64,000 bases of DNA from Polyangiales bacterium (GCA_044229975.1 JBGARZ010000002.1:800001-864000), one strand, 5' to 3'; numbered from the stretch's first letter, positions 1 through 64,000 are shown. A program made the numbers and translations. The notes: generated by a model from the sequence alone, not told the origin.

Positions 1-3726
<3,726 letters not shown>

Positions 3727-3746
3727 TAGAGTCGCCCACCGGGACC

Positions 3747-4865
3747 GTGAGGGCCGATCCGACACTACCGAGGCCGAGGCGTCGGCGACTGCGCGCCCGG
3801 GTGCGCTACCTGCTCGCGCTGCTCAAGCGCTTCCGCTTCACGCTGGCGATGACGGGGGTGTTCTTCGGGGTCATCCCGCTGGTGTTCGCGCGGCTCTACC
3901 TCGGCCCCACCGGGCGGCACATCACCTTCGGCGAGGCGCTGCACCACACGTACTTCCTGATGTTCGGGCAGCCCTCGCTCCCGTACGTGGGCAACCCCTT
4001 CATCGAGCTGCTCAACTTCGCGCTCCCGCCCTTCGGCATCGCCGTCATCGCCGACGGCGTGGTGCGCTTCGCCTTCCTCTTCTTCGCCCGACAAAACCAC
4101 GACAAGGAGTGGATCGCCGTGATGTCCGAGACCCTCCGCGCGCACGTCATCGTCTGCGGCGCCGGCCGCGTGGGCTACCGCGTCGCCACGCAGCTCATCG
4201 AGCTCGGACACGAGGTGGTGATCATCGAGAAGCGCGCCGACGCGCCCTTCATCGCCGTGCTCCAGGCCGCCGACGTCCCGGTGCTCATCGACGACGTGAA
4301 GAGCCCGCAGGCGCTGCACCGCACCAACGTCGCCCACGCCGCCGCCATCGTGTGCGCGACCGACGACGACCTCGCCAACCTCAACACCGCCCTCGACGCG
4401 CGGCGGCTCAACCCGAAGATCCGCGTCGTGATGCGCCTCTTCGACGACGACCTTGGCGCGAGGGTGCGCGACGCCTTCCAGGCCGAGGTGCTCTCCAGCA
4501 GCGCGCTCGCGGCCCCGGCGCTCGCCCTGTCAGCGCTCGACCCGCGCATCAGCCACAGCTTCCACGTCGGCGAACGGCTGATGGTGGTGTCGGACTTCCT
4601 CGTCACCGACTCGCTCGCCTCGCTCACGGTGTCCGACCTCCAGCATCGCTTTCGCGTGGTGACGCTCTGCGTGCGGATGAAGGGCGAGCCCGACCTGCAT
4701 CCGAAACCCGCGCACCGCTTCCGCGTCGGCGAGCGGGTCACCCTCCAGGGCATGTACCCCGACTACCTTGAGCTGCGATCGTTTACCGGCGAGGGTCATC
4801 CGCCCGTGTCGGCGGTGGGGCGCACGGACTTCGCGCCGCTGGTCACGCCGGGTGACGTGCCGTGA
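3747..4865 (+). CDS. Potassium-channel-like protein with TrkA-N (RCK, NAD-binding) and TrkA-C domains
   Basis: Two N-terminal hydrophobic helices, VIVCGAGRVG Rossmann motif, ATDDDLANL and NPKIRVVMR RCK motifs. Confidence 0.85.
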   Translation: MRADPTLPRPRRRRLRARVRYLLALLKRFRFTLAMTGVFFGVIPLVFARLYLGPTGRHITFGEALHHTYFLMFGQPSLPYVGNPFIELLNFALPPFGIAVIADGVVRFAFLFFARQNHDKEWIAVMSETLRAHVIVCGAGRVGYRVATQLIELGHEVVIIEKRADAPFIAVLQAADVPVLIDDVKSPQALHRTNVAHAAAIVCATDDDLANLNTALDARRLNPKIRVVMRLFDDDLGARVRDAFQAEVLSSSALAAPALALSALDPRISHSFHVGERLMVVSDFLVTDSLASLTVSDLQHRFRVVTLCVRMKGEPDLHPKPAHRFRVGERVTLQGMYPDYLELRSFTGEGHPPVSAVGRTDFAPLVTPGDVP

Positions 4866-4901
4866 TGCGCGCGCTCGCCCCCGGGGTGCTGAGCCGCGCG
4901 G

Positions 4902-6377
4902 TCAGTGCCGCGCGAAGGGGTACGCCGCGTAGTCGGCGCGCAGGTGCTCCGCGATCCACGGGCACACCTCGGTGACGCTCTTGCCGAGGGCCTGCGCGAC
5001 CTTGCGGTACGCCTCGTGGCCCTGCCGCGCCGAGCGCAGCTCGATGAGGTGAAACATCTCGCGCAGGTTGGCCTGCATCACATACCGGACCCGGTATGCC
5101 AGCGGCACGAGGTACTGCGCCTCCCACGGGTGCCCCGTGGCGATGGAGCGGTGCGGCTCGACGATGGACTCCAGCGCGTCGCGCACCGCCGGGCCGAAGC
5201 CCATGGCATCGAGCTCCTCGGGGAGGACGTAGCCCTCGCGAGTGCCCAGCCGCGGGGTCGTTGCCGACACGAGGCGGTGCCGCTGGAGGTCGCGCCACGC
5301 GCCGTAGTCGCAGCACACCTCGAAGCGAAACTGCACCTGCTCCAGCGCCCGCAGCGGGGCGTCGTGCGAGCCGCGCTCGGCGAGGTAGGCGCGCACCAGC
5401 GAGAGGGCATGCTCGGGGTCGTGCGCCGCGTGCCAAGCCTGCCGCCACGAGGCGCCGAAGAGCTCGCACTGCACCGCCGTCGCGAGCGTACGCAACGGCT
5501 CCGGGCTGTGGTCGATGCGGCGGACGAGAACATCCTCCTGCCGCTCGGGCAGCGCGTGCAGGGCTCCGTGGGCGCGCATCACCCGCTCGTGCACCTGCGC
5601 GCGGTGGGCCGACGGCGCCGTGTACTTCAGCAGCGTGGGGACCATCACCGCCGCCTCGTCCTTCATCGAGCCCGCCATGCGACGCACCTCCGCGAGGGGC
5701 GACGCGAGCAGCTTGCCGATGTGGTGTTCGAGCACGCGCGCGTTGATCGTCACGCCGACGTTGGTGGGGACGCCCGCCGGCAGTAGCCCGCGCAACAGAT
5801 CGCAGCCGTGGGCGCGCAGCGTCGCGGCGTGGGCCTTCGGGTTGACGCCATCGGGCGTCGGGTAGCGCTCGGTGAGGGCGCGCTCGACGCGGTCGAGGAG
5901 CTGGCCATACACGGTGAGCAGGCGGCGGGCGTTGGTCTCGTAGCTGGCCGCGTGATCGCCCGGCAGGCCGATGTCGGTGACGAGCGTTCCCTCGTCGAAG
6001 CGGACGTAGCGGGTGGACTTCTCGGTGTAGGCCGCGAGGCGCGCTTCTTCGAGGGCCTTGGCCGCGAGGATGGAGCAGCGCTCGACGGCGAGGTGCACCA
6101 CGGCGTGCTCGGCGACCGACGAGTGCCCGTAGCCCACGACCCACTTCTCGTGGAAGGCGCGTGCCTTCTCCTGCGCGGTGACGAAGGCGCCGCCCCCCGC
6201 TGGGCCGACCACGTCGAGCTCGCGGTCGTCGAGCAGGCGACGGAGGTTGGTGCGGAGGTCGTCGCGGGAGCGCGAGTAGTACGCGAAGAGCACGGCGATG
6301 ACCTCCTCGGGGAGGTTGCGCAGCGCGAAGACCTCGCGGTCGAGGTTGGTGACGTAGGGAGCGAGACGGTCGTCCAT
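4902..6377 (-). CDS. thyX: FAD-dependent thymidylate synthase, long tandem-domain form
   Basis: GYGHSSVAEHA, TEKSTRY, RDLQRHR and ELRS motifs. At 491 aa it is about two ThyX domains. Confidence 0.88.
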   Translation of the reverse strand: MDDRLAPYVTNLDREVFALRNLPEEVIAVLFAYYSRSRDDLRTNLRRLLDDRELDVVGPAGGGAFVTAQEKARAFHEKWVVGYGHSSVAEHAVVHLAVERCSILAAKALEEARLAAYTEKSTRYVRFDEGTLVTDIGLPGDHAASYETNARRLLTVYGQLLDRVERALTERYPTPDGVNPKAHAATLRAHGCDLLRGLLPAGVPTNVGVTINARVLEHHIGKLLASPLAEVRRMAGSMKDEAAVMVPTLLKYTAPSAHRAQVHERVMRAHGALHALPERQEDVLVRRIDHSPEPLRTLATAVQCELFGASWRQAWHAAHDPEHALSLVRAYLAERGSHDAPLRALEQVQFRFEVCCDYGAWRDLQRHRLVSATTPRLGTREGYVLPEELDAMGFGPAVRDALESIVEPHRSIATGHPWEAQYLVPLAYRVRYVMQANLREMFHLIELRSARQGHEAYRKVAQALGKSVTEVCPWIAEHLRADYAAYPFARH

Positions 6378-6389
6378 CGCGGTCGGCGC

Positions 6390-7208
6390 TCAGACGCTGG
6401 CGAGGAGGAGGTCGACGTTTTCGCTGTTGGCGAGCGTGCGCGGTCGACGGGTGAGCACCTCGCAGCCGGTGCGGGTCACCACGACGGTGTGCTCGAACTG
6501 CGCGGAGAGGCGCCGATCCTTGGTGCGCACGGTCCACTTGTCGTGCGGGTCGACGTCGACCTCCCAGGTGCCGAGGTTGATCATCGGCTCGATGGTGAAG
6601 GTCATCCCCGCGCGCATGCGGGGGTTGTCCGCGCCAGGCTTCAGCTTGTAGTGCGCCACCTGCGGGTCGGTGTGAAACTTCCGGCCGATGCCGTGGCCCA
6701 CGAAGTCGCGCACCACCGAGCAGCCCTGCGCCTCGGCGTACTTCTGGATCGCCGCGCCGATGTCCCCGATGCGGCCGCCGTCCTTCACCTGCGCGATGCC
6801 GATCTCCAGGCTCTGGCGGGCCACCTCGGTCACGAGCCGGGCCTCGGCCGACGGCTCGCCGATGTAGAAGGTCGCCGACGTGTCGCCGTGGTAGCCGCCG
6901 TAGTAGGTCGTCACGTCGACGTTGATGATGTCGCCGTTGCGGAGCTTCTGCGTCGGCGTCGGGATGCCGTGACACACGATGTCGTTGACGCTGGTGCAGA
7001 CCGACTTCGGGAAGCCGTGATAGTTCAGCGGCGAGGGGATGGCGCCGCGGCGGATGGTGTCTTCGTGCACGAAGACGTTGATGTCCTCCGTGGTGATGCC
7101 CGGGCGGAGCATCTCGCCCACGAGCAGCAGCGTGTCCGCGGCCATCTGACAGGACACGCGCAGGTCGTCCACCTCGCGCGCGGACTTGATCTCGATCACT
7201 CCGGCCAC
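6390..7208 (-). CDS. map: Type I methionyl aminopeptidase
   Basis: FPKSVCTSVNDIVCHGIP, GDIINVDVT, GDTS, GHGIG, FTIEPMIN and SAQFEHT motifs. Confidence 0.97.
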   Translation of the reverse strand: MAGVIEIKSAREVDDLRVSCQMAADTLLLVGEMLRPGITTEDINVFVHEDTIRRGAIPSPLNYHGFPKSVCTSVNDIVCHGIPTPTQKLRNGDIINVDVTTYYGGYHGDTSATFYIGEPSAEARLVTEVARQSLEIGIAQVKDGGRIGDIGAAIQKYAEAQGCSVVRDFVGHGIGRKFHTDPQVAHYKLKPGADNPRMRAGMTFTIEPMINLGTWEVDVDPHDKWTVRTKDRRLSAQFEHTVVVTRTGCEVLTRRPRTLANSENVDLLLASV

Positions 7209-7300
7209 GTCGTCTCTCCTCTACAGAATCCCCCCGCGAACGGAGGGGAGCGCTTCGATTAGTTCGCCCGCCCGAACAGGTCAACCACACCCGCGGCGGG

Positions 7301-7642
7301 TCAGTTCCAGCGCTGGGCCTCTTCGCGCAGGCGGGCGCGCTCTTCGTCGGCGTGGTCGAGGCCCTCCTTCGTCACGATGTAGCTGACGTCGCAGCGTCCG
7401 GTGGGCGCGTCGACCTGCGCCTCGAAGCCGGGCCCGGCGATGGACCCCAGGAGCAGCTCGCGCCCCACCGCCCGCACCGTGCCGACCCCTTCATCGCCCG
7501 AAAAGGGCGCCGACTCCCCGCGCTCGGCGTGCAGCGCCACCGCCGTCTCGTAGAGCCGCAGCGCCAGCTTGGGGTGCAGCGCCCCGGTGCTCTGGAGCAC
7601 CGCGATGAGACGCCACGCCTGGTCTTCCCGCTTCGTCGACAT
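7301..7642 (-). CDS. Hypothetical protein (113 aa, MSTKREDQAW...)
   Basis: ATG 5 nt after the upstream stop, preceded by GGAG, with GC3-rich codons. The ORF-track start at 7879 overlaps the neighbouring gene. Confidence 0.7.
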   Translation of the reverse strand: MSTKREDQAWRLIAVLQSTGALHPKLALRLYETAVALHAERGESAPFSGDEGVGTVRAVGRELLLGSIAGPGFEAQVDAPTGRCDVSYIVTKEGLDHADEERARLREEAQRWN

Positions 7643-7647
7643 CGGCG

Positions 7648-8778
7648 TCACTCCAGGGGCATGTCGCAGCCGCGAGGGCCCGTCCGTCGCAGCTCCAGCG
7701 CACCGTCGGCGCGCTCCATGGCCAGCACGAAGCCGGCATGCTCCCACCGAAGCGACGGGCGCTCCATCCCCGAATCGTCCTCGACCGCCACCCGCAGCGC
7801 CGAGCCCATGCGCCGACCGCGCGCGTCGACCCGCGCGAGGTACGACCGCGGCGCCCCGCCACCGACGGGCTCCGACCACGCCACACCGAAGTAGCGCCCC
7901 GCCGCGACCACCGACGCCGTCGAGTCGTCCGCGTAGCGGATGGACAGCCGCTGAACGTCCCCGACGTCGCCGCCCGTGAGGTCGGTCGACACGACGTGGA
8001 GCCCGACGTCGCCCGAGCGATGGTCACCCCACGCGAAGAGCAGCCTCCGACGGTTGCGCGCGACGGTCGGCGCGCCCATCACCCCGGACGCCCGCTGCAC
8101 CACGAAGCCCGCGCCCCTCGGCTGCCCGTCGGGCGTGAGCAACTGACCATGCAGCGCCGAGGCGTCACCCTCGCGGGCCGACCACGCGGCCACGAAGCCG
8201 CCGTCGACCGTCGCCAACGCGACGGCGCTCCCCTCCCCCGCGCTCGCGATGGGATGCACCGTCGCCGTGTCGGTCGCCCGCGCGACGAGGCCCGTGGGCG
8301 ACCGGCCCACCCACAGGGCGTAGTCACCAGAGACCGCGACGGACGCGCCCGTGACGCCGTCCCAGCGCTGGGGCGTCCCGAGCGCGGCTTGTGGGGAGAG
8401 CGTTCGGAACGAAGCGCCCTGGGCGTCGCCCCACGAGACGATGGCCACCGAGCGCTGGACCGCCACCGCCGGGCCCTCGGTGACGGGTCCTTCGGACAGC
8501 CGCGCGGGTTCGGTCATGCCTTCCCACCACGCGTAGACCCCGTCGGCTCCGCGCCAGGCGAAGACCCGCTGACCGGGGGTTCCGGCAACGGCGGGTCGGC
8601 GGCCGACGAAGTGACCCGGGACGAGCGCGCCCGTCACGTAGCGCGCGTCGTAACACTGGGTGGCCACCTCGCGGTGCACGGGGGCGTGGGCTTGCGGGTG
8701 TCGACGGCGCCACCAGCGACAGCCGGGGGCGAGCGAGGCCACGACCACGAAGGCGATCAGACGGCGGAGCTGCGCCAC
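7648..8778 (-). CDS. Putative lipoprotein with beta-rich, possibly propeller-like repeats
   Basis: GTG start giving VAQLRRLIAFVVVASLAPGC, a signal peptide ending in Cys. Recurrent FVAAWS / LLFAWGD / FGVAWSE strands. Start is uncertain. Confidence 0.6.
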   Translation of the reverse strand: MAQLRRLIAFVVVASLAPGCRWWRRRHPQAHAPVHREVATQCYDARYVTGALVPGHFVGRRPAVAGTPGQRVFAWRGADGVYAWWEGMTEPARLSEGPVTEGPAVAVQRSVAIVSWGDAQGASFRTLSPQAALGTPQRWDGVTGASVAVSGDYALWVGRSPTGLVARATDTATVHPIASAGEGSAVALATVDGGFVAAWSAREGDASALHGQLLTPDGQPRGAGFVVQRASGVMGAPTVARNRRRLLFAWGDHRSGDVGLHVVSTDLTGGDVGDVQRLSIRYADDSTASVVAAGRYFGVAWSEPVGGGAPRSYLARVDARGRRMGSALRVAVEDDSGMERPSLRWEHAGFVLAMERADGALELRRTGPRGCDMPLE

Positions 8779-10205
8779 GGGGAGTCCTTGCGGGCGGCGA
8801 GGCTGTACACGACGGCGCTCAAGAGGTTGACGGCGACGATGGCGATCCAGAGGCCGCGCGGCGGGGCGTGCAGCCCGACGGCCATCAGCAGCATGAGCGG
8901 GAGCTGCACCGCGATCACGAGCGTCGCGTCGAGGCGCAGCGCGAGGCGGGTGGCGCCGGCGCCGACGAGCGCGTTGCCGAGCACGATGGCGAAGCCGAAG
9001 GCCGTGTACGAGGGGCCGACGAGCGCGAGGTAGTCCTTGGCGCGGGCGACGATGGCGTCCTGCGACGTGAAGAAGCGGAGGAAGTGCTCGCCGAGGCCGA
9101 CGAAGACCGCCGCGAGGAAGGCCATGGTCGCGACGTTGAAGGCGCCGGTGATCCAGGCCGCGCGGCGGGCGCGGTCGAACTGCCCCGCGCCGACGTTGGT
9201 GCCGACGAGGGTCTGCGCGGCGCCGCCCCAGCCCATGGAGACGAAGAGGGCCATGGTCTCCATGCGGAGGCACAGCGCGTAGGCGGTGCCCGCGTCGCTG
9301 TTGGTGGGCGTCGTGTACGCGTGGTGCACCAGCGCGATGACCACCAGCACGGCGCCGATGCGCACCATGAACTGCGTGCTGGTCGGCCACGCCAGATCGA
9401 CGATGCGCCTGAGCACCGCCCGCGACGGGACGAAGGCCGCGCCGTGCGTGGCCACGCCGAGCGATCGCCGCAGGAGGAGCAGCGGCAGCACCATGACGAT
9501 GGCGCGGGCGATGACGGTGGCCCAGGCCGCGCCGACGACGCCCCAGCGCGGGAGCCCCAGCGCCGCCGCGATGGGAGGGCCCCACGCGAAGACGGCCGGG
9601 GCCGGGCCGGGCCCGTAGACCAGCAGCACGGCGAGGAAGAGGTTGAGGATGTTGCCCGCGGCGAAGATCACCAGCGGCGGCTTCGACTGCCCCATGGCGC
9701 GCTGCACCGCCGTCACCTGAAACATCAAGAACACCGTCACGATGCCGCCGACGATGACGCGCAGGTAGGCGGCGGCGAGCGCGCGCACGGCCCCTTTGGC
9801 GCCGAGGAGGTCGTGCACGATGGTGTCGGCGCCGAGCACCGCGACGAGCCCGAAGGCGAGCCCGAGGAGGGTGACGAGCCCGATGCTCCCCCAGGCCACG
9901 TCGGCGACGTCGCGCGAGTCGCCGCGACCGCGGGCCTGGGCCACGAGCGTCGCGGTGGCCGAGGACACGCCGTAGGAGATGATGGTCCCGAGAGCCGCGA
10001 CCATGTCGCAGATGCCGAGCGCGTCGAGCGAGGCGTCGGAGACCGACGCGGGCAGGCGCGCGACCAGGTACTGATCGACGAGGTTGAAGACGACCTGGAG
10101 GACCATCGCCGCGGCGAGCGGGGCTCCGAAGCGGAGCACGGTCCAGGCGAGGGGTCCGTGGAGCAGGCGGTCGCGCGAGGCGTCGCTGGCGGTGCTTTCG
10201 GCCAT
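8757..10205 (-). CDS. MATE family efflux transporter
   Basis: About 12 hydrophobic segments. LLHGPL..FGAP..LQVVFNLVD and GVVGAAWATVIAR MATE signatures. Confidence 0.92.
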   Translation of the reverse strand: MAESTASDASRDRLLHGPLAWTVLRFGAPLAAAMVLQVVFNLVDQYLVARLPASVSDASLDALGICDMVAALGTIISYGVSSATATLVAQARGRGDSRDVADVAWGSIGLVTLLGLAFGLVAVLGADTIVHDLLGAKGAVRALAAAYLRVIVGGIVTVFLMFQVTAVQRAMGQSKPPLVIFAAGNILNLFLAVLLVYGPGPAPAVFAWGPPIAAALGLPRWGVVGAAWATVIARAIVMVLPLLLLRRSLGVATHGAAFVPSRAVLRRIVDLAWPTSTQFMVRIGAVLVVIALVHHAYTTPTNSDAGTAYALCLRMETMALFVSMGWGGAAQTLVGTNVGAGQFDRARRAAWITGAFNVATMAFLAAVFVGLGEHFLRFFTSQDAIVARAKDYLALVGPSYTAFGFAIVLGNALVGAGATRLALRLDATLVIAVQLPLMLLMAVGLHAPPRGLWIAIVAVNLLSAVVYSLAARKDSPWRSSAV

Positions 10206-10294
10206 CGTGACGGCCGCGCTCTACCCCAGATCGGGCCTCCCCGCGACCCGGCGGTGAAGGTCACCCCCGGAGCGTCGATCGATTTCGCGTCGGC

Positions 10295-11461
10295 TCAAGC
10301 GGCGACGCGCGACGCGGCGGGCGCGGGGTCGCGGTAGACGGCGCACAGCCTGCTCATCACGGCCGACCACGTGTAGCGCTCGATGAGTCGACCGCGACCC
10401 ACGACGCCCAGCGTGCGACGCGCCTCGACGTCGAGGGCGAGCGCCTCGATGAGGGCGTCGCGCAGGGACGACACGTCACCCGCTTCGAAGCACCGACCCG
10501 CCCCGGTGCCGCGGACGAGATCGGACACCGCGCCGCCGTCGGGACCCACGACCAGCGCGCCGCACGCGATGGCCTCGGCGGTGGACAGCGAGAAGGTCTC
10601 CGAGCGGCTGGGCACCACGACCACGTCGCTCGACGCCAGCGTGCGTGCGACCGCAGCAGGCGAGGCCAGGTACGGCCGCACCGTGACGGCCGACCGTGTG
10701 CGGGCGAACTCCTCCAGGCGCGGACGCAGCGGGCCGTCGCCGACGAGGTCGAGGCGAGCGCCCGTCACGGCGTGGACGGCGTCGAAGGCGGCGAGGAGGA
10801 GGGGTAGCTCCTTGTCGGAGGTGAAGCGCCCCGAGTAGCAGATGACGGGCGCCGCGCCGTCCGGGCGCACACCGGCCGCGTCGGGAGTGAACACCTCGAC
10901 GTCGACCCCGAGGCCCACCTCACGAACGCGCGGGAAGCCACGACGGGTGAGCTCGCGCTCCATGGTGGGCGAGGCCACGAGCGTCGCGTCGTACCGCGAG
11001 TGCTGCCGACGGAAGAACGCCCACACCGCCTCGGCGAGGGTGTCTCCGACGTCCCGCACGGGGAGCGAGTGCGTGATGTTTTCGACGACCTGTCGGGGAT
11101 GACTGTGGAAGAAGCCCACCACCTTCGGCGGCCTCGGCAGACGCCGCACCTCGCGCAGCACGATGCCGGGCAGCGCGTAGTGGCTCGCGATCTCGATGAC
11201 GTCGGGCTGGAGCTCACGGATGAGCTCGCCAATGCCGGCGCGCGCGCCAAAGAGACGATAGGCGGGGTTTCCCGGCATCGGCGGACCGGGCAGGCGGTGC
11301 ATGGTGCCGTCGCCGAAGGGCTCGCGAGAGCGCGACGCGCCGGGAACGACGAAGTGGCACTCGACGCCCTCCCGCGGGAGCGCCGCGGCCTTCTCCAGGT
11401 AGTACCGCTTGATGCCGCCGCATGAGTCGGAGAACGCGCTCGTGATGTCGAGCACCCGCAT
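10295..11461 (-). CDS. Glycosyltransferase family 4 (GT-B)
   Basis: GGIKRY N-terminal loop, YSGRFTSDKE, VGDGP and PSRSETFSLSTAEA (EX7E) motifs. Confidence 0.9.
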   Translation of the reverse strand: MRVLDITSAFSDSCGGIKRYYLEKAAALPREGVECHFVVPGASRSREPFGDGTMHRLPGPPMPGNPAYRLFGARAGIGELIRELQPDVIEIASHYALPGIVLREVRRLPRPPKVVGFFHSHPRQVVENITHSLPVRDVGDTLAEAVWAFFRRQHSRYDATLVASPTMERELTRRGFPRVREVGLGVDVEVFTPDAAGVRPDGAAPVICYSGRFTSDKELPLLLAAFDAVHAVTGARLDLVGDGPLRPRLEEFARTRSAVTVRPYLASPAAVARTLASSDVVVVPSRSETFSLSTAEAIACGALVVGPDGGAVSDLVRGTGAGRCFEAGDVSSLRDALIEALALDVEARRTLGVVGRGRLIERYTWSAVMSRLCAVYRDPAPAASRVAA

Positions 11462-11470
11462 GGTGATCCT

Positions 11471-11645
11471 TCAGTGGGCTGTGGTCGTTGGGGGCGTCGC
11501 TTCGATGCGTCGCCGACGGCCTCATCCGGTTAGCGCGACCGGTGTCTCCTGTCCTTCGAATTCATCGCTTTTCGCAGCGCTGGATGACGTCCCCACTGAG
11601 GTGTTCGCGCCCCATGTGTCGCGTTGTCCACCACGAGCCCACTGA
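11471..11645. repeat. Long-range imperfect inverted repeat in the GT4/purQ divergent intergenic region
   Basis: TCAGTGGGCTGTGGT (11471-11485) pairs with ACCACGAGCCCACTGA (11630-11645) with one bulge. A second partial arm CCCACTGA lies at 11592-11599. Confidence 0.55.
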
Positions 11646-11721
11646 CGCACGATCAGTCTGCTTGCGTCATGGCTCCGGTAGCCTCTAGGCTGCGCGCCTC
11701 TTCAGTAGGTGGTGCGGTTCG

Positions 11722-12420
11722 ATGCGCGCAGTCGTGATCCAGTTTCCAGGCTCCAACGCGGACTTCGACGCGCTGCATACGCTGCGCGACGTGGTCGGGG
11801 TGCAGACCTCGTACGTCTTCCACAAGGCCCCGGCGCTCCCCGCGAGCACCGACCTCGTGGTGCTCCCTGGCGGCTTCTCCTACGGCGACTATCTCCGCTG
11901 CGGCGCCATCGCGCGCTTCGCCCCGGTGATGGCCGACGTGCGCCGCCACGTCGAGCGCGGCGGGCTCGTCATCGGCATCTGCAACGGCTTCCAGATTCTC
12001 ACCGAGGCGGGCCTCCTGCCGGGCGCCCTCACCCGCAACGCGCACCTCCGCTTCGAGTGCCGCGACGTGCTCGTCCGCGTCGACGCCGACGGGCCCTTCA
12101 CGCAAGACCTCCGCGGCCGTGTACTGCGCCTGCCCATCGCCCACGCCGAGGGCCGCTACCAGGCCGACGACGCGACGCTCGCGGCGCTGGAGTCGGAGTC
12201 GCGGGTGGCGTTTCGGTACGTGCCCGCGGCGACACCTGATGCGCGCTCGCCCGCCAACCCCAACGGCTCGCTGCACGACATCGCGGGCATCTACGGCGGC
12301 CCGAAGCGCAACGTGCTCGGGCTCATGCCCCACCCCGAGCGCATGTCCGAGCCGCTGCTCGGCGGCACCGACGGCCGCCTGCTCTTCCACTCCGCCGTGC
12401 GCGCCGCCCTCGCGCGCTGA
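11722..12420 (+). CDS. purQ: FGAM synthase glutaminase subunit PurQ
   Basis: [31 protein letters not shown] and GLMPHPER motifs. Confidence 0.97.
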
Positions 12421-12448
12421 ACCACCCCTTAGAGAGAACGCCACCACC

Positions 12449-14761
12449 ATGTCGTCGTCGCGCGAACCCGCGGTCACCCCCGCCCTGGCCCGCGAGCACG
12501 GTCTCACCGACGAGGAGTACGCCCTCGCCGTGAAGTCCATCGGCCGCACGCCGACCTTCCCCGAGCTCGGGGTGCTGTCGGTGATGTGGTCCGAGCACTG
12601 CTCGTACAAGTCGTCCCGCGTTCACCTGAAGCGCCTGCCCACCAAGGGCCCGCGCGTCATCCACGGCCCCGGGGAAAACGCCGGCGTCGTGGACATTGGC
12701 GACGGCTGGGCGGTGGTCTTCAAGATGGAGTCGCACAACCACCCGTCGTTCATCGAGCCCTACCAGGGCGCGGGCACGGGCGTCGGCGGCATCTTGCGTG
12801 ACGTCTTCACCATGGGCGCGCGCCCCGTCGCGGTGATGGACTCGCTGCGCTTCGGCGAGCCCTCGCACCCGCGCACCCCCGGCCTCGTGCGCGGCGTGGT
12901 CGCGGGCATCGCGGGCTACGGCAACGCGTTTGGCGTGCCGACGGTGGGCGGCGAGGTGCAATTCGACGCGGCCTACAACGGCAACATCCTCGTCAACGCC
13001 TTCGCGCTCGGCCTGTGCCGCAGCGATCGGATCTTCCTCGGCCAGGCCAAGGGCGTGGGCAACCCGATCTTGTACGTGGGCGCGCGCACCGGGCGCGACG
13101 GCATCCACGGCGCGACCATGGCGAGCGCAGAGTTCGAGGACGGCGTCGAGGCCGAGCGGCCGACGGTGCAGGTGGGCGACCCCTTCATGGAGAAGCTTCT
13201 CCTCGAAGGCTGCCTGGAGATCTTCGCCGCCGACGTGCTCGAAGGCGTGCAGGACATGGGCGCGGCGGGCCTCACGTCGAGCACCGTGGAGATGGCCGGG
13301 CGCGCGGGCAACGGCGTGGAGCTGTGGCTCGACCGGCTGCCGCGACGCGCGAAGAACCTCTCGGCCTACGAGATCCTCCTGAGCGAGTCGCAGGAGCGGA
13401 TGATCATGGTGGCGCGCGACGGCGAAGAGCAGCGCGTGCTCGACATCTGCGCCAAGTGGGACCTCGACGCCCAGGTGGTCGGCCGCGTCACCGACACCGG
13501 GCGCTTCGTCATCCGCGCGACCGCCGGCTACGACCCGCTCTCGGGCGACCCGTGGCCCGACGAGTCGCCCGTCGTGGTCGACCTGCCCGTCGGCCTGCTC
13601 ACCGACGAAGCGCCGGTCTACTCGCGCCCGTGCGTCGATGATCCGCGGCTCACCGACCGCTACGACGTCGACGCGACGGGCCTCCCCTTCGACGCGCGCG
13701 CCGACCTGCTGGAGTTGCTCTCGGCGCCCAACGTGGGCAGCCGCGCGTGGATCTACCGCCAGTACGATCACATCGTCCGCGACGGCACGGTGGTGCGCCC
13801 CGGCGCGGCCGACGCGGCGGTGGTTCGTCTCTTCTGCGAGGACGAGCGCGGTCGGCGCGAGAAGCTCATCGCGCTGTCGAGCGACTGCAATGGGCGCTTC
13901 TGCGAGCTCGACCCGCGCACCGGCGCGGCGATGGCGGTGGCCGAGGCGTGCCGCAACCTCGCGTGCGTGGGCGCCGCCCCCATCGGCCTCACCGACTGCC
14001 TCAACTTCGGCAACCCCCAGCGCCCGGAGATCATGGCGCAGTTTCGCGACGCCATCGACGGACTCGCCGACGCCTGCAAGGCGCTCGACGTGCCCATCGT
14101 CTCCGGCAACGTGAGCCTCTACAACGAGACAACCGAGGCGGGCGGTCCGCGCGCGGTGCTGCCGACGCCGACCATCGGCGCGGTGGGTCTCTTCGAGAAG
14201 GTGAGCGACGTCGTGGGCGCGGGCTTCCGCACGGCGGGCGACCACGTCTTCGTGTTGGGTCCGCGCGGCGACGATCGCCTCGGCGGCAGCGAGTGGCTCA
14301 CCCGTCGCACCGGCAAGGTGTGCGGTCGGCCACCGTCCATCGACCTCGCGGCCGAAGCAGCGCTGCAACGCTTCCTCGTGAGCGCGGCGCGCGAGGGCCT
14401 TCTGGCATCCGCGCACGACTGTGCCGAGGGCGGGCTGCTCGTGGCCTACGCCGAGGCGTGCCTGCTCGGGCGCGCGGGCGCGACGCTGCTGCTGCCTCCG
14501 GGTGTGGCCGCGACGCCGGGCGGGCTCTTCGGCGAAGACCCCACGCGCGTCGTGGTGTCGGTGACGCCGTACGTGCTGGAGCTGTTCGCGCGGAGGGTCG
14601 CCGAGGCGGGCGTTCCGTGCGCGGCCGTGGGTCGCGTCGGAGGCGAGTCGCTCACCGTGGAAGGCGTCGCCATCTGGGGGCTCGGCGAGCTCTCGGAGGC
14701 CCACGCGTCGGCGCTCGACGGCATCGTCGGGCGAGACGACGATGCGCGACCGCGATCCTGA
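12449..14761 (+). CDS. purL: FGAM synthase subunit PurL (small type)
   Basis: [51 protein letters not shown] and SGNVSLYNE motifs. Start re-picked at ATG 12449, after purQ. Confidence 0.97.
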
Positions 14762-15155
14762 GCACTGGCTCTATCGCCACACGCCGCGCGAGTGGATTCG
14801 CGCGGCGCTGGGCGAGCTCGATCAGGCGAAGCGGGCCTACGCCGCCCACAACGGGCGCGCGGGGCTCGCAGGCTGCCGACGCGCGGCGGGCGTCGCACTC
14901 AACGGCTGGCTCTCGACGATGGACACACCCGCCGAAGCCTACGGGCGAACGTACATGGACCACCTCGCGGCGCTGAGCGTCGACGCGACGGTTCCGGAAG
15001 AGGTGCGGACGGCGGCGCGGCTGCTGCGACAGACGCCGCTACCGGGCGGGGAGATCGTCGCGCTACGGACGGCCACAACGGACGCTCGGGCACTGGATGC
15101 GGCCGAGACCATCATGGCGCACGCCTACGCCGAGGTGCTACGCGCCGAGCCCTGA
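14742..15155 (+). CDS. Hypothetical all-helical protein, possibly HEPN-like
   Basis: 137-aa ORF overlapping the purL stop, with coding-like composition. The fold suggestion is by eye only. Confidence 0.65.
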
Positions 15156-15339
15156 CGCGTTGGAGAGCATTCGCTCACGTCAGCCCAACGCCCCCTCACC
15201 GTCGCGAAGCGACAAGGCAACGCGCGGTGGAAAATGGCCGCAAGGGTCGCAGGGGTCAGAGGACCGAGATGAGACGAAGGTCTTTCGCTCGACCGTGTCT
15301 TCCCTTGCGACTTCACCCAGACCTCGTCCCCGTGGCGAG

Positions 15340-16545
15340 TTACCAACCCGCGACAAGCGACGCCATGCGATCGCGCTCGGCGTCGGGAATCTCTGGATAT
15401 ACAGGCAGAAACACCACCTCGGCGCGCCACGACTCGCACTGCGCGGCCCGCAGCGAAGGGCGCTCGACCGCGGTCTCGACGGCCGCGATGGTGCTCGTCC
15501 CGCGCGCCGCATCGAAGCCCGCCGCGCGGAGCGTACGCACCAGCGCATCGGGCGCGGCCACGCGAACCGCGAAGAGCCAATGGGTGCGATCGGGCATCGC
15601 CGACCCGAGCACCGGCACCCTGCCCCCAAGTGCAGCGATCATGTGCTCGCCCGCCGCACGTCGGCGCGCAATGCGCTCGGTTCGCTCGACCATGAGCTGC
15701 GCGTGCAGAGTCGCGCAGAGGGCATCGCACGGCCGCGCACGAATCGCATGGAGCAGTGCCTCGGGCGTCTCCGCCGGGAAGCCCTTGGTCACGCCCGTCA
15801 CCACCGCGTCGACGTCTCTCCCGGCAACGGCAAGCGTCCGCTCGAAGCCCCGATAGCGCCACGGGTCGCGCGGAACCACCAGCGCCAGGTATGTCGCCAG
15901 CTTGCGCGCGTAGCGCCTCGTCGACTGCGCGGGCCACGCGGCGATCACCTCCCGCATCCGTGACCGCAGCACAGTGTCTCGCACCCGCACGAGGCCGCCT
16001 CCGAGAGCCGTCGCCGTCTTGATCGACCCGAAGCTGTGCAGCACCACGTCGGCGCACGCGCTGCCCTCCAGGCGATGGGCGCCGGTGTAGCCCTGGGCGT
16101 CGTCGTCGACCACGACCATGCCCGCGCGGTGAGCGCGTTCGGCGAAGGCATCGAGCGGGGCTCGCGCGCCGAAGAGCTGCGCCATGACCAGCACCCGCGA
16201 ACGCGTCGTGATGGCTGCGTCGAGGGTCTCCAGCGACGGCGCCAGCGTCCCCGGCTCACAGTCGAGCGGAACCGGCACCAGCCCGTGCCCACGCACCACG
16301 CGAGCCATGTCGGGGATGGTCCAACCGGAGAGCAGCACCTCGTCGCCGGGCGCGAGCGCGAGCGCGGTGAGCAGCGCATCGAAGCCCGAGCGCGCGGAGA
16401 GCGTCGCGATGACTTCTCCCGCTGGAGACACGTGGTCTTCGAGCGAGCGCACTGCGTTGCGAGGTGGTCGCGCGGTGTAGCCGAGCGCGCGGACGAGGGC
16501 GGCGGGCTCGATGTCGATGCGGGCCCGCGGGTAGAGGGGGTTCAT
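15340..16545 (-). CDS. DegT/DnrJ/EryC1/StrS family PLP-dependent aminotransferase
   Basis: SARSGFDALL, PGDEVLL, VVVDDDAQG and SFGSIKTATALGGG (PLP Lys). The ATG overlaps the upstream stop (ATGA). Confidence 0.88.
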   Translation of the reverse strand: MNPLYPRARIDIEPAALVRALGYTARPPRNAVRSLEDHVSPAGEVIATLSARSGFDALLTALALAPGDEVLLSGWTIPDMARVVRGHGLVPVPLDCEPGTLAPSLETLDAAITTRSRVLVMAQLFGARAPLDAFAERAHRAGMVVVDDDAQGYTGAHRLEGSACADVVLHSFGSIKTATALGGGLVRVRDTVLRSRMREVIAAWPAQSTRRYARKLATYLALVVPRDPWRYRGFERTLAVAGRDVDAVVTGVTKGFPAETPEALLHAIRARPCDALCATLHAQLMVERTERIARRRAAGEHMIAALGGRVPVLGSAMPDRTHWLFAVRVAAPDALVRTLRAAGFDAARGTSTIAAVETAVERPSLRAAQCESWRAEVVFLPVYPEIPDAERDRMASLVAGW

Positions 16546-17336
16546 CGCCATCGATCGACTCCCCAGGCGACCACGACGCCGAGCGCGACGCCCGCGACGA
16601 CGTCCACCGCATAGTGCTGACGGAGGAGCATCGTCGAGATCGCGATGAGCACCGCGGTCGCCGCGCTCCAACCGGCGAGCAGGCGGCCGTCGTGGCGAAG
16701 ACGCCAGGCGGCGTGGAAGGCCATCGCGCAGTGGGTCGACGGGAGGCAGTTCACGATGGGGTCGCTCCCGCGGATGGAGTTGAGCGACCACGCGCCGAAG
16801 CTCCCTCCAGTGGCCGCCAGCGAGCGCGGAAACGACACCGGCACCGACAGCCACGCGACCACGCTGACGAGCACGATGAGCACGTGGCCGATGGTCACGC
16901 GGCGCAGCGCATCGTCACTGGTCGCTCGCACAAACGGGAGCGCGCTCAGCGGGTGCACGCCCAGGTAGAGCGGCGCCACCGCCGGGACGAAGGGCAGGCG
17001 CGCCGCGAGGCCCTCGGCGAGGACGTGCGCTCGCGACGGGTCGGTGCACGCCGCGACCGCGTAGTAGCTGCCCGCCCAGAGCAGCCACGCGAGCGGCGCG
17101 ACGATGGCGCCCCGCGCGTAGCCCGACCCTTGGACTGCCGCACGAAAGGCCCACGCACCGACCCATGCCGGGACGACGCCCAGCGCGAGCACCAACGTCA
17201 CCGCGGGCGACGGCCAACGGACACCGAGCAGCTCGCCGAGCGCGACCACCTGTCCACCCGCGACGAGCGCGACGAAGACGGCCGTGGCGGCGGAGCGGGC
17301 GCGGTCAGAGGAAGCGGCGGGTCCCGACGGTTCCAT
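16542..17336 (-). CDS. PAP2 superfamily membrane phosphatase/phosphotransferase (PAP2_3 / IPC-synthase-like)
   Basis: Multiple TM helices, NCLPSTH (PSxH) and QHYAVDVVAG (HxxxD). Start is uncertain. Confidence 0.8.
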   Translation of the reverse strand: MEPSGPAASSDRARSAATAVFVALVAGGQVVALGELLGVRWPSPAVTLVLALGVVPAWVGAWAFRAAVQGSGYARGAIVAPLAWLLWAGSYYAVAACTDPSRAHVLAEGLAARLPFVPAVAPLYLGVHPLSALPFVRATSDDALRRVTIGHVLIVLVSVVAWLSVPVSFPRSLAATGGSFGAWSLNSIRGSDPIVNCLPSTHCAMAFHAAWRLRHDGRLLAGWSAATAVLIAISTMLLRQHYAVDVVAGVALGVVVAWGVDRWR

Positions 17337-18267
17337 CGTGGGCGTGGTCGGCGCGGTGTTGGTAGGCGGGCGCGAGGAGGCTGTCGAGGCGCTCCATGAG
17401 GTCGTCGGTGGCGCGCTGGAGGGCGGGGCGATGGGCCTCCTCGTCGTCGGGATCGAAGGCGCGGAATCCAGCCGGAAGCGCCGAGAAGTCGGGTCGATAC
17501 GCTTCACCGAAGCGCACGTCGATGATGCCGCGGCGCGGGACGATGGACTGTCCGTGAAAGGCCTCGCGGCAACCGCTCATCCCCGCGGGCACGACCGGGA
17601 CGCCGAGCGCGTGGGCGAAGAGCATGGTGCCGATGCGACCCCGGCCGAGACGGCTGGCGACGGTTCCTTCGGGGTAGATCTGCACCGACCACCCGGCCGC
17701 GACGGACTCGCGCGCGAAGCGAAGCGCCTCCCCGAGCACCGCGCGATAGGCGTCGCGCCAGCAGTCGCGGAGGGTCGTTCGCGACGGGTCGAAGGGCAGC
17801 CCGAGCACGCTCCGCCGCCGCGACTGGAGCGCGTCGAAGAACGCCGTCGCCGGCAGCGCGTCGCCCCGGTCGAGGTGATCGCGGCACGCGCGGTACTCCT
17901 CCTCGGTGGGTCGCCGACCGGCGGTGCGCGCGGCGTCGACGAGGATCACGTACCCCCGCGACGCGAGCGGAATCACCCCGGTGCGCGCGAGCACGGGCTC
18001 CATGGCGCGCGAGTGATAGCTCTTGGCCTTGGTGACCGTGACCACGCGCTGCCCGATGCGCTCCATCGCCGACCTGAACGTCATGAAGTCGTACTTCTGC
18101 GTCGAGTTGGTCGCGTAGATGACGGGGCTCGCGGGCTGCGCAAACCCGTGGAGCACGACGCGCGCCCCACCGAGCGCCTCGGCCACCTGAAACGCCCCGG
18201 TGACGGCGGCCTCCCAGTGAGCTCGGGGCAGCACCCGATAGCGGGCGAAGTAGTCGAGGTCGAGCAT
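17305..18267 (-). CDS. Lysophospholipid acyltransferase (PlsC-like) family protein with His-to-Ser change in motif I
   Basis: PVIYATNSTQKYD (NHx4D position), IYPEGT, VPVVPAG and VRFGEAY motifs. Start re-picked at MLDLDYF. Confidence 0.8.
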   Translation of the reverse strand: MLDLDYFARYRVLPRAHWEAAVTGAFQVAEALGGARVVLHGFAQPASPVIYATNSTQKYDFMTFRSAMERIGQRVVTVTKAKSYHSRAMEPVLARTGVIPLASRGYVILVDAARTAGRRPTEEEYRACRDHLDRGDALPATAFFDALQSRRRSVLGLPFDPSRTTLRDCWRDAYRAVLGEALRFARESVAAGWSVQIYPEGTVASRLGRGRIGTMLFAHALGVPVVPAGMSGCREAFHGQSIVPRRGIIDVRFGEAYRPDFSALPAGFRAFDPDDEEAHRPALQRATDDLMERLDSLLAPAYQHRADHAHDGTVGTRRFL

Positions 18268-18366
18268 CGGCGGGGCGCGACTATCGCCCCGCGGAAGGGG
18301 GCCGCACAACGGGGCGTGGAGGGTGCGGCGCTCGCGGGCGTGTGGTAGGTGGCGGCGACAAGAGCG

Positions 18367-19104
18367 ATGGCCGACGCAGAGCAAGAGATCGACACCGACG
18401 CCGGGCGCATCCGCGCCAACCCCCTGCTCCATGAAATCTATCGGGACGTCTACGCGCGCATCCTCGACGCGGTGCCGCCGGAGCAGTTTCCGCGGCTGCT
18501 GGAGCTCGGCTCGGGCGGCGGCTTCTTCAGCGAGTTTGCGCCGCACACCATCACCAGCGAGTGCGTCCCGGTGCCGCGCGTCGATCGTGTGGTCGATGCG
18601 TGCAAGATCGACGAGCACTTCGAGCCTGCCTCGCTCGACGCCATCACGGCCTTCAACGTCTTCCACCACCTGCCCGACTGCGAGGGCTTCCTGCGCGGCG
18701 CGCAGACCGTCCTCCGCCCGGGCGGCCGCATCGTGCTCATCGAGCCGTGGTTCACGCCGCTGGGGCAGTGGTTCTACCGGGCGATCCACCACGAGCCCTC
18801 GCTCCTCGACCCCAACGACTGGAACATCTCCGGCGTCGGTCGCCTCGCGGGCGCCAACTCCCGCCTGCCCACCAGCGTCTTCCGCGACGGCGACGCCCGC
18901 TTCGCCCGCAGCTTCCCCGCCTTGCGCGTCGTGAGCCGCGAGCCCTTCCACAAGTGGCTCTACCTCTTCTCCGGGGGCCTCAAGCTCAACACCCGCATCC
19001 CCCGCCCCATCGCCCGCGCGCTGGTCGCGGCCGACCGCGCGGTGCACCCCGGAGACAACGCCGCGGGCCTGTTCGCGCGCATCGTCGTCGAGCGCCTTCC
19101 GTAG
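18367..19104 (+). CDS. Class I SAM-dependent methyltransferase
   Basis: LLELGSGGG, NVFHHL and LRPGGRIVLIEP motifs. Confidence 0.9.
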   Translation: MADAEQEIDTDAGRIRANPLLHEIYRDVYARILDAVPPEQFPRLLELGSGGGFFSEFAPHTITSECVPVPRVDRVVDACKIDEHFEPASLDAITAFNVFHHLPDCEGFLRGAQTVLRPGGRIVLIEPWFTPLGQWFYRAIHHEPSLLDPNDWNISGVGRLAGANSRLPTSVFRDGDARFARSFPALRVVSREPFHKWLYLFSGGLKLNTRIPRPIARALVAADRAVHPGDNAAGLFARIVVERLP

Positions 19105-19136
19105 TCCTTCCTTCCCACGAGAGAGCCGACACCACC

Positions 19137-19796
19137 ATGGCCGCTGAGATCACCCTCGACCTCGTCAAGCGCTTCCCCAGCAACGGTCCCACCGACCCCA
19201 TCCGGTACTACCGCAAGCCCCTCACCGGCTGGCTCTTCCGCGAGCGCATCAACCTCGGCCTCCGCATGCTGCGCGACCTGAAGTTCGATCGCGCCCTGGA
19301 GATCGGCTACGGGTCCGGCGCGGTGCAGGTCTCGCTGCACAGCGTCGCCAGGGAGGTGCACGGCATCGACCTCGACGCCGACCCGACGCTCGCCACACGG
19401 GTGCTCGACGCGCTCTCGCTGAAGTCCGAGCTGCGCCAGGGCTCGGTGTACGAGCTCCCCTACGAGGACGCGCACTTCGACCTCGTGGCGTCGTTCTCGA
19501 CCTTCGAGCACCTGCACGAGTTCGACAAGGCGCTCTCCGAGGTGGCCCGCGTGCTGCGGCCCGGCGGGCGTTTCCTCCTCGGCATGCCCGCGGTCAACAA
19601 GATGATGGAGATGTCCTTCCTGGCCATCGGGTTCAAGGGCATCGACGACCACCACGTCACGACCCCGCAGCAGGTGGCCGCGCGCTTCCACGCCCACGGC
19701 TTCATCGTCGACGACCAGGCCCGCCTCACGCTCCCCATCCCCACGGTGCCGGGCGCCACGGTCTACTACGACTGGCTCCTGCGCCGTACGCCCTGA
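19137..19796 (+). CDS. Class I SAM-dependent methyltransferase (type 11)
   Basis: ALEIGYGSG, LPYEDAHFDLV, TFEHL and EVARVLRPGG motifs. Start re-picked at MAAEITLD. Confidence 0.9.
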   Translation: MAAEITLDLVKRFPSNGPTDPIRYYRKPLTGWLFRERINLGLRMLRDLKFDRALEIGYGSGAVQVSLHSVAREVHGIDLDADPTLATRVLDALSLKSELRQGSVYELPYEDAHFDLVASFSTFEHLHEFDKALSEVARVLRPGGRFLLGMPAVNKMMEMSFLAIGFKGIDDHHVTTPQQVAARFHAHGFIVDDQARLTLPIPTVPGATVYYDWLLRRTP

Positions 19797-19858
19797 CCCC
19801 GCCGCTCCTCCCTCCGACCCGTCGCGGGGAACGACCCGTGCAGTGACGAAGCCCCACG

Positions 19859-22450
19859 ATGGTTGACCCTCCCCCCGCGCAGCTCTCCCTCATCGACCGC
19901 GTCCTCGTGTTCTTCGCGCGCCTCGGCGCCCGTCGCCCGCTGCGCGTGCTCCTCGCCACCTTCCTGGTGATCGCGCTCTCGGCCCTCGCCGCCGCGCACC
20001 TGGAGTTTCGCCAGGACTTCATCGAGCTGCTGCCCTCCGAGAGCGTCGGCGCGAGGCTCCTGCGCCGCGCGATGGCCCGCATGGGCGGCGGCAGCGCCAC
20101 CATGTTCGTGGTCGTCTCGTCGCCCGACGCCGACGCCAACCGTCGCATCGTCGACGCGCTCGAACCGCAGCTCCGCGCGCTCCCGTCCAACCTCGTGCGA
20201 ACCGTCGAGCACGGCCCCGAAGAGATCCGCCGCTTCTTCTGGCAGCGCCGCTGGCTCTACGCCGAGGTGGGCGACCTCGAAGAGATCTCGTGCGAGCTCC
20301 AACGCGCGCGCCGTCGGGCGCAGCCGGGCTTCGTCGACCTCGACGACGAGTCGTGCGCCGAGCTCCGCAGCGACCACGGCCACGAGCGCCCCGCGCCCAC
20401 CACCACGGCCAACGACCCACCACCCGAGCCCGAACCCGCCAACGCCTCGGCCGCCGCGCGCCCCTTCTACCGCTTCCGCACGCAGCTCCACGCCCGCTCG
20501 CGCGAGGTCGACCAATACCCCACCGGGTATTTCCGCAACCCCGAGGGCACCCTCTACGCCATCGTGCTGCGCTCGCCCGCCACGGGCACCGGCGACAGCA
20601 CCGGCGACCAGCTCATGACCCGCGTGACGGCGCTCGTGCGCGACGTGCACCCCGAGCGCTTCCACCCGCGCGCCGAGGTGGGCCTCGGCGGCGACATCCC
20701 CAGCGCCATCGCCGAACGTGACGCATTGAAGGAAGAGGCCATCAAGACCTCCGGGCTCGCGGTGGTGCTCATCCTCGGGTCCATCGTGGTGTTCTTCCGG
20801 TCGTTTTCGTCGCTCGCCCACATCGGGCTCGCGATGATCACGGGCGTCGGGCTCGCGTTCGCCGTCGCCTTCTTCGCCTTCGGCTACCTCAACGCGTCGA
20901 CGGCCTTCCTCGGCTCCATCATCGCCGGCAACGGCATCAACTACGGAATCATCTACCTCGCCCGCTACCGCGACCGCCGCGCGCTCGGCGACTCCATCGA
21001 GGAGGCCCTCGTCGACGCCGCCGTCACCTGCCGCCGCGGCACCCAGCTCGCGGCCCTCGCGGCCTCGTTCGCGTACGGCTCGCTGATGCTGACGTCGTTT
21101 CGCGGGTTCTCGCAGTTCGGCCTCATCGGCGGCGTCGGCATGATCTTCTGCTGGTGCGCCACGATGATCGTGGTGCCCGCCACGGTCACCGCCGTCGAGG
21201 GCCTCAAGGCGAAGCTCTTCCCCAACCGCGCCGCCCGCGTGTCGCGCGGCCCCACCCGCACACCCATCAGCGGCGCCATCGCGTGGGCCACCGGGCGCTT
21301 CCCGGTGCAGATCCTCGTGCTCGGCCTCGGGCTCGCGATCTTCTCGGCCGTCGCGCTGCCGAAGTACCTGCGCGACCCCTGGGAGTACAACTTCGCCAAC
21401 CTCGGATCGCGCGGCTCGCGCCACACCGGCGCCGACGCCTGGAGCAGCCGCGCCGGGCGCATCTTCGTCGGCCGCAGCAGCTCGCCCGACATCCTCCTGG
21501 CCGACCGCTTCGAGGACGTCATCGAGCTCTCCGACGCGCTCCTGCGCCGCGACCAGCAGCGCACCGGCGGCCGCTACATCGACCACATCGAGACCGCGTG
21601 GGACCGCCTCGGCGGACAGCCCGCCGCCGTCGCCCGCAAGCTCGAGATCCTGCGCGACATCCGCGCCGACATCGACGCGGTGCTGCCCGAGTTGAGCGGC
21701 GAAGACCTCGCGCTCGCCCGCGAGTGGCGCCCGCCCGAGGACCTCCACGCACCGCAGCCCGACGAGCTCCCGGCGCTGGTGCGCGCGCAGTACACCGAGC
21801 GTTCGGGGCGATTCGGAACGCCCGTGTTCGTCTACTACAAGCCGTGGTTCACGCCGAGCGACGGGCGCAAGCTCATCATCGTCGCCGACCTCACGCAAAA
21901 CGTCCGCCTCGCCGACGGTCGCACCGTGCCCACCGTGAGCCGCTCGACGGTCTTCGCCGAGATGGTTCGCGCCATGAGCACCGACGGCCCGCGCGCGACC
22001 TTCGCGGCCTTCCTCGTGGTGGTGTTCCATTCGCTGCTGGCGACGCGGCGCATCGGGCCGGCGGCCATGGTGCTGGGCGCCCTGCTGTCGGGCGTGCTCT
22101 ACACCGTCGGCGGCGCGGCCCACCTCGGGGTGCGCCTCAACTTCCTCAACTTCGTCGCGCTGCCCCTCACCTTTGGCATCGGCGTCGAGTACGCGATGAA
22201 CCTCTACGACCGCGTCGAGCACTACGGCGGCGATGTGGCCGAAGGCATCAAGTCCGTCGGAGGCGCTGTGACCCTCTGCTCGATGACCACCATCATCGGG
22301 TACGGCTCGCTGCTCGCGGCCGACAACCAGGCGCTGCAATCGTTCGGCTACCTCGCCGTCGCGGGCGAGCTGTCGTGCATCTGCACCGCGATGGTGCTGC
22401 TGCCCGCCGCCATGGTGCTCGCGCGCCGCCGCCGGGAGCGCAAGGCATGA
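19859..22450 (+). CDS. MMPL/RND superfamily lipid exporter
   Basis: Two repeats of TM + large loop + 5 TM. GNGINYGI and FGIGVEYA RND-type motifs, FRGFSQFG. Confidence 0.9.
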   Translation: MVDPPPAQLSLIDRVLVFFARLGARRPLRVLLATFLVIALSALAAAHLEFRQDFIELLPSESVGARLLRRAMARMGGGSATMFVVVSSPDADANRRIVDALEPQLRALPSNLVRTVEHGPEEIRRFFWQRRWLYAEVGDLEEISCELQRARRRAQPGFVDLDDESCAELRSDHGHERPAPTTTANDPPPEPEPANASAAARPFYRFRTQLHARSREVDQYPTGYFRNPEGTLYAIVLRSPATGTGDSTGDQLMTRVTALVRDVHPERFHPRAEVGLGGDIPSAIAERDALKEEAIKTSGLAVVLILGSIVVFFRSFSSLAHIGLAMITGVGLAFAVAFFAFGYLNASTAFLGSIIAGNGINYGIIYLARYRDRRALGDSIEEALVDAAVTCRRGTQLAALAASFAYGSLMLTSFRGFSQFGLIGGVGMIFCWCATMIVVPATVTAVEGLKAKLFPNRAARVSRGPTRTPISGAIAWATGRFPVQILVLGLGLAIFSAVALPKYLRDPWEYNFANLGSRGSRHTGADAWSSRAGRIFVGRSSSPDILLADRFEDVIELSDALLRRDQQRTGGRYIDHIETAWDRLGGQPAAVARKLEILRDIRADIDAVLPELSGEDLALAREWRPPEDLHAPQPDELPALVRAQYTERSGRFGTPVFVYYKPWFTPSDGRKLIIVADLTQNVRLADGRTVPTVSRSTVFAEMVRAMSTDGPRATFAAFLVVVFHSLLATRRIGPAAMVLGALLSGVLYTVGGAAHLGVRLNFLNFVALPLTFGIGVEYAMNLYDRVEHYGGDVAEGIKSVGGAVTLCSMTTIIGYGSLLAADNQALQSFGYLAVAGELSCICTAMVLLPAAMVLARRRRERKA

Positions 22451-23679
22451 GCGAGCCGCGGAAGGTTCTCTTCATCAACGACACGGCGCGCAACGGCGGG
22501 CCGGGCCGCAGCCTCCACGCGATCCTCAGCTTCGTCGACCCGGAGGTCATCCACCGCATGGTCATGCTCCCCCGCGAGGACGCCATCGCGCGGCTGCTGC
22601 GCGAGGCGCGCGTCGTGGACGAGCTCATCATCGAGCACGACCTCATCGAAAACGCGTGGCAGCCGATGGACCGCGCCGTCGAGCGCGCCGACCTCGACGC
22701 CCCGTGGTCGGTGCGCTTCCCCCGCCTCGCCCTCAACGTCGCGCGCATGGGTCGGCTCGCGTTCACGCTCCCTCGCTTGGTGCGCGAGCGCGGCGTCGAG
22801 CTCATCTACTGCAACGGAACCACCGCGGACTTCGTCGGCGGCGTCGTGGGCAACCTCACGCACACCCCGGTGCTCTGGCACGTGCGCTACACGTCCATCC
22901 CCGCCGCGAGCCGCCCGCTGCACAACGCGCTCGCGCGCAGCCGCAACCTGCGCCGCATCGTGTGCGTCTCCCACGCGTCGGCCGCGCTCTTCCCCGACCT
23001 CCCGCACAAGGTGCAGGTCGTCCACAACGCCGTCGACGTCGAGCGCTACCGCCGCGACGCCACCGCCGGATCGCTGCGCGGATCGCTCGTTCCGACCGAT
23101 GCGTTCATCTACGGGAGCATGGGACGCATCCTGCCGCGCAAGGGCTACCCCCACATGATCCGCGCGGCGAAGGCGCTCATCGACCGCTGCACCCCGGAGG
23201 AGAGACATCGTCCGCACTTCGTGGTGCTGGGCGATACGCCCGCCGACCTGCCGGGCGACCACCTCGCCGAGTGCCGCGCGCTCGTCGCGGAGTGTGGGTT
23301 GGAGGGGCGGTTCTTGTTCCCGGGGTTTACCGAGGATGTGAGGCCGTGGTTGCAGGACTTCGACGTGGTGGTGCTCCCGTCGGTGTACCCCGACCCGCTG
23401 CCGCGCACCGTCATCGAGGGCATGGCCTACGAGCGCCCCGTGGTGGCCTTCGACGTCGGTGGCGTCGGCGAGATGGTGCGCGACGGCGTGACGGGATCGC
23501 TGCTCCCACCGTCGCCCTCCACCGATGCCTTCGCCGACGCGATGCTCGCGTACCTGCGCGACCCCGAACGACTACGCCGCGAGGGACTCGCCGCGCGCGA
23601 GGCCGTCATCGAAGGCTTCAGCGGCAGCGCGCACGGCCGGGCGATCCAGGCGCAGATCGCGCTCGCGCTCGCTACCTGA
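22447..23679 (+). CDS. Glycosyltransferase family 4
   Basis: GGPGRS, GRILPRKG and PDPLPRTVIEGMA motifs. ATGA coupling with the MMPL stop. Confidence 0.9.
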   Translation: MSEPRKVLFINDTARNGGPGRSLHAILSFVDPEVIHRMVMLPREDAIARLLREARVVDELIIEHDLIENAWQPMDRAVERADLDAPWSVRFPRLALNVARMGRLAFTLPRLVRERGVELIYCNGTTADFVGGVVGNLTHTPVLWHVRYTSIPAASRPLHNALARSRNLRRIVCVSHASAALFPDLPHKVQVVHNAVDVERYRRDATAGSLRGSLVPTDAFIYGSMGRILPRKGYPHMIRAAKALIDRCTPEERHRPHFVVLGDTPADLPGDHLAECRALVAECGLEGRFLFPGFTEDVRPWLQDFDVVVLPSVYPDPLPRTVIEGMAYERPVVAFDVGGVGEMVRDGVTGSLLPPSPSTDAFADAMLAYLRDPERLRREGLAAREAVIEGFSGSAHGRAIQAQIALALAT

Positions 23680-24382
23680 AGAGCGAGCCGACGGTGTCGG
23701 TGGTGCGCCCCGCGGCCCACGCGAGCAGCGAGCGCGTCTCGTCGACCAGCATCGGGTGGTGCACGTCGGCCGGATGCAGCGCGATGCGAACGGACAACCC
23801 CGCCGACGGATACAGGCGACCGACCCGCGCGTAGGCCGCGCTGGAGAGCCGACGACCGAGCGTTCGGCTCGCGTAGTTGAGCGCCGGGCAGAGACGACGC
23901 GCGCCCGTCGAGGGCTGGTAGATGAAGAGCTGGTCCTCGCAGTAGTCGAGGCCACGCGAGCGCAGCGCAGGCAGCAGCCACGAGCGCCGCGCCCACGCGG
24001 GCGGGACGAAGCCGCGCATCGGCAGGCCGAGCTCGCGCAGCATCGAGGCGCCCGCGTCGAGCCACCCTTCGCCCACGTCGCGGTCGTAGCTGGCGAACTC
24101 GGCCTCGCCCGCGGAGACCACCCGCTGCGCGACGAAGTGACCGACGCCCGCGCCCGGCAGCGAGCGGTGGAAGTAGCCGTGGAGGAAGATCTCGTGCCCC
24201 TCGACGGAGAGCTCTCGGAGGAAGGACGCGTAGTCGGGGTGGTTGCGCAGCGGACCCTGCTGATGGAAGTCGGGAACCACCAGGAGCCCAGGCTTCACGC
24301 CCACCTCGCGGCACCAGCCGAGGGCGGTCTCGACCTCTGCGCGCCAGCGCGGCGACACGTCGTGGATGGACACGTGGATCAT
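23672..24382 (-). CDS. Polysaccharide deacetylase-like protein (DUF2334 type)
   Basis: VSIHDVSP, EIFLHGYFH, GFVPPAW and RIALHPAD motifs. Confidence 0.85.
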   Translation of the reverse strand: MIHVSIHDVSPRWRAEVETALGWCREVGVKPGLLVVPDFHQQGPLRNHPDYASFLRELSVEGHEIFLHGYFHRSLPGAGVGHFVAQRVVSAGEAEFASYDRDVGEGWLDAGASMLRELGLPMRGFVPPAWARRSWLLPALRSRGLDYCEDQLFIYQPSTGARRLCPALNYASRTLGRRLSSAAYARVGRLYPSAGLSVRIALHPADVHHPMLVDETRSLLAWAAGRTTDTVGSLFR

Positions 24383-25548
24383 CGCGGTGACCTCAAGGCG
24401 TCTTCGTAGATCATGAAGAGGTCATCGAAGTGCGAGCTCGCGGAGGGGATGAGCGCGGCCCTGGCCACCGCCCCCGCCGAGAGGGCGCCGGGTGGCTGAT
24501 GGAGTAGCCGCTTGATGGCCAGCGCGGCTTCCACCGGCGAGGCCGCCGGGTCGTAGGTCACGCCGCAGGTCTCGTCGACGAGCTCGCCGGCACCACCGGC
24601 CGAGGGGACCACCGCGGGGGTGCCAGAGGCGAGGGCCTCGGCCACGCTGAAGCCGAAGGTCTCGACGGCGCACCCGTGGATGAGGGCGTCGGCGCTGGCC
24701 AGCGTGCGGGCGTAGCGTTCACGGTCCGTGATGAAACCCGTGAACGTGACGCTCAGTCCGAGCGTGCGGGCGCGGGCTTCGAGGCGGGCGCGCTCGGGGC
24801 CGTCGCCCATCACGACCACCGCAACAGGAAGGGTCTTGGCCACCTCGGCGAGCGCGTCGAACACCAGCGCAGCCCGCTTTTCGAGGGCGAGTCGACCGAC
24901 CACCGCGACGAGCCGCGCCCTCGGATCGGACGCGTGCGGGCCCAGCAACGCTGCGCGCAGGGCCTCGTCCCGCAGCGAGGGCGAGAGGCTCGCGCGCTCG
25001 ATGCCGAAGGGCGCCTTGGCGACCCGCGGAACCCCCGCGACGCGGAGCTGCTCGGCCAGCCAGCAGGCGGAGACGATGGTTCGGTCGAAGCGCGAGGCCA
25101 TCGAACGCAGCCCCGCCCAGAGGGGTCGGAGGGCGAGGTCAGCACGGTTTGCCCCGAGCCAGCGGGAGAGAACGGGTCGTGCATAGCTCCCGATCTGATC
25201 GGAATGGAGCACCAGGGCACGCACCCCAACGTCTGGCTGAGTCGCGGCGATGAAGGCCGCGAGGTAGGGCGACGAGGCTTGCAGCACGTCGGGTCGCTCG
25301 TGGGCGATGAGGGCGCGCAGGGCTGGGACGTTCCAGAGGCAGTGGTAGCTGGGGTCGTAGGGCATCGCAGGGCCCTTCACGCGAACCAGCCTCCCACCGT
25401 GCACCGTCGTCTCCTCGGCGCGTGGCCCGGGTGCGACCACCACGACCTGATGGCCACGCGTTGTTCCCTCTCGGAGGAGCTGTGTTAGGTACGCGCGAAC
25501 GCCCCCGCCCCGCTCCGAGAAGAACTCCGTCAGGTCGAGAACCTTCAC
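24379..25548 (-). CDS. Glycosyltransferase family 4
   Basis: GTG start VKVLDLTEFFSERGGGVRAY, then VGRLALEK, GDGP and ETFGFSVAEALASG motifs. Confidence 0.9.
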   Translation of the reverse strand: MKVLDLTEFFSERGGGVRAYLTQLLREGTTRGHQVVVVAPGPRAEETTVHGGRLVRVKGPAMPYDPSYHCLWNVPALRALIAHERPDVLQASSPYLAAFIAATQPDVGVRALVLHSDQIGSYARPVLSRWLGANRADLALRPLWAGLRSMASRFDRTIVSACWLAEQLRVAGVPRVAKAPFGIERASLSPSLRDEALRAALLGPHASDPRARLVAVVGRLALEKRAALVFDALAEVAKTLPVAVVVMGDGPERARLEARARTLGLSVTFTGFITDRERYARTLASADALIHGCAVETFGFSVAEALASGTPAVVPSAGGAGELVDETCGVTYDPAASPVEAALAIKRLLHQPPGALSAGAVARAALIPSASSHFDDLFMIYEDALRSPR

Positions 25549-25600
25549 GGCGACCGCTTGTACCAGAGCCTTCGGGAATTGCTTCGGCAGGACACCACCT

Positions 25601-27067
25601 ATGAACGCACCCAGCACCCCTCGCCCCCGACCGCGCGCGGCGACCGCCCAGTGGCCCCGGCGCATCGCGATCCTGAGCGACTACGTCCGGCTGCCGTACG
25701 CCAACGGCGCCACCTTCGCGACGCAGTTTCTCTACCGCGAGCTCACCCGCCGCGGGCACGAGGTGACCGTCATCGGCCCGCGCGACCCCGACGCGAAGCC
25801 CGAAGACCTCCCCGAGCGGCACATCTGCCTGCCGAGCGTTCCGCTCAACAACCACCCCGGCGTGTACATCCCGCTCCCGCTCGAAGGCATCCTCCGCGAG
25901 AAGCGCGACTGGGATTTCGACGTGGTGCTCGGCCAGACCGCCACCGAGCTCATGGAGCTCGGCCTCTGGCTCCGCGCGACGCGAGGCATCCCCCTCGTGG
26001 CCGTCAACACGGTGCACCTCCCGAGCGTCTACCCCGTGGTGATGCCCGACTCGATGCAGGACTCGAAGACCGCCCACTGGCTCTTCCAGAAGTCCTTCCT
26101 GAAGCTCGCGGAGGGCACCTCGGCCAGCGCCTACAACGGCTGCGACGGCCTCGTGGTGCTCTCCAACGGCCTGAAGAACTACTGGGAAGAGCGCGGTGTC
26201 ACGACCCCCATCCACGTCGTGCCCCGCTGCGTGGAGCCCCGCATCTTCGACACCGCCCCCGGCGCTGACCCCTTCCCTCGCGGCTTCCGCAAGGGTGCCC
26301 GCCTCCTCGTCGTGTGCCGTCACACCCGCGAGAAGGCCGTCGAGCGCCTGCTCGAAATCTTCGCGCGCTACGTCGCCCCGGCCAACCCCGACGCGACGCT
26401 CACGCTCCTCGGTGACGGCCCCGACCACGACCTCTTCCGCCGCACCGCGGAGGAGCTCGGCATCCGCGAGAAGACCCACTTCCCCGGTGAGTTTCCGCTG
26501 GGCGCGCTGCCGACCTGGTATCACCACGCCGACCTCTTCACGTACACGTCCCTCTCGGAGACCTACGGCCAGGTCGTGAGCGAGGCCCTCTGGTCGGGCC
26601 TGCCAGTGGTCGCCTTCGCCGACGGCATGGGCGTCTCGCAGCAGGTCGAGCACGACCTCACCGGCCTGCTCGTCGAGCCCGGCCCCGACGCCGAGATGGC
26701 CGACTGGCGCTTCGCCCGCGCGGTGGTCTCGCTGCTGCGCAACCCGCGCCGTCGACAGGCGCTCGCCACGCAGGCCGCCGCTCGCGCGCACGATCGATCG
26801 GCGCCCCACAAGATGCTCGAAGGCTTCCTCGGTGCGTTCGAAGCGGCGCGCGCGCACCGCGACGCCCATCCCCCGGACATGAGCAGCCCGCGGCTCGCGA
26901 CGGCGTTTCATGGCGGCCGCTGGATGGCCATCAACAGCATCGTGTACGGCCTCGGCCACCTGAAGCCCCCGGCCGTCGTCAACCGCCACGGCCGTCGCCA
27001 GCCCGCCTGGAACGACCTCCCCGACGTCCCCGCCACCCGCCCCGCCGCGCACGCCCGCCTCGGCTGA
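25601..27067 (+). CDS. Glycosyltransferase family 4 (diacylglycerol glycosyltransferase-like)
   Basis: SDYVRLPYANGA, CRHTREKAV, GDGP and SETYGQVVSEAL motifs. Confidence 0.9.
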   Translation: MNAPSTPRPRPRAATAQWPRRIAILSDYVRLPYANGATFATQFLYRELTRRGHEVTVIGPRDPDAKPEDLPERHICLPSVPLNNHPGVYIPLPLEGILREKRDWDFDVVLGQTATELMELGLWLRATRGIPLVAVNTVHLPSVYPVVMPDSMQDSKTAHWLFQKSFLKLAEGTSASAYNGCDGLVVLSNGLKNYWEERGVTTPIHVVPRCVEPRIFDTAPGADPFPRGFRKGARLLVVCRHTREKAVERLLEIFARYVAPANPDATLTLLGDGPDHDLFRRTAEELGIREKTHFPGEFPLGALPTWYHHADLFTYTSLSETYGQVVSEALWSGLPVVAFADGMGVSQQVEHDLTGLLVEPGPDAEMADWRFARAVVSLLRNPRRRQALATQAAARAHDRSAPHKMLEGFLGAFEAARAHRDAHPPDMSSPRLATAFHGGRWMAINSIVYGLGHLKPPAVVNRHGRRQPAWNDLPDVPATRPAAHARLG

Positions 27068-27103
27068 ACTTCTCTCCCCGCGCGCTGCTAGTCTGCGCGC
27101 CCG

Positions 27104-28042
27104 ATGAAGCTCTGCGCCGTCTCCGTCGACCTCGACGAGGTCCCTTGCTACCACGCCATCCACGGGCTCCCGATGCCCGCCGACGACACCGCCCACGCGG
27201 TGTACATCCGCGCTGTCCCGCGCCTCGCCGAGCTCTTCGCCGACCTCCGCCTCCCCGCCACCTTCTTCGTCATCGGACGTGATCTCGACGCGCCCGTCGC
27301 GCTCGCGGCGGCCCGTGGTCTCGCGCGGTCGGGTCACGAGCTCGGCAACCACAGCCAGCACCATCGCTACGATCTGGTGCGCCTCTCCGCCGATGCGATG
27401 CGCGCCGAGGTGCGCGACGCCGCCGACGCCATCGCCCGCGCGCAGGGTCATCGCCCGGTGGGCTTCCGCGCGCCCGGCTACACCATCACCGACGCGCTCT
27501 TCGACGTGCTCGCCGCCGAGGGGGTCGCCTACGACAGCTCGGTGTTTCCGTGCCCCGCGTACTACGGCGCGAAGACAGCCATGATCGGCCTCATCGCCGC
27601 GCGCGGCCGCACCAGCCGCTCGGTGGTCGACACGCCCGCGGTGCTGCTCGCGCCCGCTGATCCGTACCTCCCGTCGCGCCCGTACTGGCGTCGCTCCGCC
27701 CATGGCGCCTCGCTCGTCGAGCTGCCCATCGGCGTCACGCGCGGCGCGCGGCTCCCCTTCATCGGCACCACGCTAGCGGGCCTCGGCCCCACCGGCAGTC
27801 GCCTGCTCGCGAAGCAGATGCTCGGTCGCCCGCTGGTGAACCTCGAACTGCACGGGCTCGACCTCCTCGACGCCCAGGACGGACTGCACCCGCTGGCCGA
27901 GCACCAGCCCGACCTGCGCGTCCCGGTGAGTCGGAAGAGCGCCGCGCTGCGCGCCGTGGTCGAGACCCTGCGAGACGACGGATATGAGTTCGTCACGCTG
28001 CGCGACGCGGCCGCGACCTTCGCTCACCGCCTCGCGGGCTGA
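27104..28042 (+). CDS. Polysaccharide deacetylase (NodB/CE4-like)
   Basis: SVDLDE, ATFFVIG, GHELGNHSQHH, GFRAPGY and YDSSVFP motifs. Confidence 0.9.
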   Translation: MKLCAVSVDLDEVPCYHAIHGLPMPADDTAHAVYIRAVPRLAELFADLRLPATFFVIGRDLDAPVALAAARGLARSGHELGNHSQHHRYDLVRLSADAMRAEVRDAADAIARAQGHRPVGFRAPGYTITDALFDVLAAEGVAYDSSVFPCPAYYGAKTAMIGLIAARGRTSRSVVDTPAVLLAPADPYLPSRPYWRRSAHGASLVELPIGVTRGARLPFIGTTLAGLGPTGSRLLAKQMLGRPLVNLELHGLDLLDAQDGLHPLAEHQPDLRVPVSRKSAALRAVVETLRDDGYEFVTLRDAAATFAHRLAG

Positions 28043-28293
28043 GATCCCGTCGATGAGAGCTCCGCGATTCGTCGGGCGCCGCGCACGCCCGTCGCGGGGC
28101 GCCCTCCGCGGCCGACGAGTGCGCCGTGGCAGAACAGGAAACCCGTGCAATTCCCGCGGTTTTCTTCCGACAGGCGCGGACGGCGGTGGGAGCGCCGAGA
28201 GCGATTGTGCTCAATGAGCGCCCCGGAAATCAGCGGGATCGTGCACGCAGATACTACCCAAGCGCGTTGGAGGATGTATCGTCGGCCCCGTCA

Positions 28294-28315
28294 TTCGATC
28301 CGATGGGGGATCGAA
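28294..28315 (+). promoter_or_regulatory. Hairpin in the 5' leader of the HU gene
   Basis: TTCGATCC-gatggg-GGATCGAA, a perfect 8-bp stem just upstream of the GAGGTG RBS. Confidence 0.35.
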
Positions 28316-28335
28316 ACCAGCAGAGGTGATGAGCG

Positions 28336-28686
28336 ATGGCGAAGGCAAAGGCACCGGCCAAGAAGGCCGGCAAGGGCGGAGCGAAGAAGTTGACCAAGGC
28401 CGGCCTGGTGCAGGCGCTTCAGGAGAGCATTGGGGACAGCGTCTCCAAGGCTCAGGTCAAGCAGGTTCTCGACGCTCTGACCAGCGTGGGTGAGAAGGAG
28501 CTCAAGAAGAGCAAGGTGTTCGTGCTCCCGGGCTTCGCGAAGTTCGTCGTCGCGGAGAAGCCGGGCCGCCCCGCCGGTGAGTTCCTCAACCCGTTCACCA
28601 AGAAGAACGAGCACCGCGACGCGAAGCCCGCGTCGAAGACCGTTCGCGCCCGGCCGATCAAGGCCCTCAAGGACGCGGTCAACTGA
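28336..28686 (+). CDS. hup: HU family histone-like DNA-binding protein
   Basis: Lys/Ala-rich N-terminus, LTKAGLV, FVLPGFAKF, NPFT and KPASKTVRARPIKALKDAV. Strong RBS. Confidence 0.92.
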   Translation: MAKAKAPAKKAGKGGAKKLTKAGLVQALQESIGDSVSKAQVKQVLDALTSVGEKELKKSKVFVLPGFAKFVVAEKPGRPAGEFLNPFTKKNEHRDAKPASKTVRARPIKALKDAVN

Positions 28687-28692
28687 GTCCCC

Positions 28693-28714
28693 CGACCAGC
28701 GTTCGCGCTGGTCG
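28693..28714 (+). terminator. Stem-loop after HU (terminator or 3' stabiliser)
   Basis: CGACCAGCG-TTCG-CGCTGGTCG, a 9-bp stem with a UUCG loop 6 nt after the stop. No immediate U tract. Confidence 0.5.
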
Positions 28715-28786
28715 ATGGCCTCCGTAGTTCTTCAAACACCCATCGAGCGACGTCGGTTGTCTGGTAGCTTCCTCCGGGAAGCTCAC

Positions 28787-29281
28787 ATGACACTCGAACG
28801 TCGCTCGATGCTATTTGGCGCTGCCCTGCTCGCGCTCGGCTGCTCCCGCCCGCAGCCCCCGCGCATCACGCCCCGCTCCGCGGAGGTCATCGGCGCCAAT
28901 AGTCAAGGCCTCGGGCTGCGCATCCACTGCGTCGCCCGAAACACCAACGGCTTCCCGTTGACGGTTCAACGGGTGTCCGTTCGCCTCACCCTCGCCAGCC
29001 GCGACCTCGGCGTCACCGAACTCCCCAGCGCGCTGCGGCTTCCCTCCAACGTCGATGTGCCGATGGACATCGAGGTCCGCGCGCCGTGGGGAGACCTCCC
29101 CGGCATCATCGCGGTCTCCCTCTTCAATGAGAATGTCCCCTATCGACTCGACGGCACGGCCCGCGTCGGCAGCCCCAGGCTCAACGTCGATGTGCCGTTT
29201 ACCCTGGAAAGCACCCTTCCCCGACGCGTTCTCACCGGGGCGGTCAGCAATTCCGCCCCGGGGTTGCCCCCCCTGCACTGA
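28787..29281 (+). CDS. LEA type 2 / WHy domain lipoprotein
   Basis: MTLERRSMLFGAALLALGC lipobox, NTNGFPL (NPN-like) and VPYRLDG motifs. Confidence 0.8.
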   Translation: MTLERRSMLFGAALLALGCSRPQPPRITPRSAEVIGANSQGLGLRIHCVARNTNGFPLTVQRVSVRLTLASRDLGVTELPSALRLPSNVDVPMDIEVRAPWGDLPGIIAVSLFNENVPYRLDGTARVGSPRLNVDVPFTLESTLPRRVLTGAVSNSAPGLPPLH

Positions 29282-29298
29282 AGTCCCTTCAAGGGACT
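29282..29298. terminator. Palindrome between convergent genes (possible bidirectional terminator)
   Basis: AGTCCCT-TCA-AGGGACT in the 24-nt gap between two stop codons. Confidence 0.35.
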
Positions 29299-29305
29299 CC
29301 GCGCG

Positions 29306-32300
29306 TCAGACCGAGTCGCGACGGCGCAGCATCACGCCCATCCCGATCAGGAACACCAGCATCATCACGAAGAGCACCCCGTTGTGAAACGCGGGCTGGT
29401 CCCACGTGGAGAAGCCCCACGCGCCCGAGCGCTCGGCGGTGCGGGAGATCTCCTCGACGGCGCAGTCGAAGTAGTTCAGGCCTCCGCGGACGTTGACCCC
29501 GTTGGATCCGGCCGGGGCGCAGGTCTGGATGCGCCAGCTCGGCACGAGCGTGTCGCGCTCGGCGGACATCACGCCCTCGAACGACCAGCGCGACGGCATG
29601 ATGGCCATGAGGGCCTTGAGCCAGCTCTTGTTGGTCATCGGAACGAGCAGACCACCGAGCACCACCTGCGGGATGAGCGCGATGGGGGTGAGCGCCATCG
29701 CGGCCTCGGATGAGGTGACCGCCGTCGAGATGACGAGCCCGAGCGCGACGCCGCTCATGGAGGTGAGAACCATGCTCCCGAGCATCGGGAGGAACGCGTC
29801 GGCCGTGCCGTGCCCGAGCTTCAGCGAGAAGTACACGATGGTCAGCAGCACCGTGCACTGGAGCACGCAGAGCAGCGCCAGCAGCACGAACTTCGACATC
29901 ATGTAGTTGAAGATGGAGAGGTTCACCATGCGCTCGCGGCGGTAGATGGCGATCTCCGAGACGACCTCGCGCGCGGCGTTGCTCACGCCGAACCAGAGCG
30001 AGCCGACGGTGAGGAAGAAGATGGCGCCCTTGAAGTCGTCGACCTCGACGAAGCGCGTCTGCGGGAGCGCGCACATCTGCTGGGTCGTGCGCGCGACGAC
30101 GGCCTCCATCGCGAGCACCTGGTTCTGGCACCAGAGGTTGGGGAGCTTCGGCGAGTCGAAGAACACCGCCGCCAGCAGGCCGCCGATGATGGGCGCCTGG
30201 AGCAGCATGATCATGAGCCCGGAGACGTCGCGGGATTTGATCTTGGCGTAGCGCGAGAGCAGCAGCCCGAACTGCCGGATGAGCGGCACCGCCGAGCGCG
30301 TGGGTGGTCGCGACTGGCCGGGTTTACCGGGCTCGCGTTTACCCGAGTACATACTCCGGAAGACGCTGTTGTCGGGGCGATAGAACTCCGCGCGCCACTC
30401 CCGCGCCGCGCCCAGTCGCGCCTCGGACTTGTTGGCGAACTGCCCTCGCGCGACCACCGCCTCCTCGCGGATCTTGAGCTGGTCGAACATGTCGCGGGGG
30501 TTGTCGATGGGCTGCCCCCGGTAGCGCGCGAAGAACTCGTAGGAGTCCTTGCCGGACGGGCCGAAGTACACGGGCTCGCCGCCGAAGCCCATGATGAAGG
30601 CGAGGTTGAACTTCTCGAACTCCTCCTTCGCGGGCTGGTGGATCGTGACGATGATCGTCTTGCCGTAGCGCTTGGCGAGGTTGGACAGCAGGTCGATCAG
30701 CGCCACCGTGTCGTCGGCCGCGAGGCCCGAGGTGGGCTCGTCGAGGAACATCAGCGCGGGGTCGGTGACCAGCTCCAGCGCGATGTTGACGCGCTTGCGC
30801 TGACCGCCCGAGAGCACCTTCTTGATGGGCGACCCGATGATGGTGTTGGCGAGGTGGTCGAGGCCGAGGTCCTTCATCGTCTGCTGGACGCGGCGCTCGA
30901 TCTCCTCGTCGGAGTAGTCGCTCGGCAGGCGGAACTTCGCGCTGTACCCGATGGCCTCCTTCACCGTGAGCTCGGGGTGCAGCAGGTCGTCCTGCGGCAC
31001 GTACCCGATGCTCCCGCGGAGCGCGTCGTAGATGGCGTAGAGGCTCTCGCCGTTGACCCTGACCTCGCCCGACGTCGGGCGGAGGTAGCCGTTGAGCACC
31101 GTGAGCAGCGTGGTCTTGCCGGCGCCCGACGGGCCCATGAGCGCGATGAGGTCGCCCGGCAGCGCCTTGAAGGTGACCTTGTTGAGGAGAATCTTGTCGG
31201 TGCCCGGCTTGTCGCGGTCGGGCACCTGGAGGAAGAGGTCGAGCGCCTCGATCTCGACGAGGTTGGCGCTCTCGAACTGGTTCTCCTGCTCGATGTACGC
31301 GGTGATGGCGTTGTTCTGGATGTCGACGACGACGGCGTAGGGGCCGATGAAGACCTTCGTCTTCGGGGGCACCGCGACGGTCTGCCCCGGCACGAGCCGC
31401 TGACCGTTGACGTAGGTGCCGTTGGTGCTGCCGAGATCGCTGACGACGATGGAGCCGTCGGGCGCGCGCATCACCGACGTGTGACGGCTCGACACCTGCG
31501 GGTACGGCAGGACGATGTCGCAGCTCGGGAGGCGGCCGATGATCGCGAGCGCCTTGCCACCACCGCTCAGATCGAAGGACCCGAACATGGTCTTGTGTGC
31601 GCCGCCCTGGGGTTGCGCCTGCTGCGGCGGAGGCGTGGGCATCGACATGGGCCCGCCCTGCACCGACTGCATCGGGTTGTGCCCCTGCGCCGACTGCATC
31701 GGGTTGTGGCCCTGCGACGCGGGGGCGCCCTGCATCGATTGCATGGGGCTGTAACCGCCGCTCATCCCGGCGTTGGGCTGACCGCCCATCGGCCCTTGCG
31801 AGGTCATCGGGACGGGGCCCGCGCCCACGGCCTGACCCGACGGCGCACCGGCGAGCTCCATCAGCACGGCGCTGGGGATCCACACGGCGCCGAGCGAGTA
31901 GCCACCCGCGACGTCGATGGGCACGGGCTGGTTGGCCGGGAGGCGCTGCGAGTTGCGATCGAAGGTGCCGGAGCGGCTGCCGAGGTCGGTGACCGTGCGG
32001 GTGGAGAGGTCGACGCGGAGGTGCGTTCCGCTGACGGTGGGGTGTGCGACGACGACCTGCGAGCGGCCGGGGTCGCGGCCGACGACGACGACGCCAGGGC
32101 GCTCGGGCGGGAGCGCGGTGCGGTCGAGGAAGAGCTTGGAGACCTCCGCGGAGGTGAGCGGAACCGCCGCGCCGCCGACCATCACGCGAGCGTGGAAGCC
32201 CGCGAGCTGCACCGACTCGTTGGGCGCGAGCGGTCGACCGTCGACCTCGGTGCGACCTTGCGCGAGGTCTTGCACCCAGAGGCCGTCGCGCCACATCAGC

Positions 32301-32389
32301 TGCGCATGGCGGGGAGCGACCCCGGGACCCTGTACCAGGAGGTCGCACCCGGGTGCGGACCCAATGATCAACTGCGACTTCGTCGGCAT
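29306..32389 (-). CDS. FHA-domain ABC transporter (ABCG-type NBD + ABC-2 permease, Rv1747-like)
   Basis: Three FHA-like segments, Walker A GPSGAGKTT, LSGGQRKR, FLDEPTSG, TIHQP and a C-terminal permease. Confidence 0.93.
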   Translation of the reverse strand: MPTKSQLIIGSAPGCDLLVQGPGVAPRHAQLMWRDGLWVQDLAQGRTEVDGRPLAPNESVQLAGFHARVMVGGAAVPLTSAEVSKLFLDRTALPPERPGVVVVGRDPGRSQVVVAHPTVSGTHLRVDLSTRTVTDLGSRSGTFDRNSQRLPANQPVPIDVAGGYSLGAVWIPSAVLMELAGAPSGQAVGAGPVPMTSQGPMGGQPNAGMSGGYSPMQSMQGAPASQGHNPMQSAQGHNPMQSVQGGPMSMPTPPPQQAQPQGGAHKTMFGSFDLSGGGKALAIIGRLPSCDIVLPYPQVSSRHTSVMRAPDGSIVVSDLGSTNGTYVNGQRLVPGQTVAVPPKTKVFIGPYAVVVDIQNNAITAYIEQENQFESANLVEIEALDLFLQVPDRDKPGTDKILLNKVTFKALPGDLIALMGPSGAGKTTLLTVLNGYLRPTSGEVRVNGESLYAIYDALRGSIGYVPQDDLLHPELTVKEAIGYSAKFRLPSDYSDEEIERRVQQTMKDLGLDHLANTIIGSPIKKVLSGGQRKRVNIALELVTDPALMFLDEPTSGLAADDTVALIDLLSNLAKRYGKTIIVTIHQPAKEEFEKFNLAFIMGFGGEPVYFGPSGKDSYEFFARYRGQPIDNPRDMFDQLKIREEAVVARGQFANKSEARLGAAREWRAEFYRPDNSVFRSMYSGKREPGKPGQSRPPTRSAVPLIRQFGLLLSRYAKIKSRDVSGLMIMLLQAPIIGGLLAAVFFDSPKLPNLWCQNQVLAMEAVVARTTQQMCALPQTRFVEVDDFKGAIFFLTVGSLWFGVSNAAREVVSEIAIYRRERMVNLSIFNYMMSKFVLLALLCVLQCTVLLTIVYFSLKLGHGTADAFLPMLGSMVLTSMSGVALGLVISTAVTSSEAAMALTPIALIPQVVLGGLLVPMTNKSWLKALMAIMPSRWSFEGVMSAERDTLVPSWRIQTCAPAGSNGVNVRGGLNYFDCAVEEISRTAERSGAWGFSTWDQPAFHNGVLFVMMLVFLIGMGVMLRRRDSV
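31656..31715 (-). repeat. 27-bp in-frame tandem repeat (2 copies plus partial) encoding QGHNPMQS(A/V)
   Basis: ccctgcaccgactgcatcgggttgtgc (31656-31682) versus ccctgcgccgactgcatcgggttgtgg (31683-31709). Confidence 0.85.
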
Positions 32390-32447
32390 GGCGCGGCAGT
32401 GTATCGAAACACCGCCGGGATGGAACCAACCTCAGCGCGGGCGAGAA

Positions 32448-33041
32448 TTACTCGACGTCGTCGGTGATGCGGATGCCGCTGGTGAGGTTGGAGACCTCGT
32501 AGCGGGAGTAGCGACCGTCGCCGTCGAGGTCGCCCGAGGCGATGGCGAAATACCAGGTGGCCTGCTGCGGGGCGGGGAGAGCCGTGTACCCGAGGGTGGG
32601 GTTGGCGCCGCCGACACCAGGAATGACACCGGGCCGACCGGCGATGGTCTGGTACGAGTACCGGACGCGCTGGCGGGGGCGAACGCCAAGCTGGTTCCAG
32701 GCGGCGGGGAGGCTGCCGTAGAAGGAGTACATGCCGTCGGGGTCGCGGGAGGTGAGCGCGGGCCACCAGTTGGTGGCGAGGGCGCCGGAGGTCCCGTTGG
32801 CGGTGCCGCCGAGCTCGGGGTCGTTGGACACGTCGGAGTACACGTTGAACTCCGCGCGGTAGCTCTCCTGCGCCGACGTGATGCGCGAGAGCACCTCGGT
32901 GGCCTCGAGCGCAAACGAGCGGTAGCGGCTGCGCGAATACAGCGGCATCGCGATGGCCGACAGGATGCCGATGATGACGACGACGATCATCAGCTCCACC
33001 AGCGAGAACCCAGCGCCGCTCGTGCCTCGTCGTGTCTTCAT
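32448..33041 (-). CDS. Type IVa pilin / prepilin
   Basis: MKTRRGTSGAG|FSLVELMIVVVIIGILSAIAMP class III signal with E5. C-terminal ASGDLDGDG resembles myxobacterial pilins. Confidence 0.93.
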   Translation of the reverse strand: MKTRRGTSGAGFSLVELMIVVVIIGILSAIAMPLYSRSRYRSFALEATEVLSRITSAQESYRAEFNVYSDVSNDPELGGTANGTSGALATNWWPALTSRDPDGMYSFYGSLPAAWNQLGVRPRQRVRYSYQTIAGRPGVIPGVGGANPTLGYTALPAPQQATWYFAIASGDLDGDGRYSRYEVSNLTSGIRITDDVE

Positions 33042-33197
33042 GGGTCGGTTCTCCGGGGCGCTTCGATGGTCACGCCGTCGAAGGTCGAGGGTAGGCCCGC
33101 GCGGGCCCCGACCGCAACCACGCGAACGCCCGTCAACCATCATCACCGGGCTTCAGGCGATGGCGGTCATCGTGCTACCCACCATGAGAAGGTGAGC

Positions 33198-35336
33198 ATG
33201 CGACCCAGACTCCTGTCCCCCTCCATCGCGGCGTCGTCCCTCCTCGGGGGCGCCCTGGCAGCGACCCTGTCCGCGGGCTGCGACGCAGGCCCGACCGCAC
33301 GCGATTGCAGCCCGAGCCGCCCGTGCGTCGACCCGATGGACGCCACCACGCCCTTCGACGCAGCCCGGCTCGACGTCCGGCCCGTCGACGCGCCCGACCT
33401 CTACACGGGCCTCATCTCGGTGAGCATCACGCCCGAAAACCCCACGCTCGTCGTGCGCGGCGCCATCGCGACACAGCCCTTCATGGCCATCGGTCGCTAC
33501 GAGGACGGCACCCAGCGCCCGATCGCCCTCGGCGCCTGGAGCGTCTCCCGTCTCCGCGCCGGCGGCATCGACCCCTCCACCGGTCGCTTCACCGCGACGG
33601 GTCAGGTCGGTGACGTCACCGAGGTGCGCTACGAGTTGCCCCGCCCGACGGGCGACGCCCTCCGCGCGACGACCAACCTCACGGTGCGCTTCGAGCGGGA
33701 GTTTTTCACGGCGCCGGCGACCGAGACCGACCGGGCGCGCTTCGCGACGCTCACCACCGACCCCGCGCGCGAGGTGCTGGTGCGCTACCCCCTCGCCGAC
33801 GCGCTCGTCCCGCAAAACGTCGCGCCCCCGGACGTGCAGTGGGAGCAAGGCGTCGCGGGAGACGTCTACCGCGTTCGCTTCAGCAAGCCCCATGTCGCCG
33901 TCACGGGCTACGTCACGCACACGGGGACCGCGGCCTTCCACTTCAACTGGCCGACCGATCCCGCCGGGTGGCGCGCCCTCGTGGAGTCCGACCTCGACGA
34001 CCCCATCACGCTCCGCGTCGACCGGGCCACCACCGGCGCCGCCATCGAAGGCGCTCCCCGCTCGCTGCGCGTCGCCCAGGGCTCCCTCGCCGGAGCCGTC
34101 TACTACTGGGACCTGCGCGCCGGGAGGATCCTCCGCATCCGTGAGGAGGCCACCGGGCCGGTGCGCGAGGACTTCCTCCCGCGCCCGCCGCAGCGTACGA
34201 CCGGTGACCGCAGCCGCTGCGTGGCCTGCCACACCATCTCCCGCGACGGCCTCCAGATGGCCGCAGAGCTCTGGGAGGGACAGGGGCCGTCCAACGTCTT
34301 CGACCTCGGCCGCGACCTCACCGCCGACCCCGCGCCGACGCGCTTCCCGGTGACCGACACGGCCGCGTCGCCGTCGTGGGTGTACTCGTCCTTCAATGCC
34401 ACCGCCACGCGGCTCATCGCCAACCGCCTCGGCGGGCTCTTCCTCGTCAACCCAGCGACGGGCGCGACGGTTCCGCCCGTCGCCGGAACGCTCCCCGGCG
34501 CCGGCAGCGTGCAGCCCTCGTGGTCGCCCGACGGCAACACCATCGCCTACGTTTCGGAGTTCACGGGCGAAGGTCCGACGGCCTTCAGCAACAGCAACCT
34601 GTCGACCATCCCCGTCACGGCGGCCGACAGCTTCGGCCCAGCGACCCAGCGGGTCATGGGCGCGTCGCTGATGGCCCAGCGCGAGGGCGGCCGCGCGCTC
34701 GCCTACCCGACGTGGACGCCGGACTCGCGCTGGCTGGCCTTCCAGCACGGCCCCTACAGCGAGAGCGACCGCGCTGGTGCTTCGGCCGGGGCGCCGCGCA
34801 CCCGCTTCCCCGCCGCCCTCTACGTCGTCGCGCCGACCGGCGGAACGCCCACCCGCCTCGCGCGCGCCTCCGCCGACGAGGCCGAGGACGACGCCTACTT
34901 CCCCAACTTCTCGCCCTTCGTGCAGGGCGGGCATTACTGGCTCGTGTATTTCTCCCGCCGCGCCTACGGCAACGCCCAGGCGGGCACCCGCGGCACCGGC
35001 CGACGCCAGCTCTGGGTCACCGCCATCAGCACCACCGTCACCGCCGGGGCCGACCCGTCCAACGTGCCGTACTGGCTCCCCGGTCAGGACGTCGGCAGCG
35101 ACAACGTGAGCGGCTTCTGGGCGCCGCAGCCGTGCCGTCCGCGCGGCGCGAGCTGCACCGTGTCGAGCGAGTGCTGCGCGGGCACCTGCGGCCCCGACGC
35201 GACGGGCGCTCTGGTCTGCAACCCGCCTCCCCCGGAGGCCCCGTGCCGCATGGAGGGCGAGCGCTGCGGCGCCGGGTCCGACTGCTGCGCGGGCCTGAGC
35301 TGCGCGGCCAACGTGTGCCTGCGCCCGCCGGGCTGA
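33198..35336 (+). CDS. TolB-like (PD40 beta-propeller) lipoprotein with Ig-like N-terminus, CxxCH motif and Cys-rich tail
   Basis: LSAGC lipobox, QPSWSPDGNTIAY / YPTWTPDSRWLAF / FPNFSP repeats, CVACH, PYWLPGQ and two C-terminal Cys clusters. Start re-picked at MRPRLL. Confidence 0.85.
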   Translation: MRPRLLSPSIAASSLLGGALAATLSAGCDAGPTARDCSPSRPCVDPMDATTPFDAARLDVRPVDAPDLYTGLISVSITPENPTLVVRGAIATQPFMAIGRYEDGTQRPIALGAWSVSRLRAGGIDPSTGRFTATGQVGDVTEVRYELPRPTGDALRATTNLTVRFEREFFTAPATETDRARFATLTTDPAREVLVRYPLADALVPQNVAPPDVQWEQGVAGDVYRVRFSKPHVAVTGYVTHTGTAAFHFNWPTDPAGWRALVESDLDDPITLRVDRATTGAAIEGAPRSLRVAQGSLAGAVYYWDLRAGRILRIREEATGPVREDFLPRPPQRTTGDRSRCVACHTISRDGLQMAAELWEGQGPSNVFDLGRDLTADPAPTRFPVTDTAASPSWVYSSFNATATRLIANRLGGLFLVNPATGATVPPVAGTLPGAGSVQPSWSPDGNTIAYVSEFTGEGPTAFSNSNLSTIPVTAADSFGPATQRVMGASLMAQREGGRALAYPTWTPDSRWLAFQHGPYSESDRAGASAGAPRTRFPAALYVVAPTGGTPTRLARASADEAEDDAYFPNFSPFVQGGHYWLVYFSRRAYGNAQAGTRGTGRRQLWVTAISTTVTAGADPSNVPYWLPGQDVGSDNVSGFWAPQPCRPRGASCTVSSECCAGTCGPDATGALVCNPPPPEAPCRMEGERCGAGSDCCAGLSCAANVCLRPPG

Positions 35337-35443
35337 TCGCGCGCAGCGTTCGGTTGAGCCAGCGCGCGGGGCTCCGGTACGATCCGCGACGACCCGCAGT
35401 CCCCGTCTGACAATCCGATCTCCGATAGGCCCCCACCACCGCC

Positions 35444-38400
35444 ATGACGCTCCACCTTCGCTTCGCCGCGCTCCTCGCCCTCGTCGTCGCGGTCGGCTGC
35501 TCCAGCGAGACCCCGCCGCTCACTCCGACCGACGACGCCTCCACCGACATCGCCGCGGTGGACGACGCCACGGAGTCCGACGTCCGCGCGCCGCGCAGCG
35601 ACGCCGCGTGCGAGGTCGACCTCGACTGCGACGACGGGCTCTATTGCAACGGCGGCGAGCGGTGCCTCATGGGGCGCTGCGCCGCCGGGACGAGCCCCTG
35701 CGACGACCGGTACAGCTGCACCCTCGACTCGTGCGACGAGACGATGCGCGCCTGCTCGCGCACCAACGACCACTCGGTGTGCGGCGACGGCAACGCGTGC
35801 AACGGCACCGAGCGCTGCGACCCGACCACGCCGGGCGCCCTCGCCGGCACCGGGTGTCAGCCCGTGCGCGCCGACGATCAGATCGACTGCGACGACCGCA
35901 ACACCTGCACCATCGACTCGTGCGATGGCCGCGTCGGGTGCGTCCACTCGCCGCGCGACCTCGACGGCGACGGCTTCATCGCCACCTCGTGCACCAGCGA
36001 CGGCACCCCGCGCGGGACGCAGGGCAACGACTGCAACGACAGCGATCCGCGGGTGTTTCCGGGGGCCCCGGAGACCTGCGACGACGGGCGCGACAACAAC
36101 TGCAACTTCCTCGTCGACTACGCGGACACCACGTCGTGCGTGCCCCGCAACGACACCTGCGAGCGCGCCCAGGAGATTCGCGTCACGACCGCCGCCACGT
36201 ACTCGGTGACGGGCTCGACCTCCGGCCTCGCGACCACCTTCGCGGTCGCGTGTGGGCAGCCCGCGCGGCCCACGGCGCTCTACCGCTTCACGCTCGCGAC
36301 GCCGCAGGACGTCGCCATCACCAACGACGACACCAGCACGCCGGTGGGTGCCATCGCGCTGCTCTCGACCTGCGACTCGACCAGCGAGGTGCGCTGCGCC
36401 CGCGGCGTGTCGAGCACCGCGCCGCAGGTGCAGGTCCGCTCGCTCCCCGCCGGGACGTACTTCATCGCCGTGCAGACCAGCGCGCCGCGCATCTTCCGGC
36501 TGCGGCTCACCATCGGCCGCCCCACCACCGCGCCCGAGAGCGACCTCTGCCCCGTGGCCGGCGCCACGCCCGCGTTCGACCTGTCCGACGCGATGCCGCA
36601 CACCGTCTCGTTCGCTGGCCTGCTCCCGGACTACTCGCTGAGCTGCGACACGGGCGCGCCGACGGCCGACGCCGTGCTGCCCCTCACGCTCACCGCCCCG
36701 CGCAACGTCACCCTCACGGTGACCGGCCCCGCGAGCGAGCGCGTGACCATGGCCATCTTCCGCGCGCCCTGCGGCGTCGCCGCGAGCGAGCTGCGGTGCG
36801 CCACGGCCCTCACCACGACGCGCATCGTGCAGCGACCGCTGGCGGCGGGCGCCTACTTCGTGATCGTTCGTCACGCCTCGGCGCGGGACGTCACGGTGCA
36901 GGCCGCCCTCACCGACCCGACCATGCGTGCGCCCGCGGACGTCTGCCCGGGCATCGAGGTGATGCCCGACGGCCCCGCCCTCACGCTCACCCCGCCGACG
37001 CTGGAGAGCTACCCCGACCAGGGCACCTCCTGCGGCTCCAACGGCACCACCGATGGGTGGACCGACATGGTCGTGCGCTTCACCCTCGCGACGCCGCGCG
37101 ACGTGACCGTCTCGGTCGGCGGCTCGGGCTTCGCGTCGCTGCGGATGCAGCTCCAGTCCGACTGCGCGACGCGCACCTCGGTCATCGGGCCCTGCGTGTC
37201 GGGCGCGCCGCCCGTGCGTCGCTACCGCGGCCTCGGCGCGGGCACCTACTTCATCATCATCGAGAGCAACGCGCCGCCCCCGTCGCTCACCGTCGCCGTG
37301 ACGACGACGGCGCCTGGCGTTCGTCTGCCGGGTGACACCTGCCCTGGCGTCGACGTGGCGCTCGACGGCGCCCCCGGGGTGATCAACCCGTCGGGCTTCG
37401 ACGTCACCTCGGACATCGGAACGCCCTGCGGCTCGACCCGCCCGTCCGACAACTGGACCGACTGGGTCTTCCACTTCCGCCTCGACACGCCGCGCGACGT
37501 GACGCTCACCATGCTCGGCGGCAGCGCGCTTCGCATGCAGCTCTATTCGAGCTGCGGCGTCGGGGCGACCACCCTCGGCGGGTGCGTCGCGGGCACCACG
37601 ATGACCGAGCGCCGCTACCGCAGCCTGCCCGCGGGCGACTACTACGTCGTGGGCGAGCAGGCGGGCGCTGGCGGGGTGAGCGGCAACGTGCGGCTCATCA
37701 TCGCGACGGGCGATCCGGGCGTGCGTGCGCCGGGTGACACGTGCTCGACGGCGGTGCGGCTGACGCCCGATGGGCCGACGGTTCCGCTGGCGGTGACGAC
37801 CTTCGACACGGTGCCCGACCACGGCACGCCCTGCGGCTCGGCCACGATGAGCTCGGCGACGTGGACCGACTTCGTCACGACCTTCACCATCGACACGCCG
37901 CGGGACGTGACCGTCACGCTCATGGCGACCCCCGCCACGCAGCTCTTCGCCGCGGTGGAGCGCACCTGCGGCACGGCCTCGTCCGTCGTCGGGAGCTGCC
38001 TCTCGGGGCCCTTTGGCCCGTGGGTGCAGCGCTACCCGTCGCTCGCCGCCGGGACGTACTTCGTCGTCGGTGAAGCGCGAACCTTCGCCGCCAGCTCGGT
38101 CGTCAACGCCACGGTGACGACGCTGCCCGCGGGCTCGTCTCCGTCGTACCGGCGCACCGACGCGCCCGCCGACGTCACCTTCGTCAACGTGTGCACGGCG
38201 CCCGGCGCCCGGCGCGTGCTGCCCAGCCTCGACGACTCGTCGGTGCTCGACACGCTGCCGTTCTCCTTCCGCTACTGGGGTTCGCCCGTGACGATGGTCA
38301 ACGTCGCCTCCAACGGGTTCATGAACCTCGACGGCGTGTCGGCGGCGAGCACCGCCGGAAGCATCCCCGAGCGTGGCGCGCCCAACGGGGTCATCGCGGC

Positions 38401-38719
38401 CTACTGGCTCGACCTGCTCACCCGCGACACGGGCGTGTGCATCGGCACCGTCGGCACCGCACCCAACCGTCGCTACATCGCGCAGTGGGACAACGCGTCG
38501 TACTACCCGACGGGCACCGGCAACCTGACCTTCGAGATCATCCTCAACGAGACCACCAACACCATCGACATGATCTACCAGTCGCTCGGCACGCCCGACC
38601 GCGCGCTCACCGTCGGTCTGGAGACCCTCGACGGCGTGGACGGCGCGGTGCTCTGCAGCAACTCCACGGCCTGCCCGGTCGCGACCGGGACGCGCATCCG
38701 TTGGGTCCCGACGCCCTGA
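35444..38719 (+). CDS. Large Cys-rich surface lipoprotein with five tandem ~120-aa domains and a C-terminal NIDO-like domain
   Basis: VAVGC lipobox, CDDG..CNG.E.C repeats, DLDGDG..DCND..FPGAPETCD..DNNC metal-binding motif, and LPFSFRYWG..SNG..IAAYWLDL. Confidence 0.85.
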   Translation: MTLHLRFAALLALVVAVGCSSETPPLTPTDDASTDIAAVDDATESDVRAPRSDAACEVDLDCDDGLYCNGGERCLMGRCAAGTSPCDDRYSCTLDSCDETMRACSRTNDHSVCGDGNACNGTERCDPTTPGALAGTGCQPVRADDQIDCDDRNTCTIDSCDGRVGCVHSPRDLDGDGFIATSCTSDGTPRGTQGNDCNDSDPRVFPGAPETCDDGRDNNCNFLVDYADTTSCVPRNDTCERAQEIRVTTAATYSVTGSTSGLATTFAVACGQPARPTALYRFTLATPQDVAITNDDTSTPVGAIALLSTCDSTSEVRCARGVSSTAPQVQVRSLPAGTYFIAVQTSAPRIFRLRLTIGRPTTAPESDLCPVAGATPAFDLSDAMPHTVSFAGLLPDYSLSCDTGAPTADAVLPLTLTAPRNVTLTVTGPASERVTMAIFRAPCGVAASELRCATALTTTRIVQRPLAAGAYFVIVRHASARDVTVQAALTDPTMRAPADVCPGIEVMPDGPALTLTPPTLESYPDQGTSCGSNGTTDGWTDMVVRFTLATPRDVTVSVGGSGFASLRMQLQSDCATRTSVIGPCVSGAPPVRRYRGLGAGTYFIIIESNAPPPSLTVAVTTTAPGVRLPGDTCPGVDVALDGAPGVINPSGFDVTSDIGTPCGSTRPSDNWTDWVFHFRLDTPRDVTLTMLGGSALRMQLYSSCGVGATTLGGCVAGTTMTERRYRSLPAGDYYVVGEQAGAGGVSGNVRLIIATGDPGVRAPGDTCSTAVRLTPDGPTVPLAVTTFDTVPDHGTPCGSATMSSATWTDFVTTFTIDTPRDVTVTLMATPATQLFAAVERTCGTASSVVGSCLSGPFGPWVQRYPSLAAGTYFVVGEARTFAASSVVNATVTTLPAGSSPSYRRTDAPADVTFVNVCTAPGARRVLPSLDDSSVLDTLPFSFRYWGSPVTMVNVASNGFMNLDGVSAASTAGSIPERGAPNGVIAAYWLDLLTRDTGVCIGTVGTAPNRRYIAQWDNASYYPTGTGNLTFEIILNETTNTIDMIYQSLGTPDRALTVGLETLDGVDGAVLCSNSTACPVATGTRIRWVPTP
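36143..38130 (+). repeat. Five tandem protein modules (P.D.C...FTL.TPRDVT...L.AG.Y)
   Basis: Units begin PRNDTC, PESDLC, PADVC, PGDTCP and PGDTCS. Boundaries are approximate. Confidence 0.8.
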
Positions 38720-38733
38720 GCCGCGTCCATCGG

Positions 38734-40524
38734 ATGCTGCCGCATCGCGCGCTCGCCTTCGTTGCGCTTGCCCTGGCCTGCAAAGACGAGCGCCCGGGGG
38801 GGCTGTCCCCCGATGTTCCCTTCCTCCTGAGTGACGCCGGCTTCGTCGACCGACCCATGGTCGATGTCGTCCCCGACAGGGGCGTCGTACTTCTTCGCGA
38901 CGGCTCGACCGACCTGGGGTCCAGCGCCGTCACGCCCTTTCGACCGCTGGCGCCGAGCTCCGGCGCGTGGCTCCGCTCGCTCCGGCCGACCTTCCGCTGG
39001 ACGGCATTGCCCGCCGCGACCAGCTACCGCGTCGAGCTCTCCACCACGCGAACCTTCGACACGGTGGAGTCCACCGCGACCAGCGCGACGACGTCTTACG
39101 TGTCCGTCGCCGACCTGCCGCGCGGGCTTCGCTGGTGGCGCGTCGTGGCCCTCGACGGAGCGATGGAGCTGCGCACCTCCGCGGTGTGGCCCGTCACCCT
39201 GGGGCGCGCGCTCCACGACCTCAACGGCGACGGTCGCGCGGACATCGTCGTCGGCGCGCCGGGCCTGGAGCGCGTCGCCGCGGGCCCCACGGGAGAGGTG
39301 CACGTCCACCTTGGCGGAACAGCCATCGCGAGCGCGCCGGACCTCACCCTCGCCGCGAGCAACCCGGGAGAGCGCTTCGGTGGGAGCGTGTCGACCTCGG
39401 GTGATCTCAACGGCGACGGCTTCGCCGACCTCGTCGTCGGCGCCGGGAGCTTCCGCACCGGCGCGCCGACGGAGACCGGGGAGTCGGGGCGTGTCGCGGT
39501 GTACCTGGGCGGAGCGTCACCCTCGACGAGCGCCACGCTTCAAGTGGCGGCCCCGGTGGCGAGCGGAGGCTTCGGCCGCAGCGTCGCGATCGTTGGTGAC
39601 TACAACGGCGACGGCTACGGCGACTTGGTCGTCGGCGCACCGGCATACGGCGGGCTCACCGGGCGGGCGTGGCTCTACCTGGGCGGTTCGACGCCCGACG
39701 CGATGCCTGACGCGGAGTTCACCTTCGCGATGCCCTTCGACGCCTTCGGGAGCGTGGTCGCGGGGGCGGGCGACCTCAACGGGGACGGCTTCGCGGATGT
39801 CGTCATCGGCGCGCCGCAGATCGTCGGGTCGGGGGTCGGGGAGGTGCGGGTGTTCTTCGGGAGCGCGACACCCAACGCCTCGGTCGATCAGAACTTCCTC
39901 GGCGCCGCCAACGACGTCTTCGGGTCGGCGGTGGCGGGCGTGGGCGACCTCGACGGCGACGGCTACGCCGACCTCGCCGTGGGCGCTCCCTCCATCGGCG
40001 GACCCGGTCGGGTGGTCGTCTTCGCGGGCTCGATCGGGTCGCTCATGCGCCCGCTGCTCGAAGTGCGCGGCGCCACGGCGGCGGGCGCGGGCGAGCGTCT
40101 CGGCAACGCGCTCGACGGCGCGGGCGACGTCAACGGCGACGGCCTCGCTGACCTCGTCGTCGGCGCGTCGGGCAACGCCGCCCGCCGACCGGGGGCGGGC
40201 GTCGCGTACCTCTTCCTCGGGGCGGCGGCTCCTTCGACGACGGCCGCGCTCACCTACGAGACCCGCGAGGACGAAGGGGCCATCGCGCTCGGCGACCGCG
40301 CGGTGGGCGCGGGCGACGTGGACGGCGATGGCTTCGACGACGTCTTGCTGCGCGCGGGCCGGGCGCCATCCGGCGTAGGCGTCGGAGCGGTGTACCTCCT
40401 GCGCGGCGGCGCGACACCCACCGCGACGCGCGCATGGACCTCGGTCGGGCAGAGCAGCTTCGTCGGCAGCGAGTACGGCGCGGGGCTCGCGTTTCGCGTC
40501 GTGCGTCGGCCGCGCTACCTGTAG
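38734..40524 (+). CDS. FG-GAP (integrin-alpha-like) seven-bladed beta-propeller lipoprotein
   Basis: LALAC lipobox, an FN3-like segment, and seven D(L/Y/V)(N/D)GDG..D repeats. Start re-picked at MLPHRA. Confidence 0.9.
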   Translation: MLPHRALAFVALALACKDERPGGLSPDVPFLLSDAGFVDRPMVDVVPDRGVVLLRDGSTDLGSSAVTPFRPLAPSSGAWLRSLRPTFRWTALPAATSYRVELSTTRTFDTVESTATSATTSYVSVADLPRGLRWWRVVALDGAMELRTSAVWPVTLGRALHDLNGDGRADIVVGAPGLERVAAGPTGEVHVHLGGTAIASAPDLTLAASNPGERFGGSVSTSGDLNGDGFADLVVGAGSFRTGAPTETGESGRVAVYLGGASPSTSATLQVAAPVASGGFGRSVAIVGDYNGDGYGDLVVGAPAYGGLTGRAWLYLGGSTPDAMPDAEFTFAMPFDAFGSVVAGAGDLNGDGFADVVIGAPQIVGSGVGEVRVFFGSATPNASVDQNFLGAANDVFGSAVAGVGDLDGDGYADLAVGAPSIGGPGRVVVFAGSIGSLMRPLLEVRGATAAGAGERLGNALDGAGDVNGDGLADLVVGASGNAARRPGAGVAYLFLGAAAPSTTAALTYETREDEGAIALGDRAVGAGDVDGDGFDDVLLRAGRAPSGVGVGAVYLLRGGATPTATRAWTSVGQSSFVGSEYGAGLAFRVVRRPRYL

Positions 40525-40528
40525 GTCG

Positions 40529-41476
40529 TCAGCGACGGGACGCGAGGTGCGCCACGCTGTCGCCGCGGTGGATGCGGCCGATGGCGTCGGAGAGCAGGCC
40601 CGCCACGCTCACCACCTCGATGCGCGGGTCGCGCTTGGCCTCGGGCAAGGGGATCGAGTCGGTGATGAGCAGGCGCCGCAGCACCGACCCGCGCAGACGC
40701 TCGACCGCGCGGCCCGAGAGCACGCCGTGCACCGCGGCGGCCTCGACGGAGGCAGCACCAAGGCGCATCACGAGCTCGGCGGCTTCGAGGATGGTTCCGC
40801 CGGTGGCGATCTCGTCGTCGACGATGAGGGCGTGGCGACCGCGCACGTCACCGACGAGGGTGTGCGGGACGGCGTGCTCATCATCGCCCACGCGTCGCTT
40901 GTCGATGACCGCGAGCGGCACGCCGAGGTCGTGGGCGAAGCGCCCGGCGTCCTTCGCTTCGCCGATGTCGGTGGCGACCACCACGCGGTCTTCGCCGGTG
41001 TTGCTGGCGAGGCCGCGACCGAGCACCGGGATGGCGGTGACATGGTCGACGGGGATGCGGAAGAAGCCGTGGATCTGTGGTGAGTGGAGGTCCATCGCCA
41101 GGAGCCGCTGGGCGCCCGCGGTGGTGAGCAGATCGGCGACGAGGCGGGCCGTGATGGAGATGCCGGGCTCGTCCTGCTTGTCGGAGCGGACGTAGGGGAA
41201 GTAGGGCAGCACCGCCGTGACCCGACCCGCGCCGGCGCCGCGGAGCGCATCGATGAGGATGAGGGTCTCCATCAGCGACTCGTTGACGGGGGGACACGAC
41301 GTCTGGACGACGAAGACGTCGCGGTCGCGCACGTTCTCCTCGACGCAGACCTTCACGTTCTCGTTGGAGAAGCGGTTGAAGCGCACGCGCCCGACGGTCA
41401 CACCGAGGTGGCTCGCGATGGTGGCCGCGAGCGTGGGGTGGGAGCTGCCGGAGATGATGACGGGAGGGTGCGACAT
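40529..41476 (-). CDS. prs: Ribose-phosphate pyrophosphokinase
   Basis: PYFPYVRSDK, MDLHSPQIHGFF, IDKRR and IVDDEIATGGT motifs. Confidence 0.96.
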   Translation of the reverse strand: MSHPPVIISGSSHPTLAATIASHLGVTVGRVRFNRFSNENVKVCVEENVRDRDVFVVQTSCPPVNESLMETLILIDALRGAGAGRVTAVLPYFPYVRSDKQDEPGISITARLVADLLTTAGAQRLLAMDLHSPQIHGFFRIPVDHVTAIPVLGRGLASNTGEDRVVVATDIGEAKDAGRFAHDLGVPLAVIDKRRVGDDEHAVPHTLVGDVRGRHALIVDDEIATGGTILEAAELVMRLGAASVEAAAVHGVLSGRAVERLRGSVLRRLLITDSIPLPEAKRDPRIEVVSVAGLLSDAIGRIHRGDSVAHLASRR

Positions 41477-41574
41477 GGCGGGTTGGTCACCACGGGTACC
41501 GCAGGTCGGCGGGCGCGCGCCAGCGCACTTGACGGCGCGGTGACCCGCGGACGACCCTCGCAGAGCGTCCAGCG

Positions 41575-42258
41575 ATGACCCTCCCCCTCGACACGAAGCA
41601 ACGCGACGCGCTCATCGCGGCCCACAGCGGTCTGGTGCGGCGCGTGGCGAAGCTCATCTCGCGGGACGTTCCGCGGCACATCGGCGTCGATGACCTGATC
41701 AGCTTCGGGCAGCTCGGGCTCCTCGACGCGGCCAACAAGTACGACCCCACCAAGGGCGCGGCGTTTCCGACCTACGCCTACTACCGCATCCGCGGCGCGA
41801 TGCTCGATCAGGTGCGGAAGGACCACGGGCAGGACCCGATCTTCCGCGCCCGCATGGGTGCCCGCGCCGCCGTCGATGATCTGCTCGAACAGCGTGCGGC
41901 GGAAGGCCCCGCCTCGGCCGACGCGCTCGATGCTGCGCGCGCCCTCGCCGGGCTCCTCGAAGACACGGCGACGGCGCTGCTGCTGGAGGAGACGGCGAGC
42001 GCGCTTCAAGCCGAGCCGATCCCGTCGCCGGAAGAGGCGGCCATCGTGCGGGACACCGCGCGAGAGATTCGCGAGGTGCTCGACGACTTCCCCGAGCGCG
42101 AGCGCGGACTCGTCGAGAAGATCTACCTCGAAGGGTTCACCATGGAGCAGGCGGGCATCCAGCTCGGCATGACCAAGGGGTGGGCCAGCCGCCTGCACGC
42201 GCGCGCCCTCGGTCGGCTGCGCGAGCGGCTCGGGCACTACGCGTCAGCGGACCCCTGA
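41575..42258 (+). CDS. RNA polymerase sigma factor, FliA/WhiG-like (group 3)
   Basis: DDLISFGQLGLLDAANKYDP..FPTYAYYRIRGAMLD (region 2) and region 4 TMEQAG..GWASRLHARAL. Confidence 0.9.
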   Translation: MTLPLDTKQRDALIAAHSGLVRRVAKLISRDVPRHIGVDDLISFGQLGLLDAANKYDPTKGAAFPTYAYYRIRGAMLDQVRKDHGQDPIFRARMGARAAVDDLLEQRAAEGPASADALDAARALAGLLEDTATALLLEETASALQAEPIPSPEEAAIVRDTAREIREVLDDFPERERGLVEKIYLEGFTMEQAGIQLGMTKGWASRLHARALGRLRERLGHYASADP

Positions 42259-42447
42259 CGCGCCCCCGTCGCCGTAGCGCACGACGGGCGTGCGGTGGCG
42301 GATTCCCGTTCGGTCCGCGAAGACGGCCTGCACGATGATGACGGCGGTGAGCAGCACCGCGAGCGCGAGCACCGCCGCGAGGGCGCGGCGACCGGAGATC
42401 TGGGAGGGTTCGGGGCGGCGGCTCACGGGACGCGAGTAGAGGGTCAA
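42244..42447 (-). CDS. Small single-TM membrane protein (start uncertain)
   Basis: ALAAVLALAVLLTAVIIVQAVF hydrophobic helix. The start overlaps the upstream stop. Confidence 0.5.
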   Translation of the reverse strand: MTLYSRPVSRRPEPSQISGRRALAAVLALAVLLTAVIIVQAVFADRTGIRHRTPVVRYGDGGASGVR

Positions 42448-42908
42448 CGACCGCCGTCGGGCAAGGCCGGAGCGCAGGGGCGCACGACCGCACCGCCGAG
42501 GAAGCGATCGAGCGTGGCGGCCTCACACCCGTCGATCGCGAAGGCACCGGCACCGGCGTGAGAGGCACCGGTGACGCGGGGCCAGGGTGATCCACGGGCC
42601 GCATCACCCGAGCGGGAGAGCGCGCGCACGAGGTCGAACTCGGACAGGAGCTCCGCGGAGGTTGGCGAGGTTGCGAGGTGGAAGGGCGCGGTGCCGCCGT
42701 GACAGCGGAGGTCGGCGCACCCGGCGCGGCGAAACATCGGGGCGACGGCCGTGACGTAGCTCGCGGCGTCGAGGGCGACCGTGGGCGGTGGTGGGGGTCG
42801 GTCGAGACGCCAGCGTGCGAAGGCGAGGCCCGCGAGCGCCGCCACGGCGAGAGCCAAGGGGACCTTCGGCGAGGGCAGGCGGTGGTCGTAGTGCGAGCGG
42901 CGCGGCAT
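42444..42908 (-). CDS. Membrane-anchored hypothetical protein with CX4CH motif (possible c-type cytochrome domain)
   Basis: Start MPRRSHYD, TM VPLALAVAALAGLAFA, CADLRCHGG and a distal HAG. Confidence 0.65.
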   Translation of the reverse strand: MPRRSHYDHRLPSPKVPLALAVAALAGLAFARWRLDRPPPPPTVALDAASYVTAVAPMFRRAGCADLRCHGGTAPFHLATSPTSAELLSEFDLVRALSRSGDAARGSPWPRVTGASHAGAGAFAIDGCEAATLDRFLGGAVVRPCAPALPDGGR

Positions 42909-43001
42909 CGGGACCGACGAGCGGTAGCAGACGAGGGGCGGTGGGGGCGAGCCCGGCGGCGCTTGTGGGCGCGACGAGGGAGGCGGTACGGTGCGTCGGC
43001 C

Positions 43002-44591
43002 ATGGCGGAGGCTCCACAGATCTTTCATTTCAACGGCGAGCGAACGTCCATCGTCGAGGACGTGGTCTCGCGCGTGACGCAGGGGGCGCGCGACCCGCTG
43101 CTGCTGCTCAACGACGCCGCGTGGTGCGAGATCCGTCGGCTGGAGGCGCGGCCCGGCAGCGAGCGCGCGGAGTACGAACGGTTTCGCGAGCTGTCGCGCA
43201 CCATCGGCAAGCTCTCGGACTCCGAGCGACGGCGGCGCGTCGAGGAGGTCGCTCGCGTCTATGCGCGCGACGTGGCGGGCAACTTCAACCCGCGGGTGTA
43301 CGCGCTCTCGACGAAGGTGCTGCCCGCGGCGCTCTCGCTCCTGCTCTCGCCGAAAGACCTCTCGCTGGGCATGCGCGCGCAGGGGAAGCTCCGCGAGCAC
43401 ATCGTCACGCAGGGTCCCGTCGAGCGCATTCGCGCGCTGTCGAAGATCGGCACGGTGATCTTCGTCCCGACGCACCTGTCCAACCTCGACTCGGTAGCAT
43501 TCGGCTTCGCGCTCGACCGCGAGGGCCTTCCGCCCGCCACCTACGGCGCCGGGAAGAACCTCTTCACCAACCCCTTCCTCTCGTACTTCATGCAGAACCT
43601 CGGCGCCTATCGCGTCGACCGCCGCATCCGTCACGACCTCTACAAAGAGGTGCTCAAGACCTACTCCAGCGTGCTCATCGAGCGCGGCTACCACTCGCTG
43701 TTCTTCCCGGGCGGCACGCGCTCGCGCTCGGGGATGGTGGAGGAGAAGCTCAAGCTCGGGTTGCTCGGCACCGGGGTCGAGGCCTTCGTGCACTCGGTGC
43801 GCGCGGGTCACCCGCGGCGGGTCTTCGTGGTGCCCGCCACCATCAACTACATGCTCACGCTGGAGGCCTCGACGCTCATCGCCGACTACCTCGCCGAGGT
43901 GGGCCGCAACCGCTACATCATCGAGGACGACGAGAGCACCCGCGTCGAGCGCGTGGTCACCCTCGTCCGCAAGCTCGTGATGACCACCGGGTCGGTGGTC
44001 ATCCGCTTCGGCGAGCCGATGGACCCGTTTACCAACCGGGTGCTCGACGACGGCCGCTCGGTCGACGCCCGCGGCCGCACCGTCGACCCCGCGAGCTACG
44101 TCACGCGCGACGGCGAGGCCGTCATCGACGAGGCGCGCGACGCTCAGTACACCCGCGAGCTCGGTGAGGCCATCTGCCGCTCGTACGCCAGGGAGACGGT
44201 GCTGCTCGCGTCGCACCTCGTCGCGGGCGCCGCGTTTGGGAAGCTGCGTGACTCCTTCCCGGGCGAAGACCTCTTCAAGCTCTTGCGTCACCGCGACGAG
44301 GTGTTTGTGCCCACCGAAGAGCTGGAGCGACGCGTGGCCGAGCTCGTCGAGCGCGCCTCCGTGCTCGAAGACCGCGGGGCCGCGGTGCTCGGTCCAGGCA
44401 TGCGCGGCGCGAGCGCGGCGACCATCATCGACGCCGCGACGCGGGCCTGGTCGGGCTACCACAGCAACGCCGTGCTTCGACCCGCCCAGGGGGGCGTGGT
44501 GCTCGGCGACACCAACCTCTTGCTCTACTACCAGAACCGCCTCGCGGTGAGCGGCCTCGGCTTCCATCCGGCCGCGCGGAGGAGCTCATGA
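43002..44591 (+). CDS. plsB: Glycerol-3-phosphate O-acyltransferase (PlsB/GPAT-like)
   Basis: FVPTHLSNLD (Hx4D), GAGKNL, GAYRVDR and FFPGGTRSRSG motifs. Start re-picked at MAEAPQIF. Confidence 0.85.
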   Translation: MAEAPQIFHFNGERTSIVEDVVSRVTQGARDPLLLLNDAAWCEIRRLEARPGSERAEYERFRELSRTIGKLSDSERRRRVEEVARVYARDVAGNFNPRVYALSTKVLPAALSLLLSPKDLSLGMRAQGKLREHIVTQGPVERIRALSKIGTVIFVPTHLSNLDSVAFGFALDREGLPPATYGAGKNLFTNPFLSYFMQNLGAYRVDRRIRHDLYKEVLKTYSSVLIERGYHSLFFPGGTRSRSGMVEEKLKLGLLGTGVEAFVHSVRAGHPRRVFVVPATINYMLTLEASTLIADYLAEVGRNRYIIEDDESTRVERVVTLVRKLVMTTGSVVIRFGEPMDPFTNRVLDDGRSVDARGRTVDPASYVTRDGEAVIDEARDAQYTRELGEAICRSYARETVLLASHLVAGAAFGKLRDSFPGEDLFKLLRHRDEVFVPTEELERRVAELVERASVLEDRGAAVLGPGMRGASAATIIDAATRAWSGYHSNAVLRPAQGGVVLGDTNLLLYYQNRLAVSGLGFHPAARRSS

Positions 44592-45535
44592 GCACGCCAG
44601 CGTCGACTCCCGTCGGCATCCTGGGCGGAGGCCGCTGGGGTCTCGCGCTCGCCTGCGCGGTCGCCCGCAACGGTCACCCCACGATGCTCCACTCGCGCCG
44701 CCACGACCGGCCCGATGACCTATCCCCCGAGGTCGCGATCACCACCGACCTCGGCGCCCTCGCCCGTCACGCGCGGTTGTTGCTGGTGGCGGTTCCGTCG
44801 GCGGTGGTGCGCGACGTCGCGCGCTCGCTCGGGGACGTGGTCGACGGGAGCCACCTGCTCGCACACGCCGTCCGCGGACTGTCCGGCGAAGGGCTCGCGA
44901 CCCTTTCGGAAGTACTTCGTGAAGAGACCCCGTGCCGGCGCGTGGGTGCCATCGGCGGTCCTGCCCTCGCCGACGACCTCATCGTCGGTCGACCGTCGGT
45001 GCTCGCCGTCGCGTCGCGCTATCCGGAGGTCACCGACGCGGTGAGCGGCGTGCTGCAAGGTCCGCTGCTGCGCGTCTCGGTGAGCCGCGACCTCGTGGGC
45101 CTGGAGTGGGCGAGCGCGCTCAACGGGGCGCTCTTCGTGGCCCTCGGCTACGCGCGGGCCATCGGTGTCTCGCCCGCGCTCCTCGGTGGGTTCCTCACGC
45201 GGGGACTTCATGAAGCGGCGCGCATCGCGGTCGCGGCGGGCGCCGACGAGCGGAGCCTCTTCGAGGTCGCGGGCGTGGGCGATCTGCTCGCGGCGATGGG
45301 CCAGGAAGACCGCCCCGAGTGCCTCCTCGGCGCGGCCCTCGCGGGCGGCGCGACGCTGGAGCAGGCGCTCGCGGCGTCGTCGCTGAGAGTCGAAGCGCCG
45401 ACCCTGGTGCCGCGCGTGGTGGCCTTCGCGAAGGAGCGGCGCGTCGACGCGACGATCTTCGCGACGCTCGACGCGGTGTTCGCAGGAAAGCTCGATCGCG
45501 AGGCCGTGCTCGCGGGGCTGATGCGACGCCGCTGA
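44588..45535 (+). CDS. gpsA: NAD(P)H-dependent glycerol-3-phosphate dehydrogenase homolog with degenerate active site
   Basis: ILGGGRWGLALA, LVAVPS, GGPALA, DLVGLEW and AGVGDL match the GpsA layout, but ALKN and SRN are altered. ATGA coupling to plsB. Confidence 0.78.
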   Translation: MSTPASTPVGILGGGRWGLALACAVARNGHPTMLHSRRHDRPDDLSPEVAITTDLGALARHARLLLVAVPSAVVRDVARSLGDVVDGSHLLAHAVRGLSGEGLATLSEVLREETPCRRVGAIGGPALADDLIVGRPSVLAVASRYPEVTDAVSGVLQGPLLRVSVSRDLVGLEWASALNGALFVALGYARAIGVSPALLGGFLTRGLHEAARIAVAAGADERSLFEVAGVGDLLAAMGQEDRPECLLGAALAGGATLEQALAASSLRVEAPTLVPRVVAFAKERRVDATIFATLDAVFAGKLDREAVLAGLMRRR

Positions 45536-45598
45536 TCGTCCTCGCGCGCGGCGGCGACGATGTCGTCTGCGCTCCGACGGACGACCCGAGCGCGGCAC

Positions 45599-45618
45599 AT
45601 CGTGAGATTCGTCACGAT
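45599..45618. promoter_or_regulatory. Palindrome matching the CRP-box core GTGA-N6-TCAC (alternatively the gpsA terminator)
   Basis: ATCGTGA-GATTCG-TCACGAT followed by ATTTTTGACG, in the only AT-rich patch of a 306-nt intergenic region. Confidence 0.55.
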
Positions 45619-45841
45619 ATTTTTGACGGTGCCGTTGGCGTCATGGAGAAGGGGATCCTCAGCGCGCGCTTGAGCCCTTCGCAGGAGCTCCAGCGAGGCA
45701 CTGAAAACGTTTCTGGGCAGGGACCTCCGGTCGTGGGGGCGTCGCGATCGGGTCGCGCGCCGAGTCACGTCGGTCGGTCATTGCTCACGATCCGCGCGGA
45801 CGAGCGCGGGTCACCAACTTCGATTCGGGAGGACCGCGACC

Positions 45842-46371
<530 letters not shown>

Positions 46372-46384
<13 letters not shown>

Positions 46385-47940
46385 TCGGCGATCACGTAGA
46401 CCCAGCCGATCTCCATCTCCCTCGCCGCAAACCGCGGCACCGTCACCGACCGCCCCGCCTCCATCACGCAGCGCTCCACGGCCGACCCGCGGAGCGCTTC
46501 TCCCACGCGCACCAGCCGCACCGTCCCGTCTCCCCGCACCGTCAGCGTCACCGGCAGCGAGCCGAAGAACCGCGGCCCCGCGCACGCCCTCGCCCGCGGC
46601 TCGAAGGCGATCATCACCGATCGCTGCTGCGTGACCGAGAGGCGCTGCGGGAGCGTGCGCGCGTCCTGATCGGCGAGGCTCACCGGGTCGGCCCGGAGCA
46701 CACCCGCGTCGACGCGACCGCTCGCAACCAGCGGGCGGCGCACGGGTCGATCGTGCGCGGGGCCGGGCCGGAGCTTCGTCCACGCCGCGACGCCCACGAC
46801 CACGAAGAGCGCGAGCGAGGCGAGCACCCAGCGCCAGGAGTCGCGCCCGGAGGGCAGCGTGACCGGGAGCGCGCGCGGCGCGGCGGGGGGCTCGGTGAAG
46901 GGCGCCTCGACGTTGGTGTCGAGCACGAAGTCGAGCCCGGGCGCGACGGGCGGCGCGATGGGTCCCACCGGCGCAGAGGCCAGCGTGTCGGGCGCGTCGG
47001 GCTCCACGATCGGGATGTCGTCGAGCGTGACCGAGGCGTCCTGATCGCCCGCCGCATCGAGGGCCTCGCGGAGCGAGCGCGCGGTGGCGAAGCGCTGGTC
47101 GGGCGACCGCGCGAGGCAGCGGTGCACGAGCGCGCACCACGCAGCCGGGAGGTCGGGCCGGTGCGTGGCGAGCGGGGTCGGCGTCTCCGTGGCCACGGCG
47201 ACGATGACCGCCGCTGGACCGTTGCCACGGAAGGGCCTCACCCCCGCGAGCATCTCGTAGAGCAGCACGCCCACCGACCAGAGGTCGGCCCGGGCGTCGA
47301 CGGACTGCGCCCCGCGGGCCTGCTCGGGCGCCATGTAATCGGGCGTCCCGAGGAGCATGCCGTCGCGCGTGAGCGGACCGTCCTTGTCGTCCTCCTTCGG
47401 GCCACGCGCCTCGACCTTCGAGATGCCGAAGTCGATGAGCTTGGGCACCTCGGCGCCCGCCACGAGGGCGAGCATCACGTTGCCGGGCTTCAGGTCGCGG
47501 TGCACCACGCCCTGCTCGTGCGCGGCACCGAGGCCGTCGAGCACGGGTCCCATCACCGCGCGCACCTCCTGGGTGGTCATGCGCCGACGGGTCTTCATGC
47601 GGGCGCGGAGGTCGTCGCCGTCGAGGAGTTCTTCGATGAGGTAGAGGCGCCCGCTGTCGGCGTCGATGCCGACGTCGATGACCTCGACGACGTTGGGGTG
47701 GCGCACCCGCGACGCGGCCTTGGCCTCGCGCACGAGGCGATCGGCGAGGCCCTTCACCTGGCGCGAGTCGCTGAGCAGCAGCTTCACCGCGAAGCGACGG
47801 TCGGTGAGCTCGTGCTGGGCCTCGTAGACGGCGCCGTGACCGCCGACGCCGAGCACCCGCAGCAGGCGGTAGCGCGACGCGATGAGCTTGCCGACCCAGC
47901 GCGGCGCCTCTGGGGCTGGGGCCTCGACAGGGGCAGTCAT
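46372..47940 (-). CDS. Membrane Ser/Thr protein kinase with C-terminal AgmX/TonB-C-like domain
   Basis: [23 protein letters not shown] and GTPDYMAPE motifs, [19 protein letters not shown], and a two-Cys C-terminal domain. Start re-picked at MTAPVEA. Confidence 0.93.
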
Positions 47941-49964
47941 CGAACCACAGGCGTGGGCGTCGGGGCGGGGTCGGGCGAGCGCGACGAGGCGACGAGCCCG
48001 AGGAGGAAGGCCGCCACCGCCACGAAGAGCGCGAGCGCGACGAAGAGCGCCACGGGGGTCTTGCGCGGAGTGTTGGGCGGGAGCGCCGGCGGCGCGGAGG
48101 AGGCGTCCCAGGGGCGGGCGTCGACGCGACCGGCGGCGGCCACCATCGCGAAGGGATCGGCGGGAGCCCTCGGCGGCGCGGCGTAGGTCGGCGGCGCGGC
48201 GGGAGGCGCCTGGAAGGCCACCGGCTGGAGGTGGGGAGCGCTGTCCCATGCTGACGGATGCACCGGCGCGGCGTAGGCCGCGAGCGCGGCGACGACTGGT
48301 GGCGGTGCGGCCTCCAGCGAGATGGGCTGGGTGGCGGCGGCGAGGGAGACGGGCGCAGGAAAGGGTGCGCTGACCACCGACGGCTGCGAACCCCAGGAGG
48401 GCTCCGACCACTCACCGTGGGGCAACCGCGACGGACCTGACGACGGCGCAGGAACGGGCAGCGGCCCCACGCGGGTCGGGTCGGGGGCGTCAAAGGGCGA
48501 GAGCTCGGTGCGCTCGGCGTCGGCGAGGGAGATCTTTCCGGCGTGCGGTCCTTCGGGGAGCGCGACCAGGGCCGTGGGCGCGTCGAGGTCCGACAGGGCG
48601 GAAGGCGCTGCGGGAAAGCCGGGGTCGAGGGTGGTGGCCGCGGCGTCGTCGAGGGACACCTTGGCGGGTCTCGTCGGGGCGGACGGTGGCGCACCGAAGG
48701 AGTGACCATCGAGTCCGGCCGTGCTTCGTCGCGGACGCGGCGGAGCATCGGGACGACCAGCGCCGAGCACCGACCCCACGCCGAGTTGCATCCCCTTCGG
48801 GACGGGCGGCGGTCCGGCCGGCGTGCTGGGCGGAGGCGCGTGTGCGACGACCGGTGGAGGCGCATGGACAACCGGCAGGGGCGGCGTCGCGAGAGACAAC
48901 GCGGGCACCGGCGGGGCGAGCGGTTGCAGCGACGGAAGCTCCATCGGAACCAACGGCGCGAGCGGCTCTTCCACTGCGAGGCTCACCGAGGCCGAGGCAC
49001 CCCACGACGCCGCGCGGAGCATCTCGCGGAGGCGCTCGGCGTCCGCGGGGCGAGCCTCGGGGCGACGCGCCAGGGCCTGCGCGAGGGCAGCCCAGATGGA
49101 AGGGTCGACGTCGGCGCGCAGGGCCGTGATGGCGGCGTGCACTTCGGATTCCTTCTGCGCCACGAAGTGGGCCCAGCTCCGGTGCCCGCGCGGGCGCGCT
49201 GCGTCCGGGACCAGCAGCCGCAGCACCAGCACCGCCGCCGCGAACACGTCCGTCGCCGCGTTGCGGAGCGACGGCTCGCGGACGTGCTCCGGCGCGCCGT
49301 ACTCCGATGGGGAGCTGTCGACGAGGGCCGCGGCGTCCTTCTCGGCGGAGAGCCCGACGTCGATGACCCGCACCTCCGGGTCGCGCCCCACCTCGATGCG
49401 CACACGCGCCGCCTCGTGGTGGAGGGCGCCGTGGATGAGCGCGCCCGGAGAGCGCTGCCGATGCCCCGCGCCGACGGCGGCGAGCAGGCGATCGGCCACG
49501 CCGAAGACGGTGCGGAGCTGCGTCGCATCACCCGCGGCGCGGACAGAAGCGAGCCATTCTCCGAGGCCGACGGACTCCCAGGCGTCGTACACGACCAGCG
49601 GCTGCGCGCCGGAGGTGTTGACCTCGATGATGGGGAGGTTGTTGGGGTGCTGGAGCTTCGTCAGCCGGTCGCCGAGGAGCTTGAGCGCGGCCATGCGCTC
49701 GGTGCGCCGACCCGACGGCGCGGGGAGGATCTTCACCGTGACCGACGCGCGCGGGCGCTGGGTGTCGACGGCGCGCCAGCACTCGCCCACGCCCCAGTGG
49801 GAGAGCCTCGCCTCCAGGCGATAGCGACCCTCGAGCACCGCTCCAACGGCGCGGTCGGCGGTGCTCACCCTTCCGACCTCCGTCCCGCCGTGCTCGTCGA
49901 CGCCTGCATCACCATCGGTCTCGACTTTAGACGCCACCGCGCGAACGCGGCGGAAATCTGTCAC
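47937..49964 (-). CDS. Ser/Thr pseudokinase with Pro-rich linker and C-terminal TM helix
   Basis: [26 protein letters not shown] (no HRD or N), IDVG, YGAPE and TDVFA. Start is uncertain. Confidence 0.82.
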
Positions 49965-49997
49965 GCGCGTTCGCCAACCCCACGAGGGACGCTCGGG

Positions 49998-52900
49998 TCA
50001 GAACCGCGGCGCCCGCGACACCGCTTGCGCGAGGCACACCGACCCGAGGAAGGGCCCGCGTCGGTCGCGCGCGCCGATGATGATCTCGTTGATGACCAGG
50101 TAGTACAGCGAGCCGGCGGCGGGCTCGCGGTACGTGTCGAGCGTGAGCGTGTGGATGCCCGCGCCGCCGGGGAGCGTGAGGTCGACGCGCGCCGAGGCGC
50201 TGTTGCCCGAGCACCCGGAGCCCGCGTCGTCGTTGCAGAGGCCCGCCGCGCCGCTGCCGTTGCGCACGTCGATGATGGTGTCGATGGGCGTCGGCGTGTA
50301 GCAGGAGTGCGCGCGCAGGCGGGTGCCCGCGGTGACCTCGGGGCAGCTCCGCCACCAGAACGTATCCTCGGGCCCGATGCCGGTGCCGCCGCAGGTGGTG
50401 TTGACGGTTCCGGGGGTGACGAAGGGGCGGCGCGAGAAGCTGTACTGCGAGCCCGACACGACGTTGGGGACGTACTCCACGGCGCCGTTGGTGGTGATCG
50501 GCAGGTGCTGGAAGTGGATGGTTCCGCTGCCGACGTTGCTCGCGTAGCCCGCGACGCCGAGGAAGTAGGTGCCGGGGTTGAAGCGGCCGACGATCATGGA
50601 CTGCGCGCCGCCGCTGGTGCAGCGCGGGGTGTAGACGTCGTCGCGTGAGGTGTTGACCGCGTCGTCGTTGCACCACACCTCGCCGGGTCGGCCGCCGAGG
50701 ATGTAGTTGTCACACGCGCCACCGCGAGGGCGCCCATCGCGCGCGATGAACAGCACCGTGTCGAAGCCCGCGCCGAAGGTGTCGGCGTGCACCAGCTCGG
50801 TCTGCGTCAGCGTGAAGGAGAAGAACACGTCCGCGCCGGTGCTCGCCACGCAGTTGGTCGACACGTTGGTGGTGTGGTCGCCGTTGACCACGGTGAAGGG
50901 CAGGTCGATCGCCGAGCCCCGCGCGAGGTCGATGGGCGTCGCCGTCTGGCAGGTGTCGTTGACCGGAACGCACCGCGACGCCGTGCACGTCGTGCCGCTG
51001 CCGCAGACCGTTCCGCACGCGCCGCAGTTGGCGTTGTCCGTCGCGAGCACCGCCTCGCAGCCGTTGGCGTACGCGCCGTCGCAGTCGCCGTAGCCCGCGT
51101 TGCAGGCCGCCACGGCGCACCCGGTGCGGCAGCCCGGCGTCCCGTTGGCCACCGTGCACGCGTTGCCGCAGGCGTTGCAGTGGGTCGTCGAGGTCGTGGT
51201 GTTGGTCTCGCACCCGTTGGCCGCCACCCCGTCGCAGTTGCCGAAGCCCGTGGTGCAGCTCGCGACGGCGCACGCGCCCGCCACGCAGCTCGGCGTCGCG
51301 TTGGCCAGCATGCAGGCGTTGCCGCACGCGCCGCAGCTCGCGACGGTGGTGTTGAGGTTGGTCTCGCACCCGTTGGCCGGGTTGCCGTCGCAGTCGGCGA
51401 AGCCCGTGTTGCAGGTGAACCCGCACGCGCTCGCGCGACACACCGGCGTCGCGTTGGCCCGCGGCGGGCAGGCCATCCCGCACGCGCTGCAATGGGCAGG
51501 GTCGCTCGTGAGGTTCACGCAGCGCCCGGCGCAGTAGGTCGTCCCGGCGCCACAGATGGAGCCGCACAGGCTCCCGCTGCACACCGTCCCGGCGCCGCAC
51601 ACGGTGCCGCAGGTTCCGCAGTTGCTGTTGGTGCTGCGCAGGTCGGTCTCGCACCCGTTGGCGGCCATGCCGTCGCAGTTGCCGAAGCCCGGCGCGCAGG
51701 CGGCCACCGCGCAGGCGCCCGCCGTGCAGGCGGCGGTGGCGTTGGGCAGCGAGCACGCCCGACCGCAGACGCCGCAGCTCGTGACGGTGGTGTTGAGGTT
51801 GGTCTCGCACCCGTTGGCGGCCATCGCGTCGCAGTCGCCGTACCCAGCGGCGCACATCGACACGGCGCACGCGCCCGAGCGGCAGGCGGGCGTCGCGTTG
51901 GGCAGCGAGCACGCCCGACCGCAGGCCCCGCACGACCCGACCGTGTTGTTGAGGTCGGTCTCGCAGCCGTTGGCCGCGTTGCCGTCGCAGTTGGCCCAGC
52001 CGGCGTCGCAGGTGACCACGGTGCAGGCCCCGGCCGCGCACCCGGACGTGGCGTGGGCGAGCGCGCAGGCCCGACCGCAGGCGCCGCACGACGCCACCGT
52101 GGTGTTGAGGTTGGTCTCGCAGCCGTTGGGGGTCTGCCCGTCGCAGTTGCCGTAGCCCGTGGTGCAGGCGATGCGGCAGGCCGACATCACGCAGCTCGCC
52201 ACGCCGTTGGCGGTGCCGCACGCGAGCGGGCACATCCCGCAGTGCAGGGCATCGGTCGCGAGCGAGACCTCGCACCCGTTGGCCGGGTTGCCGTCGCAGT
52301 CCGCGAAGCCCGCGTTGCAGGTGCCGACGGCGCAGCCTCCCGCCCGACAGACCGCGGTGGCGTTGGCCAGCACACACCGATTGCCACACGCGCCGCAGTT
52401 CTCGGCGCTCGTCGCGAGCATCGTCTCGCAGCCGTTGCCCGCCATGCCGTCGCAGTCACCGAGCCCCTGGCCGCAGTCGGTGCGCACGCACGCGCCCGCC
52501 GCGCAGCGCGCGCCCGCGCCGGGGAAGTTGCACACGTTGCGGCACGACCCGCAGTTGAGGGTGTTGCTCGCGGTGTCGGTCTCGCAGCCGTTGGCGACGT
52601 CGCCGTCGCAGTTGCCGAAGCCCGTCGTGCAGGTGATGCCGCACACGCCCGCGGTGCAGGCGGGCGTCCCGTTGGTGGCGCTGCACGCGCGACCGCACGC
52701 CCCGCAGTGCGCCGCGCTCGTGCCGAGGGCGACCTCGCAGCCGTTGGCCGCGTCGCCGTCGCAGTCGGCGAAGCCCGCGGCGCATCGGTAGCGACACGCC
52801 CCCTCGGCGCACTCGACCTCGGAGTTGGTGCGGGCGGCGCACGCCATGCCGCACCCGCCGCAGTGCGCGACGGTCGTCGTGGTGGTCACCTCGCAGCCGT

Positions 52901-54116
52901 TGGCCGCGTCGCCGTCGCAGTCGCCGAAGCCCGCCGCGCACGAGCCCACGCAGACCCCGGCCGCGCACGCGTTGGCGCCGTTGAGCCGCGGAACGCACGC
53001 CCCCCCGCACGCCCCGCAGTGGGCGTCGCTGGTGGTGAGGTCGGTCTCGCAGCCGTTGGCGGCGTCGCCGTCGCAGTTGCCCCAGCCCGTCTCGCAGGTG
53101 AGCTGGCACGCGCCGTCGCTGCACGCCGGGGTCGCGTGGGCGCCGGGCGGGCAGAGGTTGCCGCAGGCGCCGCAGTGCATCGGGCTGCGCCGCAGCTCGA
53201 CCTCGCAGCCGTTGGTCGCCACGCCGTCGCAGTCGCCCTGCGTCGCCACCTCGTTGCAACGGACACCGCATCGACCGGCCGAACACGTCGGCGACGAGCC
53301 CGCGCCCGCCGGGCACACGGCGTCGCAGCTCCCGCAGCTCGCCGGGTCGGACTGGAGGTCGACGCAGCGCGATCCGCACATGGTCGTCCCGGCCGGACAC
53401 GACGGCTGGCAGGAGTAGCTGCGCGCGCTGCTGCCAGGGTCGACGGCGACGAGGCAGAGCCCTCGCTCGCCCGAGCAGCGGGTCGCGCAGGCGCCGCAGT
53501 GATCGGACTGCCCGAGGTCGGCCTCGCAGCCGTTGGAGGCGGCGCCGTCGCAGTCGGCGAAGCCCGCGCGGCACTGCGTCGCGCACACCCCGTCGCGGCA
53601 CACGCCCGGCGCGCCGTCGACGCCCGCGCAGGCGTTGCCACAGGTCCCGCAGTGGGCCGCCGAGGAGCGCAGGTCGACCTCGCAGCCGTTGCGGACGTCC
53701 GCGTCACAGTCGGCGAAGCCCGTCGGGCAGACGAGCTGACACGCGCCGTCGACGCAGGAGTTGAAGGGGTTGATGACCTGACAGTCGTAGTCGCCGAGGC
53801 AGCGCGACTGGCACACCCCGTCGCGGGTGCAGAAGGTCGCCGCGGGACAGTCGCTCGAATACAGGCACGGTCGCGGGGCGTTGCGCGACGCGCAGATGGA
53901 GACGCCCGCGAGGCTGCGGGCGCACACGCCATTGTCGGGGCAGTCGCTGTCCTGCGCGCAGGGCGCCCGGCACGTCGTCCCGACGCACACCTGCGGGCTC
54001 TCGCAGTCGGCGTTGTAGCGGCACTGCCCGGCCGGAACGCCGTCGCTCGTACAGCCCACCGCACCGAGAAGGAGACCGCCCAGAACCAGCCCGAAGGCGC
54101 GCATGAAGGGGGACAT
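49998..54116 (-). CDS. Giant Cys-rich repeat lipoprotein with two C-terminal PPC-like domains
   Basis: GAVGC lipobox, 16 (D/N)CD..NGCE repeats, and NDTC..DVFFSFTL..FDTVLF..CNDD C-terminal modules. Confidence 0.9.
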   Translation of the reverse strand: MSPFMRAFGLVLGGLLLGAVGCTSDGVPAGQCRYNADCESPQVCVGTTCRAPCAQDSDCPDNGVCARSLAGVSICASRNAPRPCLYSSDCPAATFCTRDGVCQSRCLGDYDCQVINPFNSCVDGACQLVCPTGFADCDADVRNGCEVDLRSSAAHCGTCGNACAGVDGAPGVCRDGVCATQCRAGFADCDGAASNGCEADLGQSDHCGACATRCSGERGLCLVAVDPGSSARSYSCQPSCPAGTTMCGSRCVDLQSDPASCGSCDAVCPAGAGSSPTCSAGRCGVRCNEVATQGDCDGVATNGCEVELRRSPMHCGACGNLCPPGAHATPACSDGACQLTCETGWGNCDGDAANGCETDLTTSDAHCGACGGACVPRLNGANACAAGVCVGSCAAGFGDCDGDAANGCEVTTTTTVAHCGGCGMACAARTNSEVECAEGACRYRCAAGFADCDGDAANGCEVALGTSAAHCGACGRACSATNGTPACTAGVCGITCTTGFGNCDGDVANGCETDTASNTLNCGSCRNVCNFPGAGARCAAGACVRTDCGQGLGDCDGMAGNGCETMLATSAENCGACGNRCVLANATAVCRAGGCAVGTCNAGFADCDGNPANGCEVSLATDALHCGMCPLACGTANGVASCVMSACRIACTTGYGNCDGQTPNGCETNLNTTVASCGACGRACALAHATSGCAAGACTVVTCDAGWANCDGNAANGCETDLNNTVGSCGACGRACSLPNATPACRSGACAVSMCAAGYGDCDAMAANGCETNLNTTVTSCGVCGRACSLPNATAACTAGACAVAACAPGFGNCDGMAANGCETDLRSTNSNCGTCGTVCGAGTVCSGSLCGSICGAGTTYCAGRCVNLTSDPAHCSACGMACPPRANATPVCRASACGFTCNTGFADCDGNPANGCETNLNTTVASCGACGNACMLANATPSCVAGACAVASCTTGFGNCDGVAANGCETNTTTSTTHCNACGNACTVANGTPGCRTGCAVAACNAGYGDCDGAYANGCEAVLATDNANCGACGTVCGSGTTCTASRCVPVNDTCQTATPIDLARGSAIDLPFTVVNGDHTTNVSTNCVASTGADVFFSFTLTQTELVHADTFGAGFDTVLFIARDGRPRGGACDNYILGGRPGEVWCNDDAVNTSRDDVYTPRCTSGGAQSMIVGRFNPGTYFLGVAGYASNVGSGTIHFQHLPITTNGAVEYVPNVVSGSQYSFSRRPFVTPGTVNTTCGGTGIGPEDTFWWRSCPEVTAGTRLRAHSCYTPTPIDTIIDVRNGSGAAGLCNDDAGSGCSGNSASARVDLTLPGGAGIHTLTLDTYREPAAGSLYYLVINEIIIGARDRRGPFLGSVCLAQAVSRAPRF
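51054..53718 (-). repeat. Array of 16 ~50-aa (~155 bp) Cys-rich repeats
   Basis: Recurrent ctcgca(g/c)ccgtt..gtcgcagt on the + strand. The count comes from the translation and boundaries are approximate. Confidence 0.9.
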
Positions 54117-54170
54117 GCGGGGATCTGAGGCCCCAAACGCCCGCCGGTCAACCACCGCGCGAGCGACAGC

Positions 54171-55439
54171 CTACATCCCGACCGGCGGGTCGTTGGTGAG
54201 CCCGAGCACCGCCGCGCGCACCGCGGCGACGAGGTAGAGGCTGCCGCAGGCGAGCACCACGCCATCACCGGCCACGGCACGGGCTGCCGCGAGGGCGTCG
54301 GTCGGCGACGCGCAGGGCTCCCCATCGAGCGCGTCCCGCATCGCCATGGGCGCCACCGCCCTCGGCAACGGGGCCGCGGCGTAGAAGCGTCGAGCGTCCG
54401 GAAAACGTGCTGCGAGCTGGCCGAGCATCGCGGCCCACGGCTTGTCGGTGGAGGCGCCGAAGACGAGGGCCTTCACCGGCGGAAGTGCAGCAGAGGCGCA
54501 GAGCGCCGCGACACCATCGGGGTTGTGGCCGCCATCGAGGAGGACATCGCCGAGGTGTTCCATGCGGCCGGGCCAGCGGACGGCGGCGAGACCGCGTGCG
54601 ACGGCTGCTGGTGCGATGGGCGCGCCACGCACCGTGAGGCGATCGATGACGGCGAGCGCCGTCGCGACGTTTTCGGCCTGGTATGCGCCCCTCAACGCCG
54701 CGGTGAAGACCACTCGCTCGCCCGCAAGCGTGCCCTCCAACGTGAGCCCGTCGGGCCCGTCACCGAGCACCGTCACGGGTGGCGCGTCGACGAGCGGCGC
54801 GCCCACCGATCGCGCGACCCGCACGATGGCCTCACGTGCTTCGGACGGCGCCGCGAGCCGCGGGCCGAGCACACACATCACACCCGGCTTGAGCACGCCG
54901 GCCTTCTCCGTCGCGATCGCTCCGAGCGTGTCGCCAAGGTACCCCTGGTGATCGAGCGCGACGCTGGTGATGACCGTGATCTCCGGCGCGCACACCGTCG
55001 TCGCGTCGAGGCGGCCGCCGAGCCCGACCTCCAGCACCACGCGCGTCACGCCAGCGCCCTCGAAGCACATCCACCCGAGGGCGGTGGCCGCTTCGAAGAA
55101 GGTCAGCGTCGGAACCTCCCCGGCGGCCATCAGCGCGAGGAGCCGATCGCAGTGGGCGTTCGCGGAAGGCTCGTCGACGGGAGCGCCGTCGATGGCGATG
55201 CGCTCGACGAAGCGATGCAGGTGCGGCGAGGTGTAGCGGCCCACGTGCTCACCCGCGGCGCGCAACACGGCGTCGACGAGGGCGGTGACGCTGCCCTTGC
55301 CGTTGGTTCCGGCGACGTGCACCGCGGGCAGGCGGAGCTGCGGGTCGCCGAGACCACGGAGGGCGGCGCGCATGGCGGTGAGGTCGAGCACGACGCCGCG
55401 GGCGATGAGGGGCGCGAGGCGCTCGATGAGGGTGTTCAC
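54171..55439 (-). CDS. folC: Folylpolyglutamate/dihydrofolate synthase
   Basis: HVAGTNGKGS, YTSPHL, EVGLGGRLDAT, WPGRME, DGGHNP and CGSLYLV motifs. Confidence 0.96.
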   Translation of the reverse strand: MNTLIERLAPLIARGVVLDLTAMRAALRGLGDPQLRLPAVHVAGTNGKGSVTALVDAVLRAAGEHVGRYTSPHLHRFVERIAIDGAPVDEPSANAHCDRLLALMAAGEVPTLTFFEAATALGWMCFEGAGVTRVVLEVGLGGRLDATTVCAPEITVITSVALDHQGYLGDTLGAIATEKAGVLKPGVMCVLGPRLAAPSEAREAIVRVARSVGAPLVDAPPVTVLGDGPDGLTLEGTLAGERVVFTAALRGAYQAENVATALAVIDRLTVRGAPIAPAAVARGLAAVRWPGRMEHLGDVLLDGGHNPDGVAALCASAALPPVKALVFGASTDKPWAAMLGQLAARFPDARRFYAAAPLPRAVAPMAMRDALDGEPCASPTDALAAARAVAGDGVVLACGSLYLVAAVRAAVLGLTNDPPVGM

Positions 55440-56284
55440 GACGGCGAGTCGAAGAGCAGCCCGAGCACCCGAGCGAGCGTCGCGCGGAGCTCACCGCGCG
55501 GCACGATGGCGTCGATCATCCCGTGCTCCAACAAGAACTCACTACGCTGAAAGCCCTCGGGGAGCGTCTGCTTGATGGTCTGCTCGATGACCCGCGGCCC
55601 CGCGAAGCCGATGAGCGCGCCGGGCTCGGCCAGGTTGACGTCGCCGAGCAGCGCGTACGACGCCGCGACGCCGCCGGTCGTGGGGTCGAGCAGCACCGAC
55701 ACGAAGGGGACTCCCGCGTCGGCCAGCAGCCCCCGCGCGGCGACGGTCTTGGCCATCTGCATGAGCGAGTGGATGCCCTCCTGCATCCGCGCTCCACCTG
55801 ATGCGCTCAGCACCACGACAGGTCGCCGCGCGCTCGCGCCCCGCTCGAACAGTCGCGCCAGGCGCTCGCCCACGACGCTCCCCATGGAGCCGCCCATGAA
55901 CCCGAACGCAAACACCCCGAGCGCGATGGGTCGACCATCGAGGGTGGCGTCGCCCACCACCACGGCGTCGGACTCGCCCGAGCTGCGCTGCGAGCGCGCG
56001 ACCCGGTCGGGGTACGTCTGCCCGTCGCTGAAGCCCAGCGGGTCGGCCGAGCGCAGCCCGTCGCCGATGGGCGCGAAGCTCTCCTCGTCGGCCAGCAGCG
56101 AGACCCAGCGCGCCGCGCTCAGGCGGTGGTGAAACCCGCAGCGGGGACACACCTCCCACGCGCGGGCGAGCTCGTCTTCGAGCAGCGTCGCGCCGCAGCC
56201 CCCACAGCGGCGAAACACGCCCGGCGCCACCGATCGCTTCTCGGCGCCATCGACGGTCGCCCGGTCTCGCCGACGCCAGTTCAT
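55436..56284 (-). CDS. accD: Acetyl-CoA carboxylase carboxyltransferase beta subunit
   Basis: CGGC..CPRC zinc ribbon, FMGGSMGSVVGE, SGGARMQEG, PTTGGV and GFAGPRVIEQT motifs. Confidence 0.97.
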   Translation of the reverse strand: MNWRRRDRATVDGAEKRSVAPGVFRRCGGCGATLLEDELARAWEVCPRCGFHHRLSAARWVSLLADEESFAPIGDGLRSADPLGFSDGQTYPDRVARSQRSSGESDAVVVGDATLDGRPIALGVFAFGFMGGSMGSVVGERLARLFERGASARRPVVVLSASGGARMQEGIHSLMQMAKTVAARGLLADAGVPFVSVLLDPTTGGVAASYALLGDVNLAEPGALIGFAGPRVIEQTIKQTLPEGFQRSEFLLEHGMIDAIVPRGELRATLARVLGLLFDSPS

Positions 56285-56294
56285 GGCGAGACGT

Positions 56295-56936
56295 CTACCG
56301 CGCGCTGGGCGCGGGGGGAATCTTCGATCCGCGAACCACCATGGACGCCGCGCCGCGCAGCTCGAGGTTGTCGCGGCAGGGCATCACCTCCATCAGCGAG
56401 GCGTCCACCGCGTCGCCCGGTGAGTAGGTGGGCGGCGGCGCGAAGTGACCGCCCGTCGGCAGCGGGCCGAGGCGCGCCACGCAGGCGCCGAAGAGGTCCA
56501 TGGAGAGGTAGCGGTTGGGCTCGACGAAGAGCATCTCCAGCCACTCGCCGAAGCTCGACGCGAGGCGCTCGACCTTCGCGTCGAGCACGCGGAGCCGCAC
56601 CACCTTGCCGTCGCGATACCCGAACTGATCACCGAGCCCGGAGTCCGCGAAGAAGGTCACCCCGTCGAGGAGGAGGCCGAAGGACTGGCGCCAGCCATCG
56701 GGGCGGTTCCAGAGGTCGAGGGACTGGTTGGGGATGTCGGTGCGCGCGCCGAAGAAGTGCAGCGCGCCGTGCAGGGCGTAGCAGCCGTTCCAGCGGTAGA
56801 GGAAGCGGTGGTGGTCTTCCGCGCTGCGACCGGCGGCCTTCAGGGTCGCCATCGCCGAAGGGCCGTCGAAGGGAGGCGCCACGTGCCCCTGCACGATCGT
56901 GGGCTCCACCCATGCGAGGAGCTTCTGGAGGTCCAT
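56295..56936 (-). CDS. SMI1/KNR4 (SUKH) family protein
   Basis: EDHHRFLYRWNG, FFADSGLGDQFG and ERLASSFGEWL match the SUKH pattern. Confidence 0.7.
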   Translation of the reverse strand: MDLQKLLAWVEPTIVQGHVAPPFDGPSAMATLKAAGRSAEDHHRFLYRWNGCYALHGALHFFGARTDIPNQSLDLWNRPDGWRQSFGLLLDGVTFFADSGLGDQFGYRDGKVVRLRVLDAKVERLASSFGEWLEMLFVEPNRYLSMDLFGACVARLGPLPTGGHFAPPPTYSPGDAVDASLMEVMPCRDNLELRGAASMVVRGSKIPPAPSAR

Positions 56937-56988
56937 GACGTGGGACGATATCGCGAAAGTCAGGCACCGCGCGGCGCCACGACCTCCG

Positions 56989-57765
56989 TCACAGAACGAA
57001 CTCGTCGCCCAGGCTCAGCAGCTCCAGCCGGTCTTCGTGAAGCTGCGAGAGCTCCCGCTCCACCGCCGCCTGACACGCCGGCTTGATGTGAAACATCAGC
57101 CACGGGATGTCCTTGCGATCGAACTTCCGGAGCTCCCGTCCGAGCGTCGACGGCGTGTGGTGCCCCGACACCTTGGCGAGCCACTCCAGTTCGTTGGGGA
57201 AGCTCACCTCCTGGAGCACCGCCTTGAGTCCGGGTGTCTCGCGCAGCACCTCCCAGAAGCGGTCGGTGGGCCCCGTGTCGCCCGAAAACGCCAGCGACGT
57301 CCCCTCGCGCGACACCACGATGCCGGCGCTCTCGATGGTGTGCGAGACCAGCACGGCCTTGAGCGAGTAGCCCACGATGTCCTGGGCCACCTCGGGTTCG
57401 AGCACCTTGAGCACCACCGTCGAACCACCACCCGCGACCAGCGGGATGTTGGTGAAGTCGGGCCAGAGGACGTTGTTGAAGAAGTGCTCGCGCAGCGCGC
57501 GGATGGTGGCCGCGGTGCCCGCCACGACGAGCGGGGTGTTGCCCCCCTGGCAGCGGTTGTCGGCGAGCGACGCGAGGTCGCGCACGTGATCGAGGTGGGC
57601 GTGGGAGACCACCACGGCGTCGAGCTTCATCTGCTCTTCGAGGGTCAGCATCGCCGTCGTGGCGCCGGCATCGAGCGCGAGCCGACCGTCCACGAGGAAG
57701 CTCGTCGTGCGGTGCTTCGCCGTCTCGCCGCCATGGCACCCGAGGATCTTCAGTTCCATGGTCAC
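56989..57765 (-). CDS. Class II 3',5'-cyclic-nucleotide phosphodiesterase (MBL fold)
   Basis: ILGCHGG, LDAG, SHAHLDH, FNNVLWPDF, FSGDTGPT, EVSFPN, GHHTP and HIKP motifs. Start is 57765 or 57759. Confidence 0.9.
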   Translation of the reverse strand: MTMELKILGCHGGETAKHRTTSFLVDGRLALDAGATTAMLTLEEQMKLDAVVVSHAHLDHVRDLASLADNRCQGGNTPLVVAGTAATIRALREHFFNNVLWPDFTNIPLVAGGGSTVVLKVLEPEVAQDIVGYSLKAVLVSHTIESAGIVVSREGTSLAFSGDTGPTDRFWEVLRETPGLKAVLQEVSFPNELEWLAKVSGHHTPSTLGRELRKFDRKDIPWLMFHIKPACQAAVERELSQLHEDRLELLSLGDEFVL

Positions 57766-58409
57766 GCCCCCTCTGTGGCTGGTCGTTCGAGTGCATCCAC
57801 GAAGGCGTAGAGCTGGTCGGGCTCCGGGAGCAGCCAGCCGTAGCCCTCGGCCGCCCGCACCAGCCGCACCCGCACCAGTCGATCGAGGACGGCCTGCACC
57901 GTCTGGATGTCGAGCCCCACCATCGAGGCCAGGTCGTCGGCCGACAGCGCGAGGCGCACCCCGCCGTCGACCTGCTCGCCGTACTCCTCGCCCGCCCGCG
58001 CGAGCCCGAGCACCACGCGAGCCCGCGGGTCGGCCCGCGAGAGAATGTCGATATACGCGTTGGCGCTGTGCAGTCGGCGCGCGAGGCGCGTGATCATCCG
58101 AACGGCGATCTCACCGTTGCCGAGCACCATCGCCTCGAAGGTGCGGCCGTCGATGACCAGCGCGTCGAGCGCTTCGAGCGAGGTCGCGGTCGCCGTGCGC
58201 GGCTTGTCGTTGAGGATCGCCATCTCCCCGAAGAACTCCCCCGGACCGATGACCGCCAGCGTTCGCTCGCCCGACGGAAACACCTTGGAGATTCTCACCC
58301 GCCCGCTCTGGATGACGAACATCTCGGCGCCGGGGTCGCCCTCCCGGAAGAGCACCTGCCCCGCGGGGAAGCTCCGTCCGAAGCGGGAGGAAAGGGGTTC
58401 TGACGACAT
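57762..58409 (-). CDS. Crp/Fnr family regulator with intact cNMP-binding cassette
   Basis: LFREGDPGAEMFVIQSGRVRI, GEFFGEMAILNDKPRTATA and a C-terminal HTH. Start re-picked at MSSEPL. Confidence 0.92.
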   Translation of the reverse strand: MSSEPLSSRFGRSFPAGQVLFREGDPGAEMFVIQSGRVRISKVFPSGERTLAVIGPGEFFGEMAILNDKPRTATATSLEALDALVIDGRTFEAMVLGNGEIAVRMITRLARRLHSANAYIDILSRADPRARVVLGLARAGEEYGEQVDGGVRLALSADDLASMVGLDIQTVQAVLDRLVRVRLVRAAEGYGWLLPEPDQLYAFVDALERPATEGA

Positions 58410-58503
58410 CCCGCGGAAGTGTAACCGCCGCGCTTCGACAGGGTCAAAGCAAACGCCAGAAGCGCGCTGGCCAAGTTGCGTACACTCGCTGTTCGGATCC
58501 GCC

Positions 58504-59571
58504 GTGAAACCAGCCCTGCTCCTCGCCTGCTTGAGCCTGGGTTGCGCCGACGGCGCATCGCCGCCCCGACCGCCGAGCGCCCCGCCTCGCATCCCTCCGC
58601 GACCCCTCGCCCTGCGCCCAGGTCCTGCGGCACCTCGGCCCGAGCTCGGCGAAGCCCCGAGCGCCGCCCCCATCGACGACGACCTCGTCGCCCGGTGCGT
58701 TCGCCGTAACCGCGACTCGCTCGGCCCCGAGCTCGGTCGCGCGCTCCAGGCCCTCGCCGATGACTCCCTCCTCGAAGACTCCTGCCGCCTCGACCTCGCC
58801 GTGCGTCAGCGCGCCCCCGATCGGTGCGCCTCGCTCCACCTCTCCAGTCTCCGCGAGACCTGCGCGTTTCGCTCGGCCGTCGCCGCGGCCCGCCCGCTCT
58901 CCTGTCCACCGGCTCCGGGCCTGCGCGGCCGCGACCCGGTGTGCGTCGCCCTCGCCGCCCGCGACGCCTCCCTCTGCGGCGCCGCCTCGCTCGCCGAGAG
59001 AGCCCGCTGCCTCGCCCTCGCGACGGGCGATGGTCGACGCTGCGAGACCCTCGACCCGCTCCTGCGCCCCACCTGCCTGCGCGACCTCGAACCCCTCCGC
59101 GCCGTGATCGCACCGCTGCCCAACGCCAGCGTCCTCTCACCGGACGCCTCGCTCAACGTGTGGTCCACCGCCTCGGGCGATGCGAGCGCGGGTGTCCCCG
59201 CGCCGTGGCTCATTCGCGGGGTGTTCGCCGACGAGGTGGGCTCCATCTGGGTGGTCAACCCCGCCGTGGGTTGGCCCCGCGCGACGACCCTCACCAACGA
59301 CGAGACGCAGGTGGGTGTGGTGCTTCGGGCAGAGCGCGGCGCGGCAGCAGTGCTCGACGCGAGGCTGGTGCCGCCGGGCGCGGTCGCGCTCTCCGTGGGC
59401 GACGGCACCCTGCGGGCGACGGCGATGTTGACCCGCGCATCGGCCCGACGCGGCGGGCGCGTGGCCGGGCGGGTCACCTTCGAGGGCGTCACCGGGGGAC
59501 GGGTGCTTCGGGTCGAGCTGCGCTTCGATACCTTCGTGCGAGACGTGGTCGACGCCGCGACGTTGCGGTAA
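58504..59571 (+). CDS. Hypothetical lipoprotein with helical Cys repeats
   Basis: GTG start VKPALLLACLSLGC lipobox, Pro-rich linker and repeated C..L.....C units. Confidence 0.7.
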   Translation: MKPALLLACLSLGCADGASPPRPPSAPPRIPPRPLALRPGPAAPRPELGEAPSAAPIDDDLVARCVRRNRDSLGPELGRALQALADDSLLEDSCRLDLAVRQRAPDRCASLHLSSLRETCAFRSAVAAARPLSCPPAPGLRGRDPVCVALAARDASLCGAASLAERARCLALATGDGRRCETLDPLLRPTCLRDLEPLRAVIAPLPNASVLSPDASLNVWSTASGDASAGVPAPWLIRGVFADEVGSIWVVNPAVGWPRATTLTNDETQVGVVLRAERGAAAVLDARLVPPGAVALSVGDGTLRATAMLTRASARRGGRVAGRVTFEGVTGGRVLRVELRFDTFVRDVVDAATLR

Positions 59572-59600
59572 TCCTGCGGCTGAAGTTCGTCTAAAACCTC

Positions 59601-60743
59601 GTGACGTCCCCCCCACAGCTCATCAATCACCCTAACGCCCTCTCGGCCGCTGTCCGCCGTCTCGCCGAAGCGCCATCCATCGCGCTCGACTGCGAGAGCG
59701 ACGGCCTCCACCACTGGAGGAGTCGGCTCTGCGTGTTGCAGTGCGGTCTGCCCGACGGAGAGGTGTTTCTCTTCGACGCGCTCGCGCTGCCCCTCGGCGA
59801 CGCGCTCGGCGCGCTGCTCAGCGGCGACGGGCCCGTGAAGATCCTGCACGACCTCTATTTCGATGCGTGGCTGTTGCAGGGCGTGGGCGTCACCCTCGGA
59901 CGCGTCGTCGACACGTCCGTGCACGCGCGCTTCCTGGGGCTGCGCGAGACGGGCCTCGCCTCGCTCCTCGGGCAGCGCTTCGGCGTCGCGCTCGACAAGC
60001 GGTTTCAGCAGTACGACTGGGCGAAGCGACCGCTCGATGAGGCGCTCCAGACCTACCTCGCCAACGACGTTCGGCACCTGCACGACCTGCACGGCGTCCT
60101 CGACCACGACGCCCGCGCGCTCGGCATCGAGGCCGAGGTCGAAGAGGAGACCCGCTACGCCCTCCGGCGCGCCCAGCGCGACGCGAGCGACGACCGTCCG
60201 ACCTACGCGAAGGTGAAGGGTCGCCACGGACTCGAAGCGCCCGCCCGCGCGGCGATGCGTCGGCTCGCTGCCGCCCGCGAGGTGTTGGCCGAGGCGCGCG
60301 ACCTGCCGTCCGGGAGGGTGCTCAGCAACGCGGCGCTGGTCGACCTCGCGCGGCGTCGACCGCGTTCCAACGAGCGGATGAAGACCATCGTCGGCGGCGG
60401 TCTGCGCGACGACGAGGCGCTCGCACAGTGGCAGGCGGCGCTGCGCGAGGCCGACGGCGACGGCGACGTACCCGCGGACGAGTTGCGGTGGTTTCGCTCC
60501 GAGCGCCCGTCGATGGACCCGGTGCTGCGGCGCAAGCGCGAGGTGACGCTCCAGAAGTGGCGCCAGGAGACGGCCGCCGCGCGAGGGCTCGACGTGCAGG
60601 TGGTGCTGCCGGGTCACTGCCTGGAGGTCATCGCGGGCGCCGACGTGCGCGACGCGGACGACCTGCGGAGCATCGACGGCCTCGGCGAGTCGCGGTGGCG
60701 GCGCGACGGGGTCGCCATCGCGGCCTGCCTCGCGGCGCCGTAG
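59601..60743 (+). CDS. rnd: Ribonuclease D (DEDDy exonuclease + HRDC domains)
   Basis: IALDCES, KILHDLYFD, DWAKRPL, YLANDV and REVLAEARDLPSGRVLSN motifs. Confidence 0.92.
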   Translation: MTSPPQLINHPNALSAAVRRLAEAPSIALDCESDGLHHWRSRLCVLQCGLPDGEVFLFDALALPLGDALGALLSGDGPVKILHDLYFDAWLLQGVGVTLGRVVDTSVHARFLGLRETGLASLLGQRFGVALDKRFQQYDWAKRPLDEALQTYLANDVRHLHDLHGVLDHDARALGIEAEVEEETRYALRRAQRDASDDRPTYAKVKGRHGLEAPARAAMRRLAAAREVLAEARDLPSGRVLSNAALVDLARRRPRSNERMKTIVGGGLRDDEALAQWQAALREADGDGDVPADELRWFRSERPSMDPVLRRKREVTLQKWRQETAAARGLDVQVVLPGHCLEVIAGADVRDADDLRSIDGLGESRWRRDGVAIAACLAAP

Positions 60744-61235
60744 CTACGACTGGTCGCGGAGGCGCATGAGACCCGCCCAGCGCGAGGCCACCCGGATGAG
60801 CGCGCCCCGCAACGGAGCAGAGGGCACCTCGCGAATCGCCTGCGACACCTCGTAGGGAACAGGCGCGGGCCGAACGATCGCCTTCGGCTTCGGCGCGACC
60901 TTCTCGGGCACCGCTCCTCGCGGCCCCTGCTTGAAACGCAGCTCGGACACCTCGGCGCCCGCTACCACGCGTTGCACGCGCAGCAACAACTGCTGCCGCT
61001 GGGCGTGGAGCTCCTGGAGCCACGTCGTGTTGCGCACCCAGACGGTGAGCACGCCGCTGCGGAGGGACACCGGCTGCGTCGCGGCGGCGATGTCGGGACC
61101 GACGGCCTCTTCCCACGCGGGCCAGACGCCCAGCGCCTGGCGCACCCTCGCCGGGTCGCGGATGGCCTCGGCGAGCAGCGTCCCGATGTGCGCGGTGCCG
61201 ATGGCCTCGTACCGAACGTTGCGTCGCAGCTTCAC
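60744..61235 (-). CDS. DUF721 / DciA family protein (putative helicase loader)
   Basis: WEEAVGPDIAAATQPVSLRSGVLTVWVRNTTWLQEL. GTGA overlap with the upstream stop. Confidence 0.85.
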   Translation of the reverse strand: MKLRRNVRYEAIGTAHIGTLLAEAIRDPARVRQALGVWPAWEEAVGPDIAAATQPVSLRSGVLTVWVRNTTWLQELHAQRQQLLLRVQRVVAGAEVSELRFKQGPRGAVPEKVAPKPKAIVRPAPVPYEVSQAIREVPSAPLRGALIRVASRWAGLMRLRDQS

Positions 61236-62038
61236 GCTCCTGCCTCCCGCCACGCGCGAGCGAAGGCCAGGGCGAGCGCCGGGTCGATGCTGCCGCCCGC
61301 CACGCCGCCTTCGCGAAGCGCGCTGCCCACGATGGCGCCATCCGCCAGGGCCGCCCACCGCGCGGCGGTGTCGGCGCGCACGCCGCTGCCGAGCCACACC
61401 GGCGTATGGGACACGGCGGCCTTCACGCGCGCGAGGAGGTTCTCGTCGGCGGCTGCGCCGGTGCGGGCGCCGGTGACGATCACCACGTCGGCGAGGGCGC
61501 GCTCGACGACCTCGACGGCCTCTTCGGCGACGGCGTCGTCGCCCGCTGCGCCGAGCGGAGACGAGTGCTTCACGCCGACGTCCGCGACGATGGAGACGCC
61601 CTTCGCGTCGAGGTGGCGGCGCAGGCGAAGGAGCCGCGCGGCGTCGGTCTCTATGATGCCCTGGTCGGCGACGCGGGCGCCCGCGAGGATGTTCACGCGG
61701 ATGAAGCGCGCCTCGGTCGCGACGGCCACCGCGAGCGCCGAGGCCCCGTCGTTGCGAAGCACGTTGACGCCCAGCGGGAGACCCGAGGCCGAGCGCGCGG
61801 TGTCGGCGAGCACCGCCATCGCGGCCACCGTCTCGGGCGGAACCGCGCCGCGGAAGAACGGCGCGTCGCCGAAGTTCTCCACCAGCACGGCGTCGAAGCC
61901 CGCGGCCGCGAGCGCCAGCGCGTCTTCGGCGGTGCGAGCCCGCAGCGATCGCATCGACAGCACCGACCGCGGCGCGCCGGGGAGCGGGGGAAGGTGGATG
62001 ACGCCCACCAGCGCGCGGCCACTCTCTCGAAAGCGCAT
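61232..62038 (-). CDS. BtpA/SgcQ family TIM-barrel protein
   Basis: GVIHLPPLPGAP, VENFGDAPF, GVNVLRND, ADVGVKHS, VTGARTG and DGAIVGS motifs. Confidence 0.93.
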   Translation of the reverse strand: MRFRESGRALVGVIHLPPLPGAPRSVLSMRSLRARTAEDALALAAAGFDAVLVENFGDAPFFRGAVPPETVAAMAVLADTARSASGLPLGVNVLRNDGASALAVAVATEARFIRVNILAGARVADQGIIETDAARLLRLRRHLDAKGVSIVADVGVKHSSPLGAAGDDAVAEEAVEVVERALADVVIVTGARTGAAADENLLARVKAAVSHTPVWLGSGVRADTAARWAALADGAIVGSALREGGVAGGSIDPALALAFARAWREAGA

Positions 62039-62137
62039 GACCGCGTTGTCCTCCACCGCATCGATGGCCGCAACTCCAGGGCATTGCCCGAACGGTGCGC
62101 CACCTGCAGGATTCCGATAGATTCCCGCGCAACTCCT

Positions 62138-63385
62138 ATGGGTCGCGCACGTTCCGCCTTGGTTCCCGGTCTGATGGCCTTCCTGTATGCAGCGACGCTC
62201 GCTGCCCAACCGGCGCCACGCCCAGCACCCGCGAGACCAGCACCCGCCCGACCCGCGACCCCAGCGCCCACCCCGCCAGCCGCTGCGCCGACGCCCGCGA
62301 CACCGCCGAGCGCCGCTGCTCCGACGCCGCCCACCATCGACCCCGCGGCCCCCGCGACGCCTCCGAGCACACCCGCTGACCTCCCGCCGCCACCACCCGG
62401 TGCCGTCGTGGCGACGCCTCCGCCTCCCGCGACACCGACGGCTCCCGTCACCGACGGACCGCGCACCGCCATCATCGACGCGGCGCCCATCGGGGTCGAT
62501 CCGGCGGCAGGTCGCTACGTTACCACGGTGCTCCGTGATGCGGTCGCAGCCCTCGGTTTTCAGGTCATTCCGCAGGCCGAGCTCTACGACGCCGCGCGAC
62601 GTCTCGCGTTGCCCTTCCCTGTTCCGGCGGATGGTGTCTTCACCCTCGAACGCGCGCTCCAGGCGCCCCTCGCGGTGACCGCCGAGGTGCGCGCCGCGCA
62701 GGGTCAGTACGTGGTGCACCTCCGCGTGCGCGTCGCGGTCGAGCGCGAGGAGCGCACCCGTGACGTGACGGCCACGCAGTTTCAGTTGGGGGCGGCGCTG
62801 CGAGAGGCGCTGCCGCCGCTGCTCGTCCCGCCGCGCATCGAGCCGACCCCCCCGTTGATGGTGAGCGAGGACGGCCCGGCCGCGCAGCCCGCCACTCCCG
62901 CGCGTCCAACGGCAGGCCCGACGACACCTGCCCGCAGGCGACGCACGCCGCGGGCGCATCCGCAGCGCTGGGAGGCCAGCATCGGCGCCATCGCGGCGCT
63001 CGGCCCGGGACGCGACGGCTTCGTCAACGCCCTCGCCCTCGCGCGGCTCTCGTTCTTCTTCAAGGACCGCCTCGGCGTCTCGCTCGCGGCCGCGTACGTC
63101 AACCTCCGCGGTCGCGAGGAGCGTGTGTCCAACGTGCTCGTGCTCGCCGGCGTCGAGACGGCCGTCGACCTCCTCCCCGACCGCCGCATCTTCATCCCGC
63201 TGCGCGCCGAGATCGGGTACCTGCCCAACAACGGGCCGGTGTTTCGGTTGACCGCGGGCGTGAGCTTCTCCCTCGCGCGCCGGGTGCGGCTCAACGTCGA
63301 TCTGCTGTCGCCGACGCTCTGGGTGCTGCCCGGGAGCACGCCCGTGACGCTCGACCTCGGCGCCCACCTCGCCATCGGCTTCTGA
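62138..63385 (+). CDS. Secreted Pro/Ala/Thr-rich protein with C-terminal outer-membrane beta-barrel
   Basis: Signal peptide, ~85-aa PAT-rich linker, amphipathic beta-strands and terminal LGAHLAIGF. Confidence 0.7.
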   Translation: MGRARSALVPGLMAFLYAATLAAQPAPRPAPARPAPARPATPAPTPPAAAPTPATPPSAAAPTPPTIDPAAPATPPSTPADLPPPPPGAVVATPPPPATPTAPVTDGPRTAIIDAAPIGVDPAAGRYVTTVLRDAVAALGFQVIPQAELYDAARRLALPFPVPADGVFTLERALQAPLAVTAEVRAAQGQYVVHLRVRVAVEREERTRDVTATQFQLGAALREALPPLLVPPRIEPTPPLMVSEDGPAAQPATPARPTAGPTTPARRRRTPRAHPQRWEASIGAIAALGPGRDGFVNALALARLSFFFKDRLGVSLAAAYVNLRGREERVSNVLVLAGVETAVDLLPDRRIFIPLRAEIGYLPNNGPVFRLTAGVSFSLARRVRLNVDLLSPTLWVLPGSTPVTLDLGAHLAIGF

Positions 63386-63418
63386 GCGCGCCATGCTGCG
63401 ACCCCATTGAGGTGGTCG

Positions 63419-64000
63419 ATGGTTCCGCTGTGCGCGACGTGTGGTGAGGGAGTCTCCGAGGGTCAGCGCTGTTCGCACTGCGACGCTGATCCGCCCGCGT
63501 GGCAGCCGATCCCGCGCGACCTCGTCAGCCTGGTCTTCGGAGCGCTCGGCCTGCTCGGCGGCCTCACGATGGCGCTCCTGGCAGTGCGCTTCGTCGTCAC
63601 GAGCTGGGGTGGCGTCTTCGAGACCATCGGGGCCGTCCTCCTCGGTGTAGCGGGCGTTGTCGTCGGCGCCGCGCTCGCCCACGGCAGCACCGAGGCGCTG
63701 CTGCGACAGCGCTCCTGGCGCCATCCCGTCGCAGGTCGGCGCCAGGCATACGCAGTGACCCGCGGCGACCGCGTGGTGAGCGCTCACGGCGGCGGACGCA
63801 TCGTCGGTCGACCCATGGCGGTCACCATCACAGGCCCTCGCGGCATCGAGGCCTTCGCCCACTACGCGACCCTCCGTACCCTCGTCGCAACGACCTATGC
63901 AGTCCCTGGGATGGCTCGGGTCGACCTCGCGCTCGCGGCGGCCCTGATCGCCCTCGCGGCGCGCGGACGCGTCGCGCTGCGGACGAACTCGCACGTGTCG
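63419..64000 (+). CDS. Hypothetical membrane protein with N-terminal zinc ribbon, 3'-truncated
   Basis: My translation: MVPLCATCGEGVSEGQRCSHCDAD.. followed by two TM helices. GAGGTGG RBS. Absent from the ORF track, presumably because it runs off the window. Confidence 0.7.
   Translation, partial: MVPLCATCGEGVSEGQRCSHCDADPPAWQPIPRDLVSLVFGALGLLGGLTMALLAVRFVVTSWGGVFETIGAVLLGVAGVVVGAALAHGSTEALLRQRSWRHPVAGRRQAYAVTRGDRVVSAHGGGRIVGRPMAVTITGPRGIEAFAHYATLRTLVATTYAVPGMARVDLALAAALIALAARGRVALRTNSHVS

Follow-up and report, generated by a model that had tools for sequence, protein, structure and literature searches.

An MMPL transporter locus co-conserved across Polyangiales and predicted to make an amino-sugar glycolipid

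What does a block of 11 genes around an MMPL transporter in a Polyangiales bacterium make, and do all of its genes serve one product? The window, a stretch of 64,000 nucleotides (GCA_044229975.1, JBGARZ010000002.1:800001-864000), carries these genes between positions 15340 and 28042, and a sequence-only reading had assigned all of them to a candidate undescribed pathway for a methylated membrane lipid that bears an amino sugar and is built on a ceramide, DAG or sterol/hopanoid core. ORF calling on the window returned 11 ORFs in this interval, on the strands and in the order of that reading, and the Pfam calls and the four coupled units hold, with gaps of -32 to +62 nt within units. The proteins match Acyltransferase (weakly, 9e-6), PAP2/PAP2_3, DegT, two methyltransferase families, MMPL, GT4 (three proteins), DUF2334 and Polysacc_deac_1. 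The genes, with one further GT4 of the window, are:

15340..16551, minus strand: DegT-like PLP enzyme of a lipid-linked subfamily, 403 aa; separate insertion
16542..17336, minus strand: PAP2 membrane protein of about 264 aa, with an approximate start (PAP2 5e-7); separate insertion
17305..18267, minus strand: PlsC-like acyltransferase, 320 aa (PF01553 9e-6); separate insertion
18367..19104, plus strand: SAM methyltransferase MT1, 245 aa (Methyltransf_23 1e-10); accessory
19137..19796, plus strand: SAM methyltransferase MT2, 219 aa (Methyltransf_11 7e-20); accessory
19859..22450, plus strand: MMPL/RND lipid-type transporter of clade A, 863 aa (Pfam MMPL 6e-20); core
22447..23679, plus strand: GT4a, 410 aa (Pfam GT4); core in two families
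23672..24382, minus strand: DUF2334 deacetylase, GpgD-like, 236 aa (PF10096 3e-23); core but dispensable
24379..25548, minus strand: GT4b, GpgS-like, 389 aa (NF053787 140 bits); core
25601..27067, plus strand: GT4c, 488 aa, of a small distinct GT4 family near monoglucosyl-DAG synthases; core
27104..28042, plus strand: CE4 deacetylase, 312 aa (PF01522 2e-15); accessory
10295..11461, minus strand: second GpgS-like GT4, 388 aa (NF053787 163 bits); outside the flagged region

GC3 in the locus genes spans 0.84-0.97, the median for the genome being 0.92, and a promoter and terminator scan of the region stayed at chance level. None of the 11 proteins showed a Wzx/Wzy, Wzm/Wzt, PKS or NRPS domain with Pfam, as first described. 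MurJ/Wzx-type genes flank the loci of some relatives.

A single pathway of all 11 genes is favored by the divergent head-to-head layout, in which only 99 nt separate the left unit (acyltransferase-PAP2-DegT) from MT1, and by the fact that every gene comes from a lipid-type family, the MMPL protein folding like HpnN. The genes are indeed contiguous in this assembly, but the adjacency of the left unit is not conserved: the unit is missing at this site in 5/5 same-genus loci and occurs in 0/80 loci around MMPL orthologs. The acyltransferase-DegT pair is located elsewhere in relatives (paired in 10/13 relative loci), including two genomes, G017 and G024, that lack this MMPL. Among the genomes examined, PAP2 lies between the two genes only here (0/5 relatives), and it is missing from 10/10 acyltransferase-DegT pairs. 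The left unit is thus a separate local insertion and the acyltransferase-DegT pair an independent module, so that the 11 genes do not form one pathway. Cyclase genes, which occur in 1/18 MMPL-positive versus 6/6 MMPL-negative family members, also speak against assigning the whole set to a single methylated lipid with an amino sugar and a possible sterol or hopanoid core; this assignment is largely refuted by gene distribution, and we consider it very improbable.

DegT is likewise unsupported as the source of the amino sugar, since the fused or adjacent partners of its relatives are acyltransferase and glycerol-3-phosphate oxidase genes and not nucleotide-sugar genes. Among the matches listed, 6/120 homologs are fused to a PlsC domain, a glycerol-3-phosphate oxidase-like gene is a neighbor in 12/80 metagenome loci, and the recurring neighbors of the relatives are lipid genes. 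Neither the full-length match nor the sugar-pathway neighbors of a nucleotide-sugar aminotransferase were found: the Pfam match spans residues 42-202 only, and the best NCBIfam score is 64 of 631 bits. D150 and K178 are invariant in 18 sequences of this DegT-like family. The acyltransferase reads NSTQKYD in the window versus NHTxxxD in distant relatives, Ser standing where the HX4D motif has His.

The remaining genes behave differently with respect to conservation. At least one of GT4a, GT4b, GT4c and DUF2334 lies within 10 kb of the MMPL gene in 49 of 80 clade-A loci, and in 38 of 69 once same-genus loci and extra Sorangium loci are removed, counts in which related genomes are not independent. 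Individually, a GT4b-type gene is present in 35 of the 80 loci, GT4c in 33 (in 13 gene orders), GT4a in 24 and DUF2334 in 17, while 0/20 hand-picked other MMPL loci, our control, have these GT4s. The 31 clade-A loci with no core neighbor include some on short contigs; the figure is 12/43 when loci are full-length. Across 151 genomes of the phylum, GT4c was found in 17/19 DUF2334 carriers (15 adjacent) and 15/16 GT4b carriers (13 adjacent). All 16 GT4c carriers of the host family have the MMPL, and the 6/6 genomes without the MMPL also lack GT4c. The core, comprising the HpnN-fold MMPL, three GT4s and DUF2334, is therefore co-conserved across Polyangiales including Sorangium, where six loci carry GT4c-MMPL-GT4b. 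Conservation thus upholds the MMPL-centered glycolipid module with its GT4 and deacetylase logic.

The composition of the core varies between lineages. Family f28 has GT4c in 11/12 genomes, with DUF2334 beside it and GT4b in 0/12; in Sorangium GT4b is present and DUF2334 was not found (2/2 genomes), nor was it found in G001. As a consequence, neither one order of steps nor a free amine can be universal. CE4 occurs in 8/80 MMPL loci, MT1 in 7/80 and MT2 in 9/80, so methylation is unsupported as a general feature; CE4 and both methyltransferases are additions at the family level. A look for longer forms of MT1 found none, which is weak evidence.

GT4c has a GT-B fold with an EX7E motif (E320, E328) and conserved Arg and Lys residues (R240, K245), all invariant in 17 orthologs, as in Mgs-type lipid-priming GT4s; we predict that it is likely a lipid-priming transferase. 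Its score against the Mgs model NF049988 is 43 bits, under the cut-off of 400, and kinship with Mgs is visible only via intermediate proteins (141-204 bits); of the nearest outside proteins, 10/12 tested have Mgs as their best match. In a profile search a score gap separates the family from outside proteins, and PDB and NCBIfam searches with the GT4c and GT4b profiles returned generic GT4 matches only, BshA first. Judged by sequence, GT4c represents a small, distinct and so far unnamed family within GT4. Two apparent GT4c fusions (P0124, P0129) were treated as miscalled starts because their N-terminal extras are domainless and resemble the opposite-strand sequence of the neighboring gene.

The GT4b and DUF2334 genes are directly consecutive with a 4 nt overlap, and the start of GT4a overlaps the MMPL stop codon. 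The best NCBIfam match of GT4b is the GpgS model NF053787 (140 of 480 bits), and DUF2334, which has no membrane helix, reaches 121 of 280 bits against the GpgD model NF053788; both are below cut-off, and the two proteins are distant kin of the Pseudomonas GpgS and GpgD. GT4b is predicted as a likely HexNAc transferase, and GT4a likely adds a further sugar. The GT4 at 10295-11461, overlooked previously, belongs to the subfamily of GT4b (424 bits to the GT4b profile; NF053787 163 of 480 bits, below cut-off) and adjoins a MATE gene. Its ortholog abuts the MMPL gene in G012, and it likely belongs to the same system.

These genes recall two published systems, each compared through the available part of its sources. 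GpgSDF of Pseudomonas aeruginosa, which makes GlcN-PG, likewise pairs a GT4 with a neighboring deacetylase, both free of membrane helices, and its GpgS and GpgD models are those best matched here, though under cut-off (PMC12713373). The present locus differs in lacking gpgF and in having an MMPL and two further GT4s, and no lipid A genes were found in its host. UgtA and HexSDF of Clostridioides difficile follow the same course of a priming transferase, HexNAc transfer, deacetylation and a transporter (PMC11898633, PMC10128005); that host differs in being a monoderm with a flippase, and the likeness drawn is one of described steps (PMC11898633). No named pathway was matched above cut-off, which agrees with the claim of an undescribed pathway, but the resemblance of GT4b-DUF2334 to GpgS-GpgD qualifies it.

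The predicted MMPL structure (pLDDT 81.6) has HpnN as its top Foldseek match (PDB 5khn; TM 0.68, 18% identity). By sequence the protein is below all family cut-offs, scoring 178 of 752 bits for HpnN, 105 of 1400 for BstA and 119 of 1100 for a further model. Its TM4 motif is NGINY; MmpL3 and HpnN carry Asp-Tyr in TM4. HpnN and BstA share its fold and are likewise MmpL-family lipid exporters of diderms, HpnN being the best match in both sequence and structure; they differ in the 18% identity, in scores far under the cut-offs and in that the present host lacks a cyclase (PMC11713862, in part). No BstB- or BstC-like neighbor was noticed beside the present MMPL. A hopanoid or sterol cyclase was not found in the host genome (93% complete) or in eight same-genus genomes, which leaves a sterol or hopanoid core unsupported. 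The sole PF13243 match of the host genome, at 41 bits, falls on a repeat of an unrelated protein. The genome also has seven GpgF-type flippase genes (PF03706), all of them outside the locus, and their products could flip the lipid instead of the MMPL.

What was observed is a set of genes of known families, linked in many different gene orders, and a genome in which searches for lipid A, LptF/G and cyclase genes found none; from this we infer the following steps. An ACP-linked SPT-like enzyme encoded elsewhere in the genome would make a long-chain base, to which GT4c would add the first alpha-sugar at the cytoplasmic face; a hexuronic acid is conceivable in those lineages where UDP-glucose dehydrogenase and epimerase genes follow GT4c. 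GT4b would then add a HexNAc, like GpgS and HexS, and DUF2334 would strip the acetyl group to leave a cationic amine. In the host family GT4a, the second GpgS-like GT4, CE4, MT1 and MT2 may decorate the head group, and the MMPL would flip or extract the lipid in place of the GpgF, HexF or Lpt of known systems. In short, 18367-28042, with an HpnN-fold MMPL, three GT4s and two deacetylases, may build an amino-sugar glycolipid, its anchor probably of the ceramide type, for export by the MMPL towards an outer membrane predicted to be LPS-free, a proposal that we regard as evenly balanced.

The anchor is where the main alternative arises. Ceramide has about an even chance and a glycerolipid a distinctly smaller one, and we hold it somewhat unlikely that GT4c makes a monoglycosyl-DAG (or ether-DAG), that GT4b and DUF2334 convert it to an aminohexosyl-hexosyl-diradylglycerol and that the MMPL exports this product. 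Such a glycerolipid is what UgtA and HexSD make in C. difficile, according to the available part of PMC11898633; the nearest named relatives of GT4c act on DAG, and one GT4c family member is annotated by its source as a 1,2-diacylglycerol 3-alpha-glucosyltransferase. The Mgs-like group also includes, however, a ceramide galactosyltransferase (PMC9692976, in part). The co-occurrence check with serine palmitoyltransferase is divided: an SPT-like gene is present in 25/25 same-order genomes, but f28 has the module and no such gene, the relatives of this enzyme in 3/3 examined genomes being KBL-, BioF- and HemA-like. In the host the SPT-like gene lies inside an ACP-KS cluster and is additional to KBL- and BioF-like genes. 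The call is insecure, because the protein scores 317 of 640 bits, below cut-off, where KBL-like genes of f28 score 304-326, and because its best PDB match, SPT, leads AONS/KBL by a small margin (9e-68 versus 2.5e-65). A search with one ceramide-synthase motif found nothing, and an NTP-transferase fusion on C11 that seemed SPT-like at first sight is actually HisC-like. Physical linkage again argues against a glycerolipid: in G143 the MMPL-GT4b-GT4c genes share a locus with FAAL, ACP and a PKS whose last domain is an oxoamine synthase. The bacterial glycosphingolipid synthases Sgt1/Sgt2, Cer-GlcAT and BF9343_3149 are also GT4s that glycosylate ceramide, some in hosts without LPS, and BF9343_3149 clusters with Mgs enzymes; this likeness rests on the descriptions in the accessible parts of PMC13318209 and PMC9692976.

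Two further products can be imagined. GT4c or GT4b could add GlcNAc to an inositol phospholipid, with deacetylation by DUF2334 and extension by GT32 and GT22 enzymes, as in GPI or GIPC. In the host genome INO1 is clustered with genes for a CDP-alcohol phosphotransferase and NTP transferases; in G014 and G020 the inositol cluster adjoins MMPL-CE4, CE4 directly following MMPL, and GT22 and GT32 genes lie near the MMPL in 5/80 and 6/80 loci. Yet the inositol genes neighbor a paralogous MMPL, clade B, G014 and G020 lack GT4c, and INO1 was not found in G127, which retains the module; we judge this reading improbable. Slightly more so is a division of labor in which GT4b-DUF2334 make glucosaminyl-phosphatidylglycerol like GpgS-GpgD and the MMPL-GT4c pair makes a different lipid. 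GT4b-DUF2334 do form their own transcription unit, missing from 2/6 same-genus loci, and match the GpgS and GpgD models best, but both scores are less than half of the cut-off, no gpgF lies beside them, and GT4b and DUF2334 each accompany GT4c even when the other is absent.

The ceramide-type glycolipid would reach an envelope predicted to be LPS-free. Of the many predatory myxobacteria with the module, the majority had no lipopolysaccharide genes that could be found. LpxC, LpxB and LptF/G were not found in the host genome; LpxC is present in 4/41 relatives and 0/4 Sorangium genomes, and LptF/G above cut-off in 0/5. G127, with a genome of 1.8 Mb, keeps MMPL, GT4b, GT4c, DUF2334 and the SPT-like cluster, and neither LpxC nor LpxB was found in it. 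A strict one-for-one replacement of LPS was rejected because 8/34 GT4c carriers retain LpxC, and because families f25 and f35, wholly LpxC-negative, are also without GT4c. Keck and colleagues are said to have reported in 2011 an LPS-free outer membrane for Sorangium cellulosum So ce56. Sphingolipids are reported from this strain. Sorangium has the same GT4c-MMPL-GT4b loci and differs in DUF2334 (0/2), and we found no paper assigning genes to the lipids of its LPS-free envelope.

The route of sphingolipids to the bacterial outer membrane is stated as unknown in the accessible part of PMC11324152, which proposes a second Lpt set for their export in Caulobacter; that set was not found in the present host. 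With this module one transporter and two or three transferases can be named that cultured Sorangium genomes also encode, which makes outer-membrane sphingolipid delivery testable. If correct, the proposal would give MMPL transporters an additional substrate class and delimit a GT4 family that has no name yet. More tentatively, Myxococcota lineages that have lost lipid A and Lpt might have an outer leaflet of glycosphingolipids delivered by dedicated MMPLs, clade A carrying amino-sugar glycolipids and its sister clade inositol phospholipids, on an Lpt-independent, mycobacteria-like route within a Gram-negative phylum. A distant MMPL clade (~25% identity) also adjoins GT4c or DUF2334.

ORF and domain analysis of the window bore out the 11 open reading frames at 15340-28042 with the strands and domains assigned to them in the sequence-only reading. 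The window spans 800001-864000 of contig C38, which is part of a 10 Mb genome that is 93% complete. We consider it very probable that the core genes, which encode the MMPL transporter, three glycosyltransferases (GT4a, GT4b, and GT4c), and the DUF2334 protein, make and export a membrane glycolipid. An NCBIfam scan of the locus proteins returned only matches below cut-off, the top ones pairing GT4b with GpgS, DUF2334 with GpgD, and the MMPL protein with HpnN. One further glycosyltransferase lies upstream:
10295-11461, beyond purQ and purL, which brings the GT4 count to four and is of the GT4b type

A MATE transporter (window 8757-10205) adjoins this upstream GT4. It still adjoins purQ in one relative that lacks the upstream GT4, which casts doubt on any tie between the transporter and the module. 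Elsewhere in the window are a DnaE with a LAGLIDADG-domain intein (1-3726), a LEA_2 protein and an FHA-domain ABC transporter that follow the locus only within the genus (28646-32389), and an additional acyltransferase with an NAD-dependent glycerol-3-phosphate dehydrogenase after it (42678-45535).

MMPL orthologs occur in records of Polyangiales, Myxococcales, Sorangium, and Labilithrix, and the expected co-conservation of the cluster was found for its core. Among 80 loci of clade A, the MMPL clade that includes the window transporter (the best 80 of 390), a profile search found GT4b-type genes in 35, GT4c in 33, GT4a in 24, and DUF2334 in 17; the accessory genes MT2, CE4, and MT1 were found in 9, 8, and 7, respectively. 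At least one of the four non-transporter core genes is present in 49/80 loci, in 31 of the 43 that are full-length, and in 38/69 after removal of six same-genus loci and five of the six Sorangium loci. The 33 GT4c-bearing loci display 13 gene orders. As the gene profiles were made in this analysis, partly from the same clade-A loci, their scores are not independent, whereas the linkage is. None of GT4a, GT4b, or GT4c was found at 20 other, hand-picked MMPL loci, and DUF2334 was present at one, which had been chosen for a known nearby DUF2334.

Across 151 genomes of the phylum, GT4c was found in 34, DUF2334 in 19, and GT4b in 16. GT4c co-occurs in 17 of the DUF2334 carriers and 15 of the GT4b carriers, and lies on the same contig within approximately 2 kb in 15 and 13 of these, respectively, as read by hand from coordinates. 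Within the host family, 16/18 MMPL carriers have GT4c versus 0/6 non-carriers. The absence of DUF2334 from both Sorangium genomes tested, and of GT4b from all 12 genomes of family f28, argues against one fixed product.

The proposal that all 11 genes form one system did not survive examination of gene distribution, which places the left unit (acyltransferase, PAP2, and DegT) outside it. These three genes are missing at the site in all five same-genus loci that extend past MT1, and different genes fill it in three; DNA similarity to four of the five ends near 15150 and restarts near 18320. No left-unit gene clusters with any protein of the best 80 of 390 confirmed MMPL-ortholog loci. The acyltransferase is present in 18/41 genomes. 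Of 13 loci returned from relatives, 10 have DegT directly after the acyltransferase, in no case with PAP2 between them; PAP2 was found in 0/5 relatives in a search that had no positive control. The pairs in relatives are on contigs different from that of MMPL, and two genomes with the pair lack such an MMPL.

The acyltransferase and DegT-like PLP enzyme recur as a pair or fusion (window 15340-18267; loci L162-L171, L231, and L232; protein P0063). The DegT-like protein retains its PLP residues. Among the 120 homologs listed, six are fusions with a PlsC domain, and two longer homologs carry a fused FAD-binding domain. Of 80 partly redundant metagenome loci, 12 have a glycerol-3-phosphate oxidase-like gene near the DegT homolog, and 10 have a PlsC-type domain there. 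Ser replaces the catalytic His in close acyltransferases of the pair. The DegT-like enzyme might transaminate DHAP or acyl-DHAP to give a serinol-type lipid backbone, and the pair is a candidate serinol-type aminolipid pathway.

The MMPL model (pLDDT 81.6) best matches HpnN (TM 0.68, 18% identity), followed by MmpL4/5; the fold is alike, but the window protein is not HpnN. The GT4c family is small: in a search of 1.84 billion proteins, 11 near-full-length clusters scored above 450 bits, below which come fragments and then full-length outsiders at approximately 200 bits. Monoglucosyl-DAG synthase was the best match, always below cut-off, for 10 of the 12 outsiders scanned, and Atlas neighbours are GT4 clusters from Bacillota, Spirochaetota, and Deinococcota. 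This kinship places GT4c among lipid-priming enzymes. It does not name the lipid, because a ceramide galactosyltransferase clusters with monoglucosyl-DAG synthases (PMC9692976). The module enzymes have no clear membrane helix, except one marginal segment in GT4b, which fits enzymes that act in the cytoplasm, where GpgS and GpgD are proposed to work (PMC12713373). The module works in like manner to Pseudomonas GpgSDF, yet is not a member of that pathway; the same applies to UgtA and HexSDF of C. difficile (PMC11898633). A literature search covering few subscription papers found no published account of the module. In three f17 genomes (L132, L133, and L141) UDP-glucose dehydrogenase and epimerase genes lie directly downstream of GT4c, a hint of a uronic-acid donor.

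For the lipid anchor, a sterol or hopanoid core was discarded, as no cyclase was found in the host genome and family cyclases are mostly in MMPL-less genomes: 6/6 relatives without the window-type MMPL have one versus 1/18 with it (G001-G024). This near mutual exclusion may reflect two envelope strategies, or merely two clades. Sphingolipids dominate the Sorangium outer membrane. We give even odds to a ceramide-type anchor. For the suggested co-occurrence with serine palmitoyltransferase (SPT), the host genome offers one candidate gene. The candidate, an oxoamine synthase inside an ACP-ACP-KS-KS cluster on contig C35, has matches in 25/25 same-order genomes (at least 64% identity in 22), and a 1.8 Mb genome (G127) retains both module and SPT-like cluster, with LpxC, LpxB, and INO1 not found. 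Against a ceramide anchor, f28 carries the module with the SPT-like gene absent in 3/3 genomes examined, the SPT score fails to separate the candidate from KBL, and no ceramide synthase was identified.

An acyl-AMP ligase belongs to the SPT-like cluster in Labilithrix and G127, and in Labilithrix a CE4 ortholog (57%; L158:2904-3824) lies approximately 5.5 kb from that cluster. One locus of genome G143 holds the module, an acyl-AMP ligase, an ACP, and a 2170-residue KS-AT-KR-DH-oxoamine synthase. Sets of an acyl-AMP ligase, an ACP, and a PKS with a terminal oxoamine-synthase domain lie at L187:4139-12825 and L188:9238-19899, and a CMAS-type methyltransferase and desaturase accompany the set in genome G073. 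Such sets look like producers of methylated, unsaturated long-chain bases.

LpxC was not found in the host genome and is present in 4/41 relatives; LpxB was likewise not found in the host, and LptF/G was above cut-off in 0/5 genomes, including the host and one Sorangium. Approximately half of the 151 Myxococcota genomes had neither LpxC nor LpxB found, family by family (f1, f9, f25, f28, f35, and f40). We call Sorangium LPS-free because Keck et al. 2011 report, going by their title, that its outer membrane lacks LPS, and because LpxC was found in 0/4 Sorangium genomes searched. LPS replacement as the sole role of the module was rejected: LpxC is retained by 8/34 genomes with GT4c, and families f25 and f35 are without both genes.

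FastTree was run on 90 MMPL frames of at least 650 residues from loci of at least 12 kb (midpoint root, support values not considered), with orthologs 84-87% identical standing in for the window protein. The resulting tree splits into clade A, clade B, which is linked to inositol genes, and clade C, which is distant. The clade C MMPL again adjoins GT4c or DUF2334; as its loci were located through GT4c, this is a recurrence of the linkage and not a frequency. Neighbours of the 20 control MMPL paralogs include INO1 (4/20), Aur1-type PAP2 (three), a PLP lyase-like gene (two), and CDP-alcohol phosphotransferases (6/20, plus two from another cluster). Clade B (L193, L194, L197, L198, L202, L204, L205, and L211) neighbours INO1, CDP-alcohol phosphotransferase, Aur1-type PAP2, PgpA, a class III aminotransferase, and an oxidoreductase, and these loci likely serve inositol phospholipid synthesis and export. 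One cluster (L125:5215-11618, on contig C11 of genome G000) combines INO1, an MFS transporter, a CDP-alcohol phosphotransferase, an NTP transferase, and an NTP-transferase/HisC-like fusion.
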